Assembly: GCA_045545475.1 (NCBI GenBank)
Contig: JAZQAZ010000029.1
Span: 1 to 64,000 of the forward strand
Reading direction: 5' to 3'
Length of the DNA: 64,000 bases
Source: Clostridia bacterium
GTDB taxonomy: Bacteria; Bacillota; Clostridia; CAKSNL01; HGM11501
Below are positions 1-64,000 of this stretch, piece after piece (position 1 is the first letter of the stretch; the number at the start of each line of letters is the position of its first letter). A program made the position numbers and the translations under genes. The notes beneath the pieces are model-generated. The model worked only from the letters and a program-made list of their open reading frames with translations, did not search any database and was not told where the DNA came from.

Positions 1-168
1 AGCATACGCCTTAACATTGCCTGTCATATTCTCATAATGCATGGAAAGAGAACATCCTCCGAGAACGATGTTGTATGTATCAAGGAAAAATCCGTCCGAT
101 TCTGCAATTTCGTGCAAATATCTTTGCGCATCCTCCGAAAAGCTGTTTCCTATTGACAAAATATTCAT
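1..168 (-). CDS. DUF4886-like / SGNH-type hydrolase, N-terminal part (runs off window)
   Basis: Manual translation MNILSIGNSFSEDAQRYLHEIAESDG...IVLGGCSLSMHYEN; GNSF motif; RBS AAAGGAGG upstream; follows the GH31 gene. Confidence 0.6.
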   Translation of the reverse strand, partial: MNILSIGNSFSEDAQRYLHEIAESDGFFLDTYNIVLGGCSLSMHYENMTGNVKAYA

Positions 169-184
169 AACATAGCCCTCCTTT

Positions 185-2191
185 TTATATTTTACCTATC
201 AGGTAGCTTTGTTTTCCGTTTCTTAAGAAAATCGGTATTGATTCAATCGGTGCGTCAACCTCAACTGTTACACCGCCATCGTAAACACTTCCGTCACTTG
301 CGAAAGTCCATGTTGCACCTTCGGGCAAATATACACTGCGACTTCTTGCTTTTTCATAGCATACGGGCGCAACAAGTATATCTCCGCCAAACATATATTG
401 GTCCTTAATTTCCCAAGCGTTTTTATCTTCCGGAAATTCATAGAACAGTCCACGAATAACAGGGCTTCCTTTTTCGTGTGCTTCCTTCATTAAAGACCTT
501 GTGTAATCACGCATCAATTCTCGGATATCAATGAATTTGCACATAATTTTGCAGTTTTCCTCGCCATAGCTCCAAACTTCATTATCTGCACCTGTAGGTT
601 CACGATATTCTCCCGCCTTATTTATTATATTCTTACGGGGAAGTCTTGAGCCGTGCATACGCATTACAGGTAAGAAAGTACCATATTGGAACCAGCGAAT
701 TAAAAGCTCCTTAAACTCTTCATCTTCAATATTTCCGCCTGCAAATCCGCCAATATCCGTTGTCCACCAGGGAATTCCGCTTAATCCCATATTAATGCCG
801 GCGCAAATCTGCTTTCTAAAATCAGTATAGCTTGAATGAATATCTCCCGACCATACCAAAGCACCATATCGCTGACTTCCCACCCATGCACATCTGCACA
901 GGCTGACAACATCTTTAACGCCTTCTTTTTGCAATCCCTCATAAAACAATCTTTCAAACTCTCTCGGGAATACATTTCCGATTTCCGATACCGTTCCCAT
1001 ATGATATCTGTAGCACTCATAATCGTATGGAATAAATTCCGGCTCCGCTTCATCCAGCCAGAAATTTTCTATTCCTAAATTAAAATAATTTTCCTTACAT
1101 TTTTCCCATACGTACTCACGGGTGGCAGGATTTGTTGGGTCAAGAAACACATTGTTTCCATGGAAAATCATCTGAACATCAACGCCGGAATTACTTTTCA
1201 CAAGCAATCCCTTATGCTTCATTTCCGCATAATTTACACTTCTCGAATCAACCTGAGGCCAGAAGGAAACCATAGGCTGTATGCCCATTTCTTTAAGTTC
1301 TTTTACCATAGATAAAGGATCGGGGAAAAACTCTTTATCAAACTTAAAATCGCCGCATCTCAGCCAATGATAGTAGTCAATAACCAGTACATCAAGAGGA
1401 ATGTTTCTTTTTTTGTATTCTCTTGCAATTTTCAAAACCTCTTCCTGATTATAATAACGAAGCTTGCACTGCCAGTATCCCAAACCATATTCCGGCATCA
1501 TAGGCACCGTACCTGTGGCTTTTGCATAACTTTCAAGAATTTCAGAAGGCGTATCTCCCGCTGTTATCCAATAGTCAAGTTGCTTTGTTGTTTCCGCAAT
1601 CCACTGGGTCGTATTTACTCCAAAATGAACCTCGCCTATTGCCGCATTATGCCACAAAAAGCCATAGCCTTTGCTTGAAATATAAAACGGAATACTTGCC
1701 TGTGAATTTCTGTGAGCAAGTTCAAGATTACATCCTTTTAAGTTTAAGATGTTATGCTGATACTGCCCCATACCATATATTTTTTCTTCTGCATCTGACT
1801 CAAATGTTTGTTTTATCTTATATAAATCTCCTGCAACAGTTTTATATTGTCTTGGTCTTTTGTGAAGTGCTCCGCCACATGAAATATCCCGAAGCAAAAC
1901 TTCACCCTTTTTATTTTTATATTCAATTTGAACCGTATCCCCGCAATACAAATCCTCTATTACGCTTAAGCTTGCAATAATATTTCCGTTTTCAATGGAT
2001 GCGCATTTTTCTTCTATTACAATATTTGTATCAGTATATTCCGCTTCTAAAAGAGCAATTTCCCCTTCTTTAATACCTCCGAAAAAAGAGGCACGGGTTC
2101 TAAAACTGTTTTTTCCCCAGGGTCTTAATTCAACTACTTCGCCATTGCCTGTAAAAACAAGTGAATTATCTTTTTTACTGAAGTATCCCAT
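185..2191 (-). CDS. GH31 alpha-xylosidase
   Basis: IYGMGQ, GYWQCKLRY, FWLDEAEPE (nucleophile), WSGDI, TTDIGGF motifs; in xylose operon. Confidence 0.9.
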   Translation of the reverse strand: MGYFSKKDNSLVFTGNGEVVELRPWGKNSFRTRASFFGGIKEGEIALLEAEYTDTNIVIEEKCASIENGNIIASLSVIEDLYCGDTVQIEYKNKKGEVLLRDISCGGALHKRPRQYKTVAGDLYKIKQTFESDAEEKIYGMGQYQHNILNLKGCNLELAHRNSQASIPFYISSKGYGFLWHNAAIGEVHFGVNTTQWIAETTKQLDYWITAGDTPSEILESYAKATGTVPMMPEYGLGYWQCKLRYYNQEEVLKIAREYKKRNIPLDVLVIDYYHWLRCGDFKFDKEFFPDPLSMVKELKEMGIQPMVSFWPQVDSRSVNYAEMKHKGLLVKSNSGVDVQMIFHGNNVFLDPTNPATREYVWEKCKENYFNLGIENFWLDEAEPEFIPYDYECYRYHMGTVSEIGNVFPREFERLFYEGLQKEGVKDVVSLCRCAWVGSQRYGALVWSGDIHSSYTDFRKQICAGINMGLSGIPWWTTDIGGFAGGNIEDEEFKELLIRWFQYGTFLPVMRMHGSRLPRKNIINKAGEYREPTGADNEVWSYGEENCKIMCKFIDIRELMRDYTRSLMKEAHEKGSPVIRGLFYEFPEDKNAWEIKDQYMFGGDILVAPVCYEKARSRSVYLPEGATWTFASDGSVYDGGVTVEVDAPIESIPIFLRNGKQSYLIGKI

Positions 2192-2232
2192 TTATTATCA
2201 CTCCGTTTCCGTATATGTTTTTCCTGATAAGC

Positions 2233-3549
2233 TTAATTAAACATCACATTATTAATAACACTTTCAAGATATTCCTGCCTGCCGCTTTGAGGTTCTATTG
2301 TACTTCCTAAGTTTTCAGCATAAGCTGCAAGTTCTTCGAGTGTTGTTCCGCTTAAAATCTTTTTACCGATTTCGGTATTTGTAAAGCTTTGGTATTTTTC
2401 CTTTACAAACTCTTCAATTCTGCCGTCTTCAATTAAAGCCGCCGCCTTGATAAGCCCAAGTGCAAAGGTATCCATAGCAAGAATAAATCCGTGGAACATA
2501 TCCTCATAGGTATTGCTAGGTCTGCGGTTTTTAGCATCAAAGTTGAAACCGCCCGTAAGTCCGCCTGCTTTAAGAACCTCGTACATACAGAAAGTTGCAC
2601 TATATACGTCCGACGGAAATTCATCGGTGTCCCAGCCAAGAAGCATATCTCCCTGGTTAGCATCAATGGAGCCAAGCATTCCGTTGATTGCAGAAACCCT
2701 TAATTCGTGCTGGAATGTATGTCCTGCAAGTGTTGCGTGGTTTGCTTCAATATTCATCTTAAAGTCTTTATCAAGACCGTGTGCTTTTAAGAATCCGATT
2801 GCTGTTGCCGCATCAAAATCATACTGATGCTTCATCGGCTCCTTCGGCTTGGGTTCAATATAGAAATCGCCATTAAATCCGATAGAACGGCCATATTCAA
2901 CCGCCATCTTCATAAGTCTTGCAATGTTTTCCTGCTCAAACTTCATATCTGTATTGAGAAGTGTTTCATAGCCTTCTCTTCCGCCCCAGAACACATATCC
3001 TCTTCCGCCAAGTTTTACTGTAAGCTCCAGTGCCTTTTTAACCTGGGAAGCCGCAAAACAAAATACTTCTGCGGAATTTGTACTTCCTGCTCCATTCATA
3101 AATCTGGGGTTTGAAAACATATTCGCCGTACCCCAAAGGCACTTAATGTTTGTACCTTCCATTTTTTCCAATATGTAGTCTGTAATTTCATCCAGTCTTT
3201 TGTTTGTTTCCTTGATATCCTCAGCCTCGGGCACAAGGTCAACATCGTGAAAGCAGAAATATTCAATACCCAATTTCTTCATAAATTCAAAACCGGCATC
3301 TACTTTTGCTTTCGCATGAGCCATAGTCCCTTTTTCCGAGCCAAATGATTTATCGGCGGTGTCTCTGCCGAACATATCTGTACCTGCCGCACAGAGGTTA
3401 TGCCACCAAGCCATTGCAAAGGGCAAATGTTCTTTCATAGTTTTGCCCATAATAACTCTGTCTGCATCATAATACTTAAATGCAAAAGGATTTTTGCTGT
3501 CCTTACCTTCATATTTAATCTGTGGAATGTTTGAAAAAATCTCTTTCAT
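2233..3549 (-). CDS. xylA: xylose isomerase (class II)
   Basis: [49 protein letters not shown]. Confidence 0.97.
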
Positions 3550-3561
3550 TTCTCTTTCCTC

Positions 3562-5040
3562 CTATATCAGTTCTTTATATAATTCTTTTATTGTCGGATA
3601 TATTTTTTTGTACTTGCGGTAAGATGCTTCGTATCTTTCCGCTATTTTTGCATCAGGCTTTATTTTTTCCTTCTTTGTTACCAGTTTTTCGGCACATTCT
3701 GTAACAGATTTATACTCTCCCAAAGCAACCATGGCAAGCATTGCCGCTCCAAGCCCCGGCCCTTCCTCAACAGCGGGAACTTCAAGTGTAACTCCAAGAA
3801 CGTTTGCAATAATCTTTTTCCACAGTTTTGATTTTGCTCCTCCGCCGCAGATTGTACTTACCTTTACATCTATTCCAAGATTTTTTACAATTTCGAGGTT
3901 GTCACGAAAGGCAAAGGCAACTCCTTCCAAAATCGCCTGTACCATATCCTGACGTGTTGTATCAGGAGTCATTCCGATAAACAGTCCTCTTGCATCGGTG
4001 TCATTGATAGGACTTCTTTCACCCATCAGATACGGCAAAAAGTATATGCGGTTTTTTCCTAAATCTTCGTCTGTAATGTCCATCTGTTCTCCGTTGTAAT
4101 CATCGCTCTTTAGAATTTCTTCATAGAACCATTTGTTGCAAGATGCCGCAGACAATATACAACCCATAAGATGATATCCGCCGTCCGAATGGCAGAAAGA
4201 ATGGAGAGCGTTAAACTTATCCACTCCGAACCTTTCGGATGAAATAAAGATTGTGCCCGATGTACCTAAGGATATATTGCATTTTCCATTTCCAACGGTT
4301 GCTGTGCCTATTGCCGCACCTGCGTTATCACCTGCACCTGCCGCAACTTTTACACCCTCTGAAAGGCCAAGCATCTTTGCTGTTTGCGGCAAAACTTCAC
4401 CGATGCATTCATAACTTTCATAAAGCTTTGGCAGTTGTTCTTCCTTTATGTTGCATATTTCAAGCATTTCTTTTGACCAGCATCTATTCTTTACATTAAG
4501 CAAAAGCATTCCCGATGCATCTGAATAGTCTGTCGAAAATACACCGGTGAGACGATATGCTATATAGTCTTTCGGAAGCATTATTTTTGAAATCTTACAG
4601 AAGTTTTCTTTCTCGTTATTTAAAAGCCATAAAATTTTGGGTGCCGTAAAACCTGCAAAAGCAATATTTGCGGTATAATCGGACAATTTTTGTTTACCCA
4701 CTACCGTATTAAGATACTCGGTTTCTTTATTGGTTCTGCCGTCGTTCCAAAGTATTGCCGGACGAATAACTTTATCATTTTCATCCAATATCACAAGTCC
4801 GTGCATCTGACCTGCTACAGAAAGACCTTTTACAGTTTTCGCATCAAAGCCTGCGAGTAATTCTCCAATACCGCTGACAAATGCATCCCACCAGTCCTCA
4901 GGATTTTGCTCACTCCAGCCGGGGTTAGGATAATACACATCATAATTTTTAGTAACCGAGTTTAATATTTCACCACACGCATCAACAAGCAAAAGTTTTA
5001 AGCCTGATGTGCCAAGGTCTGCACCTATGTATAAATTCAT
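3562..5040 (-). CDS. xylB: xylulokinase
   Basis: IGADLGTSGLK, GQMHG, ILWNDGRT, PYLMGERSP; start placed at MNLYIG behind GGAGG. Confidence 0.95.
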   Translation of the reverse strand: MNLYIGADLGTSGLKLLLVDACGEILNSVTKNYDVYYPNPGWSEQNPEDWWDAFVSGIGELLAGFDAKTVKGLSVAGQMHGLVILDENDKVIRPAILWNDGRTNKETEYLNTVVGKQKLSDYTANIAFAGFTAPKILWLLNNEKENFCKISKIMLPKDYIAYRLTGVFSTDYSDASGMLLLNVKNRCWSKEMLEICNIKEEQLPKLYESYECIGEVLPQTAKMLGLSEGVKVAAGAGDNAGAAIGTATVGNGKCNISLGTSGTIFISSERFGVDKFNALHSFCHSDGGYHLMGCILSAASCNKWFYEEILKSDDYNGEQMDITDEDLGKNRIYFLPYLMGERSPINDTDARGLFIGMTPDTTRQDMVQAILEGVAFAFRDNLEIVKNLGIDVKVSTICGGGAKSKLWKKIIANVLGVTLEVPAVEEGPGLGAAMLAMVALGEYKSVTECAEKLVTKKEKIKPDAKIAERYEASYRKYKKIYPTIKELYKELI

Positions 5041-5071
5041 ACTTACACCTCCCAAAGTCTCAAGAGTTATA

Positions 5072-5725
5072 TTATTTTGAAGAAACTGACTCCCAATCTT
5101 TTAAAAACCTTTGTATACCCGCATCTGTCAGAGGATGCTTTGTCATTTGCATAATCACACCATATGGTACTGTTGCAATATGCGCCCCTGCTTTTGCGGC
5201 ATCAATCACATGAACCGGATTTCTCGTACTTGCGGCAATAATTTCTGTATTAATAGCGTGAATTTTAAATATTTCAGCAATATCAGCAACCAAATCTGCT
5301 CCTACCCAACCAGTATCATCAATTCTACCCATAAACGGACTAACAAATGTTGCTCCTGCTTTTGCTGCAAGAAGCGCCTGAGCCGCAGAGAATATAAGAG
5401 TCACATTTGTCTTAACTCCCTTATTGCTTAAAACTTTGACCGCAGCCAACCCCTCAGGTGTAATTGGGATTTTAATAACCAGATTTTTGCAATCAATGGC
5501 ATCATAAATAGCCATCGCTTCCTTAACCATTCCGTCCGCATCAAGGCTTATTACCTCTGCACTTATAGGACCATCAACAATAGAGGCAATTTCCTTTACA
5601 ACCTCAACAAAGTCCCGTCCTTCTTTTGCAATCAGACTTGGGTTAGTGGTAACTCCACAAATAACACCCATATTATTTGCTTTTTTGATTTCTTCTACAT
5701 TTGCTGTGTCAATAAATAGTTTCAT
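5072..5725 (-). CDS. tal: transaldolase / fructose-6-phosphate aldolase family
   Basis: [37 protein letters not shown]. Confidence 0.88.
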
Positions 5726-5821
5726 TGTTTTCCCCTTTTCTTTGCTGCTCTTAATTTATTAATAGAAAAATCCGAAATCTTCTTCAGATATTGAATTTAC
5801 AAATTCTCCTTAACATCAACT

Positions 5822-5863
5822 TTAGTCTGATGTGCCAAGGTCTGCACCTATATATAAATTCAT
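5822..5863 (-). pseudogene. relic copy of xylB 5' end (13-codon mini-ORF MNLYIGADLGTSD*)
   Basis: 5827-5864 matches 5004-5041 at 37/38 nt; keeps an RBS-like AAGGGAG. Confidence 0.8.
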
Positions 5864-5909
5864 AAACAATGCTCCCTTTTATCATTATGTTAATTATACT
5901 GCTATTTAC

Positions 5910-5938
5910 TTGACATTTCTCGCAAAAAAATATATAAT
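5910..5938 (+). promoter_or_regulatory. sigmaA promoter of AraC gene
   Basis: TTGACA-17bp-TATAAT. Confidence 0.75.
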
Positions 5939-5969
5939 TATGGACAGAATTTGTCTTTTGGGTGGTTTT

Positions 5970-6734
5970 ATGCTTTATCAATTTCAACATTTTGGTATAT
6001 CTGAATATTTTTGTAAAGAATACGGCGAAAACTTTAACTTTCCCGTCCATCTTCACCAATCATTTGAGTTTATTGTTGTTTTGGACGGGGAAATGGAAAT
6101 AACAGTTGACAGCGACATATATACCATTAGTAAGGGTGAGTCCGTACTTATTTTTCCTCATCAGATGCATTCTTTGTCAAGTCATAATTCAAAGCATATG
6201 CTATGCATATTTTCACCCGAGCTGGTACAAGCCTATGCTTCAAAAGTTATAGATAAAAAGCCTTCCAATAATGTAGTTTTGCTGAATCAATATCTTATAG
6301 ATACCTTAGACGAGCTTGCGGAAGACTCTTCAACCTATGAAAAAAAGGCAATACTTTATTCTATTTGTGCAGAATTTGCAAAAAAAGCCGAATATGCAAA
6401 AAGACTTTCATACGATGAAAATCTTTTTCAAATCATATTTAAGTTTGTAGATGAAAATTATAGCTCGGACTGTTCGCTCAGTGATCTTTCCAAAAAAACA
6501 GGATATAGTTACTGCTATCTTTCCCGTTGTTTTAAAAAAACCATAGGAATTTCCTTTAATGCCTATGTAAACCGTTATCGTATTGACAAAGCCTGCACTC
6601 TTCTTAATAATACAAACTGCTCTATTTTGCAATGTGCTCTTGATAGCGGCTACAAATCCGTCCGTAATTTCAACAGAATTTTCGTTAATGTTCTAGGCGT
6701 TACACCAAAGGAATACAGGGAGAAATGCAACTGA
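5970..6734 (+). CDS. AraC family regulator, divergent from xyl operon
   Basis: Cupin HLHQSFEF and C-terminal double HTH (YLSRCFKK...SGYKSVRNFNRIF...TPKEYR). Confidence 0.9.
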   Translation: MLYQFQHFGISEYFCKEYGENFNFPVHLHQSFEFIVVLDGEMEITVDSDIYTISKGESVLIFPHQMHSLSSHNSKHMLCIFSPELVQAYASKVIDKKPSNNVVLLNQYLIDTLDELAEDSSTYEKKAILYSICAEFAKKAEYAKRLSYDENLFQIIFKFVDENYSSDCSLSDLSKKTGYSYCYLSRCFKKTIGISFNAYVNRYRIDKACTLLNNTNCSILQCALDSGYKSVRNFNRIFVNVLGVTPKEYREKCN

Positions 6735-6757
6735 CAATAAGACTTCGTAATTAACTC

Positions 6758-6791
6758 AAAAAAGAAGAAGGAGTGCTCCTTCTTCTTTTTT
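6758..6791. terminator. bidirectional intrinsic terminator
   Basis: AAAAAAGAAGAAGGA-GTGC-TCCTTCTTCTTTTTT. Confidence 0.8.
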
Positions 6792-6883
6792 AAGTCCACC
6801 CCCTTGCTATCCTTGCCGTAAGCTTTACTAATACGACATAACCTTGATAGCGTCGGTAAAATAGCATTTTTTTGTAAAATATC

Positions 6884-8470
6884 CTAATTTATGGATGTCC
6901 TCGGTAACACAAACAAATACCCCTCTTGACCTACAAATGTTGGCCAAGAGGGGTATTTCTGTAATTTCCCACGTGACGTGGAAATGAATGGTGGAGCAGA
7001 TGCGTCAGTATCCGAACTTTCACCCTCAACCAACGCAAGCAACTCTTCCTCACAAACCTTCGTATCTCGGTTCGTGTAATTGTAGACGATAAGAAGCCTA
7101 TCATCATACAAGAATATTTTATGCACAAATGTATTTATTAGTCGCTTTCGATACTCCACATCGGACAAATCGCCGTCCCGAAGCTGGTCAAGCAAGAAGA
7201 TAATCATATCCCTTTCAAGTTTCGGTTTCTCGGCTTTTTCTTTTTGGATTTCAAACTCCAAATCCTCAACAGTCGCTTCGAGTTCCTCGAGGCGTTTTTT
7301 TGTTGTCTTGGTAACGACACCGCTCTCGATGGCAGACATTAAATTATTCAAAGCCTTTTGTGCTTCGGAGAGTTCCGCCTTCAGAGCATCGAGGATGCCG
7401 TCCGACCTTTCGGAAGCCTGAATCTCCATCGCCTTGTCAGCGATGCGGTCCACGAGTTCATCGTTCCCGAGGATATTATAATAGATATTCTCGACAACCA
7501 AATTCTCGATGTAGTCCTTTTTTATATTTTTCTTATCACACGGCAGGGTGTGGTTTTTCTTCGCAGCACACTTATAATAATGATACACATCGCCGTACTT
7601 ACCCGTCCCACTTTCACCAATCATCATCGATTTACAATGACCGCAGAACAACTTCGTGGTAAGAAGATAGTCCACCCGAGCCTTCTTCTTTGCCCCGGCT
7701 TTTTTGTTTTTGTTTAACATTTTCTGCACCTTCTCCCAAAGTTCATCGGACACGATGCGAGGGATAGCATCAGGAACAACTCGGTCTTGATAAATGTAGA
7801 TACCCTTATACCGAGGATTTGAAAGAATACGAGGAAGGCTATTCTTATTAAAAGGCTGCCCTTTTTGAGTTTTAAGGCTCCTCGCATTCAGGTGTTCGAT
7901 GATATCTTTTGCACACCAGCCGTCCGCATACAACTCAAAGATTTTAGCGACAAGCGGTGCTTTCTCTTCGTCAAGAACGATGTTCTTGTCAGCATCGGAT
8001 TTATACCCAAGAGGAAGCGAACCAGTAACCTTACACTTCAATGCACTTTCACGCATTCCTCGCCTTATTTTCTGCGCCAGTTCCGCAGAGTAATATTCAG
8101 CCATACCCTCAAGCAAAGACTCGACAAGGATGCCTTCAGGTTCATCAGAGATGCTCTCCATGACGGAGATGACCTTCACACCGTTACGGCGTAACCTCGC
8201 TTTATAGGTGGCAGAGTCGTAACGATTACGGCAAAAGCGGTCGAGTTTCCACACAAGGATAACATCGAACAACCCCTTCTCGCTGTCTTTTATCATTTTT
8301 TGAAACTGCGGACGATTGTCAGTCTTTGCAGACAAGGCACGGTCGATATATTCACTCACGATACGGATGCCGTTTGTGTTTGCATAGGACAGGCAATCTC
8401 GCATCTGCCCCTCGATACTTTGCTCGGTTTGGTTATGCGATGAAAACCGGGCATATATGACGGCTCTCAT
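6884..8470 (-). CDS. large serine recombinase (integrase)
   Basis: YARFSS catalytic Ser, KLDRFCRN, recombinase domain, CGHC...YYKC zinc ribbon, coiled coil; 3' end crosses the att core. Confidence 0.95.
   Translation of the reverse strand: MRAVIYARFSSHNQTEQSIEGQMRDCLSYANTNGIRIVSEYIDRALSAKTDNRPQFQKMIKDSEKGLFDVILVWKLDRFCRNRYDSATYKARLRRNGVKVISVMESISDEPEGILVESLLEGMAEYYSAELAQKIRRGMRESALKCKVTGSLPLGYKSDADKNIVLDEEKAPLVAKIFELYADGWCAKDIIEHLNARSLKTQKGQPFNKNSLPRILSNPRYKGIYIYQDRVVPDAIPRIVSDELWEKVQKMLNKNKKAGAKKKARVDYLLTTKLFCGHCKSMMIGESGTGKYGDVYHYYKCAAKKNHTLPCDKKNIKKDYIENLVVENIYYNILGNDELVDRIADKAMEIQASERSDGILDALKAELSEAQKALNNLMSAIESGVVTKTTKKRLEELEATVEDLEFEIQKEKAEKPKLERDMIIFLLDQLRDGDLSDVEYRKRLINTFVHKIFLYDDRLLIVYNYTNRDTKVCEEELLALVEGESSDTDASAPPFISTSRGKLQKYPSWPTFVGQEGYLFVLPRTSIN
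6915..6958 (-). terminator. hairpin just outside the left att site; possible original ssrA terminator
   Basis: AAATACCCCTCTTG...CAAGAGGGGTATTT 14-bp inverted repeat. Confidence 0.55.
6989..7016. repeat. left att junction (core + P arm)
   Basis: TGGTGGAG cagatgc GTCAGTATCCGAA. Confidence 0.85.
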
Positions 8471-8501
8471 TCATTACACCTCCTAACTTTTTTAAGATTA
8501 G

Positions 8502-8556
8502 GTATTGTGCAATGCTGGAATTTGTGATATAATATCAATACAACATTGCACAATAC
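8502..8556. promoter_or_regulatory. inverted repeat in integrase leader with embedded + strand promoter-like sequence
   Basis: GTATTGTGCAATG...CATTGCACAATAC perfect 13-bp IR; TTGTGC-17-TATAAT at 8505-8533. Confidence 0.5.
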
Positions 8557-8575
8557 ATTTGTCTGTGTGTTATGT

Positions 8576-8824
8576 TTATATGCTCCGATTGGCGGTGGTG
8601 CGCTGGTCGGAGTTTTTCTTTCGTTCGGAAATCTTGCCCTGCATCACCCCTAAAATAAAAGCGGTCCCTACAATTGTATCATCCTCGAGATGTTCGCCAA
8701 ACAGTTCGTTGATGATTCGGTCGTAAACAATAGCCTGCGACTGATTTATTGCTTCAATAATTTGTGGTTCGGATAAAGCTCGCTTCAAAATGCTTAATTC
8801 TTCGGAGTGCTTTTCCAGTATCAT
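8576..8824 (-). CDS. hypothetical protein (start uncertain)
   Basis: Part of ORF 8576..8944; MILEKHSEEL start fits the gene string between the HTH gene and the integrase. Confidence 0.5.
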   Translation of the reverse strand: MILEKHSEELSILKRALSEPQIIEAINQSQAIVYDRIINELFGEHLEDDTIVGTAFILGVMQGKISERKKNSDQRTTANRSI

Positions 8825-8859
8825 TTTTAATACTTCGCATTCCTTTTCTGTGCATACTC

Positions 8860-9348
8860 TCATTCTACAACACCTCGCTCGAAAAGTTCCGCCATGGAAT
8901 ACTCGGGAAAGTATTTGCTTGTTATGGTGGTTGCTTCTTCCCAATAAAAATCACTTTTGCCTGTTATTTTATCGAATAATGCATCAAGTGATATTTTAAG
9001 TTCCGCAGCGAGTTCTGAAAATGCAATATTTTTACCAAGTAACGATTTGAAAAGTTTGTGATACAGATTTGTTTCCATATCTTTTGAAAGAAAGAAATAT
9101 GCACCTACTTCTGCTGAAGATATCTCTCCGAGTGCTGTTTTCACTTTCTGCATTTCTTCCCATGTAAAATGGCGATTCCCTTTAATCTTTTCACGGAAGG
9201 TTCTCGGGTTCATTTGTACGATGTTTGCAAATTTCTCCATGGTTTTAGCATTGTGCTTAATGCGCTCCTTCAGTAAGATTCCTGAATATTGGAGATACAT
9301 AGTTTTTTCCTTTGCGACATTGGTCGCAGTTTTTAAATTGTTAAGCAT
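8860..9348 (-). CDS. tandem Cro/Xre-like HTH protein
   Basis: Two similar units (FANIVQMNPRTFREKIKG..FTWEE; LAAELKISLDALFDKITG..FYWEE); RBS AAAGGAG and TTGACA-17-TAGAAT promoter. Confidence 0.7.
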   Translation of the reverse strand: MLNNLKTATNVAKEKTMYLQYSGILLKERIKHNAKTMEKFANIVQMNPRTFREKIKGNRHFTWEEMQKVKTALGEISSAEVGAYFFLSKDMETNLYHKLFKSLLGKNIAFSELAAELKISLDALFDKITGKSDFYWEEATTITSKYFPEYSMAELFERGVVE

Positions 9349-9377
9349 GGTTTTGCTCCTTTCTATATTAACTATAG

Positions 9378-9491
9378 TAATTCTATCATAAGTGTAGAAG
9401 AATGTCAACCCCTTGTGTAGATTTTTTCTCATAAGTGTACACATTCTCTTGAAATGTTCTAAAATGTGTGTTATAATTACTTATAATAGAA
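9378..9491. promoter_or_regulatory. back-to-back promoters and operator repeats (genetic switch)
   Basis: Leftward TTGACA-17-TAGAAT; rightward TTGAAA-17-TATAAT (9449-9477); TCATAAGTGTA repeated at 9386 and 9429. Confidence 0.7.
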
Positions 9492-9513
9492 AAAATAAAA
9501 AGGAGGTTTTTGT

Positions 9514-9729
9514 ATGCCTTTTTGCTATAATAAGCTTTGGTTTAAACTCATTGAACACAAAATGACAAAGGAACAGCTGCGAGAAAAAATCAAAGCTTCA
9601 CCCTCTACCATTTCCAAGATGGGAAGGGACGAAACGGTCCACTTGGATGTCATCGACCGCATCTGTACCGAGTTACAATGTGAGCCACAAGATATAATTG
9701 AATATTTACCTTGTCAGGAGCGGAAGTGA
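9514..9729 (+). CDS. small Xre/Cro (HTH_26-like) regulator
   Basis: YNKLWFKLIE...STISKMGRDETVHLDVIDRICTELQCEPQDIIEY; RBS AGGAGG. Confidence 0.88.
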   Translation: MPFCYNKLWFKLIEHKMTKEQLREKIKASPSTISKMGRDETVHLDVIDRICTELQCEPQDIIEYLPCQERK

Positions 9730-9747
9730 ACCGCTCCTGATTTTTTT
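9714..9747 (+). terminator. intrinsic terminator between convergent HTH and TMP genes
   Basis: TCAGGAGCGG-loop-CCGCTCCTGA followed by T-run. Confidence 0.7.
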
Positions 9748-9778
9748 CTTCCAAGATGACAATGTTTTTTGTTATTGA

Positions 9779-12145
9779 TTACAAGACGGATAGTGCTAAT
9801 TTAAGTTCAGGGACAATTGTGTTGACAATATCCCGACCTAAAGATTTCAAATCCTTACCAGTGCCATCTATGTTTAAAGTAAGGTTGATGGTGTTTCCGC
9901 CACCCTTTCGGTCGAGCGGTTCAACCGATGCACCCTTCGGAAGGTGCAACATTTCGGGGCCTCTTTCGCCGACAATTACATCACCCGGACGGGTAATGTT
10001 GCCGCCGTTTGCAAGCATCGGAAGGTTCACGGTCTGCAGTTTCGTTATGTTGACTCCGGGGATTTTGTTTATTACCCCGATTGCCCAGTTAATCGAATTT
10101 ATAAAGCCGTTGATGAGGTTTCCTGCGAAACTTATCACGCTGTTTATAACCGACTTAAACGCACCCGATATTCCGTTTGCGATGCTCGTTCCTATGCTGG
10201 TGAACATATTCTTGATGGTGTCCCATATCCCTTGGAAGAAACCGACCACGCCCGAGAAGGCGTTTACGACCATATTCCAAGCAGATGTGAAGATGCCACC
10301 GAACCACGAAGCCACGCCCGAAAATACGGACACGATTCCGTTCCATGCGGTGCTTGCTGCAGTTGTAAAGAAGCTGAATGCAGATGCGACTGCGTTTTTT
10401 ATTCCGCTCCACAAATTAGAGAAGAATGTCCCAATTGCTGTGCCTATTGTGACAAAAAACTCTTTTACGGAATTCCAAGCAGTCTTGACTCCGTTACAGA
10501 TTGCATCCCAGTTCTGAATAACAACCCCTATAATGAGTCCTATTCCGCCTGTAAAAATACCAAGAATAACGGGCCAGAACTGAACAAAGAAGTTTTTTAT
10601 GCCGTTCCACACATTTGAAGTAACCTCTTTGACTTTTCCCCAAAGGGTTGAGAAGAAGTTTCCGATGGCACTTCCAATGTTGACGAAGAAGTCTTTCACT
10701 CCTTGCCATGCATTTTTCATAAAACTACATACGCTGTCCCAGTTTTTGTAAAGCAAGACACCGATTGCGATGACTGCTCCTATCGCTGCAACAACAAGAA
10801 AAATCGGAGAAGTAACGAAAGCCATCGCCGCACCGAGTGCGGTTGTTGCTGCCGATGCAACGCCTGCTGCTGCTGCGTGAGCAAGTTCGGCTACGGTCAT
10901 TGCCCCTGTCGCTGCTGCACTTGCTCCTGTGGTTGCGGTTACAATTGCCTGCAGTCCGTTTGTGATTCCAACGGCTACATTGTAGGCTGCGACCGCTCCG
11001 GCGACTCCATAAACTATGGGGCCGAGCCAGTTCCAGTTGTCAATTACGAGCGAGGTTATGTCTGCCACGAGCTGCAATCCCGAACCGATGCCATCGAGTG
11101 CTGTTGTCAGTATTCCTGTCCAGCTTATGCTTCCGCCCATTCCTACCAAACCGTCCCATACAGGCTGTATGGCTGTTACCAAATTGTCAAAGGCTGGCTT
11201 GATGGAATTTTGCACGCCGTTCCATACAGTGTCTATAAATGTAGTTGCTACATTCGCTACGCCCTGAATTACGGGCATAACCGTGTTGACGGCTGTTGTG
11301 AATGCGGATTGAATTGCTGGAAGTTTTGTGGTTATGTACTGCAAGACGGTTGTTACAATCGGATACAATTTAGTTCCGATGACCTCTTGCATATCGCCCC
11401 ACGCATTTTTTAACTGCTGAACTTTACCCTCGGGAGTGTTTGCCATTGCTTCGGCAAGCCCACCGAAGTTTTGACCTAAAACCTCCACGAGCATTGCGGC
11501 TCGTTCACTTTCTGTTCCTGTTTTCAGTATTTTCGACTGTGCATCGTTAAGGGTTACGCCGTATCGAGTAAGTGCGCCGACATTTCCTGTCATAACCTTA
11601 CCGACAAGGTTTGCCATCGACTGCATTTGGTCGCCTGAAACTGCGACACCATATTGCGAAACCGCCAAGTCCTGAAGGGCAGGTAGAATTGTTTTTATTG
11701 TGTCGCTCTGTAATTGGAATGTGGCAAGCTGTGAAGCACCTTGAATTGTTACTTCATCTCCGACCGTGGTTACGCCTTGGAGTTCGGCTGCGTATTTTTT
11801 CATCGCAGACACATTCTCCATGGTTGTGCCTGCCACATTCATCATGAGTGTTTCAAGTCGTGCTTCTGCACTTGCTTGAGTGTTTGCGGCATCGATGCAC
11901 TCCTTGCCCCATGTTACGAGTTGCTTTATGCTGGCATAGGCTGCGACAGCTCCAACAGCCTTTTTTGCCATTGAAGCGAGACTTGTTCCAGCTGAGTTCG
12001 TCTGTGAACTGAACTTCTTCACGGATGAGGTTGCAATATCTGAGTTCTTTTTAAAGTTACTAAGACCAGTTACTGCGCTTTTTATGCCGGACTTAAATCC
12101 ACCATCTTTAAGTGTAATTGTTGCACCAATATTCTTAGCTGCCAT
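9779..12145 (-). CDS. phage tail tape measure protein
   Basis: Ala/Gly-rich helical protein, periodic W/F repeats, TM-like segments, C-terminal LPMLANGG..VGERGPE motif. Confidence 0.88.
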   Translation of the reverse strand: MAAKNIGATITLKDGGFKSGIKSAVTGLSNFKKNSDIATSSVKKFSSQTNSAGTSLASMAKKAVGAVAAYASIKQLVTWGKECIDAANTQASAEARLETLMMNVAGTTMENVSAMKKYAAELQGVTTVGDEVTIQGASQLATFQLQSDTIKTILPALQDLAVSQYGVAVSGDQMQSMANLVGKVMTGNVGALTRYGVTLNDAQSKILKTGTESERAAMLVEVLGQNFGGLAEAMANTPEGKVQQLKNAWGDMQEVIGTKLYPIVTTVLQYITTKLPAIQSAFTTAVNTVMPVIQGVANVATTFIDTVWNGVQNSIKPAFDNLVTAIQPVWDGLVGMGGSISWTGILTTALDGIGSGLQLVADITSLVIDNWNWLGPIVYGVAGAVAAYNVAVGITNGLQAIVTATTGASAAATGAMTVAELAHAAAAGVASAATTALGAAMAFVTSPIFLVVAAIGAVIAIGVLLYKNWDSVCSFMKNAWQGVKDFFVNIGSAIGNFFSTLWGKVKEVTSNVWNGIKNFFVQFWPVILGIFTGGIGLIIGVVIQNWDAICNGVKTAWNSVKEFFVTIGTAIGTFFSNLWSGIKNAVASAFSFFTTAASTAWNGIVSVFSGVASWFGGIFTSAWNMVVNAFSGVVGFFQGIWDTIKNMFTSIGTSIANGISGAFKSVINSVISFAGNLINGFINSINWAIGVINKIPGVNITKLQTVNLPMLANGGNITRPGDVIVGERGPEMLHLPKGASVEPLDRKGGGNTINLTLNIDGTGKDLKSLGRDIVNTIVPELKLALSVL

Positions 12146-12368
12146 TGTTTTCACCTTCTTTCGTCAAAACTGTTTTGTTGTATATTTGCTCCACTTTCTT
12201 TAATAATTGCTCCTTTTCTGCCTTTCCAATATCGCCTATAACATAAGCATATATAATTGCTCCGCACAACATTTCCTTACTTACCTTAAACGAGTATGAC
12301 GGACCACCGTTATCATCAAACTCTGTAATAAGTTTTTGTAAAGTTTCACATTTTGCATTCTTTTTCAC
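12135..12368 (-). CDS. hypothetical protein coupled to the TMP gene
   Basis: 77 aa, GTG start behind GGAGGTG; stop overlaps TMP start. Confidence 0.6.
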   Translation of the reverse strand: MKKNAKCETLQKLITEFDDNGGPSYSFKVSKEMLCGAIIYAYVIGDIGKAEKEQLLKKVEQIYNKTVLTKEGENNGS

Positions 12369-12404
12369 CGCACCACCTCCAGTTTTTTGCGGTTTTCATG
12401 GTGG

Positions 12405-12492
12405 GTCTATCCCCCTCAAAACTTTTGCGAAAATTCACACGAAGGGGGGCTGCGGTCTGGAGCGATTAACTCACAGAGATTTATATACCCCC
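12405..12492 (-). other. cos-like packaging site
   Basis: Minus strand GGGGGTATATAAATCTCT...AGACCGCAGCCCCCC TTCGTGTGAATTTTCGCAAAA...GAGGGGGATAG; resembles the HNH-terS intergenic cos regions of Firmicute siphophages. Confidence 0.6.
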
Positions 12493-12902
12493 TATAAGAC
12501 TTCATGACAAACAATTTTAATGCTTCGATACTTTTCATCTGAATCAAGTACTGAGTCGATTAAAAGTTTTTTGTTTTCAAATATAACATACATATCGCTT
12601 GTTAATCCGGGAATAAATCGGATACGAATATGGTATGTAGTTTCAGCTCGAAGCTTTTGTGATTGCTCATATTGTCTGCCTGTCAACGGAGTAACTTCTG
12701 CACAAAAGGCATATTGACAATTGTTAATGTCGATAACTTCGCCTGATGGAAGTGTCCATTGATTTTCTTGTGTGAAAAATTCTTGCTTCGGGAGGTTCGG
12801 GTGATAAAGAGAGTAGGCAGGGACCGTTTCGCCCATGCCGTTGGTTACGGCCCCTGCAGGTTTAGCAAACAAGATTCTGTGTCTTAAATTACCAAATCTC
12901 AT
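12492..12902 (-). CDS. phage head-closure / head-tail adaptor (SPP1 gp16-like)
   Basis: MRFGNLRHRI.F...AEVTPLTGRQY...TYHIRIRF...I.SVLD...KIVCHE pattern. Confidence 0.8.
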   Translation of the reverse strand: MRFGNLRHRILFAKPAGAVTNGMGETVPAYSLYHPNLPKQEFFTQENQWTLPSGEVIDINNCQYAFCAEVTPLTGRQYEQSQKLRAETTYHIRIRFIPGLTSDMYVIFENKKLLIDSVLDSDEKYRSIKIVCHEVL

Positions 12903-12914
12903 TATGCCACCCCT

Positions 12915-14003
12915 TTACTCTGTTTTGGCGTTCTCTACAACTCTTGCCTCCAATGTTACAAACGGAGACACAGGCTGTGAGCCTTTATAAGGAGTTACTG
13001 CTTTTGTAAGCATCGGCTTTCCATCAAGTCTATACACAAACCTGAAGGCTGTTTCATCGTAAATAAATCTTACATGAATTGATTCTGTAGCCTTAATGCC
13101 TGCCTTTTCTGCAATTACATACTGAGACATATCTGCGAGAAGAATATCTCCTTTATGTCCCGGTTCGGATGCCTGTTCGATGAAGTTGACAGGCTTGCCG
13201 AGAAGTGTGCCGTGAGGTGCACCTGCGATTGAGCCTTCAGGGAGGTAGATGGGGGTATCACCTATTTTCATTGTCATGAGTGCTGGCAGAAGTTCCTGAT
13301 TGATGTACCATTCTGCCTTGCCCTGCTTGTCGTAGCAAGCTGCGAGCATCTTTACGATGTTTTCAACTGTAAGAAGTTCAGTCTGTCCATCTTCCTTGGG
13401 AATAATAACTAAAGCTTCAGAATTAAAAATTCCCAGTGGCTGTTTTTCGCCGGTTCCGTATAATACTTTATCTGCTATATTGAAGCTGAATTCATCCGCA
13501 AACCCTGCTTTGATTACTTCTCCCAGTGCGGGCGCATCTTCAAGCAGTTCATCTGTTGCATAACAAATGCCCGCAAGTTTATTGAGTGTCAATTTGCACC
13601 GTTCAAACTTCGGCTTACTTTTTGCAATCTCTGCAGCTTCGCTTTCCCAGTAAGCCTGAATGCCGCCCCATCTGCTACCGTCTGCACGGCTGTTTTCGTT
13701 GATGCCGTTGACTATAAGCGAGTTTGAACCTGTACTTAATGGGATTCTTGTAATTTTTGTTAATAGAGGATGTTCCTCATAAACATTTTCTTTTAAGTCC
13801 ATAACGAAGTCCGTCTGAACAAGATACCCTCCATCGGTCGCTACCCCTTCTCCTGCACCTGACACAAGGTTGGCAAGTCGTTCATCAGGAAGTCCGCCGG
13901 GTTTTTCCATATTGTATATGGCACTAAGCTGTTCTCCAAAACTGGAGAACTTTTTTGATTTTTCAGCGCCGTACGCCGATTTAATGTTATTTCTGCTATT
14001 CAT
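12915..14003 (-). CDS. HK97-family major capsid protein (short N-terminus)
   Basis: DGGYLVQTDF, YWESEA, TDELLEDA, GTGEKQPLGI, LLGKPV, SIHVRFIYDETAFRFVYRLDG, SPFVTL. Confidence 0.92.
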   Translation of the reverse strand: MNSRNNIKSAYGAEKSKKFSSFGEQLSAIYNMEKPGGLPDERLANLVSGAGEGVATDGGYLVQTDFVMDLKENVYEEHPLLTKITRIPLSTGSNSLIVNGINENSRADGSRWGGIQAYWESEAAEIAKSKPKFERCKLTLNKLAGICYATDELLEDAPALGEVIKAGFADEFSFNIADKVLYGTGEKQPLGIFNSEALVIIPKEDGQTELLTVENIVKMLAACYDKQGKAEWYINQELLPALMTMKIGDTPIYLPEGSIAGAPHGTLLGKPVNFIEQASEPGHKGDILLADMSQYVIAEKAGIKATESIHVRFIYDETAFRFVYRLDGKPMLTKAVTPYKGSQPVSPFVTLEARVVENAKTE

Positions 14004-14021
14004 TTTAGATCACTGTCCTTT

Positions 14022-14792
14022 TTAATAATAATTTTTTAAAGCCTGAATTGTTTTATCTTTTCTTAGTTCTTTTATTCCTTTATCGATATTTACACTCACT
14101 TGATATGTTGTTAAACCGAGTTTTGTAGAAATTTCCTTGATTGTGTACTCGCTGTAAAACCTCAACCTTATGCACCGCCTTAAAGTAGGAGAAAGCTTAT
14201 TGACGGCGCAATTTAATATTTCCGGCAGGTCATATTCTTCGATTTTAGAATATTCCTCGAAAGAGTTTTCATCAAAAATCGCATCTTGCAAGAGCAGGTC
14301 CTCGTCATCAGAAAGTACGCTCTGTTGTAAACTTTTGATTTCTTGGTTTGCAATTAGTGCTTCTTGTAAAACTTCGGCAGAAACTTCGAGGTATTCTGCA
14401 ATCTCTTTGGTTGTTGGTTTTCGTCCGAACCTTTCAGCAAGTTCCGATTCTGCTTTTCTCGCTTTAAAATATAATTGCCGCGCCTCCGTGGAGATTTTTA
14501 TTGAAACGCTGTGTCTATATCGATAATCTGCAATCACCTCCTTTAAGTACCCAGCAAGGAAAGTTGAGAATTTATACCCTGCATTGATGTCAAAATTCCG
14601 TGTTGCTCGCTCCATACAAAGATACGCATCTTGCATCGCATCTTCTTGGTAGGCTTCGTCAACGAACGATTTTCTTAACATTAACCTTATGAATTTTTTG
14701 TTTCGTTCATAAAGCCGCAACAGGTTATATTCTTCATCAATTCCTTGCTGAATTTTTTTGACGATTTCCTCGTTTGTTTCAGGTAAACCCAT
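14022..14792 (-). CDS. sigma-70 family sigma factor (SigF/FliA-like size)
   Basis: EDAMQDAY...FDINAGYKFSTF (region 2), GRKPTTKEIAEYL (region 3), IRLRFY..TIKEISTKLG (region 4). Confidence 0.85.
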   Translation of the reverse strand: MGLPETNEEIVKKIQQGIDEEYNLLRLYERNKKFIRLMLRKSFVDEAYQEDAMQDAYLCMERATRNFDINAGYKFSTFLAGYLKEVIADYRYRHSVSIKISTEARQLYFKARKAESELAERFGRKPTTKEIAEYLEVSAEVLQEALIANQEIKSLQQSVLSDDEDLLLQDAIFDENSFEEYSKIEEYDLPEILNCAVNKLSPTLRRCIRLRFYSEYTIKEISTKLGLTTYQVSVNIDKGIKELRKDKTIQALKNYY

Positions 14793-14875
14793 TGACTTTC
14801 CTCCTGTTATGTAGTATAATATTTCCAAGAGTAAAAGTGCTTTTCATCAGGTTTACTATTAAAGAGCGGACTGTT

Positions 14876-15457
14876 TTATGAACGGTCCCTCTTTTTTATT
14901 GGTGGGAAAAGTTTGTCCAACGGCTCCTTGAGTAAAACTTCTGGCTCGGGAGATTCCACCGCTTTCATAAAGTGCAACAGAAGAATACTCAAAAGCCTTG
15001 CATATATATTTCCGTAGCACCACTGAACCGCTGCGTATGTCTTGCCGGCCCCGTTGTATGTAAAACGATTATTGCTACGATCCAACAGTTTCTTTGATGC
15101 AAGCATATATTTGTAAGCTGCATAAAACTCTTTAAGTCGTTCTGATAACAGCGGAGCGAGCCTTTTTATTTTTTCCGAGCCGTCCAAAAACCACGATATG
15201 TCACTTCTTACAAATGATACCGGGGTTTTATATGACTCTGCAGGATTGTTTATCGCTCCTGATACCGGGATGCCGTTACTTATAGTAACATAAGGGATTT
15301 TTGCTCCAAGGCACAATTTCATGTGCTTTTGTGCTGTTTCGTTATCTATACCGATGCCTTCATCAAACATTCCAATAGGTATCGGTATAGTTTTTGCATT
15401 GAATTCGCTCTCTATCTCCATCAATTCCTGAAGGCGAGGCGGTAGTTTTTTTGTCAT
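14876..15457 (-). CDS. hypothetical protein
   Basis: 193-aa ORF with strong RBS AAGGAGGTG. Confidence 0.7.
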   Translation of the reverse strand: MTKKLPPRLQELMEIESEFNAKTIPIPIGMFDEGIGIDNETAQKHMKLCLGAKIPYVTISNGIPVSGAINNPAESYKTPVSFVRSDISWFLDGSEKIKRLAPLLSERLKEFYAAYKYMLASKKLLDRSNNRFTYNGAGKTYAAVQWCYGNIYARLLSILLLHFMKAVESPEPEVLLKEPLDKLFPPIKKRDRS

Positions 15458-15474
15458 GGTGTTTCACCTCCTTT

Positions 15475-15710
15475 TCAGGGTAAGGCATTCGTAATGCCAC
15501 AAAACCCTATTATTTTCTTGGCTCATGGGCTTTCCAAAGAAAAGATTGTATATTTATCCTTTGTATACTAATTGATTTACTTCCGTTGTTGTAAACGACT
15601 ACAAAAAACTATGTTATATATTTCTTGATGATATATTTATATCTTTGGAGTAAATCCTTTGTATTACTGGCTTTTCTGCCCTTACCTTATCCTTACTCAA
15701 TCCTTACAAT
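15475..15710. other. putative replication origin of the element
   Basis: AT-rich gap downstream of primase; CCTTAC x3 near 15680-15708, inverted copy GTAAGG near 15480, TCCTTTGTAT x2. Confidence 0.45.
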
Positions 15711-15711
15711 A

Positions 15712-18300
15712 TCAAAATGGTAAATCGTCATCTTCGTCTATTGGTACAAATCCGTCCGGCATTCCGTTGCTTCGGTTTATCGCTTTGTTATAGTCAAATT
15801 CTATAACTTTTACTGATTTCGAGTCGACTGATTTAACGGTTGCTCTTTCGGATGAAATTAATTTGTTTTCGTACAAATACTTCAATGTTTTTTTGTAAGA
15901 AAAGCCTGCTGATGTAAGAGCGTTTTGAAGTTGCATAGGAAAGATGTAACATTTTCCGCATCTCATGAAGCCGTACCTTGGCTCGATATAATCTGTAGTA
16001 AAGTGTTTTTCATTTGACTGTATCCATTCAACCACATAGTCTGACGCGAAGCCGTTCACTTCTCTTTCTTTTGTTGTTGGTTGCATATTAAGGATTTCAA
16101 ATGCCATATTGTAAGCATTTTTATATGCTTCCGCTCTTTCTTCGTTAAAAATCCATACCGACACCAAGTAGTCTGCTGTTGCTGCAAGCGATATTGTATC
16201 GCAATGTGTATAACTATGCCCTGTGCCAAGTTCCCACAAAGCATCAACGATTTTTTGATGCACATCCTTAATTTGTTTTATGTCTGCATCGATGAGTCGT
16301 TCTACGAATATTCCCCACGCCACACCGTAACAGTCTGCGGTTTTTATATGTATGGCTGCCGCATCTTTTTCGCTGTCAAATTGCTTTCCGTATATTTCGA
16401 TTACACGGCTGCTGACACCCTCTTTTGTGCAAGTCTGAACAATCGGCTCTTCGCCTGTGGCAAGCACCCAAGTTTGCCATGATTGTGACCTTTGTATGCC
16501 TCCGCTTTTAGTGCCTCGCTGTTTTCCTTTTCCTTCACCAGCCATGTATACAAGTTTTTCGACAAATTCTTGTCTTGAGCCTGCGAGCTGCCTTTCATCT
16601 ATTCCAACTGGGATATTGTTGAATAAACTCATCGTCTTTTCAAATCCCACCTGTGTACTGTTGAATGAAAGCATTAAGTTTTCAGGTTCTCCGAAGGCTG
16701 ACAAGGCTGCTTTGAGTGCTGCTGTTTTGCCTGTAGCACTGTTTGCCCATAAATAAACAACTACATTTCTGTTTTTAAATACGACACTCAAGAGCAAGGG
16801 GACGAAGGCAGAAGCGAGCAAAAAGCGAAATTTGTTTCTCTTTCGATGCTCTGATAACATTGCACACCATTCCTCGATAGTTCCTCTGTGTGTTTCCAAT
16901 GCCTTGACATAGGTTTGTGCCGTTGCATCCACATCAAGTTGTATGTCGCCACCGTGTCCGGGGAGGAAGTTCTTCTCGGTCGCCCATCCAAGCTGCGACA
17001 CCGACTTTGCTTCTTTGATTCGGTCGATGTTCTCCGATTCGAGTGCTTCCAAGAACGACACGACTTGCTTTGCGTTTTCGCTGGTTATCAATGCTCCGAG
17101 GTCTGCAAGGCTGACGATGTTTCGGCTTTGGTATATCGTGGTTGAGTTAAATATGCCGTATCGCCAGTTGTTTCTTATCTTGAATGCAATCTGTATCTTT
17201 TCCTCATCGGTTTCGATGTTTCGCAGTCGCTTCACGATTATGATTGGTGTTCTGCAGACTCTCTTGTATTGCTCGGTTCGGCTGTCGTATTTGAATATGC
17301 CGTCATCCGAGAGTTTCCAGCCTTCAGGCTCTCGAAGTTTCACGGGCATCCCTGCGACAAGGTCGGGGAGGTTCTCTGCTTCCGTTTTGAGGTCTACCGT
17401 TTCGGCTTTGCTCATTGCGGTTTTCACTTGCTCGAGTGCATCCATTCCGTTTTCGCCGTAGAGTTCGCTCGGGTCTTTGACCTCGTAATCTTCAAGAGTA
17501 AAGGTCAAAACCTCGCCTTCGTATCCGCCCTCATATAACTTGCTTATCATTTGCTGGCGGAATGTCTGACCGCCCTTGTCAGGCTCGATGTGTAGGTATA
17601 ATCTCGGTATGCTTGCGAGTTGTTCCGCCCATTTTGCCTGAAAGTTTGTAGCACCGGGAACTCCAAGAGTGGGAAGTCCGAGCATCCACAGACTCTGCGA
17701 GTCGCTTTCGCCCTCTACAAGAATTGCGTACTCTGTGAACTCTTTGATTTTCCACAATCCGTAAAGGCAGAGGGTTGAGCCTTTTTGCCATTTGAACTTG
17801 CCGTTCGGGTTCGCTGGGCTGTATCGCTTTCGGGTTGCCTGAACCTTTCCGTCTTGGTCTTTGTACGGTATCTTGATGTGCTTACCGCTTTGGTCGGTCC
17901 CTGCGGTTACACCGCATTCGTCTTTGAGCCATTCTGCCATGAAGTGCTTTTCGGTTGCGTATTGCTCCACTCCGTAATCGGGGAGTGAGGGAGGCTTTGT
18001 GCTTTGTTTTTTCTGCTCGACCGAGGTGTCTATGCCTGCGAGTTCGAGAAGTTCCTTGTAGGCTTCGGCATTGTCGATGCCTTTTATCTTGGAAAGAAAA
18101 ACCGTGGCATTTCCGCTCTCTCCACATCCTTCGCACTTGAAGCATCCGTTCTTTGTGTTAAACCAAAAGCTGGGATGTCGTTCCTGATGAAAAGGGCAGC
18201 AAGCGTGCATTTTGTCTTTTCCGCAACTCCGAGGGTTCTTGACATACTGTGAGTAAAAGTCGACCCAGTTTATTCGGCTGTCGATATTTATTTGTTCCAT
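15712..18300 (-). CDS. primase-helicase (CHC2 zinc finger + TOPRIM + DUF927-like)
   Basis: CCPFHQERHPS..CFKCEGC; LVEGESD; EPDKGG; KDPSEL; Walker A-like ANSATGKT, IDERQ; acidic tail DDDLPF. Confidence 0.9.
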   Translation of the reverse strand: MEQINIDSRINWVDFYSQYVKNPRSCGKDKMHACCPFHQERHPSFWFNTKNGCFKCEGCGESGNATVFLSKIKGIDNAEAYKELLELAGIDTSVEQKKQSTKPPSLPDYGVEQYATEKHFMAEWLKDECGVTAGTDQSGKHIKIPYKDQDGKVQATRKRYSPANPNGKFKWQKGSTLCLYGLWKIKEFTEYAILVEGESDSQSLWMLGLPTLGVPGATNFQAKWAEQLASIPRLYLHIEPDKGGQTFRQQMISKLYEGGYEGEVLTFTLEDYEVKDPSELYGENGMDALEQVKTAMSKAETVDLKTEAENLPDLVAGMPVKLREPEGWKLSDDGIFKYDSRTEQYKRVCRTPIIIVKRLRNIETDEEKIQIAFKIRNNWRYGIFNSTTIYQSRNIVSLADLGALITSENAKQVVSFLEALESENIDRIKEAKSVSQLGWATEKNFLPGHGGDIQLDVDATAQTYVKALETHRGTIEEWCAMLSEHRKRNKFRFLLASAFVPLLLSVVFKNRNVVVYLWANSATGKTAALKAALSAFGEPENLMLSFNSTQVGFEKTMSLFNNIPVGIDERQLAGSRQEFVEKLVYMAGEGKGKQRGTKSGGIQRSQSWQTWVLATGEEPIVQTCTKEGVSSRVIEIYGKQFDSEKDAAAIHIKTADCYGVAWGIFVERLIDADIKQIKDVHQKIVDALWELGTGHSYTHCDTISLAATADYLVSVWIFNEERAEAYKNAYNMAFEILNMQPTTKEREVNGFASDYVVEWIQSNEKHFTTDYIEPRYGFMRCGKCYIFPMQLQNALTSAGFSYKKTLKYLYENKLISSERATVKSVDSKSVKVIEFDYNKAINRSNGMPDGFVPIDEDDDLPF

Positions 18301-18330
18301 TTGTTCTCACCACCTTTCCTCTGAACCTTC

Positions 18331-18513
18331 CTATACCAGTTCGGCATCTGTAACCTTTTTGTGTTCAAGCGATGCTTTGCATGATGGCTGCTGTTTTGAA
18401 AAATATGCAAACCTCCCTTTTCTCCGGTTCGGATTATAAGGATGCTTGTCGTTTTTCTTTGTTTTGTTTCGGCTGAAGGTGGTGCTTTCATACCGACTGT
18501 ATTTCTTGCTCAT
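18331..18513 (-). CDS. small basic hypothetical protein
   Basis: RBS AAAGGAGG before ATG at 18513. Confidence 0.5.
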   Translation of the reverse strand: MSKKYSRYESTTFSRNKTKKNDKHPYNPNRRKGRFAYFSKQQPSCKASLEHKKVTDAELV

Positions 18514-18546
18514 AGCAAGACCTCCTTTGTCTGTGTGATTTTAATT

Positions 18547-18735
18547 TTATTCAGATGTTTGTCCGCACTGTTCGTTCAGCCATTTTTGGAGAAGCTGTGC
18601 GTTTATCATCACCCTGCGACCGATTCTGAAGGCTGGATAGAAGTCCTTGGAGTTTAATATTTCCTGTGCCTTAGGCTCGCTGATTCGCATAAGTGATATA
18701 AATTCTTTTCTCGTGAGTATCATTTTCTCACCCAT
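18547..18735 (-). CDS. excisionase/AlpA-like HTH (HTH_17)
   Basis: ILTRKEF...FYPAFRIGRRVMINAQLLQKWL; RBS AAGGAGG. Confidence 0.8.
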   Translation of the reverse strand: MGEKMILTRKEFISLMRISEPKAQEILNSKDFYPAFRIGRRVMINAQLLQKWLNEQCGQTSE

Positions 18736-18881
18736 TAAAATGTCCTCCTTTCGCTTAATAAAACACAATCAAATATAAATTTGTATAAACACTTGATTTG
18801 TTTGTGTTATTATTGTATAATAAATTACAGACAATAAAAATATGGTCTATCAATGGTCTGTATTTTGCGAGGTGATGAGAA

Positions 18882-19841
18882 ATGGTAAACGATGTTTTTG
18901 TGCAACAGGTTCCTGCTCTTGGTGATATCAAAGTAGAAGATGGCATTATTTATTTTAAAAACGGATGTCAAATGAAGGATAGTTTAAACCCTGCCGTTTT
19001 GGGAGCAAGTGTTATTCTTGAGTTTATTAATATTGAGAACGAGTCTAAATTTCGTCTTTTTGTTTCAAAGTATGGGCTTTTAGAAAAGCCACAAGTGTCC
19101 GCAGAACACTACAAAGTAAAAAAAGCAAAAAAAATAACTGGATACCATCCAGTTGCAGCAATAAAAGAGTTTTTGGAATTGCAAAGCGATTTGAGAGGGT
19201 TCTTGGACATCATCCCTGAAATGCATAAAGTGCTAAAAAATAAGAAGTTTGATAATGATTTTAGAAAAGAAGAGGTAGAACCGTTATTATATGACTTTAT
19301 TAATGAGTTGAATGGTTATGTCCGGGCAAGAAAAATTAGTATTTCATATCTGTCTGATAAAAATATATTTCAAACAGAAATTTACTATATGTCATTGCGA
19401 CACTTATTATATTGCAAAATGGCAGAAGTTGTAACTGGCTCTTCAATTCCAAAACGATGCGAAAAATGTAACGATCATTGGATACTCAGTTCAAAGTCAA
19501 ATGTTAAATACTGTACTAAATGCAAAAAGACGGCATCAAAACAAAAAACAAGAGAAAATAAAAAGAACGACATAAAAGAACAGGTATATCTTGGTGTTTA
19601 TGGGCACATAAATACCAAGGCACAGAGAGGTGTTGATTTTTCGCCATATATTATCGATAGAGACAACTTTGACTACCAACGCTTTATAGATAAGGCACTT
19701 AAAATAAAAAGGGAAAGTACAGATTTTTTTCATGATTTGGATGAACTATGTAAATCTGTTTGTATGTGTAGAAAATGTCAAAGTGGACTCGCAACCTTTT
19801 ATAAAACAAAATATGAAAGAAAACAAGGCAGCCCTGAATAA
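18882..19841 (+). CDS. hypothetical protein with C4 zinc finger (CGNR/DUF6076-like, tentative)
   Basis: KRCEKC...VKYCTKC plus terminal CMCRKC; AT-rich; RBS GAGGTG. Confidence 0.6.
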   Translation: MVNDVFVQQVPALGDIKVEDGIIYFKNGCQMKDSLNPAVLGASVILEFINIENESKFRLFVSKYGLLEKPQVSAEHYKVKKAKKITGYHPVAAIKEFLELQSDLRGFLDIIPEMHKVLKNKKFDNDFRKEEVEPLLYDFINELNGYVRARKISISYLSDKNIFQTEIYYMSLRHLLYCKMAEVVTGSSIPKRCEKCNDHWILSSKSNVKYCTKCKKTASKQKTRENKKNDIKEQVYLGVYGHINTKAQRGVDFSPYIIDRDNFDYQRFIDKALKIKRESTDFFHDLDELCKSVCMCRKCQSGLATFYKTKYERKQGSPE

Positions 19842-19879
19842 GAGCTGCCTTGTACAGTTATATATTTTTTAACAAAACG

Positions 19880-19913
19880 AAAGCACCGGGGCGTGAAAAC
19901 CTCGGTGCTTTTT
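19880..19913. terminator. element-supplied bidirectional terminator downstream of ssrA
   Basis: AAAGCACCG...CGGTGCTTTTT. Confidence 0.7.
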
Positions 19914-19974
19914 GTCAGCCTCACCGTTTCAAATCAATGAGTTGACACAGAGCCAATCCAAAGAAAAATACGGT

Positions 19975-20000
19975 TTCGGATACTGACACGATTGGTGGAG
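19975..20000. repeat. right att junction (P arm + core in ssrA 3' end)
   Basis: TTCGGATACTGAC acgat TGGTGGAG. Confidence 0.85.
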
Positions 20001-20335
20001 GCGACGGGAGTCGAACCCGTGTCCGAAAATCTATCCGCACAGGCATCTCCGGGTGCAGCTTATGGTTAAGATTCCCCCACGCTTAAGTCCACAAGCAAAC
20101 TTAAGCGGTCGGTAGCTTCATTAGTCATGCCGTGCTCAAAGCTTTGCACGGTCACGTTCACCGCTAATCGACGCCCGAGCCGGAGTCGCGGTTATCCCCG
20201 GGCGGACGGCTGCACGTTAGGCAGCGATTGCTAAATTTCTGTTAGCGTTTATATTTAGAATTGAGTTTTTTAAGTGGTACTCGCCACTACCCGCTTCCCA
20301 TGGTTCAAAATCCCCGTCGAAACCGGAACGCCCCC
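19993..20335 (-). ncRNA. ssrA: tmRNA; tag (A)ANRNLAIAA* encoded at 20217-20246
   Basis: 5' GGGGGCG..GGTTTCGAC; 3' GGGTTCGACTCCCGTCGCCTCCACCA; G3-U wobble; next to smpB. Confidence 0.97.
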
Positions 20336-20340
20336 AAGTG

Positions 20341-20576
20341 AATAAATTGCAATAAAGCAATTTATGAACGAAAAATGCAAAAACGGCGCTGACGCAAAAA
20401 AGCGAACAGCTTTTTTAGGCTTTTGCATTATAAAATAGAAAATACGAACAGTATTTTCTAAAATAAATTGCAATAAAGCAATTTATGAACGAAAAATGCA
20501 AAAACGGCACTGGCGCAAAAAAGCGAACAGCTTTTTTAGGCTTTTGCATTACTAATTAGGAAATACGAACAGTATT
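20341..20576. repeat. tandem duplication of a ~121-bp multi-hairpin unit
   Basis: Units begin at 20341 and 20462 (AATAAATTGCAATAAAGCAATTTATGAACG...). Confidence 0.85.
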
Positions 20577-20690
20577 ATAAATTAGCAATGAAAATGAGTA
20601 ATTAAAAACCTTCATTTTACACTTCTGCATAAATGCTATCCGTATTCTACCACAGCTGTATTACACAGCCGTTTCCGATATGTTAAATTA

Positions 20691-21152
20691 TCAATAATCT
20701 TTTCCGCGCATCTGACGCTCTATATCGCGGTTTGCCTGCTTTTTAGCCATATCATCACGCTTATCATAAAGCTTTTTGCCCTTGCAAAGTGCAATTTCCA
20801 TTTTAACTCTTCCGTGCTTAAGGTAGGCAGAAAGAGGAATTATTGCACATCCATCCTGCTGAACCTTTCCGAAAAGCTTCATAATTTCCGCCTTGTGAAG
20901 CAGAAGCTTTTTGGGGCGTAATGGGTCCTTATTAAATATATTACCCTTTTCGTAGGGACTTATATGCATCCCATAGACGAAAAGCTCGCCATTATCAACA
21001 TGAGCATAAGAGTCCTTTAAGTTTACTTTGCCCTGACGCATGGACTTTACCTCTGTTCCGAAAAGCTCAATTCCCGCTTCATATTTTTCAAGCAGAAAGT
21101 AATTTCTCGCCGCAGTTTTATTGGATGCAAGAGTCTTTATTCCTTCTCCCAC
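20691..21152 (-). CDS. smpB: SsrA-binding protein
   Basis: [26 protein letters not shown]. Confidence 0.97.
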
Positions 21153-21221
21153 GAAAACGCCTCCTTTCTTTCGGATGGGTTAAAAACGGAGCATTGGATC
21201 ACCAACACTCCGTTTATTTGC

Positions 21222-21665
21222 TTATTCAGCAGTTTCTTCTTCGGTAACTGTTTCTTCGGTTGTTTCTTCTGTAACCGCTTCTTCAGTTTCCTCAGCCGTT
21301 TCAGCAGTTTCTTCTTCAGTAGCTGTTTCTTCGGTAGTTTCCTCTACGATAGCTTCTTCATCGATAATCAATTCGGGAGTTTCTTCTGTAACGATTTCCT
21401 GTTCTGCTGCAGGGTTGCTCATTTCCTTAGCAATAAGAGAAAGAGAAACAGATGTAATAACGAAGAGAATTGCAAGTATTACGGTAAGCTTTGCGAGAAC
21501 GCCATCCATTGTCTTGCCCTTGTTTTTGCCAAAGAATGTTTCTGCTCCTCCTGCGATACTTCCGGAAAGACCCTGAGATTTACCGGACTGGAAAAGTACT
21601 GTTACCATAAGACCGAATGCGATCAAAATGTGAATAACGGTAACTACAATTTTTAATGCTGCCAT
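21222..21665 (-). CDS. secG: preprotein translocase SecG with acidic tail
   Basis: VLFQSGKSQGLSGSIAGGA..FFGK, two TMs; eno-secG-smpB synteny. Confidence 0.92.
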   Translation of the reverse strand: MAALKIVVTVIHILIAFGLMVTVLFQSGKSQGLSGSIAGGAETFFGKNKGKTMDGVLAKLTVILAILFVITSVSLSLIAKEMSNPAAEQEIVTEETPELIIDEEAIVEETTEETATEEETAETAEETEEAVTEETTEETVTEEETAE

Positions 21666-21761
21666 CTTTGTTCATTCCTTTCTGAAATATGTAAAATTTA
21701 CCTCTTTTGTAAACTTCTCAAAATAGTTTACCACACATTTCAGAAAAAAACAACTCTTTTT

Positions 21762-23024
21762 TTAAATTTTTATTCTGTAAAATGAAGAAAATTTCCCCAA
21801 TTCAGCCTCGATTTTTGTTAATCTGTTATATTTTGCACATCTTTCGCCTCGGCAAGGAGCCCCTGTTTTGATTTGTCCGCTGCCCAGTGCCACAGCAATA
21901 TCGGCAATGGAAGAATCCTCCGTCTCCCCGCTTCGGTGCGAAATTATGGTTTTATACCCCGCCTTATGTGCTGTGTCCACAGCATCAATTGCTTCGGTAA
22001 GTGTACCTATCTGATTTATTTTCACCAGCACTGCATTTCCGGCTCCCAAAGCAATTCCTTTATTTATCCTTTTTTTATTGGTTACAAAAAGGTCATCTCC
22101 CACCAGCTGACATTTGTCCCCGATAGCCCGGGAAAGGCTTTGCCATCCCTGCCAGTCTTCTTCGGCAAGAGGATCTTCTATGGAAAATACAGGATAACTT
22201 TCGGAAATATTCTTAAAGTATGTCACCATTTCCTCGATTGTATAGCTTTTACCTGACTTAGGCAGAACATATTTTTCTCCGTCAAACCACTCGCTGGATG
22301 CCGCATCTATGGAAAGAAGTATATCTTCTCCCGGTGTAAGACCTGCTTTTTCTGTTGCCTTCATTATCAGTTCCAGTGCCTCTTCGTCCCCCGTCAGCTC
22401 CGGTGCAAAACCGCCCTCGTCTCCCACGGAGGTTCTGCCGCCCATATCTTTAATAATACTTTTAAGGGCGTGAAATACTTCCGCTCCCATCCTGACCGCT
22501 TCTGCCATGGAATTTGCCGATGCGGGCATAATCATAAATTCCTGTATATCCACGTTGTTATCGGCGTGGGCTCCACCGTTTAATATATTCATCATCGGTA
22601 TGGGCATAATGTGGGCATTTGCTCCGCCTAGATAGCGATAAAGCGGAACTCCGAGAACATTTGACGCCGCACGAGCCGCCGCAACCGATACAGACAAAAT
22701 TGCATTTGCTCCCAATCGTTTCTTTTCTTCGGTACCGTCAGCTTCAATCATTATTTTATCAAGCTCACGTTGATTGAAAACACATTTTCCTCTAAGCGTT
22801 TCGTTTATCACTTTATTTACGTTTTCGACTGCCTTTAATACGCCCTTACCGAGAAATCGTTCCCCTCCGTCACGAAGCTCACACGCCTCCGCCGCACCGG
22901 TGGAGGCCCCGGACGGAACAGATGCAACGCCCTTTACCCCGTTTTCCAGTATAACCTCCGCTTCCACCGTGGGAAAACCTCGGGAATCTAAAATTTCCCT
23001 TGCCTTAACTTCCTTTATATACAT
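21762..23024 (-). CDS. eno: enolase
   Basis: [40 protein letters not shown]. Confidence 0.97.
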
Positions 23025-23120
23025 AAAAAACCGCCTTTCATAATTGCTTATACTGTAATTATCGTCAGTTTTTCTTTATTTATGCAAAAAAACCTGCAGG
23101 CAATGCCTGCAGGTTTCATA

Positions 23121-24317
23121 TTAGTTAGTATAATTATCAAAGTATCCCTGCACAAGGACAACGGGTGTTCCCTTGTCGCCGGAGCCTGATGTAAGGTCGC
23201 AGAGCGAACCGATTAAGTCAGTAAGCTGACGGGGTGTTGTTCCCTGGGAAGCCATATTACCCACAAGGTTTCCGTCCTTTTTCTTAATGCTTTCGGAAAT
23301 TGCTTTTTTAAGCTCTTCGCCGGACAAATCCTTATAGTCGTTATCCGCAAGATACTTAAGCTTAAGCTCGTTGGGTGTACCTATAAGACCGTCGGTAAAT
23401 GCGGGAGAAACAACCGGGTCTGCAAGCTCCCAAATCTTACCCTGGGGATCCTTGAATGCACCGTCTCCGTAAACCATAACTTCAACGTGAGCGCCGGTTC
23501 TCTCAAGTACCTGCTTCTGTATTTCCAGAACAAGGTCCTTGCACTCTCTGGGGAAAAGCTTTATCTTATCTTCAGTAGACTTGTTTGAGCCAAGAAGTCC
23601 GTACTTTTCGTTGTATCCGCTTCCGTTTACGGGTGATGTCAGAATTTCGTCAATTCCCACAACGGTTTTAGCACCTGCAGCTTTCAAGATACGCTTTGTT
23701 CTCGCTCTTGTATGAATGTCACAGTTTAATACTGTATCGGTATAATCAAGAATTGCCTTTGCCTGGTTTGCGAAAACGATTTCAACCTCGGCACCCATTT
23801 CCTTTATAAGGTTACCATAGTATTCAACATAGTCAACACCGGTAAACTCATGCTTGTTTTCGCCAAAAAGCTCTCTGTATTTCTCCAAGGAAAGTACGTC
23901 GGAATAGGGGTTTACTCCTGCCGCATCAACCTTGTCAAGGCTTACAAGCTCGTTACCAACCTCGTCGGAAGGATAGCTTAACATAAGGACGATTTTCTTT
24001 GCACCCTTTGCAATACCACGGAGGCATATAGCAAAACGGTTACGGGAAAGGATGGGGAAAATAACACCCACAGTTCCTCCGCCAAGCTTTGCCTTTACAT
24101 CATCTGCAATATCGTCAACAGATGCATAGTTACCCTGTGCACGTGCTACGATTGACTCTGTAATGGAAATAACGTCACGGTCACGAAGGGAAAATCCTTC
24201 ATACTCTGCTGCCTCGATAACGCTGTCAGCCACTATTTTCGCAAGGTCATCCCCCTCACGGATAATGGGACAACGGATACCGCGGGATACCGTTCCGACT
24301 CTTCTTTCTTTTTCCAT
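23121..24317 (-). CDS. F420-0:gamma-glutamyl ligase (CofE)-like protein
   Basis: PIIREGDDL, TESIVARAQG, GSLCDLTSGSGDKGTP. Confidence 0.75.
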   Translation of the reverse strand: MEKERRVGTVSRGIRCPIIREGDDLAKIVADSVIEAAEYEGFSLRDRDVISITESIVARAQGNYASVDDIADDVKAKLGGGTVGVIFPILSRNRFAICLRGIAKGAKKIVLMLSYPSDEVGNELVSLDKVDAAGVNPYSDVLSLEKYRELFGENKHEFTGVDYVEYYGNLIKEMGAEVEIVFANQAKAILDYTDTVLNCDIHTRARTKRILKAAGAKTVVGIDEILTSPVNGSGYNEKYGLLGSNKSTEDKIKLFPRECKDLVLEIQKQVLERTGAHVEVMVYGDGAFKDPQGKIWELADPVVSPAFTDGLIGTPNELKLKYLADNDYKDLSGEELKKAISESIKKKDGNLVGNMASQGTTPRQLTDLIGSLCDLTSGSGDKGTPVVLVQGYFDNYTN

Positions 24318-24498
24318 AAACCTTCAGTCCTTTCAAATAAGTTTGTCATAAGCAAATGCTTTAACAACACTACCTTATTATTTTACATCTTTTTCCCGAA
24401 ATATTCAATAGAAATTTTTATATTATGGAAAATTTTTTTGTTTTTTTCGGTATCTCATATAAAATTTTGGCAAACATTTTTTTCATTTTTATACTATT

Positions 24499-25869
24499 TT
24501 AACTTTTTATCCGTCTGCTTAAAAAGAAAAGGGCGATTAAATTGGGAATTGCCATTGCCGCATTCATCACCTTTGCAAGAGTCCACACTGTGGGAACGGA
24601 AATAAAGGGCCCCAGAAAAACCGCCAGAATATATAAAAACCGGTATGCCTTTAAGCCCCTTTTATCGCTTTTTGTTATGTAGGAAAGGCACGCTTCGCCG
24701 TAACAGCTCCATCCGATTATAGTTGAAAAGGCAAAAAGCACAACGCACAGCGTGAAAAGTAGAGATGCGACATCTCCACCCTTAAAAAATCCCGTTTCAA
24801 AGGTTTTTTCCGCAATTTCCCCGCCCGTAAGACCGCTTTCTTTATAGCTTCCCGTAACCAAAACCGCAAGAGACGTAAGAGTGCAAATTAAAAAGGTATC
24901 AATAAAAACCGACAACATTGAAACAAGCCCTTGCTTTTCAGGAGAATCGGTTTTAGCCGAAGCATCGGCTATTGGCGATGTACCAAGCCCTGCCTCGTTT
25001 GAAAACACACCACCTGAAATGCCTTGCCTAAGTGCCTCCCTCAAAGTTATGCCAGATGCCGCACCCAGTGCCGCCTCAGGCGTAAATGCACTTTTTATAA
25101 CAAGATATATTGACGGGATTATTTTTTCAGCGTGTCCTGCAATGATAATAAAGCAAAGGGATATATATAAGAGTGCCATAAATGGAACAGTCAGCTCGGC
25201 AATGCGGGAAATTCTTTTTATTCCACCCACAAGGGCAATTCCCGATAAAGTCGCGGCAAGAACTGCACAAACCACCGTAACGGAGGAAAAAGAAACATTC
25301 CCGAATTTTATGAAGTCCGGGTTGTTATTCTCCTTTAAAAGGCTTCCCACAGCATCGGCTATGGCATTTGACTGAACCAGCGTCCCCATTCCGAGCAATG
25401 ATGCACCAAGCCCCGAAAAGGCGAAAAAATAAGAAAGTGGCTTAAAGACCTTGCCCATTCCAAGCTCGATATAATAAAAGGGGCCTCCCTTTGTTTTTTC
25501 TTTTTCCGTAATGCGGTATTTTACGGCAAGGAAGCCCTCTGCATATTTTGTTGCCATACCGAAAAAGGCGGCTGTCAGCATCCAGAAAAGAGCACCGGGA
25601 CCGCCTAAGGAAATTGATGCGGCAACGCCAATTATATTTCCCGTTCCGATGGTTGCCGAAAGAGAAGTACAAAGCGATGCAAAGGGCGAAATTTCTCCCT
25701 CGCCTTTATCATTTTTCCGCAGCAGGGATAAAAGTGCTTCCTTTAATTTTCTTACCTGAAGAAATTTAAGCTTTATCGTAAAATAAATACCGGATGCAAG
25801 AATTAATACGGCAAGAGGCCCTCCCCATAGAAAGCTGTCTGCCATATAAAGAAATTCTGCAAAATTCAT
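24499..25869 (-). CDS. alanine/glycine:cation symporter (AGCS)
   Basis: ATIGTGNI, GGPGALFWM, FSNEAGLG, DTFLICTLT. Confidence 0.92.
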   Translation of the reverse strand: MNFAEFLYMADSFLWGGPLAVLILASGIYFTIKLKFLQVRKLKEALLSLLRKNDKGEGEISPFASLCTSLSATIGTGNIIGVAASISLGGPGALFWMLTAAFFGMATKYAEGFLAVKYRITEKEKTKGGPFYYIELGMGKVFKPLSYFFAFSGLGASLLGMGTLVQSNAIADAVGSLLKENNNPDFIKFGNVSFSSVTVVCAVLAATLSGIALVGGIKRISRIAELTVPFMALLYISLCFIIIAGHAEKIIPSIYLVIKSAFTPEAALGAASGITLREALRQGISGGVFSNEAGLGTSPIADASAKTDSPEKQGLVSMLSVFIDTFLICTLTSLAVLVTGSYKESGLTGGEIAEKTFETGFFKGGDVASLLFTLCVVLFAFSTIIGWSCYGEACLSYITKSDKRGLKAYRFLYILAVFLGPFISVPTVWTLAKVMNAAMAIPNLIALFFLSRRIKS

Positions 25870-25939
25870 ATATACCCCTCCGCTTATTACTTATGCAAAG
25901 GGCAAAATAAAAATGCAGGCATTGCCTGCATTTTTTCAC

Positions 25940-26470
25940 TTATTCCATTTCTATAAGACCATAATCCTTATCGTTTCTCTTGTAAACCAGCTTTGTTTCT
26001 TCAGTTACTGCATCCTTGAAAACGAAGAATGTGTGTCCGAGTAAGTTCATCTGCAAAATTGCCTCTTCGGTGCTCATGGGCTTTAGTGCGATTTTCTTAT
26101 GCTTTACAACGTTGAATTCCTTTTCTTCATCGGTTTCGGTACCCGTTTCAAAGTTTGCAGCATCAAAAGCGTTTTCACGGAGTCTCTTTTCAAGGCGTGT
26201 TTTATTTTTCCTTATCTGACGCTCAATTACCGTAACCACTTTGTCAATCGCCGTGTAAGCATCGTCGGACAATTCCTCGGCACGGTAAATCATTCCTCCG
26301 GAAAAGACTGTTACCTCCATGACGCTGCGGTCTCCCTTTTCACCCGTTAAGGTTACTTTCGCCTCTGCGTCCTCCCGGAAGAATTTGTCCAGCTTTGAAA
26401 GCTTCTTTTCGATTATTTCTTTAAGACGCTCTTCAATTTCAATTCTTCTTCCACTGATGATAACCTTCAT
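25940..26470 (-). CDS. hpf: ribosome hibernation promoting factor (long HPF)
   Basis: IERQIRKNKTRL, KPMSTEEAILQMNLLGH.F. Confidence 0.93.
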   Translation of the reverse strand: MKVIISGRRIEIEERLKEIIEKKLSKLDKFFREDAEAKVTLTGEKGDRSVMEVTVFSGGMIYRAEELSDDAYTAIDKVVTVIERQIRKNKTRLEKRLRENAFDAANFETGTETDEEKEFNVVKHKKIALKPMSTEEAILQMNLLGHTFFVFKDAVTEETKLVYKRNDKDYGLIEME

Positions 26471-26646
26471 ATAAACAGCCCCTTTCGTTTTTACCGGAAG
26501 GATTTCCCTTCCTTATTTATAATATACCATATTTGCACAAAAAAATCAATATATTTTTACATTTTTAATATAACTTGCACAAAATCTTTACCGAATTGTA
26601 ATATATTGGGGCGAAAAAATACGGAAGGCGTCACCTTCCGTATTTT

Positions 26647-28623
<1,977 letters not shown>

Positions 28624-28666
28624 TTATATTATATAGATAATTATAAATGTGTAAATATATAAATAT

Positions 28667-29305
28667 TTATATATATTTGAACTCTTTATCAAGAATGCCT
28701 GTTCTTACGCAGTCGTAATCTCCTGCGGAAAATCCCTTGATATATTTCTCCATGGCACAAAGAGCGAACTCAGGCTTTAAGTAAGCATCATTTCCTGCGG
28801 CAAGAATCATAATAAGTTCGTTACCCGCAATTTTAATTGATGCTATCTCTTTTCTGATATCTGTTTCTTTTTCCCCGCTCTTTGTCTTCTTAAGGGTTAT
28901 TATTTCCTTTTCAGCCATAAATGCCGCGATATCTTCCGCGCTTGGCATAGTTTCCGGAGTTATCTTATACTTTGACCAGCAAATCGACTTGAACTTGTTT
29001 TTATCGGGAGAAATTCCGCTTTCAGTAAACTTAAGACCGAAGGGCACGAACTTATTGAGCCTTGCAACAAGCTCCTCGGGGGCAATTTCCATATCAGTCT
29101 CAAGTTCCATGAGCTCGCATATGCTGGTTGTACCTAAGGGAAGCGGAAGAGCAAAGCTTAAACGTGGATGAGGGTTAAAACCCTGAGAGAAGCTTACGGG
29201 AATTTCAGCACGCCTTAAGGTTCTTGTCATAGCGCGGAGAAAATCAAGGTGAGAAATGTATTTTGCATCCTCGCCCTTTTCGTATCTTAACCACATTCTA
29301 CTCAT
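28667..29305 (-). CDS. radical SAM-associated protein (TIGR03936/DUF2344)
   Basis: YISHLD, SQGFNPHP; overlaps upstream radical SAM gene. Confidence 0.88.
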   Translation of the reverse strand: MSRMWLRYEKGEDAKYISHLDFLRAMTRTLRRAEIPVSFSQGFNPHPRLSFALPLPLGTTSICELMELETDMEIAPEELVARLNKFVPFGLKFTESGISPDKNKFKSICWSKYKITPETMPSAEDIAAFMAEKEIITLKKTKSGEKETDIRKEIASIKIAGNELIMILAAGNDAYLKPEFALCAMEKYIKGFSAGDYDCVRTGILDKEFKYI

Positions 29306-31124
29306 AGCATACACCTCCCTTGAAGCATGCCGCACCGCAGCCCGAGCATTTCTCACGGCAGTTGGGTGTCACTATCGCCTTTTTGGCATTTTCATTTTCC
29401 TTTATTAAAAATTCCTTGGTTACGCCGATATCAATTTTATCCCAGGGTAGTATTTCGTCATAGGAACGCTCACGTCTGTAAAATTCGGGGGAAAGTCCTG
29501 CTTCTCTGAAGGCTTCTTCCCACTTATCCGCAAGGAAAAATTCGTCCCATCCGTCAAACTTACAGCCTTTTTTAACCGCAAGCTCGATTACTTTTGAAAG
29601 TCTTCTGTCTCCACGGGCAAATACGCCTTCAAGAACACTTAAGGTGGATTCGTGCCAGTTATATTTGATGAATTTGGAATTTATCTCTTCTTTTAATGCA
29701 ACCTGCTTTTCACGAAGCTCCTCCATTTCATTCTGTCTTGCCCACTGGAAAGGAGTAAAGGGCTTGGGGACAAACGAAGACACGCTTATGGTAACAGAAG
29801 GACGCTTGCCCTTTTCGGGAGATGTTTTGAAAAATTCGCTTACTACTTTTTTGGAAAGGTCGGCAATTCCGAGACAATCTTCTATTTCCTCAAAGGGAAG
29901 ACCTATCATAAAGTAAAGCTTTATGCTTGTCCATCCTCCGGAAAAAGCAAGATTTGCACTCTTTAATAAATCTTCTTCCGTAACTCCCTTGTTTATCACA
30001 TCACGCATTCTCTGAGTTCCTGCTTCGGGAGCAAAGGTAAGACCTGTTCTTCTTACCTTCTGCACCTTGTTCATAAGGTCAAGGGAAAAGTTATCCACAC
30101 GAAGGGAAGGAAGGGACAAGCTCACCTTTTCCTTTTCAGTCATTTTAAGAAGCTCCTCCGTAAAGCAGCCAAGGGAACGGTAATCGCTGGTAGAAAGTGA
30201 CATCAAGGACATTTCCTCATATCCCGTTGATTTCATCAAAGCTTCTGCCTGACGAAGAAGTGTCTCGGGGCTTTTCTCCCTTACGGGACGGTAAATCATA
30301 CCTGCCTGACAGAAACGGCAACCACGGATACATCCTCGGAACATTTCCAGCATGATTCTGTCGTGCACAACGTCAATATACGGAACGATTATTTTATCGG
30401 GATAATATGCTTCATCCAGATTTTCCATAACGCACTTTCTCACCTTGTCAGGGGCATCGGGTGTGTTTTTTTCAAAGGACTTTATGGTACCGTCGTCGTT
30501 ATATTCCACGTCATAGAAAGAAGGCACATAAAATCCGGGAAGACGGGAAACTCTTCTTAAAAATCCCTTCCTATCCTCACCCGATTCCTTCCATGCGAGA
30601 TATTCATCCATAAGTGCCATTGTTGACTCTTCTCCTTCTCCAATTGAGAAAAAGTCAAAAAAGTCTGCCACAGGCTCACCGTTATAGGTACAGGAGCCAC
30701 CGGCATAGATAAAGGGGCAATCCTCTCCTCTGTCCTTTGAATAAAGGGGAATATCGGAAAGGAGAAGCATGTTTACCACATTTGAATAGCACATTTCGTA
30801 CTGAAGAGTAAATCCCACAAAGTCAAAATCCTTTACGGGACTTTTGGTTTCCAATGAGAAAAGAGGTATACCTTCCTTTTTCATTTCATCTTCCATATCC
30901 GGCCATGGAGCAAACACTCTTTCGCAGAAGGTATCTTCTCTTTCATTCAACAAATGATACAAAATCTTCATACCAAGATGGCTCATTCCTATTTCATAGG
31001 AATCCGGAAAGCAGAAGGCGTAGCGGATTTTAACGTCTTCAACATTTTTCTTAACGCTGTTGTATTCGCCGCCTGTATAGCGACCGGGCTTTTGCACCCT
31101 TTTTAATATTTTATCGAGATTCAT
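29298..31124 (-). CDS. B12-binding radical SAM protein (TIGR03960)
   Basis: KPGRYTGGE, RGCIRGCRFCQAG, TFAPEAG, terminal CREKCSGCG. Confidence 0.92.
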   Translation of the reverse strand: MNLDKILKRVQKPGRYTGGEYNSVKKNVEDVKIRYAFCFPDSYEIGMSHLGMKILYHLLNEREDTFCERVFAPWPDMEDEMKKEGIPLFSLETKSPVKDFDFVGFTLQYEMCYSNVVNMLLLSDIPLYSKDRGEDCPFIYAGGSCTYNGEPVADFFDFFSIGEGEESTMALMDEYLAWKESGEDRKGFLRRVSRLPGFYVPSFYDVEYNDDGTIKSFEKNTPDAPDKVRKCVMENLDEAYYPDKIIVPYIDVVHDRIMLEMFRGCIRGCRFCQAGMIYRPVREKSPETLLRQAEALMKSTGYEEMSLMSLSTSDYRSLGCFTEELLKMTEKEKVSLSLPSLRVDNFSLDLMNKVQKVRRTGLTFAPEAGTQRMRDVINKGVTEEDLLKSANLAFSGGWTSIKLYFMIGLPFEEIEDCLGIADLSKKVVSEFFKTSPEKGKRPSVTISVSSFVPKPFTPFQWARQNEMEELREKQVALKEEINSKFIKYNWHESTLSVLEGVFARGDRRLSKVIELAVKKGCKFDGWDEFFLADKWEEAFREAGLSPEFYRRERSYDEILPWDKIDIGVTKEFLIKENENAKKAIVTPNCREKCSGCGAACFKGGVCYE

Positions 31125-31196
31125 GAGCAATGCCTCATTTCTTACTTTTGTATATCTCACATTGTACCATATTTTCCCCGCTCTTTCAAGTACCTT

Positions 31197-32006
31197 TTAA
31201 GTTATTTCCCGAAGATGAACCCCTGCTCCTTTTTCTATAATTTTCTCCTTTAACATATCTTCCGTTATTTCAGACTTTATGTTGCCGTTGCAGTCTATAA
31301 CCTTTATCAAAGCATATTTTCCCGGAGGAATGAGCGGTAAAATTCTCCGTGCAGAAAGACTTTCTTTTGCCGCAAGCATAAATACTTTGGCATATCCATC
31401 TTTAAGCTTATCATCGGATATAAGAACATCTGCAAAAAATGCTGTTTTGCCGTTATCCGCAATTGCCGCAAAAAGCAAAAACGCCCCTGAAGTAAATACC
31501 GATAAATTAAATCCGGCCGTAAATGCCTGAAAAACACCCAGAATTGAGAGGATTACTCCACCCGAAACCGAAATTATTTTCATCAGCGAAAGTGCCTTAA
31601 AACTGCCCGCAAAAAAAGAAACAAGAATGAAAACAATTCTTCCCCCGTCCAGTGGCATAACCGGAAAAAAATTTATTATACTCATGGCAAGATTTATTTC
31701 AAAAAGCGGCCCTTCTCTAAAGAAAAGAAGCATGAGTAAATTGAAAGCCGGACCGGCCACTGCAACCAGACACTCCTTCAAGGGATCTTTTCCCGTATTT
31801 ATGAAAAGCTTGCACCCATACGGCATAATTGCAATACCGTGGCATTTTTCTTTAAGCAAAAGTGCCGCTGTAAGATGACACAATTCGTGACACATAGCTG
31901 TCAAAAAAGCCATTGCCGTAATAAAAAATGTTCCTGCAAAAAAAGACGCCGCAAAAATAATGAAAAAGGTAAAATGGATATATAACCCCTTTGTTATCTT
32001 GATCAC
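31197..32006 (-). CDS. M50 site-2 protease, SpoIVFB-like
   Basis: HELCH, AVAGP, NFFPVMPLDGGR. Confidence 0.8.
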   Translation of the reverse strand: MIKITKGLYIHFTFFIIFAASFFAGTFFITAMAFLTAMCHELCHLTAALLLKEKCHGIAIMPYGCKLFINTGKDPLKECLVAVAGPAFNLLMLLFFREGPLFEINLAMSIINFFPVMPLDGGRIVFILVSFFAGSFKALSLMKIISVSGGVILSILGVFQAFTAGFNLSVFTSGAFLLFAAIADNGKTAFFADVLISDDKLKDGYAKVFMLAAKESLSARRILPLIPPGKYALIKVIDCNGNIKSEITEDMLKEKIIEKGAGVHLREIT

Positions 32007-32197
32007 TTGATGCCTGCCTCCGAAAATGCGTTTATTTCTGCTTTTTCAGAAAACTCATGAATTGCCGAAAGTGCATCCTCTCCCGCTTCGATGAGCACTT
32101 TTGCAAGTTCGTCATTAAATACCGATGCCGCAAGAAGGCACATCATAGCAATTAAAACAATACAAAAGCCCATCCCCATTGCTTTTAAAAACCTCAC
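32003..32197 (-). CDS. small membrane/secreted hypothetical protein
   Basis: Hydrophobic N-terminus; overlaps M50 gene start. Confidence 0.5.
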   Translation of the reverse strand: MRFLKAMGMGFCIVLIAMMCLLAASVFNDELAKVLIEAGEDALSAIHEFSEKAEINAFSEAGIK

Positions 32198-32305
32198 AAA
32201 AACAACCTCCTTTTTTTGTCTAAAATTCCCAAACTTTTTTAGCTTTGCAACCTTGCAAAGACAAAATTTGTATTATTTATGAAACCCGATGAAAGGAATG
32301 ATTTT

Positions 32306-33934
32306 ATGAAAAAGAAATTATCGGCACTCCTATTAACCACCTTAGCTTTTCTTTCTCTTGCAGGATGCAAAGCTCCCGAAGTTATCGGCATCCACGAAAC
32401 AGAGGATGACGGAGAATACTTTATCACCGCAGATTATGCTGAAGGCGAAGCCAGGGAAAAAGCCTCAGCAACAGAAAATTCCAGCGTGTATATGAATGGC
32501 TTTGACTATAACTCTCTTTCAGAAGAAGAGTATGAAAACGTCGATGAATCCGGATTCAAAAATCCCGTTACAAGTCCGCTTTCCACCTTTTCGGCAGATG
32601 TTGACACTGCATCTTACTCCAATATCAGAAGGTATATTCTTAGAGGAGAGCTTCCTCCCCCGGATGCAGTTCGCACCGAGGAAATTATAAACTATTTCGA
32701 TTACGACCTGCCATCTCCGACGGGCGAAACTCCGTTTTCGGTTACTACAGAGCTTCATAGCTGTCCATGGAACAAGGACAATCTTCTTTTGATGCTTGCC
32801 GTGAAAGGCGAAGAAATTACTAAAAAAGTTCCACAAAATCTGGTATTTTTAATTGACACCTCAGGCTCCATGCATCAGGATAACCGCCTTCCTTTAATAC
32901 AGAAATCCATAAACCTTTTACTGGATAAGCTTGACGATGACGATAAAATAACCATAGTTACCTATGCCGGAAGCTCGGGAATTCTTCTTTCTCCCACCAA
33001 GGCAAAGGAAAAAGGAAAAATAATGGATGCGGTAAATTCATTGGAGGCTATAGGTTCCACCAACGGAGAAGCGGGAATCCGCCTTGCGTATGATGCCGCC
33101 CTCGATAACAAAGTAAACGGCAATAATCGCATAATTCTTTGCACCGACGGGGATTTCAATTTAGGAATAACCGACAATGTAAGACTCGAAGGTTTAATTG
33201 AAGAAAAAAGAGAGCTTGGCATTTATCTTACCGTTCTGGGCTTTGGTATGGGAAATTACAAGGATTCCAAAATGGAGACCTTAGCCGACAAGGGCAACGG
33301 CAATTATTATTACATAGATTCTTTGATGGAGGCAAAAAGAGTGCTTTCAGATAAGCTGACAGGCACTTTATACACCATTGCCGACGATGTTAAATTCCAG
33401 GCAGAGTTCAACCCCAAAAAGGTAAAATCCTACCGTCTTATAGGCTATGACAACCGACTTCTCGAAACGGAAGATTTCGACGATGATAAAAAGGATGCAG
33501 GGGAAGTCGGCTCCGGCCACACCTTGGTTGTTCTTTACGAAATCGAGCCTGGAGATGCCACGGAAAACGCAAACCTTAAATATCAGAGTGTAATTGACAA
33601 GGGCGATTTATTAACCTTCCGCATACGTTGGAAAAATCCCGGAGAGGATGAAAGCAAGCTTTCCGAATATATAATAAATAAGAAACTCTCCTTAAAGCCG
33701 AGCAAAAACTTTGCCTTAGCTTCTTCCGGTGCTGAGCTTTCACTCCTCCTCAAAAACTCCGAATACAAAGAAAATGCAAGCTTTGAGTCGGTAATAGAAA
33801 ATGCAAAGCTTGCAGCAAAAGCAGACGATCCCTTCGGTATAAGGGCAGAATTTCTGCAGATAGCAGAGCTTGCCGCAATCCTTTACGAAAGCAATGATGA
33901 GTACATTTGCGGATACCCTAAATACGAAGACTGA
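32306..33934 (+). CDS. vWA-domain lipoprotein (YfbK-like)
   Basis: Lipobox LAGC; STFSADVDTASY; MIDAS DTSGSM; TDGDFN; YRLIGYDNR. Confidence 0.9.
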   Translation: MKKKLSALLLTTLAFLSLAGCKAPEVIGIHETEDDGEYFITADYAEGEAREKASATENSSVYMNGFDYNSLSEEEYENVDESGFKNPVTSPLSTFSADVDTASYSNIRRYILRGELPPPDAVRTEEIINYFDYDLPSPTGETPFSVTTELHSCPWNKDNLLLMLAVKGEEITKKVPQNLVFLIDTSGSMHQDNRLPLIQKSINLLLDKLDDDDKITIVTYAGSSGILLSPTKAKEKGKIMDAVNSLEAIGSTNGEAGIRLAYDAALDNKVNGNNRIILCTDGDFNLGITDNVRLEGLIEEKRELGIYLTVLGFGMGNYKDSKMETLADKGNGNYYYIDSLMEAKRVLSDKLTGTLYTIADDVKFQAEFNPKKVKSYRLIGYDNRLLETEDFDDDKKDAGEVGSGHTLVVLYEIEPGDATENANLKYQSVIDKGDLLTFRIRWKNPGEDESKLSEYIINKKLSLKPSKNFALASSGAELSLLLKNSEYKENASFESVIENAKLAAKADDPFGIRAEFLQIAELAAILYESNDEYICGYPKYED

Positions 33935-34048
33935 GCCGCATTTTAGGCTATACCACAAGTATATTTTTAAAAGATACCAAAAATGACGGGAAAATGTTGA
34001 CTGTAAAAAGATTTTGTGGTATTATATTAAAGAAAGGAGATGTTTTAC

Positions 34049-34279
34049 ATGAAATCTTTTAACATCGCACTTAATTCTATTTTAGACGTAAAGGAGTTCG
34101 TTAACATCGTTAACAAGTGCCCTTACGACATCGACCTTGCATCCTCCAGATATGTGGTTGACGCAAAATCAATCATGGGCATCTTCAGCCTTGACTTAAG
34201 CAAGCCCATTAAAGTTACCGTTCACTCCGAGGACTGTGACGATCTGGTTGCCGAGCTTAAGAAATATACTATAGATTAA
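34049..34279 (+). CDS. HPr-like protein
   Basis: VDAKSIMGIFSL (Ser46 motif); no His15 motif. Confidence 0.85.
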   Translation: MKSFNIALNSILDVKEFVNIVNKCPYDIDLASSRYVVDAKSIMGIFSLDLSKPIKVTVHSEDCDDLVAELKKYTID

Positions 34280-34285
34280 GTAAAT

Positions 34286-34320
34286 AAAAAAATACCGTGG
34301 CTACGCCACGGTATTTTTTT
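34286..34320. terminator. bidirectional terminator
   Basis: AAAAAATACCGTGGC-TAC-GCCACGGTATTTTTT. Confidence 0.8.
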
Positions 34321-35239
34321 ATTCCTCCAGATGCTTTTTTTCGTCGAAGTTTCTTATTCTTTCAATAAATTGTGTCGGGGTTTCCCCTGTGGTTTTTTTA
34401 AATACTCTTGAAAAATAGTGAACGTCGGAAAATCCCACTTCATTTGCCACCTCGCTGACTGTCTGATAAGACTTGTTTAAGAAAAGCTCCTTTGCACGGT
34501 TTAAGCGGCAATAAGTCACATAACTCATGGGGGTGGTTTTCATTTCAGAGCGGAAATATCTTATAATCTGCTGTTTTGTGACATTTGAGTGCTTTGCAAT
34601 GTCTGATAACGTAATTTCTTCGGTATAGTTCTGCTTTATAAAGGAAAGGGCACGGCGTAAATTGGGAGGCACAACTTTTTCTATTCTTGTCTCATCCTTT
34701 ATTCTTTCCCTCGTCTCCTCTGTCATAAGAGCCAGAATTTCGCAAAGAGCCAAAGATGTTGCAAAGCCGCTCTCTATATGGTGGCGGGAAAAGTTTCTAC
34801 GGAGGCGAGCGAAAGCCCCTGAAAACTCACTCTCCTTCCCATTAAAGTCACAGCATTCCGAAAGATATGCCGTATAAGGGTTTTCGTCAATTCCGTTTTC
34901 AAGGATATTTTTATTAATGCTGTCACGCCTTTTTATGATTTCTCCCTTAAGCTCATCTACTGAAAGAGGCGTTACCTCTCCTGACTTAAAGTGTATATAT
35001 GTCATTGTGCAAAAAGAATCGCCCACAGGACTTCTTTTATAGCTTTGACTCTCCGGGATGAAAAAGAGACTTCCTTCTCCTACAATATGCTCCTCTCCAT
35101 TTATCTCAATCAAGCAATTTCCTTTTTCAACATAGATAAAAATATTGTAAGGATCTGCCACCTGCCACACGGTTTTTCTGGTAACAGAATACACCCTTGT
35201 AACCTTCGGAAAGTGCGATAAATCCAAACCATAAAACAC
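34319..35239 (-). CDS. AraC family regulator
   Basis: VANEVGFSDVHYFSRVFKKTTGETP. Confidence 0.9.
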   Translation of the reverse strand: MFYGLDLSHFPKVTRVYSVTRKTVWQVADPYNIFIYVEKGNCLIEINGEEHIVGEGSLFFIPESQSYKRSPVGDSFCTMTYIHFKSGEVTPLSVDELKGEIIKRRDSINKNILENGIDENPYTAYLSECCDFNGKESEFSGAFARLRRNFSRHHIESGFATSLALCEILALMTEETRERIKDETRIEKVVPPNLRRALSFIKQNYTEEITLSDIAKHSNVTKQQIIRYFRSEMKTTPMSYVTYCRLNRAKELFLNKSYQTVSEVANEVGFSDVHYFSRVFKKTTGETPTQFIERIRNFDEKKHLEE

Positions 35240-35361
35240 AAAACCGCCCCATTTATGTTAATTTTGTCCACTATTTTAATAATAAAATCTATTTACAATT
35301 ATAGCATCTCTTTTTATAATTGTAAATAGATAATTAAGCAAATGCTTAAGGAGGTATTTTT

Positions 35362-36453
35362 ATGACAAAGCAGTATAAAGTTGCCGTAATAGGTTGCGGT
35401 ATGTTTGCAAATGCCCAGTATCTTCCAAATATTACTAAGGAAGCAAACGCAGTTTGCGTTGCGGTAGTTGATATAGTAAAGGAAAGAGCTCAGGCTGCCG
35501 CCGCAAAATACGGTGTTCCCGAAGTTTATGAAAATGTTTATGAATTAATCGAAAAGTGCGACTTTGATATTGCCATCGATGCAGCATCAATTCAGGCACA
35601 TCACGAAATAAATATGGCCATCCTTGCTTCCGGAAAGCACTTAATTTCCCAGAAGCCTGCCGCTCCAACGGTTGAATTATTAACTGAGCAGATTGAGCTT
35701 GCAAAGAAAATGGGCGTTAAATTTGCCTGTGTGCCTGTGCATCCCATGAGATATGACCTTGCCATCGCCAAGGATTTAATCTCCCGTGACACCATAGGCT
35801 CTCCCTATTATGCAAAGTGCAATATGTCCCACGGAGGTCCTGAATATTTCCAGTACCGTGAGGCAGATCCTTCCTGGTTTTTCGAGCCGGGTGCAGGTGC
35901 TCTTGTAGATATGGGTGTTCACGGTCTTCAGATAGTTACAAGCCTTTTCGGTCCTGCGAAGGCATTTTCCTGTATGGCTAAAATCACCACTCCCGAAAGA
36001 ATGGTACGTTCCGGTGCCTTTGACGGAAAAGTGATTAAAACGGATATGCTCCCCGACCAGTATGTTATCTGCCTTGACTACGGCGACGGAAAAATGGCAA
36101 TGGTTGACACGGGCTTTTCGCAGAAGGCAAGCCGTGCTCCACAGCTTGAAATTTTCGGCGAGAGAGGCACTCTTTCCTTCACTCGTCCCTATATGTCAAA
36201 CCCAGCACCCGATCTTTACATAGACAGTATTGATATGGGATTCAAGGGTTGGATTGTTCCCGAAATGCCTGCAAAGCCACCCAAAAAGATGATAAGCCAG
36301 TGCTGCTGTCTTTTCGACATCATTGATGCCATCGAAAACGACAAATCCCCCGTATTATCACCCGAGCACGCAAGGCACGTTCTTGAAATTATGTGCAAAA
36401 TTCCCGAGGCAATCGAAAAGGGCGTAACAATTAAACTTGAAACAACATTTTAA
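35362..36453 (+). CDS. Gfo/Idh/MocA oxidoreductase
   Basis: VAVIGCG, QKP, GALVDMGVH. Confidence 0.9.
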   Translation: MTKQYKVAVIGCGMFANAQYLPNITKEANAVCVAVVDIVKERAQAAAAKYGVPEVYENVYELIEKCDFDIAIDAASIQAHHEINMAILASGKHLISQKPAAPTVELLTEQIELAKKMGVKFACVPVHPMRYDLAIAKDLISRDTIGSPYYAKCNMSHGGPEYFQYREADPSWFFEPGAGALVDMGVHGLQIVTSLFGPAKAFSCMAKITTPERMVRSGAFDGKVIKTDMLPDQYVICLDYGDGKMAMVDTGFSQKASRAPQLEIFGERGTLSFTRPYMSNPAPDLYIDSIDMGFKGWIVPEMPAKPPKKMISQCCCLFDIIDAIENDKSPVLSPEHARHVLEIMCKIPEAIEKGVTIKLETTF

Positions 36454-36464
36454 GGAGGCACACT

Positions 36465-37553
36465 ATGGAAAAGCTTAAAATTGCCTTTTTAGGCCTTGAC
36501 CATGTTCACGCAAGTCAGATGTTTTTCTGTATGAATACAGCCTCAGACAAGGTTGAATTTATCGGTATGGCAGACTTTTTATCGAAGGATAAGGAAATTG
36601 TGGACGAAAAAGTTTCCCGAAACTGTGCAAAACAAATGCAGGATGCTGTAAAGCTTTATTATGACTATGATGAGCTTTTAAGTAAAAAGCCAGACTTGGT
36701 AATGATAAATTCCGATGTTAAAAGCCATGCTGATTGTGCCATCGAAGTACTTAAGCGTGACCTTAACGCCGTCTGCGAAAAGCCCATGGCTTTCGATATG
36801 GCTGATGCCAAAAGAATGTATAAAGCCGCAAAAGAAAGTAAGGGCGAGCTTGTCATAAACTGGCCAATCGCCTGGTTTCCCGCTTTTAATAAGGCAAAGG
36901 AGCTTGCCGATTCCGGCATAATCGGAGAGATTTTGCGTGTTCAGTACAGAAGTCCCTCAACAAGAGGCCCTTACAGACTTGACCAGTTTACTCCGGAGGA
37001 GCTTTCCAAAATGTGGTGGTATCAACAGAATCGTGGCGGAGGCTCTATATTTGACTATGCAGGCTACGGATGTGTTCTTGCCACATGGATAACCAATATG
37101 ACAGCGAAGAGCGTTTACGGCCTTAAGAAAAACTTTTTCCTGCCTTTTTCCGACGTTGAGGACTACTCTGTATTTACCATAGATTTCGGCGATAAGGTAG
37201 GCTTAATTGAAGGCTCCTGGTCAACAATGAATAACGGTGAAATCGCAACAGGCCCCGTTGTTTACGGCACCGAAGGCGTAATTGTTGCAGACCGCTTTGA
37301 CCCTGTGGTAAAGATTTATAAGGACTTAAAGCCATATCAGCCTTCTCCCGCCCCTACTGAGGTTTTTGAGTGTCCGCCCCAGACAAATGCAGATATGGCG
37401 AAAAACTTAATTGAGCATTTCACCCTTGGTGCTCCTCTGCACGAGCTTTTGACCCTGGATTTTAATATGAGAGCCGCATCTGCACTTGATGCAGGATGCC
37501 GTTCCTGCGTATCCGGCGTAAGCGAAAAGGCAGAAGATCCCTTTATAATATGA
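36465..37553 (+). CDS. Gfo/Idh/MocA oxidoreductase
   Basis: CEKPMA, INWP, GGGSIFDYAGYG. Confidence 0.9.
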   Translation: MEKLKIAFLGLDHVHASQMFFCMNTASDKVEFIGMADFLSKDKEIVDEKVSRNCAKQMQDAVKLYYDYDELLSKKPDLVMINSDVKSHADCAIEVLKRDLNAVCEKPMAFDMADAKRMYKAAKESKGELVINWPIAWFPAFNKAKELADSGIIGEILRVQYRSPSTRGPYRLDQFTPEELSKMWWYQQNRGGGSIFDYAGYGCVLATWITNMTAKSVYGLKKNFFLPFSDVEDYSVFTIDFGDKVGLIEGSWSTMNNGEIATGPVVYGTEGVIVADRFDPVVKIYKDLKPYQPSPAPTEVFECPPQTNADMAKNLIEHFTLGAPLHELLTLDFNMRAASALDAGCRSCVSGVSEKAEDPFII

Positions 37554-37568
37554 GAAAGGAAGATAAAT

Positions 37569-38684
37569 ATGAGTAAATTACGTGTTGCTTTAATTGGCTG
37601 CGGAATGATTGCAAACTCCGCACATTTCCCCGCCCTTAACATTTTAAGAGAAGAGGGCCTTATTGAAGTCATCGGCGTTGCCGACATAAGAGAAGAGGTT
37701 GCAGCAGAAACTGCGAAGAGACATAACGTTCCTTCCTACTATGCCGACCCCCAGAAAATGCTGGATGAGCTTCATCCCGACTTTGTTGCGGTTTGTACCC
37801 CCAACGCATACCACAAAAAGTGGACTATTGCCGCACTTAAGGCAGGTGCTCACGTTGCATGTGAAAAGCCCATTGCAGTAACATTTCGCGATGCCGAGGA
37901 AATGTGGAAAACCGCAGAAGAATGTGGCAAAAAACTTTTCCCCTGTCAGTGCATGAGATGGCGTAACTATATGATGCAGTCAAAACAGCTGGTGGATTCA
38001 GGCGAGCTTGGTGCTCCCTATTTTTCCGACATCGAATTTATCCGCCGAATAGGCGTTCCCACCTGGGGTTATTTCCATATGAAGGAGCATAACTGCGGTG
38101 GCCCCTTCTGCGATCTTGGCGTTCATTTAATTGACTCCCTTTTATGGATTGTGGGAAGCCCCAAGGTTGTTTCCGTTTCAGGTTCCGCCTTTACAAAAAT
38201 TGCAAACCAGGGCGAGGACATACTTTTATCCATTGCAGAAAGCGGTGCCTATTCCGGGGCCTTCACTCCAAGAAAATATGACTATAAGGAATTTGATGTT
38301 GAAGATTTTTCAACCGGCTTTATGAGACTTTCAAACGGCATGAGCGTAAACTTCAAGTTTTCCTGGGCCTTAAATCTTCCCACCACAAACCTTGATATGG
38401 TTATCTGCGGGGACAAGGGCGGTCTTTCAGTAAACAAAGAAAAGCTTTATAAAAACGTAGGCCGCTATCAGGCCGAAACCGAAATGAAATGGTTTGACAA
38501 CGGCGAATACAAAGGTGTTCCCTTTGAACAGCACCGCTATATGTACAGAAACATTATGAATACCTTAGCAGGCAAAGAAGAATACCTAATCACAAAAGAG
38601 CAGAACTTGGAGGTTGCAAAAATTATCGAGTGCTTCTACAAATCTGCCGAGCTTGGACGAGAAGTAAGGGCCGACGAGCTTTAA
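37569..38684 (+). CDS. Gfo/Idh/MocA oxidoreductase
   Basis: LIGCG, CTPN, CEKP, GGPFCDLGVH. Confidence 0.9.
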   Translation: MSKLRVALIGCGMIANSAHFPALNILREEGLIEVIGVADIREEVAAETAKRHNVPSYYADPQKMLDELHPDFVAVCTPNAYHKKWTIAALKAGAHVACEKPIAVTFRDAEEMWKTAEECGKKLFPCQCMRWRNYMMQSKQLVDSGELGAPYFSDIEFIRRIGVPTWGYFHMKEHNCGGPFCDLGVHLIDSLLWIVGSPKVVSVSGSAFTKIANQGEDILLSIAESGAYSGAFTPRKYDYKEFDVEDFSTGFMRLSNGMSVNFKFSWALNLPTTNLDMVICGDKGGLSVNKEKLYKNVGRYQAETEMKWFDNGEYKGVPFEQHRYMYRNIMNTLAGKEEYLITKEQNLEVAKIIECFYKSAELGREVRADEL

Positions 38685-38751
38685 TTTCCCCGCTTCACAT
38701 AAAAATCCGACAAGTAAATAAGAAAAGCGACTGCCGCGGCAGTCGCTTTTC

Positions 38752-40410
38752 TTATTTATTTTCGCTTTCTTTTCTTATCTGTGCTCTTTTTATCTTTCCG
38801 CCCAGTGTCTTCGGAAGCTCGTCCACAAATTCCACGATTCTGGGGTATTTATAGGGAGCTGTTGCCTTCTTTACGTGATTCTGAAGCTCTTTAATAAGCT
38901 CATCCGAAGGTGTGTAGCCCTTGGCAAGAACAACCGTTGCCTTTACAACCTGACCTCTCACGGGGTCGGGTGCGGCGGTGATTGCACATTCTACAACTGC
39001 AGGATGCTCAATTAAGGCACTTTCAACCTCAAAGGGTCCTATTCTGTAGCCGGAGCACTTTATAACATCATCGTGTCTGCCCACAAACCAGTAATAGCCG
39101 TCGTTGTCGCACCATGCAACGTCCTTTAAGTTGTAGTTGCCGCTGCCAAGTGCTTCAGCCGTCTGCTCCTCGTTTTTATAGTAGCCAACGAAAAGTCCCA
39201 CCGGGGGATTGTTTATTACATTACAGATTACAATTTCGCCTTCTTCACCTGTTCCGCACTCTTTTCCGTTCTCATTAAACAGTCTTAAATCGTAGATGGG
39301 AGAAGGCTTTCCCATTGCACCGGGGATAGGCCTCACCCACTTAAAGTCTGCAAGAAGAACTGTTCCTTCTGTCTGACCGAAGCCTGTGTGAATTTCGCCG
39401 CCCGTCAATTCCTTCCAGCGGTTAAACACCTCGGGATTTAAGGGTTCACCTGCGGTTGCCCAGTTTTTAACCGAGGACAAATCATAGGATGACACGTCTT
39501 CCTGAAGCATAAAGCGATACATTGTAGGCGGTGCACAGAAGGTGGTAAGACGATATTTTTCCATCATTGAAAGAAGCTTTGCGGGAACGAACTTTTCCAT
39601 ATCGTAGGCAAAAATTGTTGCACCGCAAATCCACTGACCGTAGATTTTACCCCATCCGAACTTTGCCCAGCCTGAATCCGATACACTCATATGAAGCTTG
39701 TTTTCCTCAACCTGCTGCCAATATTTTGCAGTTACGATGTGACCGAGAGGGTGGAAATAGTTATGCATAACCATCTTTGGCATACCGGTGGTACCGGAGG
39801 TGAAGTAAATCTGCATTATGTCACGTCCACCCGCAGAATCGGCACTTCTTTCAAAGGAGGGATCGCACTTTTCAAATTCTCTGTTGAAATTTTTGTAGCC
39901 CTCTTTATCCTTATCTCCTGCCATAAGATAATGTAATACGCCCGGCATTTCGCTTCTTGCAAGCTCAATCTGCTCGTTTACATAACTGTCCTCAAGGGAT
40001 AAAATAAGGGAAACTCCTGCTGCGTTGGCACGATATGCAATATCCTTTTTGGTAAGCTGAAGCGTTCCGGGAATAAAGGTGACACCAAGCTTCATAAGGC
40101 CACATGCCGCAACCCAGTATTCCCAGCGACGGCGAAGGATTAAAAGAGCAACGTCGCCCTTTTTAAGACCTAATGACTTAAAATAGTTTGCCGCCTTATT
40201 ACTTAATACGCTCATATCGGAAAAGGTGAAAATTTTCTCCTCGCCCTCGTCGTTGCACCATAAAAGTGCTCTGTTATCGCCTTTTTCAACGGCCCATCCG
40301 TCAACAATATCAAAGGCAAAGTTAAAATTGTCATTGGCTTTTACTTTGTAATTTGCCTTAAAGTCCTCGTAGGACGAAAATTCTGTTCTCTCTAAAAATT
40401 TCTCAAGCAT
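38752..40410 (-). CDS. acyl-CoA synthetase (AMP-binding)
   Basis: YFTSGTTGMPK, GFGQTE, GRHDDVIKCSGYRIGPFEVE, PYKYPR. Confidence 0.93.
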   Translation of the reverse strand: MLEKFLERTEFSSYEDFKANYKVKANDNFNFAFDIVDGWAVEKGDNRALLWCNDEGEEKIFTFSDMSVLSNKAANYFKSLGLKKGDVALLILRRRWEYWVAACGLMKLGVTFIPGTLQLTKKDIAYRANAAGVSLILSLEDSYVNEQIELARSEMPGVLHYLMAGDKDKEGYKNFNREFEKCDPSFERSADSAGGRDIMQIYFTSGTTGMPKMVMHNYFHPLGHIVTAKYWQQVEENKLHMSVSDSGWAKFGWGKIYGQWICGATIFAYDMEKFVPAKLLSMMEKYRLTTFCAPPTMYRFMLQEDVSSYDLSSVKNWATAGEPLNPEVFNRWKELTGGEIHTGFGQTEGTVLLADFKWVRPIPGAMGKPSPIYDLRLFNENGKECGTGEEGEIVICNVINNPPVGLFVGYYKNEEQTAEALGSGNYNLKDVAWCDNDGYYWFVGRHDDVIKCSGYRIGPFEVESALIEHPAVVECAITAAPDPVRGQVVKATVVLAKGYTPSDELIKELQNHVKKATAPYKYPRIVEFVDELPKTLGGKIKRAQIRKESENK

Positions 40411-40420
40411 TTCCTTCCTC

Positions 40421-40972
40421 CTACTCGGCAATTACAGTTAAAAATCTTGCTTTTACATCACCATAGCAACGCTGACCGTGCATATGACGGGGATTGAAAT
40501 ATATACAGTCGCCGGGATTTAAGATTATGGATTTTTCGTCAAATACCAGTTCAATTTGACCTTCCAGTACCATATTGAATTCCTGACCGGAATGGCATAC
40601 AAGTGCTGCAGGATCGTCGGAAGGGTCAAGTGTTACCAAAAGTGGCTGCATAATTTTTCCGCTGTAACGGAAGGCTAAATCCTCAAAGCGGTAGCCGGGA
40701 TAACGTTTTATATCCTCGCCCTCGCCACGGCGTACCACCTGATAGGTGTCAAGACGGGCACTTCTTCCGGTGATTATTTCTGTAAAGTCCACTCCGAATT
40801 TATTTGCCACGGCATAAACTGTGCTTATGGGCACATCTTCCCCTGTTTGTTCATATTTTTTATATGTTTCCACATCAAAGGAAAGCTCACTGCAAAGCTC
40901 CTCCACGGTATAACCGCAGGCTTCACGGAGTCCCTTTAATCTTTCGGCAATTTCATTTATTTCTTTATTCAT
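40421..40972 (-). CDS. XRE-cupin transcriptional regulator
   Basis: N-terminal HTH, HSGQEF cupin; usual partner of the acyl-CoA synthetase. Confidence 0.88.
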   Translation of the reverse strand: MNKEINEIAERLKGLREACGYTVEELCSELSFDVETYKKYEQTGEDVPISTVYAVANKFGVDFTEIITGRSARLDTYQVVRRGEGEDIKRYPGYRFEDLAFRYSGKIMQPLLVTLDPSDDPAALVCHSGQEFNMVLEGQIELVFDEKSIILNPGDCIYFNPRHMHGQRCYGDVKARFLTVIAE

Positions 40973-41122
40973 AGTAAAACCTCCCATTAAATAAGAAATC
41001 TGCAGTATATATTGTATCATAAATGAAACATTCCCGCAAGTGTCAAATTAAACGAAAAAAGATGCCCGTCGGGCATCTTTTTTCAAAAAGGGATTGAGAA
41101 ATGAGTAGGAGGGGTTGTCTGA

Positions 41123-41890
41123 TCAGCCGACATTCATCTCTAAGCGGAGCTTATCTGCAATCAGTGCGATGAATTCGGAATTTGTAGGTTTGCCTTTAAG
41201 GGTGCTTACGGTATATCCAAAAAGCTTGTAGAAAAATTCTTCGTTTCCTCTTGTGCAGGCAACCTCGATTGCGTGACGGATGGCACGTTCAACACGGGAT
41301 GATGTGGTTTTATGCCGTTTCGCAACCTCTGGATAAAGCTGCTTTGTAACAGCATGCATAAGCTCAGAATCTTTGACGGTCATCATTATCGCATCTCTTA
41401 AATAACTGTAGCCTTTGATGTTCGCAGGAATTCCCACATTATGAATAACGCCCGTAACCTTTAATTCAAGTGCTTTACCGCTTTCTTCTCCCTCGGTCTT
41501 TTTCGCATTGTCAGGGTAAAGGAGCATTTTTATTCTTTCAAAAAGAGTTTCGTAAGAAGCAGGCTTTGTTATGTAATAATCCGCACCGTAAAGCGATACC
41601 ATGTTGGAAACATAAGTACCGGAAAGTGCCGAATGTACCACTATCGCAGGCTTTTTCTCCGCTCTTGATAAAGCCTTTAACACCCCTATTCCGTCAAGCA
41701 CCGGCATTACAATATCAAGAATTACAGCATCGGGCGACAGGAGATTTATCTTTTCAAGGCCGTCTTTTCCGTTTAATGAAAATCCTACGATTTCAATTTC
41801 CCTTTCGCCCGACTCCTTTAAATAGGCATTTATTCCTTCTTCCACCTCACGGCTGTCATCAATTACAAGCACTTTTATTTTTTCTTTCAT
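41123..41890 (-). CDS. spo0A: sporulation master regulator Spo0A
   Basis: Receiver ([14 protein letters not shown]) + [35 protein letters not shown]. Confidence 0.9.
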
Positions 41891-42010
41891 TTTTATTCCA
41901 TCCTTTCAAACATTAAATTTCTTTTTTCTATGTATTTTTGTCTGTAATTGCATTTTACCATAAATTACCAATTTATGCAAGAACTTTTTACCATTTTTTA
42001 CCATTTTTCG

Positions 42011-42017
42011 TTCGACA
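42011..42017 (-). promoter_or_regulatory. 0A box upstream of spo0A
   Basis: TGTCGAA on minus strand, upstream of a TTGCAT-17-TAAAAT promoter. Confidence 0.55.
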
Positions 42018-42107
42018 TAATACCTCAAAAAAGCAACATCGGTACTATTGACACCCCCTTTTCACTATGGTAAAATTGAATTATAACTATTAAAAGGAAG
42101 TGTTTTT

Positions 42108-43964
42108 ATGGCAAAAACAGTTGAAGTAAAAAAAGACGGCGTTTACTTAGACGGCGAGAAATTTTTTCTTGTCAGCGGTGACTTTCACTATTTCAGAACC
42201 CTTCCCGGTGGATGGGAAAGAAGACTTCGCCTGATGAAGGATTTCGGCTTAACCGCTGTTACTACCTATGTTCCCTGGAACCTGACAGAGCCTAAAAGAG
42301 GCGAATATTGCTTTGACGGAAGAGCAAATCTCATGCTCTTTTTGGAACTTTGCGATAAATGCGGCCTTAAGGTAATCCTTCGTTGCTCCCCCTACCTTTG
42401 CGGCGAATGGGAAATGGGCGGTCTTCCCAGCTGGCTCTTAAAGGACAGAACCATCTGCGTCCGCTCCAGCGACCCCGGCTATATGGAAGCGGCCAACGAA
42501 TACAACAAAGTGCTTTGCGATAAAATCCGCCCCTATCTTCACACCAACGGCGGGCCCGTAATTTTAGTAGGTCTTGAAAACGAATACGGCTCCTTCGGTG
42601 ACGATTTGGAATATTTACAGATGCTTTGCGACTTTTACAGAAACGAAAATATCGACGTTCCCTTTGTAAGTGCCAACGGCGTTGACGATTTTAAATACAT
42701 AAACGGAACACTTAAAGATAACTGGAACGGCATTGACCACGGGGCAGACCCCGGTTCAATTGCCCAGTTTGAAAAGCTTCGTGCCTTTCAGCCCGATAAG
42801 CCTTTAATGAGCGGTGAAGCCTGGACAGGACAGATTCAGTTCTGGGGCCGTAAGTTCTATAAGGGCGGAGACGGCGTTAAAATGGCCCAGTATTTCAAAA
42901 AGGCACTTGAAATGGGGGCTTGCGTAAACTTTTATATGTTCTGCGGTGGCACTAACTTTGAATTTACCTCCGGTGCACTTCACAGCGTTGGAAATAGTGC
43001 CTACACTCCCCTTATGACAAGCTATGACTATGACGCACCCATAAGCGAAGAAGGAACACCCACAAGAAAGTATTATGCTCTCCGTGATGTACTTGACGAA
43101 TATTTGGGCAAGGAAAAAAGAGAGCATACAGACCCCGATTTTGAAATTCAGTCCATCGAAAAAATCACTCTTACAGAGTCTGCTCCCCTCTTTTCAAACC
43201 TTGACAATCTTTCGGATAAGAGGGTTAAGGCAAACAGAACCATCTGTATGGAGGATTTGGATCAGAACTTCGGCTTTATCTGCTACCGCTCCGAAATCCG
43301 CTATACCGACGACCGAGTAAGACACTTAATTATAGACGGACTTGCTGACCGAGCAACGGTTTACATTGACGGAAAGTATATCGGCACCCACCTTCGTGAT
43401 GCGGATAACCCCGACATCACCTTTACCGTAAAGAAAGGCGGAAGCGTTCTTACCATCCTTGTTGAAAATATGGGAAGAATCAACTACGGTCACAGAATTT
43501 ACGACTATAAGGGAATACTCGGCTCAGTTCGTGTAAACATTGAAAATGCGGACGGCAGCTTCCTTTACAACTATGCCAACAATATGCGCTTTACCATTGA
43601 CTGTCTGCCTCTTTCAGACCTTTCAAAGCTCTCTTATGAAAAGGGCATCGTAAAGACAGATACTCCCTGCTTCTACAAGGGTACATTCGATGCCAAGGCA
43701 GGCGTTGATACCTTCTGCGATATGGGAGGATGGAGAAAAGGATGCGTTTATGTAAACGGCTTTAACCTTGGTCGTTTCTGGGATGTTGGACCGCAGAGAA
43801 CATTGTACCTTCCCGGTGAACTTTTAAAGGATAAGGACAACGTAATTGAAGTTTTCGAGCTTCACTCACCCAAGGGCGAATATGAGGTTTCCTGCCTCGA
43901 TCACTCACTTCTCTGCGAAGAAGTAAATAATGATTTACTGAGCACAGACTTCCAGTTACTGTAA
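42108..43964 (+). CDS. GH35 beta-galactosidase
   Basis: SGDFHYFR, TYVPWN, LENEYGS, NFYMFCGGTNF, TSYDYDAP, NLGRFW; promoter TTGACA-17-TAAAAT at 42048-42076. Confidence 0.92.
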   Translation: MAKTVEVKKDGVYLDGEKFFLVSGDFHYFRTLPGGWERRLRLMKDFGLTAVTTYVPWNLTEPKRGEYCFDGRANLMLFLELCDKCGLKVILRCSPYLCGEWEMGGLPSWLLKDRTICVRSSDPGYMEAANEYNKVLCDKIRPYLHTNGGPVILVGLENEYGSFGDDLEYLQMLCDFYRNENIDVPFVSANGVDDFKYINGTLKDNWNGIDHGADPGSIAQFEKLRAFQPDKPLMSGEAWTGQIQFWGRKFYKGGDGVKMAQYFKKALEMGACVNFYMFCGGTNFEFTSGALHSVGNSAYTPLMTSYDYDAPISEEGTPTRKYYALRDVLDEYLGKEKREHTDPDFEIQSIEKITLTESAPLFSNLDNLSDKRVKANRTICMEDLDQNFGFICYRSEIRYTDDRVRHLIIDGLADRATVYIDGKYIGTHLRDADNPDITFTVKKGGSVLTILVENMGRINYGHRIYDYKGILGSVRVNIENADGSFLYNYANNMRFTIDCLPLSDLSKLSYEKGIVKTDTPCFYKGTFDAKAGVDTFCDMGGWRKGCVYVNGFNLGRFWDVGPQRTLYLPGELLKDKDNVIEVFELHSPKGEYEVSCLDHSLLCEEVNNDLLSTDFQLL

Positions 43965-44198
43965 GAGGAGATGTTAAAAAAGTTCAGACCGCAAAAAGGC
44001 AAATAAATTGATGACTCTTACTCCTTGCTTATCAAAGTTATTAAAATAGTGTTGAAAAATCGCATTTCTGCGATTTTTCTTCATTTTACGCCTTTTTGCT
44101 ACGAACAAACTTCACCCTCAATGTATCTCATACATTTTCGGGCGGTGCAGTTTGTCCGTTCTGAAGCATTTTTTCCTATCTCCTGATATTAAATTGAT

Positions 44199-44258
44199 GT
44201 AGGGGCCGGTGCCCACATCAGCCCGCATTTTCCGGGTCGATGTGGCATCGACCCCTGC
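44199..44258. repeat. GTAG-type REP doublet (REPIN)
   Basis: GTAGGGGCCGGTGCCCACATCAGCCCG - spacer - CGGGTCGATGTGGCATCGACCCCTGC (inverted pair). Confidence 0.7.
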
Positions 44259-44274
44259 ATTTTTCAAAAACATC

Positions 44275-44324
44275 TTGACATTTGTAGCTACACGTGATAT
44301 ACTACGATTGTAGCTACAAGTGTA
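44275..44324 (+). promoter_or_regulatory. sigmaA promoter overlapped by BlaI/CopY-type boxes
   Basis: TTGACA-17-TATACT with extended TG; TACA-AG-TGTA (44315-44324) plus three degenerate copies. Confidence 0.85.
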
Positions 44325-44360
44325 ATTACACTTACAATTAATCCCCAAGGAGGCAAAAAA

Positions 44361-44732
44361 ATGTCAAACATAAAGCAAACAATTACGGATTCCGAGTATC
44401 AGATTATGAAAATTTTGTGGGATGCAAATGAGAAAATGACCGTATCTGACGTATCGGCAAAGCTTGACGGCAACGACTGGACGGCATCCACAGTTTCCAC
44501 CTTTCTTCAGAGGCTATTGAAAAAAGAAGTGGTTGCCTGCGATAAAAGAGGCAAAACCAACCTTTATTACCCCGTTTTATCCCGGAAGGACTACGATTTA
44601 AGCGAAACGGAAAGCTTTCTTTCCAAAATTTACAAGGGCTCAATCAAAAATATGGTTGCGGCACTTTACGAAAACAAAAAGCTTTCGGATGATGACGTGA
44701 CAGACCTTAAGAAGATGTTTGAACTGGAGTGA
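44361..44732 (+). CDS. BlaI/MecI/CopY family repressor
   Basis: ITDSEYQIMKILW, W..STVSTFLQRLLKK, YYP, GSIKNMVAAL. Confidence 0.93.
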   Translation: MSNIKQTITDSEYQIMKILWDANEKMTVSDVSAKLDGNDWTASTVSTFLQRLLKKEVVACDKRGKTNLYYPVLSRKDYDLSETESFLSKIYKGSIKNMVAALYENKKLSDDDVTDLKKMFELE

Positions 44733-44736
44733 TTTT

Positions 44737-45564
44737 ATGGCAGAGCTTTTTAAGACAACCCTTGTTTTAAGCATTTTTGGTTTTGTTATGACGGCACTGC
44801 TTCTTATCATAAAGCCCGTGACGGCAAAAAAACTTCCGGCATCTTGGCAATATTATATGTGGGTTCTGGTTGTGCTTTCAATGCTTATTCCCGTTTATAA
44901 AATTATCCCTTCAAGGGAAATTTATAAAATTCCTGTTGTTCCGTCTGTCACAACCGAATCTCCCTCCACGCCTGACATAAGCGAAAACGTTGAAGTATTA
45001 CCGGCGGAAGACACGGTAAAGGAAAATGCAGGCACACCCGTAAGGCAAAGCAGGACGGGGCTTTACACCATTGCCGCTTTTATCTGGCTTTCGGGAATGG
45101 CAATATATCTTTTCATAGTTTCTTTAAGCTATATTTCCTTCACCACGAAAAAGCGGAAAAATTCCATTCCCTTAAGGGATGATGCGATATTGAATGAATG
45201 CTCAAAATCCCTTAAAATAAAGCGGAAAATCAAGGTTATGGTTTCGGAAAATTTAGATTCTCCCATGCTTGTGGGCGTGTTTTTCCCGGTAATTTATATC
45301 CCTGACGGGGAAATTCCTCCCGAAAAGCTTAAAATGATTTTCCTTCACGAGCTTAACCACTATAAAAGGAAGGATTTAATTTTCAAGTGGCTTTCTGTCT
45401 TAACCAATATGATACATTGGTTTAATCCCCTTTCCTATCTTTTATGCTCCGCTTTAAGCGAAGCCTGTGAAATTTCCTGCGATATGGCTGTAACCAGAAA
45501 TATGACGGAGGATGAGCAAAGACTTTATATGCAGACGATTTTAGACCTTGCAAAAAGGAGGTAA
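44737..45564 (+). CDS. M56 (BlaR1-type) metallopeptidase lacking last TM and sensor domain
   Basis: SPMLVG, HELNH, HWFNPL, EISCD; ends at YMQTILDLAKRR. Confidence 0.92.
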   Translation: MAELFKTTLVLSIFGFVMTALLLIIKPVTAKKLPASWQYYMWVLVVLSMLIPVYKIIPSREIYKIPVVPSVTTESPSTPDISENVEVLPAEDTVKENAGTPVRQSRTGLYTIAAFIWLSGMAIYLFIVSLSYISFTTKKRKNSIPLRDDAILNECSKSLKIKRKIKVMVSENLDSPMLVGVFFPVIYIPDGEIPPEKLKMIFLHELNHYKRKDLIFKWLSVLTNMIHWFNPLSYLLCSALSEACEISCDMAVTRNMTEDEQRLYMQTILDLAKRR

Positions 45565-45566
45565 CT

Positions 45567-46664
45567 ATGCTGGAAAAATTATACTCAACCAAAATGAGCG
45601 AAGACAGAAAAAGCCTTCAGAGGCGTTTTTCAAAAATCCGCAAAAAGAGCGGAAAGACTTCTAAAATAATTGCCGTAATTCTTTCGGCGGTTTTGATTAT
45701 TGCCGTTTTAACCGTTTCCTCCATAGTAGGCTCACGCCTTGGCGTCCGCGATTACTCTCTTTCGGATGCCGAATATTCCGCCTTGCTTGAAAGTCGGCTC
45801 GGTGCGGTTATGGCGGACATATATTATGCCGACAGACAAAAGATTTTAGTTCATTACGGCTCCGCCCTTTTTATTCTCGGCACCAATCCGCCACCCGAAA
45901 ACCCTATGCTTTCTTCCGAATTTGATTTTGTGATAAATCTTGAAAAGCTTAACATATCAAAAAATCAGCAGGGAAGCAACATTCTTGAAGTAAAAGTGGA
46001 TAAGGACGGTAAAAACGCCTATCTTTATTCCGTTGGACCCATCGATGAAATAAAGGGCTTTGACGAATATATCTTAAGCCTTGAAACGGGAAGCGTGAAA
46101 AAAGGCAGTGCGCCCAAAGATGCCGAATATTTCAGTGGCCGTGCAGACAGCTCCACTACCCTATTAAATCCTTTCGGATGGTTCAGCAACACCTCAGTTA
46201 TAGACGGCGATAAAATTTACTACCTCACCTGCGAAAACGGAAAGGCAGAGGGAATTCAGCTTGTTACGGTAAATCATCTTACGGGGGAAACCTCGTCACG
46301 GTTTATCTTCAATCCCGCATCAGCCGATATTAGCTTTTTCGAACCGAAGGATATAAAGGATATTACGGAAGCCCGCCTTATTTCAGGGGACATTGACATT
46401 GTCATAAAAAACGAAGTCAAGCTTTCCGAAATAGAAGAAATGCTTTCTTCGGCTGAAATTATCTATGGCGGTACGGCGTGCTCCTTTACCGCAGATCTGA
46501 TACTGAAAAGAGCCGACGGTGCTTCCGGTAAGGTTACCCTTGCCACGGATAGCTGTGCCGTATATAAATGCGGCAGCACCTATTATGATTACAGCGATGG
46601 TGACAACACCCGTATGTTTGACCTCCTCGGGGTAACCCACGAATGGATTTTAAAAGCATATTAA
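45567..46664 (+). CDS. putative BlaR1 C-terminal sensor subunit 1
   Basis: MLEKLYSTKMS..KSLQRRFSKI + one TM + large extracellular region; RBS AGGAGG overlaps the M56 3' end. Confidence 0.7.
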   Translation: MLEKLYSTKMSEDRKSLQRRFSKIRKKSGKTSKIIAVILSAVLIIAVLTVSSIVGSRLGVRDYSLSDAEYSALLESRLGAVMADIYYADRQKILVHYGSALFILGTNPPPENPMLSSEFDFVINLEKLNISKNQQGSNILEVKVDKDGKNAYLYSVGPIDEIKGFDEYILSLETGSVKKGSAPKDAEYFSGRADSSTTLLNPFGWFSNTSVIDGDKIYYLTCENGKAEGIQLVTVNHLTGETSSRFIFNPASADISFFEPKDIKDITEARLISGDIDIVIKNEVKLSEIEEMLSSAEIIYGGTACSFTADLILKRADGASGKVTLATDSCAVYKCGSTYYDYSDGDNTRMFDLLGVTHEWILKAY

Positions 46665-46712
46665 GCCGATGGGCGTCTGACCCCACAAGGCTTATGATTA
46701 AAGGAGGCAACT

Positions 46713-47435
46713 ATGTTAGAAAAATTATACACCACAAAAATGAGTGACGATAAAAAGGTTTTAAAGAGGAGGTTTTCAAAAATCAGCCGGAAAAACGGAA
46801 AGACTTCCAAAATAATTTCTGCGTTAACAGCGCTTTTACTTTCGATAACGCTTCTTTCGGGCTATGCCGTCATGGCTGTTTTAGACCCCAGCGAGGAAAT
46901 CAAGGAAGAATATGCCCTTTCCCTTATAGACTATGAAATTTTAAGGGGCTATCCCGACGGAAAAATGCGACTTGATGAGCCGATAACCAATGCAGAAGCG
47001 ATTACTCTTATACTTCGTGCCCACAAAGGCTACAGGGATATGCTCGAAACTTACATCCCAAAAGATGAAAGCGAAAATCACTGGGCATATAAGGAAATTG
47101 CCCTTGCAAAGGATTTGAAAATTGCAGAAAGCGACATAGTGCCGGATGAAATTATTACGGTATCTGGCTTTTCAAAGATGCTCGTTCTTCTTTTAGGCTA
47201 TGGCGTAAAGGCGGAGCAACGTGGCGGAGATTATGTTTCCGTTGCAAAAAGGCTCGGCATTTTTGAAGGACTTGATAAAAATGCCGGAGATATTTTAACA
47301 AGAAAAGATGCCGCATTGATGCTGTCAAACGCCCTTGACGTGCCCTTTATGGAAGCTTCTTCCTATAATGCAGAAATAAAAACTTTAGAGTATGTAATTA
47401 AAGAGGGCAATACCTTAAGAAGTCTTCTCGATTAA
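46713..47435 (+). CDS. putative BlaR1 C-terminal subunit 2 with SLH-like domains
   Basis: MLEKLYTTKMS..KVLKRRFSKI + TM + LRGYPDG..RLDEPITNAEA, HWAYKEI, LTRKDAALML. Confidence 0.75.
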   Translation: MLEKLYTTKMSDDKKVLKRRFSKISRKNGKTSKIISALTALLLSITLLSGYAVMAVLDPSEEIKEEYALSLIDYEILRGYPDGKMRLDEPITNAEAITLILRAHKGYRDMLETYIPKDESENHWAYKEIALAKDLKIAESDIVPDEIITVSGFSKMLVLLLGYGVKAEQRGGDYVSVAKRLGIFEGLDKNAGDILTRKDAALMLSNALDVPFMEASSYNAEIKTLEYVIKEGNTLRSLLD

Positions 47436-47439
47436 CGAA

Positions 47440-47470
47440 AAAACACATCATCCGACGGATGATGTGTTTT
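47440..47470. terminator. bidirectional terminator closing the bla-like operon
   Basis: AAAACACATCATCCG-A-CGGATGATGTGTTTT. Confidence 0.75.
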
Positions 47471-47478
47471 CATTATCT

Positions 47479-48804
47479 TTATGCTGCGTTATACCAGGGT
47501 TCGGTTTTTACTTTTTCCAGAACTATTCTTTTGAATGTTGTAAACGCCTGTTCCTTTGTAAATGTTCCGCCAGGGTTAAAGCTGCCGTCTCCCATACCCA
47601 TCATGATGTTTCCATAAGTGCATGAATATACGCTTTCCCTTGCCCACGATGAAATCTTACGGTCGTCAGAATATTCACTGTCCGCTCCTCCCGGATTAAA
47701 TTTTTCTCCTATAAGATGCTTACACATTCTGAACAAAATTGCAGAAGCTTCTTCTCTTGTAATAAGATCATCTGGTGCAAAAATCCCGTTGCCCTTTCCG
47801 TTTATTATTCCGAGGCTGTTAAGAAGTGCAACATCGTGACTTTTGGTATCCTTAAACTTTGACTCATACTCTGTTACATCGACGTATTCATCTGACTGTC
47901 CTATAATTATTCTTGCCGCATAGGTGCAGAACTCTTCACGGGTAACCGGTTTTGTATAGTCATCGTTATCATCTATTTTTATAGCTCCGTTTGTGCACAT
48001 AAACATAACACTGTCAAACGCCCAATCGCTGCAGTTAACCTCATAAGGTCCACCTGTGCTTACAATTTCCGTATTTTTCGGCATAAGATATTCGCCATTT
48101 ACGCGAATACTTGTCTCTAAAACACTATGTTCCTCATCGTTTTCACCGATATATTTCAATACCTCACCACTATAGCGGGAAGGTGCCTTATATGAAGCTA
48201 TAAGTTTTTCATTTATATATAGGTAAAAACAGTTTTCTCCTTCTTTGCGACCGGAAAGATCCTTTAATATTTCAGCATATTTTGCCTCGCCCTCATCAGT
48301 GAAAGAAAATGTCAGTGCAGTTTTTACACCGGGATGCTTGTCTATAAGCATATCATCTTCGCTTCCGTCGTATGTGGCATTTACATAATAAGTAACCTGC
48401 TCATCATCATCCCACATAATTCTTGTATATACCGAAGCATTGGATAAATGTGTTTCGTCCATCAACACATTTCCCTCAAAATCTCTTATTTCAAAACCGG
48501 GAACTCTTTTAAGTCTGTCTTCTACTTTGTCGATATCAACAGGTTTTTCAAAAATTGCTGTTATTATCTCTCTTTCTCCTTCCGGGTCAAATTCTGTGAG
48601 ATAATATTTCGCGCCAAGAGATTCCAATTTATCGTATACCACATTCCCCGAAACCTGGTTTATGTCGTAATAAGCCAGCTTATCGTCATCATTATACTCT
48701 ACGGCAACACTTACCGTATAAACCTCTTTCGCTATGGCGGGAATCACCATAATCAGGCTTGTAAGAACTGCAATTGTAAGTAAAATTAAAAGTCTCTTTT
48801 TCAT
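47479..48804 (-). CDS. secreted SLH-domain protein with SecD P1-like N-terminal region
   Basis: Signal peptide; three SLH-like repeats (VTREEF, GIINGKGNGIFAPDDLITREEA, SSWARES..FNPGGTFTKEQA). Confidence 0.8.
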   Translation of the reverse strand: MKKRLLILLTIAVLTSLIMVIPAIAKEVYTVSVAVEYNDDDKLAYYDINQVSGNVVYDKLESLGAKYYLTEFDPEGEREIITAIFEKPVDIDKVEDRLKRVPGFEIRDFEGNVLMDETHLSNASVYTRIMWDDDEQVTYYVNATYDGSEDDMLIDKHPGVKTALTFSFTDEGEAKYAEILKDLSGRKEGENCFYLYINEKLIASYKAPSRYSGEVLKYIGENDEEHSVLETSIRVNGEYLMPKNTEIVSTGGPYEVNCSDWAFDSVMFMCTNGAIKIDDNDDYTKPVTREEFCTYAARIIIGQSDEYVDVTEYESKFKDTKSHDVALLNSLGIINGKGNGIFAPDDLITREEASAILFRMCKHLIGEKFNPGGADSEYSDDRKISSWARESVYSCTYGNIMMGMGDGSFNPGGTFTKEQAFTTFKRIVLEKVKTEPWYNAA

Positions 48805-48927
48805 AATGCACTCTCCTTTTCTTCCCGTCAAGTATACCACAAAAAGTCTTTTAAGACAAGGAAATGAATTAAATAATTAAAGATTATTTTATTAAGATAG
48901 AAAACGGCTGTTTTACAGCCGTTTTCT

Positions 48928-49866
48928 TTATCTTTTTATCTTTTCGTACTCGATTTCGAGCCCTTCTTTTATGCTCTTGAAATCTTCCTTTTTAAGGTTG
49001 GTGGCTTTAAGAATTTTGGAATTGTCAATAAAACGGTCATATAATCTGTCGTAGAGCAAAATCCACTTTTCCTTGCCCTGTTTTTCCATATCAAGAAGAT
49101 AAGTCTTGGTGTCCACCCACGAAAAGCGAGTTCCGAAAACCTCGGAATAAATATCCGCAATTTCGCCCCAGGTAAGGTTTTCACCGTCCGCTACCGTGTA
49201 TGCCTCACCCATTACGCCTTCCTTAAACAAAAGGTGTGCAATCATTTTACCCGAATTTCCCGCCCAGGTAAGTGCCGCACGAAGATTTTTACATTCTGAG
49301 GGAAGCGTCAACGCTTCGCCCTTTTCTGCCGCCTCTATCACCTCACGGTTTGAGCGGGTTACAAGGTCAAATCTCCTTTCAGAAAAGGATATTACGGGGC
49401 GGACAACCGTCCAGTTTTTCTTTAAGGAATTATTATTTAAATATCTTTCGCACTTTGCCTTGGAAAGGGCATATTTTTCTGTCGCAAGAAATTCCGAATC
49501 CTTCGTAATATCTAAAAGCTTCGGTGCGTTTTCGGTTATGGGATGCTCCAAATCCGCATAGATACGATAGGATGAAAGGAATATAAGATGGTCGCACTTT
49601 TTTGTTAAAAGCTCGTGATAGGGTGCATACGATGCCTCATCCTGATAGTGCAGAAAATTTACTATTCCGTCGTATTTTTTATCTTTAAGAAAATTTTTTA
49701 AGAATTCAAGGTCCGCCTTTTCCCTTATATATGTAAGGCTTTCGTTATCCGATTTTTTATCTTCAAGGCATATTACATCAACCTTGTGTCCTAAGCTTAA
49801 TAATTCTTCCGCCGTGTATGAGCCAAGCGTTCCTCCACCACCGATTAAAAGTACCTGCTTTTTCAT
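48928..49866 (-). CDS. NAD-dependent epimerase/dehydratase family
   Basis: LIGGGGTLG, FLSSYRIY, YALSK. Confidence 0.85.
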   Translation of the reverse strand: MKKQVLLIGGGGTLGSYTAEELLSLGHKVDVICLEDKKSDNESLTYIREKADLEFLKNFLKDKKYDGIVNFLHYQDEASYAPYHELLTKKCDHLIFLSSYRIYADLEHPITENAPKLLDITKDSEFLATEKYALSKAKCERYLNNNSLKKNWTVVRPVISFSERRFDLVTRSNREVIEAAEKGEALTLPSECKNLRAALTWAGNSGKMIAHLLFKEGVMGEAYTVADGENLTWGEIADIYSEVFGTRFSWVDTKTYLLDMEKQGKEKWILLYDRLYDRFIDNSKILKATNLKKEDFKSIKEGLEIEYEKIKR

Positions 49867-49945
49867 AATAGTCCCCCTTTTAGCTAATTATATTATGATG
49901 CGCTTTATTTTGCAAGGGAGAAAACTATCCAAAAAAGTAACTATT

Positions 49946-51280
49946 CTATGCTCGCAGTGCCCTTATGCTTTTGCTCCCGAAGTAGATGGCAGCACCCACC
50001 AGAGCATCAAACAACCAGGAAATTATCCAGCCCGCATAATAGCCGTAAATGCCGCAAGCGGGAATTAAGATAAGGCTCATTATAATTCTCGCAATGGAGC
50101 CCGACAAGCTTGTCATTAAAAGTGCCGCCATGTTTCCGATTCCACGGAAATAGTTGTGATATAAATTCGCAATTACATTAAGTACAATAAAGGGAAGTCC
50201 CCATCTTAAAAAGTTTATTGTATAGGTAACCGCTTCAGGCGATGCATCGCTTCCGAAGAAAAGCCCTGATACAGAAGGAGCGAAAAACGCGCTGATTAAA
50301 ATAAGGGGAAGAGCGAAAACGGAAGACTGAATGATTGCCACCTTCATACCCTTTTTAAGCTTGTCATACTTTTTTGCACCAAAACACTGTGCCGTGTAGC
50401 TTGCCAGTGTTTTTGAGGAATTCTGATAAATTGCCGCATTAATGTCGTAAATTCTGTAGCTTACAAGATAGCTTGCCGCAGCGGCGGAGCCGATATTATT
50501 TACCATGGGCGAAAGGATAATTCCCGCAAAATACATTGCCGACTGCTGAAGGCAAGAAAAGGCGGAATATCTCGCCGTTGCAAGAAGCCCTTCGGAAAAG
50601 CTTTTTATTTTAGTTTTGTAAACACCCAGCTTTTTGAAGCAGGAGGCCATTTTTAATATATATAAAACTCCAACCACACTGTAGGATATGACATTTGCAA
50701 GGGCAAGGGCGGATGCATCCATATGGAAAAACACGATAAAGGCAGAGCCGAGGCCGATATTAAGAAGCGTTGAAAGAATTGACATATATAAGGGATATGC
50801 ACTGTCACCCATTGCCGTTATTACCTGAACGGCGTTTATGCCGAAAAGAACGATTACTTTACCCACCATTGAAATTGTAAAATAGCGGCTGCACTCGGAA
50901 AGAACGGCATCATCCACGTTGAAAAAGTCCATAACCGTACCGCGGAATATTATGAAAAACACGGACAAAAGGGCGATGATTCCCGAAAGCATCAGGAAGT
51001 TATTTACGATAACGCACTTCATTCTGTAATATTCCTTTGCTCCGAAAAGGTGGGCGGTGTAAACGCCGACGCCCATTCCGTATCCCCAGAATATGGAATT
51101 CAAAAATGTATCAAGAGGAGCTATGGCACCTATCGCACCTAAGGCCCCGTCCCCCAAAAGCTTACCTGCAATTATGGTGTTTACCACGTTGTAGCACTGG
51201 GAAAGAAGCCCGGAAAGCACCATCGGTATTGCAAAAAGTATAAAGGTTTTATAAATATTTCCTTTTGTTAAGTCTTTCAT
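49946..51280 (-). CDS. MATE efflux transporter
   Basis: MKDLTKGNI, FAIP, AMGDS..PL, FRGIGN; multiple TMs. Confidence 0.9.
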   Translation of the reverse strand: MKDLTKGNIYKTFILFAIPMVLSGLLSQCYNVVNTIIAGKLLGDGALGAIGAIAPLDTFLNSIFWGYGMGVGVYTAHLFGAKEYYRMKCVIVNNFLMLSGIIALLSVFFIIFRGTVMDFFNVDDAVLSECSRYFTISMVGKVIVLFGINAVQVITAMGDSAYPLYMSILSTLLNIGLGSAFIVFFHMDASALALANVISYSVVGVLYILKMASCFKKLGVYKTKIKSFSEGLLATARYSAFSCLQQSAMYFAGIILSPMVNNIGSAAAASYLVSYRIYDINAAIYQNSSKTLASYTAQCFGAKKYDKLKKGMKVAIIQSSVFALPLILISAFFAPSVSGLFFGSDASPEAVTYTINFLRWGLPFIVLNVIANLYHNYFRGIGNMAALLMTSLSGSIARIIMSLILIPACGIYGYYAGWIISWLFDALVGAAIYFGSKSIRALRA

Positions 51281-51397
51281 TTTATCCCTCTTGACATTAA
51301 TTAATCGCTCTTGTATAATTATAGTAAATTATCAAAATTTATCAAGATATGTTCATTATATTGACAATTTATCATTTTTTATCAAAAGAGGTGTGCT

Positions 51398-52156
51398 ATG
51401 TCCGAAAAAAGAATCGATACAATCTTAAGGATAATAAAGGAGCAAGGCTATGTGACGGTTAAATACTTGTGCGACGAGCTTCATTACAGCACCGCCACCA
51501 TAAACCGTGACCTTAACGATTTGCAGAAGAAAAAGCTTATCACCCGCCACTACGGAGGGGCAGAGCTGGTTAAGTCCAAGGGTACGCCCCTTGTTTTCCG
51601 CTATCACAAGATGCGCCCGGTAAAGAGGCTTCTTGCTAAAAAGGCAGCGGAGCTTGTAGATGAAGGAATGACCGTTTTTATTGACGGCTCCACCACGGCA
51701 CAGTATATCGGGCAATACATAAAGGATATAAAAAATCTTAAGGTAATAACAAACAACTTAAATTTAATTTCCTATTTAAGCGAATGTGGTATTAAGTGCA
51801 TCTGCCTCGGGGGAGATATAATTGAAAGCCCCTATAATACCGGCGGAATTGATGCCGCTTTTCAGGCAAAAAGCTACCGTGCCGACCTTGCTTTTCTTTC
51901 GACCGGCGGAATTTCAGCCGACGGAAAGATTTTTGACGGAGTTTATCTTGACCTTCACAGGGTTATGATAGAAAATTCCGAAAAAGCCGTATTCCTTATT
52001 GACCACAAAAAGCTTGATGTGGCAGGCGAAAGATTTCTTTCAGATCTTTCTAGTATCGACATACTTATTACCGACCATAAATTCGGCGATGATGTAAAGG
52101 AAAAATACAAAAACACAATCTTTATGGAAATTGAAACCCCGAAAACACAAAAATAA
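51398..52156 (+). CDS. DeoR family regulator
   Basis: STATINRDLNDL, VFIDGSTT, VITNN. Confidence 0.92.
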   Translation: MSEKRIDTILRIIKEQGYVTVKYLCDELHYSTATINRDLNDLQKKKLITRHYGGAELVKSKGTPLVFRYHKMRPVKRLLAKKAAELVDEGMTVFIDGSTTAQYIGQYIKDIKNLKVITNNLNLISYLSECGIKCICLGGDIIESPYNTGGIDAAFQAKSYRADLAFLSTGGISADGKIFDGVYLDLHRVMIENSEKAVFLIDHKKLDVAGERFLSDLSSIDILITDHKFGDDVKEKYKNTIFMEIETPKTQK

Positions 52157-52217
52157 GAAAAGCGAAGAATTTTTCTTCGCTTTTCTTATTTTTATATACT
52201 AGCTTCAAACAGCACCG

Positions 52218-53225
52218 TTACTCCTGTATCGCAGTAACTATACCATTAGATACGTAAACATATGCTCTGTCGCCATACCTATCATATACCCATTGTTCTC
52301 TAACTCCATGTACTGTTGTGGTCTTATTTATTTTTTTTGGTGTTCCCCAAAAAGATCTCTCCAATTCTTCCCTCGACATACCTATATATGGAACTTTAGA
52401 TAGCTCCGGAAAATCTGTATTATTACTAATCTTTGTATATATCTTTCCTTCTGAAGCTTCTTGCACATTTTCTTCTACTTCTGTTATTTTCAATTGTTCA
52501 TTTTCTAAAAAATCGACTTTATACTCAACAGACAAAGAAGGTGAACGCAATACTATATTTCCATCATCTACAGACAAAGAACTTAGATTTTTAATATATA
52601 CAATTTTTTTTGAATTGTCATAATAAAAAATTTTAGCTACATTGTAATCATTGAATATAAAATCATGTTCTTTACTATTAATACATGCCCATGTACCATT
52701 CAATGATTCAATTACAGATATAGGGATATCTTTTCTGTAAGCATCTATTCTTAACGAATATAAAATATCATTATATTTATTATCTATATCTAACCCATAA
52801 TCTTCATAAAAAACTTTTATTGCCTCAATCCTTAATTTGTAGTACTCGTTCCAAGCATCATCAAATGTCTCAACGCTATAATCCCCATTCCTGGTCACAT
52901 CATATTGCCCTTTTAATGCATTCAAATACTTATCTACAATAGTCTGAAAATCGGAATTAACAAATTTATAGTTATAATATTTCTCAAGATATTTATACTC
53001 AATATCTACAAGCTGTGTGTAAAAAGAAATGCTCTCCTCTAACGTTTCATCCTCGCTCTGTTTAGCATCATTAGCATCCCATCTATTTTCCAGTGCCATT
53101 TTCAAATCTGATAAAAAATCCTCTTGACTAAACTGCAAAGACATAGGTTCAATATTTTCTCCACTACAGCTACTAAGAAGAAATATTAAACACAAACAAA
53201 TAATTACATATAAAACTCGCTTCAT
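52218..53225 (-). CDS. AT-rich lipoprotein of unknown function
   Basis: Lipobox LSSC; C-terminal IGMSREE..WGTPKKIN..EQWVY domain. Confidence 0.7.
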   Translation of the reverse strand: MKRVLYVIICLCLIFLLSSCSGENIEPMSLQFSQEDFLSDLKMALENRWDANDAKQSEDETLEESISFYTQLVDIEYKYLEKYYNYKFVNSDFQTIVDKYLNALKGQYDVTRNGDYSVETFDDAWNEYYKLRIEAIKVFYEDYGLDIDNKYNDILYSLRIDAYRKDIPISVIESLNGTWACINSKEHDFIFNDYNVAKIFYYDNSKKIVYIKNLSSLSVDDGNIVLRSPSLSVEYKVDFLENEQLKITEVEENVQEASEGKIYTKISNNTDFPELSKVPYIGMSREELERSFWGTPKKINKTTTVHGVREQWVYDRYGDRAYVYVSNGIVTAIQE

Positions 53226-53242
53226 TATAAATTTTTCTCCTT

Positions 53243-54628
53243 CTATATGCCGTATTTTTCTGCCGCTTCCTCTGTAAGTTCGCCCTTTCCGCACTCTAAA
53301 AGCCAGGTTCCGACCGCTTTTCTTATGTCGGTTTTTTCATATCTTCCGCTTGCTTCAAGGCCTGTTTCCTTTTTGAAAAGTTCAAAGTCGGAAGGTGCAT
53401 AGCTTTTATCCCCAAAGCGGTTTAAAAGATTTTCAGACTCTGTGTAATACACGTTTTCGTCGATTAAAAGCTGGCTTTCCGGCTCCTTTAAAATAAATGA
53501 GAAAATTGCCGCACCGACCTTGGCATTATGGAAAATGTTACGCTTTATTTCAAGCCCTGCGTCCCTATCCTCCGTCTTTTTAGCCATACGCCACAAAAAT
53601 ACGTGATGCCCCATAGGGAAGGGCCATATTTCAGACATTCTCGGTGCTTCCTCACCCTGAGGCGAAAAGCCGCCACCTGCATTTATGCAGATGTTGTCGT
53701 TGAATTTTGCGCGGATGGGAATGAAATCCCTTACCTCATACGCCGCCATTCCGTAATTCATAAAAAGGTTGTGGCAATAAGTGACATCCGTTGCGGGAGT
53801 TGTGCCCGCAAAACCCTGATGGGTTATGCAGGAGTCATAAACGTTGTTGAAAAGACAGTCTTTTACCGTAATTTTTCCCATATGCTGCCAGGCTTCAACG
53901 CCGTTACCCAGCCTTATTCTCTGAGCACGGCTGAAAACCGCACCGCCGAGGAAGTGAAATTCGCATCTTTCCACCGTAAGCTCGTGATCGCCCTTTATGC
54001 CGTGAACACCGCTGTTTATAAAGGTTATGTCGCAGATTTTTGCGTAGTTTGCCCAGCAAAGAGCAAACTTTCCGTAAATGGCACACTCGATATGGGAATA
54101 GACCTTGCCGGGATTGCCCACGGAATAGAGATACAAGGGGCGTTTATAGCCCTCTGGTACTTCCTTTTCCTCCCACTCATACTGAGAAAGCCTTTTCTGC
54201 TTTCTTAAATTCCCCTTGCCAAGGTCATCATCATACCATTCGCCCTGATTTTTAAGGTCAGAAAGATTCCAGCGGAGGTTTCCGCAAAATTCTCCGTAAT
54301 TGAAAATCAAGTTGCAGGGCTCGTCGGTCTCCTCCCCCACATAGTGCCAGATATTTTCCTTTTCTTCCACCCATAAATCGGGGGAAGAATAGTCCATTGA
54401 TCCGCAGAATACGGGGTTTTCTCCTTCGCCGTAGGCACCGTAGGTTATTACATTTCCCTTTTCTCCCCATACGGCATCCAGGTTTCCTCTGTAAAACGTA
54501 CCCCTCTTAAAAAGCACCGTATCCCCGGGCTTTACGCCAAGGGAAAAAATATCTTTGGCAGGAGTTTTTTCACTCAAGCCGTCGTTTTCGGCTTTGCCTT
54601 CTTTTAAATCAATATAATAAGTTGCCAT
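53243..54628 (-). CDS. right-handed beta-helix (pectin-lyase-like) protein
   Basis: NDGLSEKTP, PGDTVLFKRG, GAYGEGENP, RLGNGVEAW, YDSCITHQG. Confidence 0.7.
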   Translation of the reverse strand: MATYYIDLKEGKAENDGLSEKTPAKDIFSLGVKPGDTVLFKRGTFYRGNLDAVWGEKGNVITYGAYGEGENPVFCGSMDYSSPDLWVEEKENIWHYVGEETDEPCNLIFNYGEFCGNLRWNLSDLKNQGEWYDDDLGKGNLRKQKRLSQYEWEEKEVPEGYKRPLYLYSVGNPGKVYSHIECAIYGKFALCWANYAKICDITFINSGVHGIKGDHELTVERCEFHFLGGAVFSRAQRIRLGNGVEAWQHMGKITVKDCLFNNVYDSCITHQGFAGTTPATDVTYCHNLFMNYGMAAYEVRDFIPIRAKFNDNICINAGGGFSPQGEEAPRMSEIWPFPMGHHVFLWRMAKKTEDRDAGLEIKRNIFHNAKVGAAIFSFILKEPESQLLIDENVYYTESENLLNRFGDKSYAPSDFELFKKETGLEASGRYEKTDIRKAVGTWLLECGKGELTEEAAEKYGI

Positions 54629-54639
54629 AGAAACACTCC

Positions 54640-55941
54640 TTATATTTTTCCATCTGCCGCCACACCTGCATACATTGCCACACCGATTGCGGCTTCTTCA
54701 TCGTTTTCCGTAAGGCTTAAGGGCAGGCTGAAAACATCTTTTATTACCTTTTTAAGCACTTCGTTTTTCTTAACCGCATTTCCCGATGCGGTAAGTTTTT
54801 CAGCGTTTATACCCATCAGGTCAAAATAGCCTTTAAGCTCATTTACCATTCCGTAAAGTGTTCCCAAAACGAGATTTCCCGGGGTAAAGTTAAAGTCGCT
54901 TATATCCGCTATGCTTCCCCTTAATTCGGGATTTTCCCTTGTTCCGCAAAATAGGGGTAAAACTTTAAGTGCTTCCCCTTTTTCATAGGCTTTTTGGGCA
55001 AGGGCGTTCATAGTTTCATACTGTTTTTCATTTATACCTATCGCCTTTGCATATTCCGAAAAGAAATTTTCAAGGATGGCATATGCCTTTCCACCACAAA
55101 GTGCAGAGCCGCAAAGAAGATATTTTCCGAACAAGTAGGGGCGGACTTCAAGCCCCTTTTCCGCATTTTTAAAATCCTCCGTCACCACGGAAATCTGACT
55201 TCCCGTTCCGAAGTTGATAAGCGCGCCTTCGTTATCTTCTGCACTTCCGAAAAAGCTTGCCTGATTGTCTCCTATAGCAACGCTTACGGGGATGCCATTA
55301 AAGTATCCCGCCACAGTATCTTCCGAAATTTCGGGAAGTGCAAGATGAGAAAGCTCAAGCGCATTTACCGCCTTTTTTAAAAAGCAGTTTTCCTTAACAT
55401 CAAAAAGCCCGAAGGATGCGGCAAAGGACGGGTGGATTAGAGGTGTTTTCCTTCCCGTTAGTGCCATTACCAAAGCATCCGCAATTGAGCAGAAGGTGTA
55501 TGCACCATCATCCTCAATGCCGCTTATTTTATTGTAGAAAAGAGTTGCAAAGCCATAGCCTGAGTTTACGCTTTCGCCCGTTCTTTCCTTTATTTCGTCG
55601 CAGTAGGTTTTGCTTTCAAAAAAAGCTCTGTTCCCTCTTTTATCCTGCCAGCTGTAAAGGGGTGATGCCATTTCTCCCGACCTTGACAGATACACCACTC
55701 CGTGCATCTGCCCGGTTATGCCGATTGCTTTGATATCGGGGATTTTTTCCGTTAGCTCATTTGCCAAAGAAAGGGATATTTCAATTATCTTTTTTGCATC
55801 AAATTCAGCAAGGTCATCGTCCGTTTCAAATTTTGAACTGTTTGAAACTGTCCTTGTACAAATGACTTTTCTCAAAGCGGAGTCATAAACCACCGCACTT
55901 ATATTTGTGCTTCCTATATCTATACCTAAAAGAGCCGACAT
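54640..55941 (-). CDS. FGGY carbohydrate kinase (sedoheptulokinase-like)
   Basis: GIDIGST, TGQMHG, SWQDKRG, GDNQASF, NFGTGSQ. Confidence 0.85.
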   Translation of the reverse strand: MSALLGIDIGSTNISAVVYDSALRKVICTRTVSNSSKFETDDDLAEFDAKKIIEISLSLANELTEKIPDIKAIGITGQMHGVVYLSRSGEMASPLYSWQDKRGNRAFFESKTYCDEIKERTGESVNSGYGFATLFYNKISGIEDDGAYTFCSIADALVMALTGRKTPLIHPSFAASFGLFDVKENCFLKKAVNALELSHLALPEISEDTVAGYFNGIPVSVAIGDNQASFFGSAEDNEGALINFGTGSQISVVTEDFKNAEKGLEVRPYLFGKYLLCGSALCGGKAYAILENFFSEYAKAIGINEKQYETMNALAQKAYEKGEALKVLPLFCGTRENPELRGSIADISDFNFTPGNLVLGTLYGMVNELKGYFDLMGINAEKLTASGNAVKKNEVLKKVIKDVFSLPLSLTENDEEAAIGVAMYAGVAADGKI

Positions 55942-56065
55942 TATAGCGCCCCCTTTTTGCTTTATAACAAAAAAAGAATACCATATCTTAAGGCTTTTGT
56001 CAATAAAACTGGGTACGAAAAAGCAAAAAAGACAAGGCAAAGCCTTGTCTTTTATCTTCTGTTTA

Positions 56066-57148
56066 TTACATCAATTTATCAACTCCGAGTGCCTCGCAGA
56101 TATTGTTGATTTCTTCAAGAGTTTTTTCATTTACGTCTATTCCGTCTCTTAGTTTTTCTTTAAGCCTTAACATTTCTTTTTCGCCGTGAGTGTATATCGG
56201 CACATTTTCATCTGCCCGCTTGGATGAGCGCAGCTCTTCTAAAAATATGCTTAAATTTTTCTTTTGCTCCTCTGCATTTCCGAAAATTTCAGGGCTTATC
56301 ACTATAAAGCTGTGGCAAGTTCCTTCTCCGCAGTTTTCCTTTCGTACAAAACGATTTGATGTTGCACCGCCAGACACAATGGCACATAAAAGCTCGCACA
56401 TCATCCCGAAGCCATAGCCTTTATGAGAGCCTGTTTCCTCCCTATTTCCTCCCACAGGTAAAATTCCGCCTGTACCAACCTTATCATTGATGCAGTGCAG
56501 TACATGGGCGGCATCTTCAGACACCTTTCCGTCTTCACCCGTCGCCCATCCGTAAATGAGAGGCTTATCTTCCTTGTTGTAAACTTCTAATTTGCCTCTG
56601 GGAATAACCGTTGTTGCGGCATCAAACCAAAAAGGATAAGGTTCTGCCGGCATAGCAAAAGCAATCGGATTTGAACCAAGTATCGCTTGTTTGGAGTTTG
56701 TATGCACCGCTATCGATTCGGTATTTGTCATACATATGCCTATCATCCCCGCTTCAACGGCTTTTTTCGTATAATATCCTGCAATACCATAATGATTTGA
56801 GTTTCGGACAGAAACAAAAGCCATACCATTTTGTTTCGCTTTTTCTATTGCAAGATTATTGGCGTAGCTTGCTACAAGCTGTCCCATAGCACTATGTCCG
56901 TCAATAACGGCTGACACGGACGTTTCAAAAACTATTTCTGCCGCTGCATCCACGCGTATTGAGTTTCTTTTTACAGCATTGTAATATCTTATAAGCCTCT
57001 GCACGCCGTGAGACTCTATGCCGTATAAATCAGCCAGCAACAATACCTCGGTTATCAGTTTCGCGTCCTTTTGAGGAAAGCCTAATTTTTCAAATATATT
57101 TGTTACGGTTTTATTTACTTCGTTTACATCATATTTTGTATAGCTCAT
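56066..57148 (-). CDS. Ldh_2 family 2-oxoacid/imine reductase
   Basis: GIESHG, NSNHYGIAGYY, GSNPIA, HKGYG. Confidence 0.9.
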   Translation of the reverse strand: MSYTKYDVNEVNKTVTNIFEKLGFPQKDAKLITEVLLLADLYGIESHGVQRLIRYYNAVKRNSIRVDAAAEIVFETSVSAVIDGHSAMGQLVASYANNLAIEKAKQNGMAFVSVRNSNHYGIAGYYTKKAVEAGMIGICMTNTESIAVHTNSKQAILGSNPIAFAMPAEPYPFWFDAATTVIPRGKLEVYNKEDKPLIYGWATGEDGKVSEDAAHVLHCINDKVGTGGILPVGGNREETGSHKGYGFGMMCELLCAIVSGGATSNRFVRKENCGEGTCHSFIVISPEIFGNAEEQKKNLSIFLEELRSSKRADENVPIYTHGEKEMLRLKEKLRDGIDVNEKTLEEINNICEALGVDKLM

Positions 57149-57172
57149 ATTTTCACTCCTTTTAAGGATGCA

Positions 57173-58336
57173 TTATTTCTTTCCGAAAGCTTTTTCCATT
57201 CTTACTAAAGCTTCTTTTATATCTTCATATTTAGATGCATAGCAGATTCTTATATAGCCTTCGCCGTCGGGTCCGAAGGCATCGCCCGGGCTTGTCACAA
57301 CGTGAGTTTTTCGGAGGATGTATTCTGCCGTTTCGCGGCTTTTCATACCAAAGCCCGTGATATTCGGAAATACATAAAACGCGCCCTTTGGATAAAGGCA
57401 TGAAAAGCCCTTGATTTTGTTTAGCCCCTCAACTATCAGATGGCGGTTTCTGTCGTAGTGCTTAAGCATTTCACATACGTCCTTTTCGCCGTTATATATA
57501 GCTTCGACCGCCGCAAGCTGCATAGGCTCGGGCACGCTTGCAACCATATTTTCCTGAAGCTTTATAAGGTTTTCCGTTATCCTTTCATTTGCACATATAT
57601 AGCCCACACGAAAGCCCGTCATCGCAAAGGTTTTTGAAAAGCTGTTGATTGTCAGGACATAGTCCTCTATTCCGGGGATTGCGGCAAGACTTTTTTGCGT
57701 AAAGCCGTCGTAAACTAATCTTTCATAAGGCTCGTCTGAAATTATAAATATCTTATGCTTTTTAATAAGCTCTGCGATTTTTAATAAATCCTCCCACTCA
57801 AGGACACCGCCCGTGGGATTTGAGGGTGAATTTATAATAATAAGCTTGGTTTTATCCGTGATAAGAGGCTCGATTAAGTCCGCCGTCATCTTAAAGTCGT
57901 TTTTTTCGTCCACCTTTGCGTAAACGGTTTTTGCATTTACCATATCAATCTGACCTTTATAATCGGGCCAGTTGGGTCCCTGAATGATAACCTCGTCCCC
58001 GGGGTTTACCAGCGTAACTATAGCAAGCATAAGTGCCTGGGTTGCCCCCGCGGTTACAATTATATTTTTGTCGGGATCGCACTTTATGCCATTTTCCTTA
58101 TAAAGCTTATAGGCTATGGCGTCACGGAGCTCCTTTATCCCTGAATTGGGCGTATATTTTGTTTTTCCCTCTAAAAGGCCTTTTATCCCCGCGTCAATTA
58201 TATGCTTCGGGGTTATGAAGCCGGGCTCCCCCAAGGTGAGATTTATTGAATCGTCATACTTTTTTGCAAGCTCAAACATCCGCCTTACTCCCGAAGGAAG
58301 GGCGTTTTGCGCCGCTGTGCTGAGTAGTTTTTCCAT
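57173..58336 (-). CDS. class I/II PLP aminotransferase
   Basis: NSPSNPTG, SDEPY, NSFSKTFAMTGFRVG. Confidence 0.93.
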   Translation of the reverse strand: MEKLLSTAAQNALPSGVRRMFELAKKYDDSINLTLGEPGFITPKHIIDAGIKGLLEGKTKYTPNSGIKELRDAIAYKLYKENGIKCDPDKNIIVTAGATQALMLAIVTLVNPGDEVIIQGPNWPDYKGQIDMVNAKTVYAKVDEKNDFKMTADLIEPLITDKTKLIIINSPSNPTGGVLEWEDLLKIAELIKKHKIFIISDEPYERLVYDGFTQKSLAAIPGIEDYVLTINSFSKTFAMTGFRVGYICANERITENLIKLQENMVASVPEPMQLAAVEAIYNGEKDVCEMLKHYDRNRHLIVEGLNKIKGFSCLYPKGAFYVFPNITGFGMKSRETAEYILRKTHVVTSPGDAFGPDGEGYIRICYASKYEDIKEALVRMEKAFGKK

Positions 58337-58352
58337 ATTGCCGCACCTCTAT

Positions 58353-58808
58353 TTAATCTTTCATATCGGGCAGAACCGTGGGCGAAAACTTATGCTCCAT
58401 AAGCGAAATCATAGTATGGCTCTTAAGAACCCCCCTGTTTCCTTTGATTCGCAAAATTTTATCCTCAAGAGAATCTATATCCTTTGCACATATTTTAAGC
58501 ACATAGTCATAGTCCCCCGTGACGGAGTAGCATTCAAGCACGTCGGGCTCATTTTTCGCATATTCCAAAAGAGCTTTTATATTTTCGCCGTACTGCATCT
58601 GGATAAAAACAAAGGCATGAACGGTTTTGTTTAATTCCTTCGGGCTTGTGACTATGGTAAAACGCTCTATTATCCCATCTGTCTGCATACGGAGAATTCT
58701 TTTATTTACGGCAGGGACGGAAAGGTTTACCATAGTGCTTATTTCCGTCGCTGTGGTGTTGGCATTTTCAGAGAGAATTTTAAGTATTTTTTTATCTGTT
58801 ATATCCAT
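58353..58808 (-). CDS. Lrp/AsnC regulator
   Basis: MDITDKKIL..L HTH, ECYSVTGDYDY. Confidence 0.92.
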   Translation of the reverse strand: MDITDKKILKILSENANTTATEISTMVNLSVPAVNKRILRMQTDGIIERFTIVTSPKELNKTVHAFVFIQMQYGENIKALLEYAKNEPDVLECYSVTGDYDYVLKICAKDIDSLEDKILRIKGNRGVLKSHTMISLMEHKFSPTVLPDMKD

Positions 58809-58940
58809 TTTATCAGCTCCTTATCGGATTTAAATAAATTTTAGCATATCGCGATAATTATTTCAACGAACAGCACAGAAAAAGAGCAGAACTTAACCAA
58901 ACTTGATTTTTGATTAAATTCTGCTCTTAGTTTTCTGTTT

Positions 58941-59969
58941 TTATTCTTTAGATAACATATTCTCAATAAAAATCCCATACCCCTTAGTCGGGTCGTTTAC
59001 GAAAACGTGGGTTACTGCGCCGATAAGTTTCCCGTTCTGAACCAAGGGGGAGCCCGACATCCCCTGGACGATTCCGCCGGTCAGGGAAAGAAGCTTATCA
59101 TCAGTCACCGTTACAATCATATCTCCCTTTGCTCTGCCGTAAACCTTCTTAATTTCCACCTTATATGGCTTTATGCCATCTCCGCCAAGCTCGGTATAGA
59201 TAAATGCCTCTCCGTCCTTTACATCCTTTGATACGGCCGCCTTTACCTTAACTTCATCAATCGGGAGTATTCCGCTGGAATTGGCAAAAAGTCCGCCATT
59301 TGTGTTTTCCGTTATATAACCGTAGATTTTTTCATCTTCCGTGAATTTACCCACAATTTCTCCGGGAGCTCCCGCTTCGCTTTTTTCAACAGATACAATA
59401 TCGCAATCTGTTATATATCCTTTTCTTACAGTAAAGCTTCTGCCTGTATCCGAATCAGATACAGAATGGCCAAGAGTTACTACTTTGCCACCTTTTTCAT
59501 CGTAAAAAGTAACCGTTCCTACACCTGCAATACTGTCTCTCACCCACATACCCACTCTGTTTACCCCGTATTCGTCTTTTATCGGAGTGAGCACTGTTTC
59601 AAAAAGCTCGCCGTTTCTATCCGCCGTTATGGCTATTTCTCCCGGCGATGTGATTACCGTTTCAATAAAGCTGTCTGTATTTTTTATATCTGTCCCGTTT
59701 GCACTAAGCAGTATATCACCTTTACATAGTCCTGCTTTAAGGGCAGGATTATCCCCTGATATATCTTTAAAATCCACCAGTATAAGCCCTCTTCCGTACA
59801 GCTTTATACCCACCACATTCCCGCCTAAAACATATTCACTTTTATCTATATGTCCAGATGCCGACACGCTGGCATCAAGGTTGTGGTCCACGTTCACATA
59901 GACAAGCGTCAATATAACCAAGATAACAGCAATTCTTTTCTTCAAAAAAATCACGCTCCGTTCACTCAT
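58941..59969 (-). CDS. spoIVB: SpoIVB peptidase (S55)
   Basis: PDZ, GMWVRDS.AGVGTVTF, LGH, TGGIVQGMSGSP, GAVTHVFVNDPTKGYG. Confidence 0.92.
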   Translation of the reverse strand: MSERSVIFLKKRIAVILVILTLVYVNVDHNLDASVSASGHIDKSEYVLGGNVVGIKLYGRGLILVDFKDISGDNPALKAGLCKGDILLSANGTDIKNTDSFIETVITSPGEIAITADRNGELFETVLTPIKDEYGVNRVGMWVRDSIAGVGTVTFYDEKGGKVVTLGHSVSDSDTGRSFTVRKGYITDCDIVSVEKSEAGAPGEIVGKFTEDEKIYGYITENTNGGLFANSSGILPIDEVKVKAAVSKDVKDGEAFIYTELGGDGIKPYKVEIKKVYGRAKGDMIVTVTDDKLLSLTGGIVQGMSGSPLVQNGKLIGAVTHVFVNDPTKGYGIFIENMLSKE

Positions 59970-60007
59970 TTAGTGTAACCAAAGCGTGATTTATAATTCT
60001 TTAAAAA

Positions 60008-60979
60008 TTAATAAGAAAATTCATCCAATGATTTGAATGTATAGCCTGCTTCCCTTGCCGAGTCAATAATTCTTCCAAGAGCCTCGGTGTTATCCTTTGA
60101 TACTGCATGAAGCAGAATTACACAGCCGTTGTGTAGATATGGCATTACGCTTTCAAAGGCGTAGTCCGCACCCTTCTGATTATCTGTTTCCCAGTCCTTG
60201 TAGGCAAAGCTCCAGAGCACTGTTTTATAGCCAAGGTCATTTGTCGCAGCGAGGCTTCTTTCGCTGTAAGCCCCCTCGGGTGGACGGAAGTAAGTCATAT
60301 GCTCACCGTAAAGCTCGAAAAATCTTCTGTCAAGATTTAATATTTCCTCCTGCATAGCCGCCTTTGTTCCCTTGGATGGCATGTTCGGATGATTTACCGA
60401 GTGATTACCCACGATATGTCCCTCATCAACCATACGCTGTATAAGGTCGCCGTTTTTCTCAAGATAAGGTCCCGTTATGAAAAATGCGGCAGGCACGCCC
60501 TTTTCCTTTAGTGTGTCAAGAATCTGCCCTGTAAATCCGTTTTCATAGCCCTCGTCAAAGGTTAAGTATAAAACCTTTTCAGACTGGTTTCCCGCATAGA
60601 TACAATTGTATTTTGCCATCATATCCCTCTGCCCCTTTGTAAATTCGGGGAAGGAATCCTTCTTTTTAACAAAGCCCCATCCGTTATTATCATTAGGAAG
60701 TGAATCGATTTCAGAGGTATTCCCCTCTGTTATTTCAGATTCCTCGGGAACAGCGACTTCCTCTGTAGCTTCGGGAGTTTCAGTTTCCTCAGGTGCAGCT
60801 GTTTCTTCTTTTTCTGAAACTATTTCTTCTTTAACTTCATCTGTATTTTCATCCGTTAATAGCGAATCCTCTTTAGTAATTACCTCATTCTCTCCGTTCG
60901 GCTCCGGAAGTTCATGATATACGGTGCAGCCAGAAAGAAATAATGCAACGCATAAAATGCCGAGAACTACTTTTTTCAT
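60008..60979 (-). CDS. pdaA: PdaA-like polysaccharide deacetylase lipoprotein
   Basis: YLTFDEGYENG, GNHSVNHP, FRPPEG, LLHAVSKDN. Confidence 0.85.
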   Translation of the reverse strand: MKKVVLGILCVALFLSGCTVYHELPEPNGENEVITKEDSLLTDENTDEVKEEIVSEKEETAAPEETETPEATEEVAVPEESEITEGNTSEIDSLPNDNNGWGFVKKKDSFPEFTKGQRDMMAKYNCIYAGNQSEKVLYLTFDEGYENGFTGQILDTLKEKGVPAAFFITGPYLEKNGDLIQRMVDEGHIVGNHSVNHPNMPSKGTKAAMQEEILNLDRRFFELYGEHMTYFRPPEGAYSERSLAATNDLGYKTVLWSFAYKDWETDNQKGADYAFESVMPYLHNGCVILLHAVSKDNTEALGRIIDSAREAGYTFKSLDEFSY

Positions 60980-61099
60980 AGAAAACCGTCCTTTCCATTA
61001 TTCTTACTTATATTATATACCGTAACGTCATTTTTTTCAATGACTATTTATTTACTATTGACGAAAGAAACGGTTTATGATAAAATTTTAAAAAAAGAG

Positions 61100-61477
61100 G
61101 TGAACACTACGCCAAATTTCCACCACCCTTATGCCCCGACAAAAAAGAAATTGTTAATTTATTTTTCGGGAACATTAGTTTTTCTTCTCATAATATTTCT
61201 CATGCAAAAAGCAGGCATTTCTTGTATCTACAAATATTTTTTTGGGTTAGAATGCCCCGGCTGCGGCATGACACGGGCTTTTCTATCTTTTTTAAGACTG
61301 GATTTCAAGGCTGCTTTTTCCTATCATCCAATGGTATTTTTTATGCCCCTTACTTATATATTTATTCTTTTCAACGGTAGGCTTTTCAACAACAAAAAGC
61401 TTGATAATCTCTATATAATATTTTTAATATCAGGTTTTTTAATAAATTATTTATATAAATTATTTTTTAAAGGATGA
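61100..61477 (+). CDS. DUF2752 membrane protein (start uncertain)
   Basis: C...FGLECPGCGMTRA...AFSYHP. Confidence 0.85.
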   Translation: MNTTPNFHHPYAPTKKKLLIYFSGTLVFLLIIFLMQKAGISCIYKYFFGLECPGCGMTRAFLSFLRLDFKAAFSYHPMVFFMPLTYIFILFNGRLFNNKKLDNLYIIFLISGFLINYLYKLFFKG

Positions 61478-61482
61478 ATAAT

Positions 61483-61641
61483 ATGTTCTGCCATAATTGC
61501 GGACATGAAGTAGAGCCCAAAGCAATCGTTTGCATACATTTAGGCCATGCCCTTACAAACACCACACTAAATATTGACGGCATTATGCTTCTTACAGGCT
61601 TCATCAACGCCGACGCTAATGGCCTTCCTTTGAAAGACTAA
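61483..61641 (+). pseudogene. internally deleted zinc-ribbon/TM2 protein remnant
   Basis: MFCHNCGHEVEPKAIVCIHLG...IDGIMLLTGFINADANGLPLKD: N- and C-termini of a TM2 protein without the TM2 core. Confidence 0.6.
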
Positions 61642-61676
61642 AAAAATAAAGCGGAGAATTTTCTCCGCTTTATTTT

Positions 61677-62414
61677 TTATAATACACACTTTAAGAAATT
61701 TTGCGTACGCTCGCTTTTGGGATTTGAGAAAAGCTCTTCAGGTGCTGCTTCTTCTATTATATATCCTTCGTCCATAAAAATAACACGGTCTGCAACTTCT
61801 CTTGCAAAGCCCATTTCGTGGGTTACCACAACCATGGTCATGCCGGAGGCCGCAAGCTCCTTCATAACCTGCAAAACTTCCCCAACCATTTCGGGGTCAA
61901 GAGCACTTGTGGGCTCGTCGAAAAGCATAATGTCGGGATTCATCGCAAGAGCTCTTGCAATGGCAACTCTCTGCTGCTGACCGCCGGATAACTGGCGTGG
62001 AAAGCTTTTTGCTTTGTCTGCAAGGCCAACTCGTTCCAAAAGTTCCATTGCCTTCTGTTCCGCATCGATCTTGTTCATTTTTTTAAGGTCGACCGGTGCA
62101 AGCATGATATTTTTAAGAACGTTTAAGTGCGGGAACAGATTAAACTGCTGGAATACCATTCCTATATTTTCCCTCACCTTATTAATCTTAACCTTTTTGT
62201 CGGTAATATCGTTTCCGTCCACAATAATTGTGCCGGCAGAAGATTCTTCCAAACGGTTAAGGCAACGAAGAAATGTGGATTTACCGCTACCTGAGGGACC
62301 TATAATACATACAACCTCGCCCTCGGTTATTTCGATGTCAATTCCACGCAAAACCTTAAGCTTCCCGAATTTCTTTTTAAGTCCGCTTACCTTGATTTTT
62401 ACATTATCAGCCAC
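61677..62414 (-). CDS. polar amino acid ABC ATPase (GlnQ-like)
   Basis: [35 protein letters not shown]. Confidence 0.95.
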
Positions 62415-63072
62415 GGTTAAGCCTCCTCTCCAAAGCCTTTGCAACCTGTTGAAGAATTAAAATTACCACAAGGTACATAACAGCAACAATTGCCCATGTT
62501 TCAAAGGATTTGAATGTTATGGCAATTACGTTTTGAGCCTTGTTAACAAGCTCGGGAAAACCGATTACAGAAAGAATGGATGTATCCTTAAGGGTAATAA
62601 TAAACTGGTTTACAATGCTGGGAATCATGTTTTTAAGCGCCTGGGGAAACACTATCTTAAACATAGATCTCCACTAAGGAAGACCTAGACTTCTTGCTGC
62701 CTCCATCTGTCCCTTATCGATCGCCTGAATTCCTGCACGGATAATTTCGGACATATATGCACCGCAGTTTAATGCAAGGCATACCGTTCCTGCCTGAAGT
62801 GCCGTAAGTGTGCTCTTTATTCCAAATATGGTACGAAGACCGTAGGGTACTCCGTAAAAAACAAAAAATGCAAGTACAATAAGGGGTACACCTCTTATTA
62901 AATTTACATATACAAGGGAAATTCCTTTGCATATTTTACTGTCGACAACGCTCATAAGTCCGAATACAATGCCAAGTACGCATCCGAACAAAAGTCCCCA
63001 AAGGGCTAAAAGCAAGGTTTGTCCCATTGCTTCAAAAAGCAGATTGCCGTATGTTGTTATTATCTGGCTCAT
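62407..63072 (-). pseudogene. polar amino acid ABC permease with in-frame TAG at 62674-62676
   Basis: ...MEAARSLGLP*WRSMFKIVFPQAL...; both halves in the same frame. Confidence 0.8.
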
Positions 63073-63145
63073 CAAAAGCCTCCCTTTACATTCTACAAGG
63101 GCATCGGTTTACCGATGCCCCTGAATTTGTCAAAATCCAAAATGA

Positions 63146-63919
63146 TTAGCCTAAATATGTTGCGATGATTTCGTCGTACTTACCGTTTGCCTTGATATTA
63201 GCAAGACCTGCATTGAAGAGGTCAACAAGCTCCTGGTTAGCTGCATCGAAAATAGCAAATCCGTACTGAGCGGGCTCATTTTCTGTTCCGTCGATGTACT
63301 TCATGGCAAGCTCGCCTGTCATGATGTTATACTTTAAGATGGGAGTATCATCGAAGCAAGCGTCAACCTGTCCGCCAAGTACTGCCTGATACATATCGGG
63401 AGATGTGGGGAAAGTAATAACTTCAAAGCCATATTCTTCCTTGATGGATTCAGCATACTGATTGCTCATTGTGCCGTTCTTAACAGCAACCTTCTTACCG
63501 GAAAGGTCGGAAAGAGCAGCAATTTCAGATTCAGCTGCAACAGCCATACCCTGAGTTGCGTCATAGTATCCTTCAGAGAAAATCCAGCCGGACTCTTTTC
63601 TTTCATCAGTAATGGAAGCACCTGCGATCATACCGTCAGCCTGACCTGCCTGACAAGCAGCGATTGCTGCATCCCAGCCAACATACTGAAGGTCATAGGT
63701 GAATCCCTGATCTTCTGCAATTGCCTTTAAGATGTCCATATCGATACCAATGATGTTACCTTCTGCATCCTGGAACTCAAAGGGAGAAAATCCCTTGTCT
63801 GTTGCAATAACGAAGTGCTTTGCATTTTCAGCTGTTTCCTCTATGGGAGCTTCTCCGCATCCTGCAAAGAGGCATACCATCATAGCGAGAGCCATGATAA
63901 GAGCTAATGTCTTTTTCAT
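63146..63919 (-). CDS. polar amino acid ABC substrate-binding lipoprotein
   Basis: Lipobox FAGC; FSPFEF, GIDMDI, ITDERK, NGKYDEI. Confidence 0.93.
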   Translation of the reverse strand: MKKTLALIMALAMMVCLFAGCGEAPIEETAENAKHFVIATDKGFSPFEFQDAEGNIIGIDMDILKAIAEDQGFTYDLQYVGWDAAIAACQAGQADGMIAGASITDERKESGWIFSEGYYDATQGMAVAAESEIAALSDLSGKKVAVKNGTMSNQYAESIKEEYGFEVITFPTSPDMYQAVLGGQVDACFDDTPILKYNIMTGELAMKYIDGTENEPAQYGFAIFDAANQELVDLFNAGLANIKANGKYDEIIATYLG

Positions 63920-64000
63920 AAAATAATCATCCTTTCAAAAAATAGATGTGCCTATTTTATCACAAAAAAGATGACGTGTCAATTTAAAGATAGTATTTTG

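Follow-up and report, generated by a model that had tools for sequence, protein, structure and literature searches.

The window of 64,000 nucleotides that was analysed, taken from a Clostridia genome, contains a 13,004-bp island (6989–19992) that is probably a helper-dependent, cos-packaged phage satellite, with a capsid-redirecting major capsid protein (MCP) similar to Ccm and a tape measure protein (TMP) matched to its helper. In the best reading it belongs to a small satellite family of gut Clostridia that parasitises myophages with HK97 capsids and XkdK/M/N-type tails, which package at cos with HNH, TerS and TerL. Packaging and helper dependence are what we infer for the island, and this is backed by a phage lineage that hosts the nearest MCPs, a TMP of 97% identity and a homologous HNH–TerS site.

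The island sits at the 3' end of a tmRNA gene that is left intact (19993–20335, minus strand; ARAGORN; Rfam RF00023, 159.5 bits, model positions 1–374 of 374). The 8-nt core CTCCACCA occurs twice, at the tmRNA 3' end (20000–19993) and at 6996–6989. Together with the left inverted-repeat arm of attP (7016–7004) the second copy forms attR (6989–7016, minus), and the first forms attL (19975–20000, minus) with the right arm (19987–19975). When attP is rebuilt from the joined island ends, the two arms are perfect 13-bp inverted repeats around a 20-bp spacer, whose centre falls within CTCCA. Set against the junctions of the related island L001, those of the window place the crossover within this CTCCA (6996–6992 in attR). 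This layout is of the serine-integrase type. A tmRNA scan of seven loci from relatives found the gene in three of them (G010, G011, G007), all from the same genus, and all three are empty sites in which the tmRNA 3' end adjoins the homologue of position 6988. Moreover, one contig of sequencing run X1 fuses 6957 to 19988; contigs of runs X1 and X3 begin at 6989, and contig ends are found at 19994–20000. The attP arms, the junction comparison, the empty sites and the X1 contig therefore delimit the island to 6989–19992, which confirms the original prediction of an element of about 13 kb integrated at tmRNA with intact att sites. It is a discrete integrative element, set at the tmRNA 3' end by a large serine integrase (6884–8470, minus; PF00239 8.7e-32, PF07508 9.2e-22, PF13408 2e-12; phrog_95 6.7e-122). 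The integrase gene crosses the attR junction into host DNA, and the host flank encodes its C-terminus, so that the protein has 528 aa in the window and 493 aa in L001.

L001 lies in another host, whose tmRNA body and flank differ from those of the window's host, and its proteins are 98–99% identical to those of the window, with the exceptions of the TMP (54%) and a 77-aa ORF (86%). Of 14 genomes from the host's order, only one has the MCP, and 16 runs, spread over 13 animal gut or faecal studies, each contained at least 50% of the sampled words. The comparison with L001 shows that the island has moved recently between host species. The runs were available as assembled contigs, with no readable molecule ends; they gave no direct evidence that the island excises, forms circles or is packaged, and no attP joint was among the joints listed.

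The genes predicted as open are all open, and each was identified by profile searches. In the leftward arm, a 194-aa ORF of uncertain start (8860–9444, minus; weak repressor-like match to phrog_4583, 9.5e-06) is followed by a small conserved ORF (8576–8944, minus; about 95 aa in relatives, 70–94% identical in L001, L007 and L008, without a significant family in Pfam or PHROGs) and then by the integrase. Divergent from this arm is the Cro/C1-type regulator HTH_26 (9514–9729, plus; PF13443 2.1e-16), which is 79–99% identical across the family; promoter-like sites lie between the arms at 9408–9380 (minus) and 9449–9477 (plus). At the other end, a DUF6076 zinc-ribbon protein (18882–19841, plus; PF19553 2e-06), with 29–32% identical homologues at the equivalent position in L002 and L008, diverges from the long operon. 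The latter includes an excisionase/AlpA-like HTH_17 protein (18547–18768, minus; PF12728 2.6e-05, below the gathering score; phrog_66 3.3e-04), a primase-helicase with CHC2 zinc finger, DUF927 and Cch HTH (15712–18300, minus; PF01807, PF06048, PF18662; phrog_8841 8.8e-135), a family-specific 193-aa ORF (14876–15457, minus; AF2 model with pLDDT 62), which had no family match in profile searches including Pfam and PHROGs and no usable Atlas match, and a sigma-70 family factor with profile matches to regions 2, 3 and 4 (SigB/F/G-like; 14022–14828, minus), whose gene lies directly upstream of the MCP gene in every member. Thus, the island has its own primase-helicase and regulators. Terminase, portal, protease, sheath and tube were matched by none of its 14 ORFs in Pfam and PHROGs. 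When all ORFs of at least 60 aa from seven helper-type phage loci were compared with the island by tblastn, matches were confined to the cos-like site and the genes for TMP, head-closure protein and MCP, with no remnants of other phage genes. Terminase, portal and tail tube are thus absent without fragments, as had been predicted.

[quoted passage not shown] The claim of a capsid gene holds for an MCP homologue and not for a full capsid gene. All six satellite MCPs measure 347–363 aa, and 69 of 70 phage-context MCPs, extended at the N-terminus by a coiled segment, have 421–481 aa; L075, with 321 aa, is the exception and was left out. Alignments of satellite with phage MCPs begin at satellite residue 14, opposite residue 81 of the phage proteins, and the delta (scaffolding) domain of about 70–80 N-terminal residues is absent from all satellite MCPs. 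Short forms make up 12 of the best 120 clusters at 90% identity, all 12 among the closest matches. The satellite MCPs group in a single clade (SH-aLRT 99), whose sister (support 100) is formed by phages L091 and L093 of the XkdK/M/N-type myophage group. These comparisons show a satellite MCP lineage that has lost the delta domain and is conserved, with dN/dS of 0.09–0.14 for pairs with dS of 0.74–2.5. The gene is followed by one for a head closure/completion protein similar to SPP1 gp16 (136 aa; 12492–12902, minus; PF05521 1.2e-16; TIGR01563), 41% identical to its 158-aa phage counterpart.

The TMP (791 aa; 9779–12154, minus) matches PHROG tape-measure families down to 1.6e-57 and has no Pfam match. 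Its residues 4–618 share 97.4% amino acid identity with the TMP of the myophage contig L090, in which sheath, tube and an XkdN-like chaperone precede it; nucleotide identity is 93.1% and dN/dS 0.054. By these ratios the structural genes are under purifying selection. For the TMP, the identity of 97% could also arise through gene conversion during co-replication rather than through selection for function. Among the family members whose sequence after the cos-like site is available, the TMP occupies this slot in five (window, L001, L008, L012, L095) and is absent in three (L002, L007, L014). It had been proposed as part of the satellite gene set, which is true for the window; in the family it is an optional component in a variable slot and not a fixed one. 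The 77-aa ORF (12135–12368, minus), without a family match in Pfam, PHROGs and further profile searches, comes after the site in most members, also in some that have no TMP.

At least six diverged members with an equivalent gene set were found in Clostridia MAGs and IMG/VR contigs, in the search of other genomes for the same content and order that had been suggested. The recurring order (primase, 193-aa ORF, sigma factor, MCP, connector, site, 77-aa ORF, variable slot, HTH_26) is found in L001, L008, L007, L002 and L014, plus the fragments L011, L012 and L095. L007, L008 and L009 adjoin tRNA-Met, and the integrases of L007 and L008 are of the tyrosine type, so the integrase, serine at tmRNA, has been swapped within the family. 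It is very improbable that the island is what is left of a decaying prophage, produced by a one-off deletion in a myophage and retaining the MCP, head-closure and TMP genes by chance. Such an origin would fit MCP, connector and TMP standing in phage late-operon order, the sister clade of the MCP being full phages, and the 1-nt deletion common to L011 and L012 that splits their MCP, from which it follows that MCP loss is possible in a persisting lineage. However, it is contradicted by the recurrence with two integrase types and by the selection on the MCP, and the loss of the delta domain in all satellite MCPs of one clade, the lack of traces of other phage genes, the intact att sites and the recent transfer between hosts also speak against it.

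The cos-like site is a conserved non-coding core (12404–12494, minus) that is also present in helper-type phages between the HNH endonuclease and TerS. It is 90.2% identical over 92 nt to L013 752–843, flanked there by HNH (phrog_144, 1.5e-38) and TerS (phrog_83, 1.4e-19). Both genes border the site in L125 and L126, and the sequence of L127 covers the TerS side only. An exact 31-mer of the site turned up in four IMG/VR contigs, each time in a phage setting. Conservation of the core extends to the distant satellite L014; in L002 no copy of the site could be detected. Satellite and phage DNA have unrelated flanks around the site, and it has no stable fold (z −0.59). The alignments show that the island carries a copy of the phage HNH–TerS intergenic site, which supports the predicted cos-like site. 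We consider it quite unlikely that in such a satellite the shared site works instead as the promoter or 5' leader of late genes, under a helper or satellite regulator such as the sigma factor. This would fit several features: in L013 the site runs up to the start codon of the following gene, next to a ribosome-binding stretch, the satellite site lies before the 77-aa ORF and the TMP, the shared site contains a TATAAA-like stretch and an AT-rich −10-like box, and the sigma factor is conserved across the family. Nevertheless, the HNH–TerS interval is reportedly the canonical cos position in HNH-dependent packaging (Kala et al. 2014; for cos-type SaPIs, PMC5052747), about 100 nt of unrelated sequence part the site from TerS in L126 and L127, and the invariant G/C-rich core is unlike a promoter. 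With a promoter, packaging would use another signal or proceed as concatemers in full-size helper heads, with about four satellite copies in place of one phage genome of roughly 52 kb; in favour of this reading, the records of those named phages that come closest to the helper-type TerS measure 48–60 kb.

The preferred reading of a cos-packaged satellite is supported by recurrence, selection, site homology and an MCP and TMP of phage lineage. Upon infection or induction of a matching myophage, the island would excise and replicate, and its sigma factor would switch on the genes from MCP to TMP. The helper terminase would then cut and package satellite DNA at the shared site, while the delta-less MCP would co-assemble with the MCP, portal and protease of the helper. 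By analogy with Ccm in SaPIbov5, this might shift assembly to small capsids fitting 13 kb, which would also harm the helper. Head-closure protein and TMP may enter the particle to give chimeric necks and tails, as PLE TMPs do, and the slot after the site would hold exchangeable, helper-matched virion parts. The particles might then be chimeric, or the assembly of the helper might be poisoned.

No helper was found: the genome that contains the window, 95% complete, lacks a PF04860 portal, a PF03354 TerL and a sheath homologue. A helper-type portal was matched in none of five other satellite-bearing MAGs, an empty answer that carries little weight with a one-protein query. The delta-less MCP could act on assembly solely as a poison, and an integrative anti-phage island, whose MCP, head-closure protein and TMP copy act only as dominant-negative decoys against the assembly of incoming myophages and which is itself unpackaged, is an unlikely alternative that would suit both this lack of a resident helper and an MCP without the domain needed for self-assembly. 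Phage satellites commonly double as defence elements. Ccm itself blocks phi12 by 1e6- to 1e7-fold (PMC5052747). However, decoys leave unexplained why nearly all members conserve a non-coding copy of the HNH–TerS site, and also the spread of near-identical islands to hosts whose tmRNA genes differ, since Pfam and PHROGs profiles revealed no genes for conjugation or mobilisation on the island. PADLOC defence families gave no match beyond weak domain matches.

Among the closest known systems are the cos-type SaPIs of Staphylococcus aureus. Ccm, the capsid homologue of the SaPIbov5 family, occupies pentamer positions, forces small capsids and blocks the helper (PMC5052747, PMC8569155). These SaPIs, like the island, have about 13 kb, the cos site of the helper and no TerS (PMC5052747, PMC8569155), and a homologue of the helper's HK97-fold capsid protein that is shorter in its N-terminal part. 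Ccm keeps a cleaved delta domain of 87 residues, whereas the island MCP lacks almost the entire domain; the latter is 63–65% identical to the MCP of the putative helper, compared to 24% between Ccm and the phi12 capsid protein, and it resembles Ccm at fold level only (7rwz_B, rank 38). Unlike in the SaPIs, the putative helper is a myophage, and the island adds a head-closure protein, a TMP, a sigma factor and a serine integrase at tmRNA.

Satellite-encoded TMPs are described for Vibrio cholerae PLEs and some cf-PICIs, and predicted in satellites outside Vibrionaceae (PMC12987554, also for what follows on PLEs). The PLE TMP was shown by experiment to enter chimeric tails, and deletion of tmp lowers transduction by 96–99%. 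It is 20% identical to that of ICP1 and is accompanied by a chaperone and a hub protein of its own, whereas the island TMP shares 97% identity with the allele of a phage, has no recognisable chaperone beside it and is optional in its family. The cf-PICIs share with the island an own capsid protein and the need for helper tails, but encode all that capsids and packaging require, and the island is without portal, protease and terminase (bioRxiv 10.1101/2022.09.08.507074). The EPIPs of Mycolicibacterium aichiense, described in a preprint (PMC12822802), are likewise small satellites with serine integrase, HTH regulator, MCP, head-tail adaptor and stopper proteins and TMP, and their particles have small heads. 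Their hosts are Actinomycetota, a different phylum, and they encode TerS and a scaffolding protein, unlike the terminase-less island, for which a primase-helicase and a sigma factor can be listed, neither of them listed for EPIPs there. Of the distinct Clostridial class that had been proposed, the recurring family stands, but it is less distinct than had been claimed, because each principle of the island is already known from Ccm of SaPIbov5, the TMPs of PLEs and some cf-PICIs, and EPIPs.

The island lies at the 3' end of a complete tmRNA gene (19993-20335, minus strand; ARAGORN; Rfam RF00023, 159.5 bits over the whole model), and from the CCA end of this gene a run of open genes, nearly all of them on the minus strand, extends to a serine recombinase at 6884-8470. 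Long direct repeats that might act as att sites were not found around the island, and the att core measures only 5-8 nt, as is expected of a serine integrase. This core, CTCCACCA, is present both where the tmRNA ends (20000-19993) and a short way into the integrase ORF (6996-6989). When the two ends of the island are joined, the result is an attP in which perfect 13-bp inverted arms (7016-7004 and 19987-19975) enclose a 20-bp spacer. An island with 98-99% identity is inserted at the tmRNA of another host (locus L001, from a goat MAG), and comparison of the four junctions shows that the island-identical sequence stops inside CTCCA. As CTCCA is the center of the spacer, it is the place where a serine integrase would cross over; thus, the crossover deduced from two independent insertions falls on the center of the spacer. 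The enzyme has Resolvase, Recombinase and Zn-ribbon domains (phrog_95, 6.7e-122) and an attP with inverted half-sites, which identifies it as a large serine integrase. Seven loci from relatives were scanned for tmRNA, and in all three of those that bear one, which belong to same-genus genomes, the homologue of window position 6988 follows the tmRNA 3' end without a gap. Among public sequencing runs stored as contigs, position 6957 is joined to 19988 in one contig of run X1, contigs of runs X1 and X3 begin exactly at 6989, and other contigs end at 19994-20000. Junctions, empty sites and contig ends together delimit the island to 6989-19992, that is, 13,004 bp, and both the chemistry and the target of its integration can be considered established. 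Since the integrase ORF crosses attR into host DNA, its last residues are host-dependent (528 aa vs 493 aa).

The island moves between species of ruminant-gut bacteria. Its major capsid protein (MCP) is present in only one out of 14 genomes of the host's order, which fits a recent acquisition, and near-identical sequence was detected in 16 runs, which come from 13 studies of the gut or faeces of animals. Excised circles and cos ends were sought in 24 public runs, all kept as contigs; these gave no starts or ends of molecules, and no attP joint was found among the joints listed. Contig breaks near the cos-like site and inside the tape measure protein (TMP) gene were considered as DNA ends and discarded, being best explained by branching of the assembly graph between phage and satellite. 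Regarding the surroundings of the island, the host DNA next to attR (236 nt, 6753-6988) is a dispersed repeat with two hairpins, which include the likely original tmRNA terminator; five other full or partial copies with 80-90% identity are found in the window's genome (contigs C1, C39, C7, C50 and C37), and copies also follow the tmRNA in same-genus genomes. The DNA directly before the tmRNA 5' end contains two tandem copies of a 115-nt unit (20341-20576, 95% identity, 121-nt spacing), which may be a duplicated promoter region. ARAGORN called an unusual tag peptide, ATPARASISGERDRAKL, for the tmRNA of the window and of two same-genus genomes, and ANNNLAYAA for a third same-genus copy; the reading-frame call of the tag is probably unreliable.

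Profile searches of the 14 ORFs of the island against Pfam, PHROG and NCBIfam provided the gene identities. Besides the integrase, the early functions comprise a Cro/C1-type HTH_26 regulator on the strand opposite to a 194-aa ORF, with strong divergent promoter-like sites in the 70-nt region between them, an xis-like HTH_17 protein, a divergent DUF6076 protein and a CHC2 primase-DUF927-Cch-HTH protein. They are accompanied by a 193-aa ORF that has no match in the three collections, no usable Atlas match and an AF2 model of pLDDT 62, and by a sigma-70 factor in which regions 2, 3 and 4 are present. The virion genes encode an HK97-type MCP, a head-closure protein (PF05521; TIGR01563, gp16_SPP1) and a 791-aa TMP, which matches 38 PHROG families, mostly tape-measure (best 1.6e-57), and no Pfam family; a 77-aa ORF lies between the TMP gene and the cos-like site. 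Families of terminase (TerS included), portal, prohead protease, sheath, tube, baseplate and lysis proteins have no match in the 14 ORFs. When every ORF of at least 60 aa from seven helper-type phage loci was used as tblastn query, matches in the island were confined to the TMP, head-closure and MCP genes and the intergenic site. The original prediction had described a satellite with capsid, head-closure, cos and tape-measure elements and with terminase, portal and tail tube missing; its gene inventory was correct, and the satellite interpretation gains support from the analyses presented here. A 13,004-bp element with integrase, primase-helicase and regulators and with no virion-forming gene set corresponds to a phage satellite in the general sense, and we think it likely that this one depends on a helper of a myophage lineage. 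It is an unlikely alternative that the island is a defence-only decoy: the search for known defence systems gave only weak PADLOC domain matches, in the sigma factor and the primase.

The family to which this satellite belongs is real but small. Its members were collected by scans with the MCP and the primase followed by BLAST maps, and a second genome scan with a short-form MCP query (P0015) added only one 3.6-kb fragment (L141). In L001 all the genes are 93-99% identical to those of the window except the TMP (54%, 684 aa) and the 77-aa ORF (86%). L008, from a roe deer MAG, has a sigma factor with 98%, an MCP with 71% and a head-closure protein with 91% identity, together with a 684-aa TMP. 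L007, also from a MAG, has an MCP with 75% and a head-closure protein with 56% identity, an extra HK97-gp10/Neck1-type protein and no TMP. The MAG locus L002 and the IMG/VR contig L014 are more distant (primase 59-61%, sigma 40-54%, MCP 58-64%); both have a gp10/Neck1-type connector and a P-loop protein and lack a TMP, and L002 has a ClpP-type prohead protease. Three IMG/VR fragments, L011, L012 and L095, encode proteins 79-100% identical to those of the window. Conservation across the family is evident in a constant order: primase, 193-aa ORF, sigma factor, MCP, connector(s), intergenic site, 77-aa ORF, variable slot and HTH_26. The integration modules, on the other hand, are swapped within the family: a tRNA-Met adjoins L007, L008 and L009, and a 401-aa tyrosine integrase is encoded in L007 and L008. 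Locus L006, with 99% integrase identity and a chimeric primase, was rejected as a member because it has SNF2 helicase and methylase genes, and it was treated as a different, larger element. Its primase is 73% identical overall, with an N-terminal part that by eye looks close to that of the window, and SNF2 helicase, C5 methylase, DUF7307 and MT-A70 genes take the place of the satellite module. Upstream of the L011 primase there are a partial C5 methylase, DUF7307 and two unassigned ORFs (161 and 268 aa), a block that resembles the one upstream of the L006 primase; therefore, early modules seem to have been reshuffled among satellites and other kinds of element.

The capsid protein of the family is devoid of the delta domain, the N-terminal scaffolding part of phage MCPs. 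All six satellite MCPs have 347-363 aa and start 10-20 residues before a conserved FGEQL motif. The homologues in phage context have 421-481 aa in 69 out of 70 cases, with a coiled charged extension of about 70-80 residues before FGEQL; the one short exception (L075, 321 aa) looked truncated and was excluded. Residue 14 of the satellite MCP aligns by BLAST to phage residue 81, and the TIGR01554 match (9.2e-52) covers only model positions 100-384 of 385. The HK97 fold itself is indicated by PF05065 (3.4e-42), by TIGR01554 and by a fold search, in which the top Foldseek matches of an AF2 model (pLDDT 66) were HK97-fold capsids (E 4e-13), the capsid of cf-PICI EcCI2 and the SaPIbov5 procapsid being among the matches. 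In a collection of 5.8 billion proteins, the best 120 clusters at 90% identity comprised 12 short-form MCPs of 343-362 aa and 108 of 421-445 aa. A quick maximum-likelihood IQ-TREE run on 51 rows, with near-identical phage rows collapsed, grouped the six satellite MCPs in a single clade (SH-aLRT 99), with phages L091 and L093 as its sister group (support 100). Estimation of dN/dS had been proposed with the original prediction as a check on this gene, and it gave 0.09-0.14 among satellite MCPs; the values for the head-closure gene are 0.05-0.37. The single clade and the low dN/dS imply that the loss of the delta domain is old, shared and maintained. A counter-example to the conservation of the MCP is a 1-nt deletion common to L011 (7478-8571) and L012 (2952-4045), located near the equivalent of window position 13319, which splits the gene into ORFs of 242 and 140 aa and reflects either a genuine pseudogene variant or an error common to both contigs. 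That the island is a remnant of a prophage is very improbable, even if its virion genes have phage homologues. By the criteria given with the original prediction, a remnant should be a one-off deletion derivative of full prophages, with a gene set that does not recur and with structural genes under relaxed selection, and none of these three features was found.

On sequence evidence, three independent links tie the satellite to a phage lineage: the sister MCP clade, the cos-like site and the TMP. The nearest phage contigs are L013 and L091, together with L010, L090 and L093. Their gene order is HNH endonuclease, TerS, ParB-methylase, TerL, portal, ClpP protease, MCP (422-423 aa), gp6 connector, head completion, gp10, tail terminator, sheath, XkdM-type tube, XkdN-type chaperone and TMP, with an additional 215-aa ORF between HNH and TerS in L013. 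The MCP and the head-closure protein are 64% and 41% identical, respectively, to proteins of L010/L093, of the same phage group. The cos-like site noticed in the original prediction (12404-12494, minus strand) turned out to be homologous to the phage stretch between HNH and TerS: it is 90% identical over 92 nt to L013 752-843, which lies between HNH (phrog_144, 1.5e-38) and the TerS module (phrog_83, 1.4e-19), and it is a candidate cos cleavage site. HNH and TerS flank the site in phage contigs L125 and L126, and L127 covers only the TerS side. An exact 31-mer of the site occurs in four IMG/VR contigs, all in phage context. Among the satellites, the core is kept in L001, L008, L011, L012, L095 and L007, and partly in L014; no copy was detectable in L002. 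In L007 the core is present twice: at the usual place (12006-12095) and as a second copy of phage sequence type just inside the tRNA-Met-side end (4095-4168). The site is shared between phage and satellite, and the DNA around it is unrelated in the two. It could also be read as a promoter or leader instead of a cos, which we think improbable for a stretch whose phage counterpart lies between HNH and TerS. An RNA or DNA structure in the site was sought and rejected (z -0.59). The helper prophage that the original prediction proposed to look for did not appear: searches for PF04860, PF03354 and a helper-type sheath found none in the window's own genome, and a helper-type portal was not found in five other satellite-bearing MAGs.

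The third link is provided by the TMP (9779-12154). The satellite protein is 97.4% identical to the TMP of L090 (93.1% at the DNA level, dN/dS 0.054), and the DNA homology begins exactly at the start codon and ends near the stop, so that satellite and phage share one TMP allele. TMP is hypervariable among helper-type phages: in L090 and L093, sheath, tube and chaperone are 99-100% identical but the TMPs only 72%. Within the satellites, L001 and L008, which are different elsewhere, have a 97% identical 684-aa allele, and in a contig of run X2 the central TMP segment is replaced in an otherwise similar island. In a block comparison of the window TMP with L090, L093, L001 and L008, the first ~100 codons were the least phage-like (87% amino acid identity vs 97-100% per later 100-codon block); by eye, the N-terminus looks similar among satellites, which suggests that only the central part of the TMP is exchanged with phage alleles. 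In the TMP-less members L002 (8705-9148) and L014 (8189-8641), a P-loop protein of 147-150 aa is encoded in the slot that follows the site. It aligns to the middle of phrog_4581, a family with the annotation terminase small subunit, to whose N-terminal part the helper HNH aligns. This P-loop protein may be a packaging accessory.

The mechanism that we propose would start when a phage of this lineage, acting as helper, infects the cell or is induced, upon which the island would excise and replicate with its own primase-helicase. The sigma factor, always encoded directly upstream of the MCP, would drive the genes from MCP to TMP, and the HNH, TerS and TerL of the helper would cleave at the shared site and package the 13-kb DNA in unit lengths. 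The delta-less MCP would co-assemble with the helper MCP, portal and protease in such a way that small shells are favored, a step suggested by the precedent of Ccm in SaPIbov5, and the TMP and connector proteins would enter the particle by analogy with PLE TMPs. Even if the island is a helper-dependent satellite, we give about even chances to a Ccm-like role of its MCP.

A more specific reading joins a "pre-matured" capsid subunit to a cassette slot beside the cos-like site that tracks the helper TMP, and we put it forward as possible, though rather doubtful. The scaffold-less MCP would enter shells only by co-assembly with the full-length MCP of the helper, and a small capsid size would be set without a dedicated size-determination protein. 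The slot would hold TMP, Neck1/gp10-type connector, prohead protease or P-loop packaging accessory, virion parts that would be repeatedly captured from, or gene-converted by, the helper currently exploited, and in this way the satellite would follow the hypervariable TMP of its helper. If true, such a slot would offer satellites in general a means of changing helper and of evading host defences directed at the TMP.

Little has been charted so far of the phage satellites in strictly anaerobic gut Clostridia, and no published description of such a family was found by title and beginning of abstract. In our opinion, the value of this case is that sequence alone is enough to name both the satellite family and the lineage of its probable helper, which gives a testable pairing based on the shared cos-like site, the sister MCP clade and the shared TMP allele. 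The principle of Ccm, a capsid homologue as manipulator of size or assembly, and the recently shown principle of satellite TMPs would both be extended to a new phylum-level setting and to myophages. Moreover, the delta-less MCP is an extreme capsid variant that could inform how the size of HK97-type capsids is set.

Classical PICIs, studied by Penades and co-workers, reportedly consist of int, a divergent repressor/cro-like pair, xis/AlpA, primase/rep and a packaging module, with no structural genes. The island resembles them in having int, regulators, xis-like and primase genes, but it falls outside their definition, as its int is at the 3' end of a co-directional array and it carries the virion genes MCP, head closure and TMP. 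Nor is it a cf-PICI, which has a complete head and packaging module (MCP, protease, portal, connectors, HNH, TerS and TerL), whereas the island has the MCP and one connector, and no portal, protease, HNH, TerS or TerL. By the proposed mechanism, it would work most like a cos-type SaPI with Ccm. Cos-type PICIs such as SaPIbov5 have a copy of the helper cos and no TerS; the island has the homologue of the HNH-TerS site, a putative cos, and no TerS match. According to PMC5052747 and PMC8569155, Ccm shares the HK97 fold with the phi12 capsid protein, of which it is a homologue whose delta domain is shorter; it occupies pentamers, forms no shells alone and lowers phi12 titres 1e6- to 1e7-fold. Ccm redirects capsid size in SaPIbov5; the island encodes a conserved HK97-fold MCP homologue from a monophyletic group, with the N-terminus removed, which may play a comparable part and which the fold search likened to the SaPIbov5 procapsid.

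For PLE, the Vibrio element specific to ICP1, PMC12987554 reports that TMP enters the particle and that its deletion lowers transduction by 96-99%, and it mentions predicted tmp genes in other satellites, some cf-PICIs included. Compared by that description, PLE has a tmp-tac-hub cluster and PLE-specific genes, and it differs from the island in host and gene content, so that only the principle of a satellite TMP is common. The EPIP of Mycolicibacterium resembles the island in its gene list (TerS, adaptor, stopper, serine integrase, HTH, scaffold, MCP and TMP; PMC12822802); by name, the island has a serine integrase, an HTH protein, a stopper-type connector, an MCP and a TMP, and neither TerS nor scaffold was found in it, while that list includes no primase or sigma factor. 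What is new with respect to these systems is the host group of gut Clostridia with a putative myophage helper, an MCP whose delta domain is essentially gone, a conserved sigma factor, interchangeable integrases, and a variable slot beside the cos-like site in which the TMP allele tracks that of the helper.

Follow-up and report, generated by a model that had tools for sequence, protein, structure and literature searches.

The window analysed here, a 64,000-nucleotide stretch of contig JAZQAZ010000029.1 from a gut Clostridia bacterium (GCA_045545475.1), carries a compact operon that runs from a promoter with operators through a blaI-type repressor gene, a gene for a 275-aa M56 protease, ORF-A (365 aa) and ORF-B (240 aa) to a terminator (Table 1). 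The original prediction had described this same operon, closed by its terminator, and every element is present in the sequence at the coordinates it gave. The repressor gene ends 4 nt ahead of the M56 start, and its product matches the NCBIfam BlaI/CopY models below the model cut-offs. Two copies of TTGTAGCTACAMGTG (44282-44296 and 44308-44322), each with the palindrome TGTAGCTACA inside, overlap the -35/-10 site and thus provide palindromic operators in the system's own promoter. The palindromes are presumably of the TACA/TGTA kind bound by BlaI. No exact copy of TTGTAGCTACAMGTG exists outside this promoter in the 2.74-Mb genome, and copies with two mismatches are only as numerous genome-wide as those of a reversed control pattern; no regulon can be proposed from them. 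Since operator copies are absent outside the operon's own promoter, the operon itself is the only evident output of the repressor, which fits equally well with the downstream proteins being regulated products instead of sensors. Contigs from one metatranscriptome run fall on parts of M56, ORF-A and ORF-B, possibly through DNA carry-over, and none of the pieces listed bridges a gene junction.

Table 1. Features of the split-receptor operon (window coordinates).
Feature	Position	Strand	Basis or remark
Promoter-like site, TTGACA-17 nt-TATACT	44275..44303	+	11/12 matches, TG before -10
Two copies of TTGTAGCTACAMGTG, likely BlaI operators	44282..44322	+	overlapping promoter
blaI-type winged-helix repressor, 123 aa	44361..44732	+	PF03965, E 1e-32, residues 8-120
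Truncated M56 protease subunit, 275 aa	44737..45564 (ATG 44737, TAA 45562-45564)	+	PF05569
Junction: AGGAGG within last M56 codons, TAA 45562-45564, 2 nt, ORF-A ATG	45556..45569	+	sequence
ORF-A N-terminal module, residues 1-58	45567..45740	+	alignments to fused relatives
ORF-A, putative sensor subunit 1, 365 aa	45567..46664	+	module + ectodomain
Second AGGAGG-5 nt-ATG start region (ORF-B)	46702..46715	+	sequence
ORF-B, putative sensor subunit 2, 240 aa	46713..47435	+	module residues 1-58, then short ectodomain
Terminator-like hairpin, 14-bp stem, T-rich tail after	47440..47470	+	sequence

The M56 protein consists of the membrane helices that precede the protease and the gluzincin core itself, with the HExxH (H204-H208) and ExxxD (E245-D249) motifs, and ends in ...YMQTILDLAKRR. 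It had been predicted to stop right after the protease core, and two alignments place the end there: the match to PF05569 (E 8e-54) covers profile positions 3-267 of 296 only, and that to Staphylococcus aureus BlaR1 (E 2.4e-10) covers residues 4-268, where the M56 stop coincides with the end of helix alpha8. What is missing, Pfam positions 268-296, includes the arginine helix. Matches to the NCBIfam BlaR1/MecR1 models are confined to the M56 part and fall below the cut-offs. No variation is seen at H204, E205, H208, E245, D249 or Y264 across 28 split M56 proteins, and the gene is intact, not a broken one. It is the only M56 gene in this genome, which holds exactly two module genes.

The ORF-A ATG follows the M56 stop codon by 2 nt in a different frame, as the sequence confirms, so that a simple nonsense mutation does not account for the arrangement. 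Both downstream genes have a ribosome binding site and start of their own, as had been proposed: AGGAGG lies 5 nt upstream of each ATG, in near-identical start strings, AAAGGAGG(T/C)AACTATG. The junction (45560-45570) is bridged by contigs from three DNA runs in three studies, and the only indel listed in those contigs is at position 47454. The junction is no assembly error.

The two downstream proteins share their beginning and little else. Identity between ORF-A and ORF-B is 77% over residues 1-35, 13% in the membrane helix and about 24%, the background level, in the ectodomains, in line with the claim of a common N-terminal module of about 35 residues followed by a membrane helix and divergence. 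In ORF-A the module reads as an equivalent of the BlaR1 autocleavage loop (Y6-S-T-K9-M10), a helix with an invariant R20-F21 pair, a basic stretch and the membrane helix. Across 28 modules M1, T8, M10, R20 and F21 are invariant; the P1-equivalent residue varies (K, Q, N, S, A or R), which makes cleavage between K9 and M10 uncertain. A search with ORF-A returned 71 proteins at E<=0.001, 62 of which start with the exact motif while their ectodomains are only about 45% identical.

ORF-A has no family match in Pfam or NCBIfam. In its AF2 model (mean pLDDT 79.7), residues 73-250 look partly like a beta-propeller and residues 258-357 like a small alpha/beta domain. Foldseek against the PDB returns beta-propellers at TM 0.1-0.2, and VIA-align gives Z 6-7.7 both for propeller-like matches to the first part and for matches of the second to the Clostridia structural-genomics proteins 4q0y, 2mct and 4r7r. 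Because every fold match lies under the VIA-align caution line of Z = 8, no fold or ligand is assigned to ORF-A. SLH domains usually come as three repeats. For the SLH repeats predicted in ORF-B there is one weak, partial match to PF00395 at residues 66-96, which scores 22.3 bits where the cut-off is 20.8, and no stretch passes alone. The homologues of ORF-B number only six (50-94% identity over the aligned length), with SLH scores of 21.8-28.4 bits. Its model is too poor for a fold check (mean pLDDT 53.9), and BLASTP against the neighbouring SLH protein gives E 0.23. No PF00905 domain (penicillin-binding, transpeptidase-like) is found in ORF-A or ORF-B at E<=0.1.

Could the module be the missing end of the protease? 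It aligns with the segment that follows the protease inside fused M56 relatives, and that segment aligns in turn with BlaR1 residues ~275-330. In G005, of the same genus, a fused relative covers Pfam M56 positions 3-296, the match ending at ...LKRRFIMI, and aligns with BlaR1 (8EXP/8EXS) at E 2e-14, which puts TTQ-M on HS-F (Ser283-Phe284) and KRR on K292-R293-R294. Taken together, the end of the split M56 and the start of the module fill the linker of the fused form, at 9 residues against 10. The module alone matches neither the solved structures of BlaR1 (profile search, E<=10) nor M56 in Pfam, so the link to BlaR1 alpha9 runs via the fused relatives as a bridge. The original prediction that the module corresponds to the post-protease segment of BlaR1 thus holds by way of these relatives, although not by a direct profile match.

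The BlaR1 structures give this segment a definite role. The autocleavage loop spans residues 271-289 and is cut between Ser283 and Phe284, some ten residues ahead of the KRR motif (PMC9834060); an autocleavage site is therefore present in the segment as the original prediction stated, but ahead of the basic motif. In the domain-swapped BlaR1 dimer the active site of each chain is completed by alpha9 of its partner, with Arg294' on the swapped alpha9' paired to Asp246 (PMC9834060). As Arg294 of the KRR motif is an active-site residue, the module would be part of the protease fold and more than a mere docking tag. Homology, synteny and phylogeny together bear out the original prediction that the post-protease segment has moved onto separate sensor genes; the view of it as a docking module alone falls short of this active-site arginine. 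Complex prediction for M56 (alignment A2) with the ORF-A module (alignment A3) scored 0.30 and 0.29, short of the 0.32 mark, and is neutral on binding.

The split design is not peculiar to this genome. A profile of the module retrieved 307 cluster representatives at E<=1e-3; in the best 150 of these the module stands at the N-terminus in 119, at about residue 270-290 of a fused M56 protein in 30 and elsewhere in one. None of the 97 representatives of at least 190 aa with an N-terminal module contains PF05569. The module is present in 55 of 400 genomes of the class. Gene neighbourhoods were inspected at 42 places (40 regions picked from module matches, locus L018 and the window), and module genes were found next to a truncated M56 gene in many related genomes: in 30 of the 42 a full truncated M56 precedes module genes, a single one in 13 places, two in 12 and three in 5, a fraction that is no prevalence because the places were picked from module matches and short open frames were favoured. 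These 30 split loci come from 28 genomes in 11 families, and in 29 of them the gap between M56 and the module gene is -31 to +17 nt. All of the best 120 short M56 relatives have lengths of 272-283 aa. In a tree of 67 M56 cores, 29 of the 30 split cores, the window's among them, form one clade (SH-aLRT 99); that of L083 falls outside on a long branch (support 80), where a second fission and misplacement cannot be told apart. The split design is old and common, and on this phylogeny it has one main origin. It is defined here as an M56 of ~272-283 aa with, within ~20 nt, at least one gene starting M(L/F)E(N/K)xYTT(K/Q)MS...RF...membrane helix, a definition that fits 30 loci, that of the window included.

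Within the split loci the module is kept while the outer domains are exchanged. Over the cytoplasmic part, modules share 78% identity within a locus against 59% between loci; for the membrane helix the values are 50% and 28%. Ectodomain identity is at background, ~22%. The 62 ectodomains fall into 11 clusters, which occur in varying combinations across loci, and six different partner types accompany the ORF-A type. Members of the largest cluster are found on fused as well as on split receptors. Peptidase_M23 is found in 15 and LytR_cpsA_psr in one of the 97 module proteins (N-terminal representatives of at least 190 aa). Locus L090 of a second genome of the same genus (G002) keeps the order blaI, M56, ORF-A-like, ORF-B-like, and the ORF-A-like and ORF-B-like pair is also present in G003 and G010. 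One genome, G096, has a locus with blaI and a sensor gene and no M56 gene.

From sequence comparison, the locus probably encodes a proteolytic signalling system of the BlaI/BlaR1 type, in which evolution has divided the receptor gene within the autocleavage loop. The M56 protein would supply the pre-protease membrane helices and the zinc-protease core, and ORF-A and ORF-B would each supply the rest of the receptor: strand, arginine helix, last membrane helix and outward-facing domain. The N-terminal strand of the sensor, Y6-S/T-T8-K9-M10, would represent positions P4 to P1' with the scissile bond between K9 and M10, equivalent to the BlaR1 autocleavage loop; the module helix would stand in for the swapped helix alpha9, and Arg20 for BlaR1 Arg294, the partner of the ExxxD aspartate. 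A sensor is expected to dock via its module on the M56 core, probably in a 2:2 domain-swapped assembly like that of BlaR1. Docking would complete the active site and bring the N-terminal strand into the substrate groove, where it would act as an autoinhibitory pseudo-substrate. A signal perceived by the ectodomain could then move helix and strand, let BlaI enter and be cut, and so derepress the operon via the two BlaI-type operators in its own promoter. With a common module and differing ectodomains, a single protease/repressor pair could respond to two inputs in this organism and to between one and three in relatives. The reading of exchangeable sensors acting in trans is supported as an architecture, and the genomic pattern suggests that the sensors are interchangeable. 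The fuller picture, a natural "pre-cleaved" BlaR1 in which an incomplete protease is completed and blocked by any of several sensors, envelope signals are integrated by subunit exchange, and cassettes are shuffled and possibly used across loci (G096), is offered tentatively, at slightly under an even chance.

Two alternatives deserve weighing against exchangeable sensors. ORF-A and ORF-B may be obligate co-subunits of one receptor dimer that delivers a single combined signal, as the two module sites per complex implied by the domain-swapped BlaR1 dimer would allow (PMC9834060) and as the conservation of the pair in G002, G003 and G010 suggests. Such a fixed partnership is at odds with the 13 split loci (of 30) that contain only one module gene and the 5 that contain three, with the six different partner types of the ORF-A type, and with the six homologues of ORF-B where the ORF-A search gave 71; obligate pairing is thus unlikely. 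The second alternative, improbable as the main explanation, casts ORF-A and ORF-B mainly as regulated products or substrates: envelope proteins whose tail is cut or held by M56, with feedback on their abundance. The operator motif confined to the operon's own promoter, which leaves its genes as the only visible output, the enzyme or wall-binding domains of many module proteins (the M23 and LytR_cpsA_psr cases and the weak SLH match of ORF-B) and the substrate-like strand kept in the module all accord with it. The same ectodomain families, however, occupy the sensor position of fused M56 proteins, M23 and DUF4825 being given as fused architectures in PMC13492132, and the module brings a conserved active-site arginine that would be superfluous in a mere substrate. 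Regulated products and sensors are not exclusive of one another.

The remaining alternatives survive less well. A sensor-less M56 that works alone beside unrelated membrane proteins with a common leader recalls the sensor-less homologues discussed in PMC9834060 and PMC13492132, but is highly improbable: the common segment has a homologue inside fused M56 proteins, namely their alpha9/last-helix segment, the truncated protein lacks the Pfam positions with the arginine helix, and the close spacing of the gene pair is kept in 29 of 30 loci. The idea that a normal fused blaR1-like gene has decayed into a pseudogene here, or only looks split through an assembly error or frameshift, to which the fused relative in the same genus might point, has negligible probability and is rejected, since the junction is bridged by the three DNA runs, the same stop/RBS/start layout recurs in all 30 loci, catalytic and module residues are invariant, and one frameshift cannot yield two module genes.

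The split receptor with exchangeable sensors is best understood beside its known relatives. In S. aureus BlaR1/BlaI and MecR1/MecI (MEROPS M56; 8EXP-8EXT; PMC9834060) a BlaI-type repressor gene likewise lies upstream, the promoter has palindromic operators, and the same order runs from the HExxH/ExxxD gluzincin core through loop, arginine helix and last membrane helix to the outer domain. After autocleavage BlaR1 is also a two-chain complex, held by the swapped helix (PMC9834060). Unlike in BlaR1, the two chains here come from separate genes, with core and arginine helix, membrane helix and sensor not in one polypeptide; the break lies ~9 residues ahead of the Ser283-Phe284 equivalent; and the one protease has two different C-terminal halves, neither with the PF00905 penicillin-binding domain. 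Fused M56 relatives of the same genus and class (G005, 626 and 617 aa; P0088, P0094) share with the split receptors the protease core, the TT(K/Q)M...LKRRF...membrane-helix segment and ectodomain types (Cu_amine_oxidN1, the largest cluster), whereas they are single polypeptides and fall outside the split clade in the M56-core tree. Clostridioides difficile CenIR and the non-canonical BlaR-like proteins described in PMC13492132 are also BlaIR-family systems of Clostridia with non-beta-lactam outer domains, and M23 and DUF4825 sensor domains are common to that set and the split set. Mycobacterial BlaR homologues, M56 proteins without an outer sensor domain beside a blaI-type gene (PMC9834060, PMC13492132), have, in the descriptions given there, no known separate sensor subunit with the missing helix; here, in contrast, the missing part is encoded directly downstream, twice. 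The architecture had been put forward as undescribed, and literature searches, with subscription journals and supplementary tables outside their scope, returned no published account of a split M56 receptor. A 2026 survey of ~15,000 M56 proteins defines 254 single-polypeptide architectures (PMC13492132, J Bacteriol), and its section 12 makes no mention of multi-gene split receptors.

Open questions on BlaR1-type receptors are how the signal crosses the membrane and what purpose autocleavage serves (PMC9834060). A natural two-chain receptor broken just ahead of the autocleavage site would mean that covalent continuity there is dispensable, and would offer a genetically clean system for the roles of the loop, the arginine helix and the control of the protease by the outer domain, with receptor halves that can, as separate genes, be mixed, swapped and mutated. 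It would also mean that a one-component "sensor-protease" can turn into a multi-input hub with exchangeable sensors, with a logic like that of branched two-component systems. For annotation, hundreds of pairs of "M56 family metallopeptidase" and "hypothetical protein" in genomes of gut Clostridia would be the halves of one receptor.

The original prediction of an operon of blaI, an M56 gene, ORF-A and ORF-B (two putative sensor genes 3' of the truncated M56 gene) with a closing terminator is borne out in the window, where 44275-47470 on the plus strand forms a single compact unit. Only 4 nt separate blaI from the M56 gene and 48 nt ORF-A from ORF-B, and ORF-A starts 2 nt 3' of the M56 stop in a different frame. 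Both ORFs have, as proposed, their own ribosome binding site and start: AGGAGG lies 5 nt upstream of each ATG, within near-identical surrounding strings. In the genome (2.74 Mb, 95% complete) an M56 gene occurs once and the module, the N-terminal segment common to ORF-A and ORF-B, exactly twice. Two terminator-like hairpins (44054-44079 and 44234-44254) stand between an upstream 618-aa ORF (42108-43964) and the operon promoter, and mark the operon as a transcription unit of its own. The SLH repeats ascribed to ORF-B are the weak point of the prediction, their basis being a single, partial SLH match that narrowly passes the Pfam cut-off. The minus-strand gene at 47479-48840, which converges on the operon terminator, encodes 453 aa with two clear SLH repeats (E 3.6e-20); BLASTP shows no significant similarity between its product and ORF-B (E 0.23).

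Features of the M56 operon in the window
Feature	Position	Strand	Basis or product
Promoter-like site, TTGACA-17-TATACT	44275-44303	+	sequence
TTGTAGCTACAMGTG, two copies, overlapping the promoter-like site; palindrome TGTAGCTACA inside each copy		+	sequence
blaI	44361-44732	+	penicillinase-repressor family match, E 1e-32
M56 gene	ATG 44737, TAA 45562-45564	+	275 aa, C-terminal end ...YMQTILDLAKRR
ORF-A	45567-46664	+	365 aa
ORF-B	46713-47435	+	240 aa
Hairpin, 14-bp stem, end of unit	47440-47470	+	sequence

Where does the break fall relative to a complete receptor? The window M56 protein spans positions 3-267 of the 296 in Pfam PF05569 and aligns to residues 4-268 of S. aureus BlaR1 (E 2.4e-10), so that it does end right after the protease core, as first read. 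It is without the arginine helix and the last membrane helix, both of which are supplied by each of ORF-A and ORF-B. Another species of the genus (G005) carries two fused M56 proteins, with core and module on one polypeptide (626 and 617 aa), that reach PF05569 position 296, the match ending in ...LKRRFIMI. The fused internal segment ...LPLTTQMASSKKFLKRRFIMIKNKKTTSRF and its membrane helix align column by column with residues 1-60 of ORF-A and ORF-B. Alignment of a fused protein to BlaR1 (8EXP, 8EXS; E 2e-14) places TTQ|M on H282-S283|F284, L on L280 and KRR on K292-R293-R294; by this correspondence, Y6 of ORF-A is equivalent to P4, T8 to P2, K9 to P1, M10 to P1' and R20 to Arg294. In BlaR1 (PMC9834060) the autocleavage loop, residues 271-289, joins alpha8 to the swapped helix alpha9 and is cut at Ser283|Phe284, and Arg294' on alpha9' makes a salt bridge to Asp246 of ExxxD as a member of the active site. 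When the split halves are added to the alignment of fused relatives to compare the linker, the M56 C-terminus and module N-terminus tile it, TILDL-to-YSTKM taking 9 residues in the window versus 10 in the fused form. Because the fused relatives map onto BlaR1 and the halves tile the linker, the cut in the gene falls within the autocleavage loop, about 9 residues ahead of the scissile-bond equivalent, and the segment moved to the sensor genes belongs to the protease fold and is more than a tag. The proposed identity of the module with the BlaR1 post-protease segment thus holds through the fused relatives, and depends on them: the module profile alone matches no BlaR1 chain at E<=10, and the module alone has no M56 match in Pfam.

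The split between M56 and ORF-A is real. Contigs of three DNA runs, each from a different study, share about 96% identity with the window and span its junction (45560-45570); a single indel is listed in window-matching contigs, at 47454, away from the junction. A genome of the same genus (G002, locus L090) has the order blaI, M56, ORF-A-like, ORF-B-like, as in the window, and the ORF-A-like and ORF-B-like pair is also present in G003 and G010. Elsewhere in the operon, an RNA-run contig has a different 7-letter string in place of the 43-nt ORF-A/ORF-B spacer (46658-46702), two DNA runs have contigs that diverge after 46036, and a short contig matches the start of the ORF-B module only (46710-46746), flanked by other sequence; strain variation, or further module genes in the community, probably accounts for these differences.

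A 60-position module profile, searched in 1.84 billion cluster representatives, matches 307 at E<=1e-3 and 122 at E<=1e-10. Among the best 150 of the 307, the module lies in the first 30 residues of 119 (32-708 aa; some are fragments), around residues 267-289 of 30 (fused M56 proteins, 455-829 aa), and at residue 122 of one. PF05569 occurs in none of the 97 N-terminal-module representatives of at least 190 aa; a known outer domain is present in 40 and absent from 57, the counts being 27 for Cu_amine_oxidN1, 15 for Peptidase_M23, 3 for DUF4829, 2 each for DUF4825 and Big_14, and 1 each for DUF5050 and LytR_cpsA_psr. The best 120 of 352 M56 relatives (E<=1e-20, length-limited search) are all 272-283 aa, the named short ones being labelled at source 'M56 family metallopeptidase' or 'hypothetical protein'. 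Fused or split, the module is matched in 55 of 400 sampled genomes of the class and 37 of 217 genera. Stop-to-stop frames were scored against local profiles for BlaI, M56 core and module at 42 places: 40 regions taken from module matches with short open frames favoured (not a random sample), L018 and the window. The linkage in question emerges at 30 of these 42 chosen places, where a full truncated M56 is followed directly by one (13), two (12) or three (5) module genes. Three places have a partial M56 ahead of a module gene, two of them at contig starts; the remainder are one module gene at a contig end, one blaI and module gene without M56 (L073) and seven fused only. The 30 split loci represent 28 genomes and 11 family codes, with -31 to +17 nt from M56 stop to module start in 29.

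Individual loci vary on this layout. L073 (G096:C65:34000-40500, locus 1851-3502, minus strand) pairs a blaI gene (123 aa) with a module gene of 382 aa that begins 131 nt further on, and no M56 gene separates or flanks the two; the genome holds a complete split locus elsewhere (L062), and the module gene may be an orphan sensor using another locus's protease. At L052 (G314:C2:46500-58500) a fused blaI-M56 system (656-aa frame) adjoins a split system of truncated M56 and three module genes, on one strand throughout. The third module gene of L053 (G101:C5, locus 6475-7644) lies about 1.2 kb from the second. L079 (G113:C11:11000-17000, locus 2629-4236) is possibly a decaying copy: its M56 core, in a 166-aa frame, has no match before profile position 117, and the module gene 3' of it none before module position 13. 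At L018 (G048:C14, locus 281-2002, minus strand) the second sensor gene is followed, 15 nt on, by a gene for a protein of 573 aa that contains SLH repeats and PBP_like_2; in that species it may belong to the operon as an additional member or be an output gene. Two genomes have two separate split loci each (L065 and L081 in G125, L066 and L070 in G395); with two truncated M56 proteases thus possible in one cell, module cross-talk or specificity would matter.

Conservation argues that M56 core and module are both under selection. Across 28 split M56 proteins, which share 34-89% identity with that of the window, H204, E205, H208, E245, D249 and Y264 never vary; the same holds for M1, T8, M10, R20 and F21 in the 28 cognate modules, where S11, L17, K23 and I24 are nearly invariant. 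The exact motif opens 62 of 71 ORF-A homologues (a one-letter variant 5, N-terminally shorter 2, absent 2), whose ectodomains are only about 45% identical to that of ORF-A. In a maximum-likelihood tree (quick search) of 67 M56 cores, 30 split and 37 fused, 29 of the split cores form one clade on a long stem (SH-aLRT 99), so that the split had essentially a single origin, from which it spread and diversified. L083, the exception, is placed next to fused proteins on a long branch (support 80), and a second split event is possible there.

Sensors of one locus (27 pairs) share 78% identity in module residues 1-35 and 50% in the membrane helix, with the ectodomain at background (22%); between loci (1509 pairs) the first two values are 59% and 28%. 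Clustering sorts the 62 ectodomains into 11 groups, the largest present in fused and split forms, and the ORF-A-type ectodomain has six different partner types across loci. The picture suggested is of a common docking and active-site module that stays matched to the local protease while outer domains are swapped. The ORF-B ectodomain is limited to close relatives (6 homologues), and the ORF-A search returns 71 proteins at E<=0.001; the outer part of ORF-A gives a model of good confidence with weak matches to known folds, and the ORF-B model is poor.

Homology, synteny and the tree support the predicted split receptor with plug-in sensors as an architecture; the mechanism we infer would run as follows. 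Each sensor would dock on the M56 core via its module, the complex probably being a swapped 2:2 assembly like that of BlaR1, and the sensor's Arg20 would complete the active site at M56 Asp249. Sensor residues 6-10 would sit in the substrate groove like the BlaR1 autocleavage loop and keep the enzyme off until a signal at the outer domain lifts the block, BlaI is cut and the operon derepressed. Since single-sensor loci indicate that one sensor is enough, two or three most likely give alternative or additive inputs. A search of the whole 2.74-Mb genome found no further operator copies, which leaves the operon as its own sole visible output; on a rival reading, the module proteins may also be the regulated effectors.

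Repressor, protease core, catalytic motifs and operators place the system in the BlaI/BlaR1 family; unlike the usual members of that family, the receptor is not a single polypeptide and the window system is without a penicillin-binding domain. A 2026 survey of about 15,000 M56 proteins describes 254 single-chain architectures and, in its available sections, makes no mention of split receptors (PMC13492132); a literature search over openly accessible full texts found no description of a split M56 receptor. For specialists, the split receptor would offer a natural two-chain BlaR1 and, where the usual view has one receptor for each repressor, a form of the system with several sensors.
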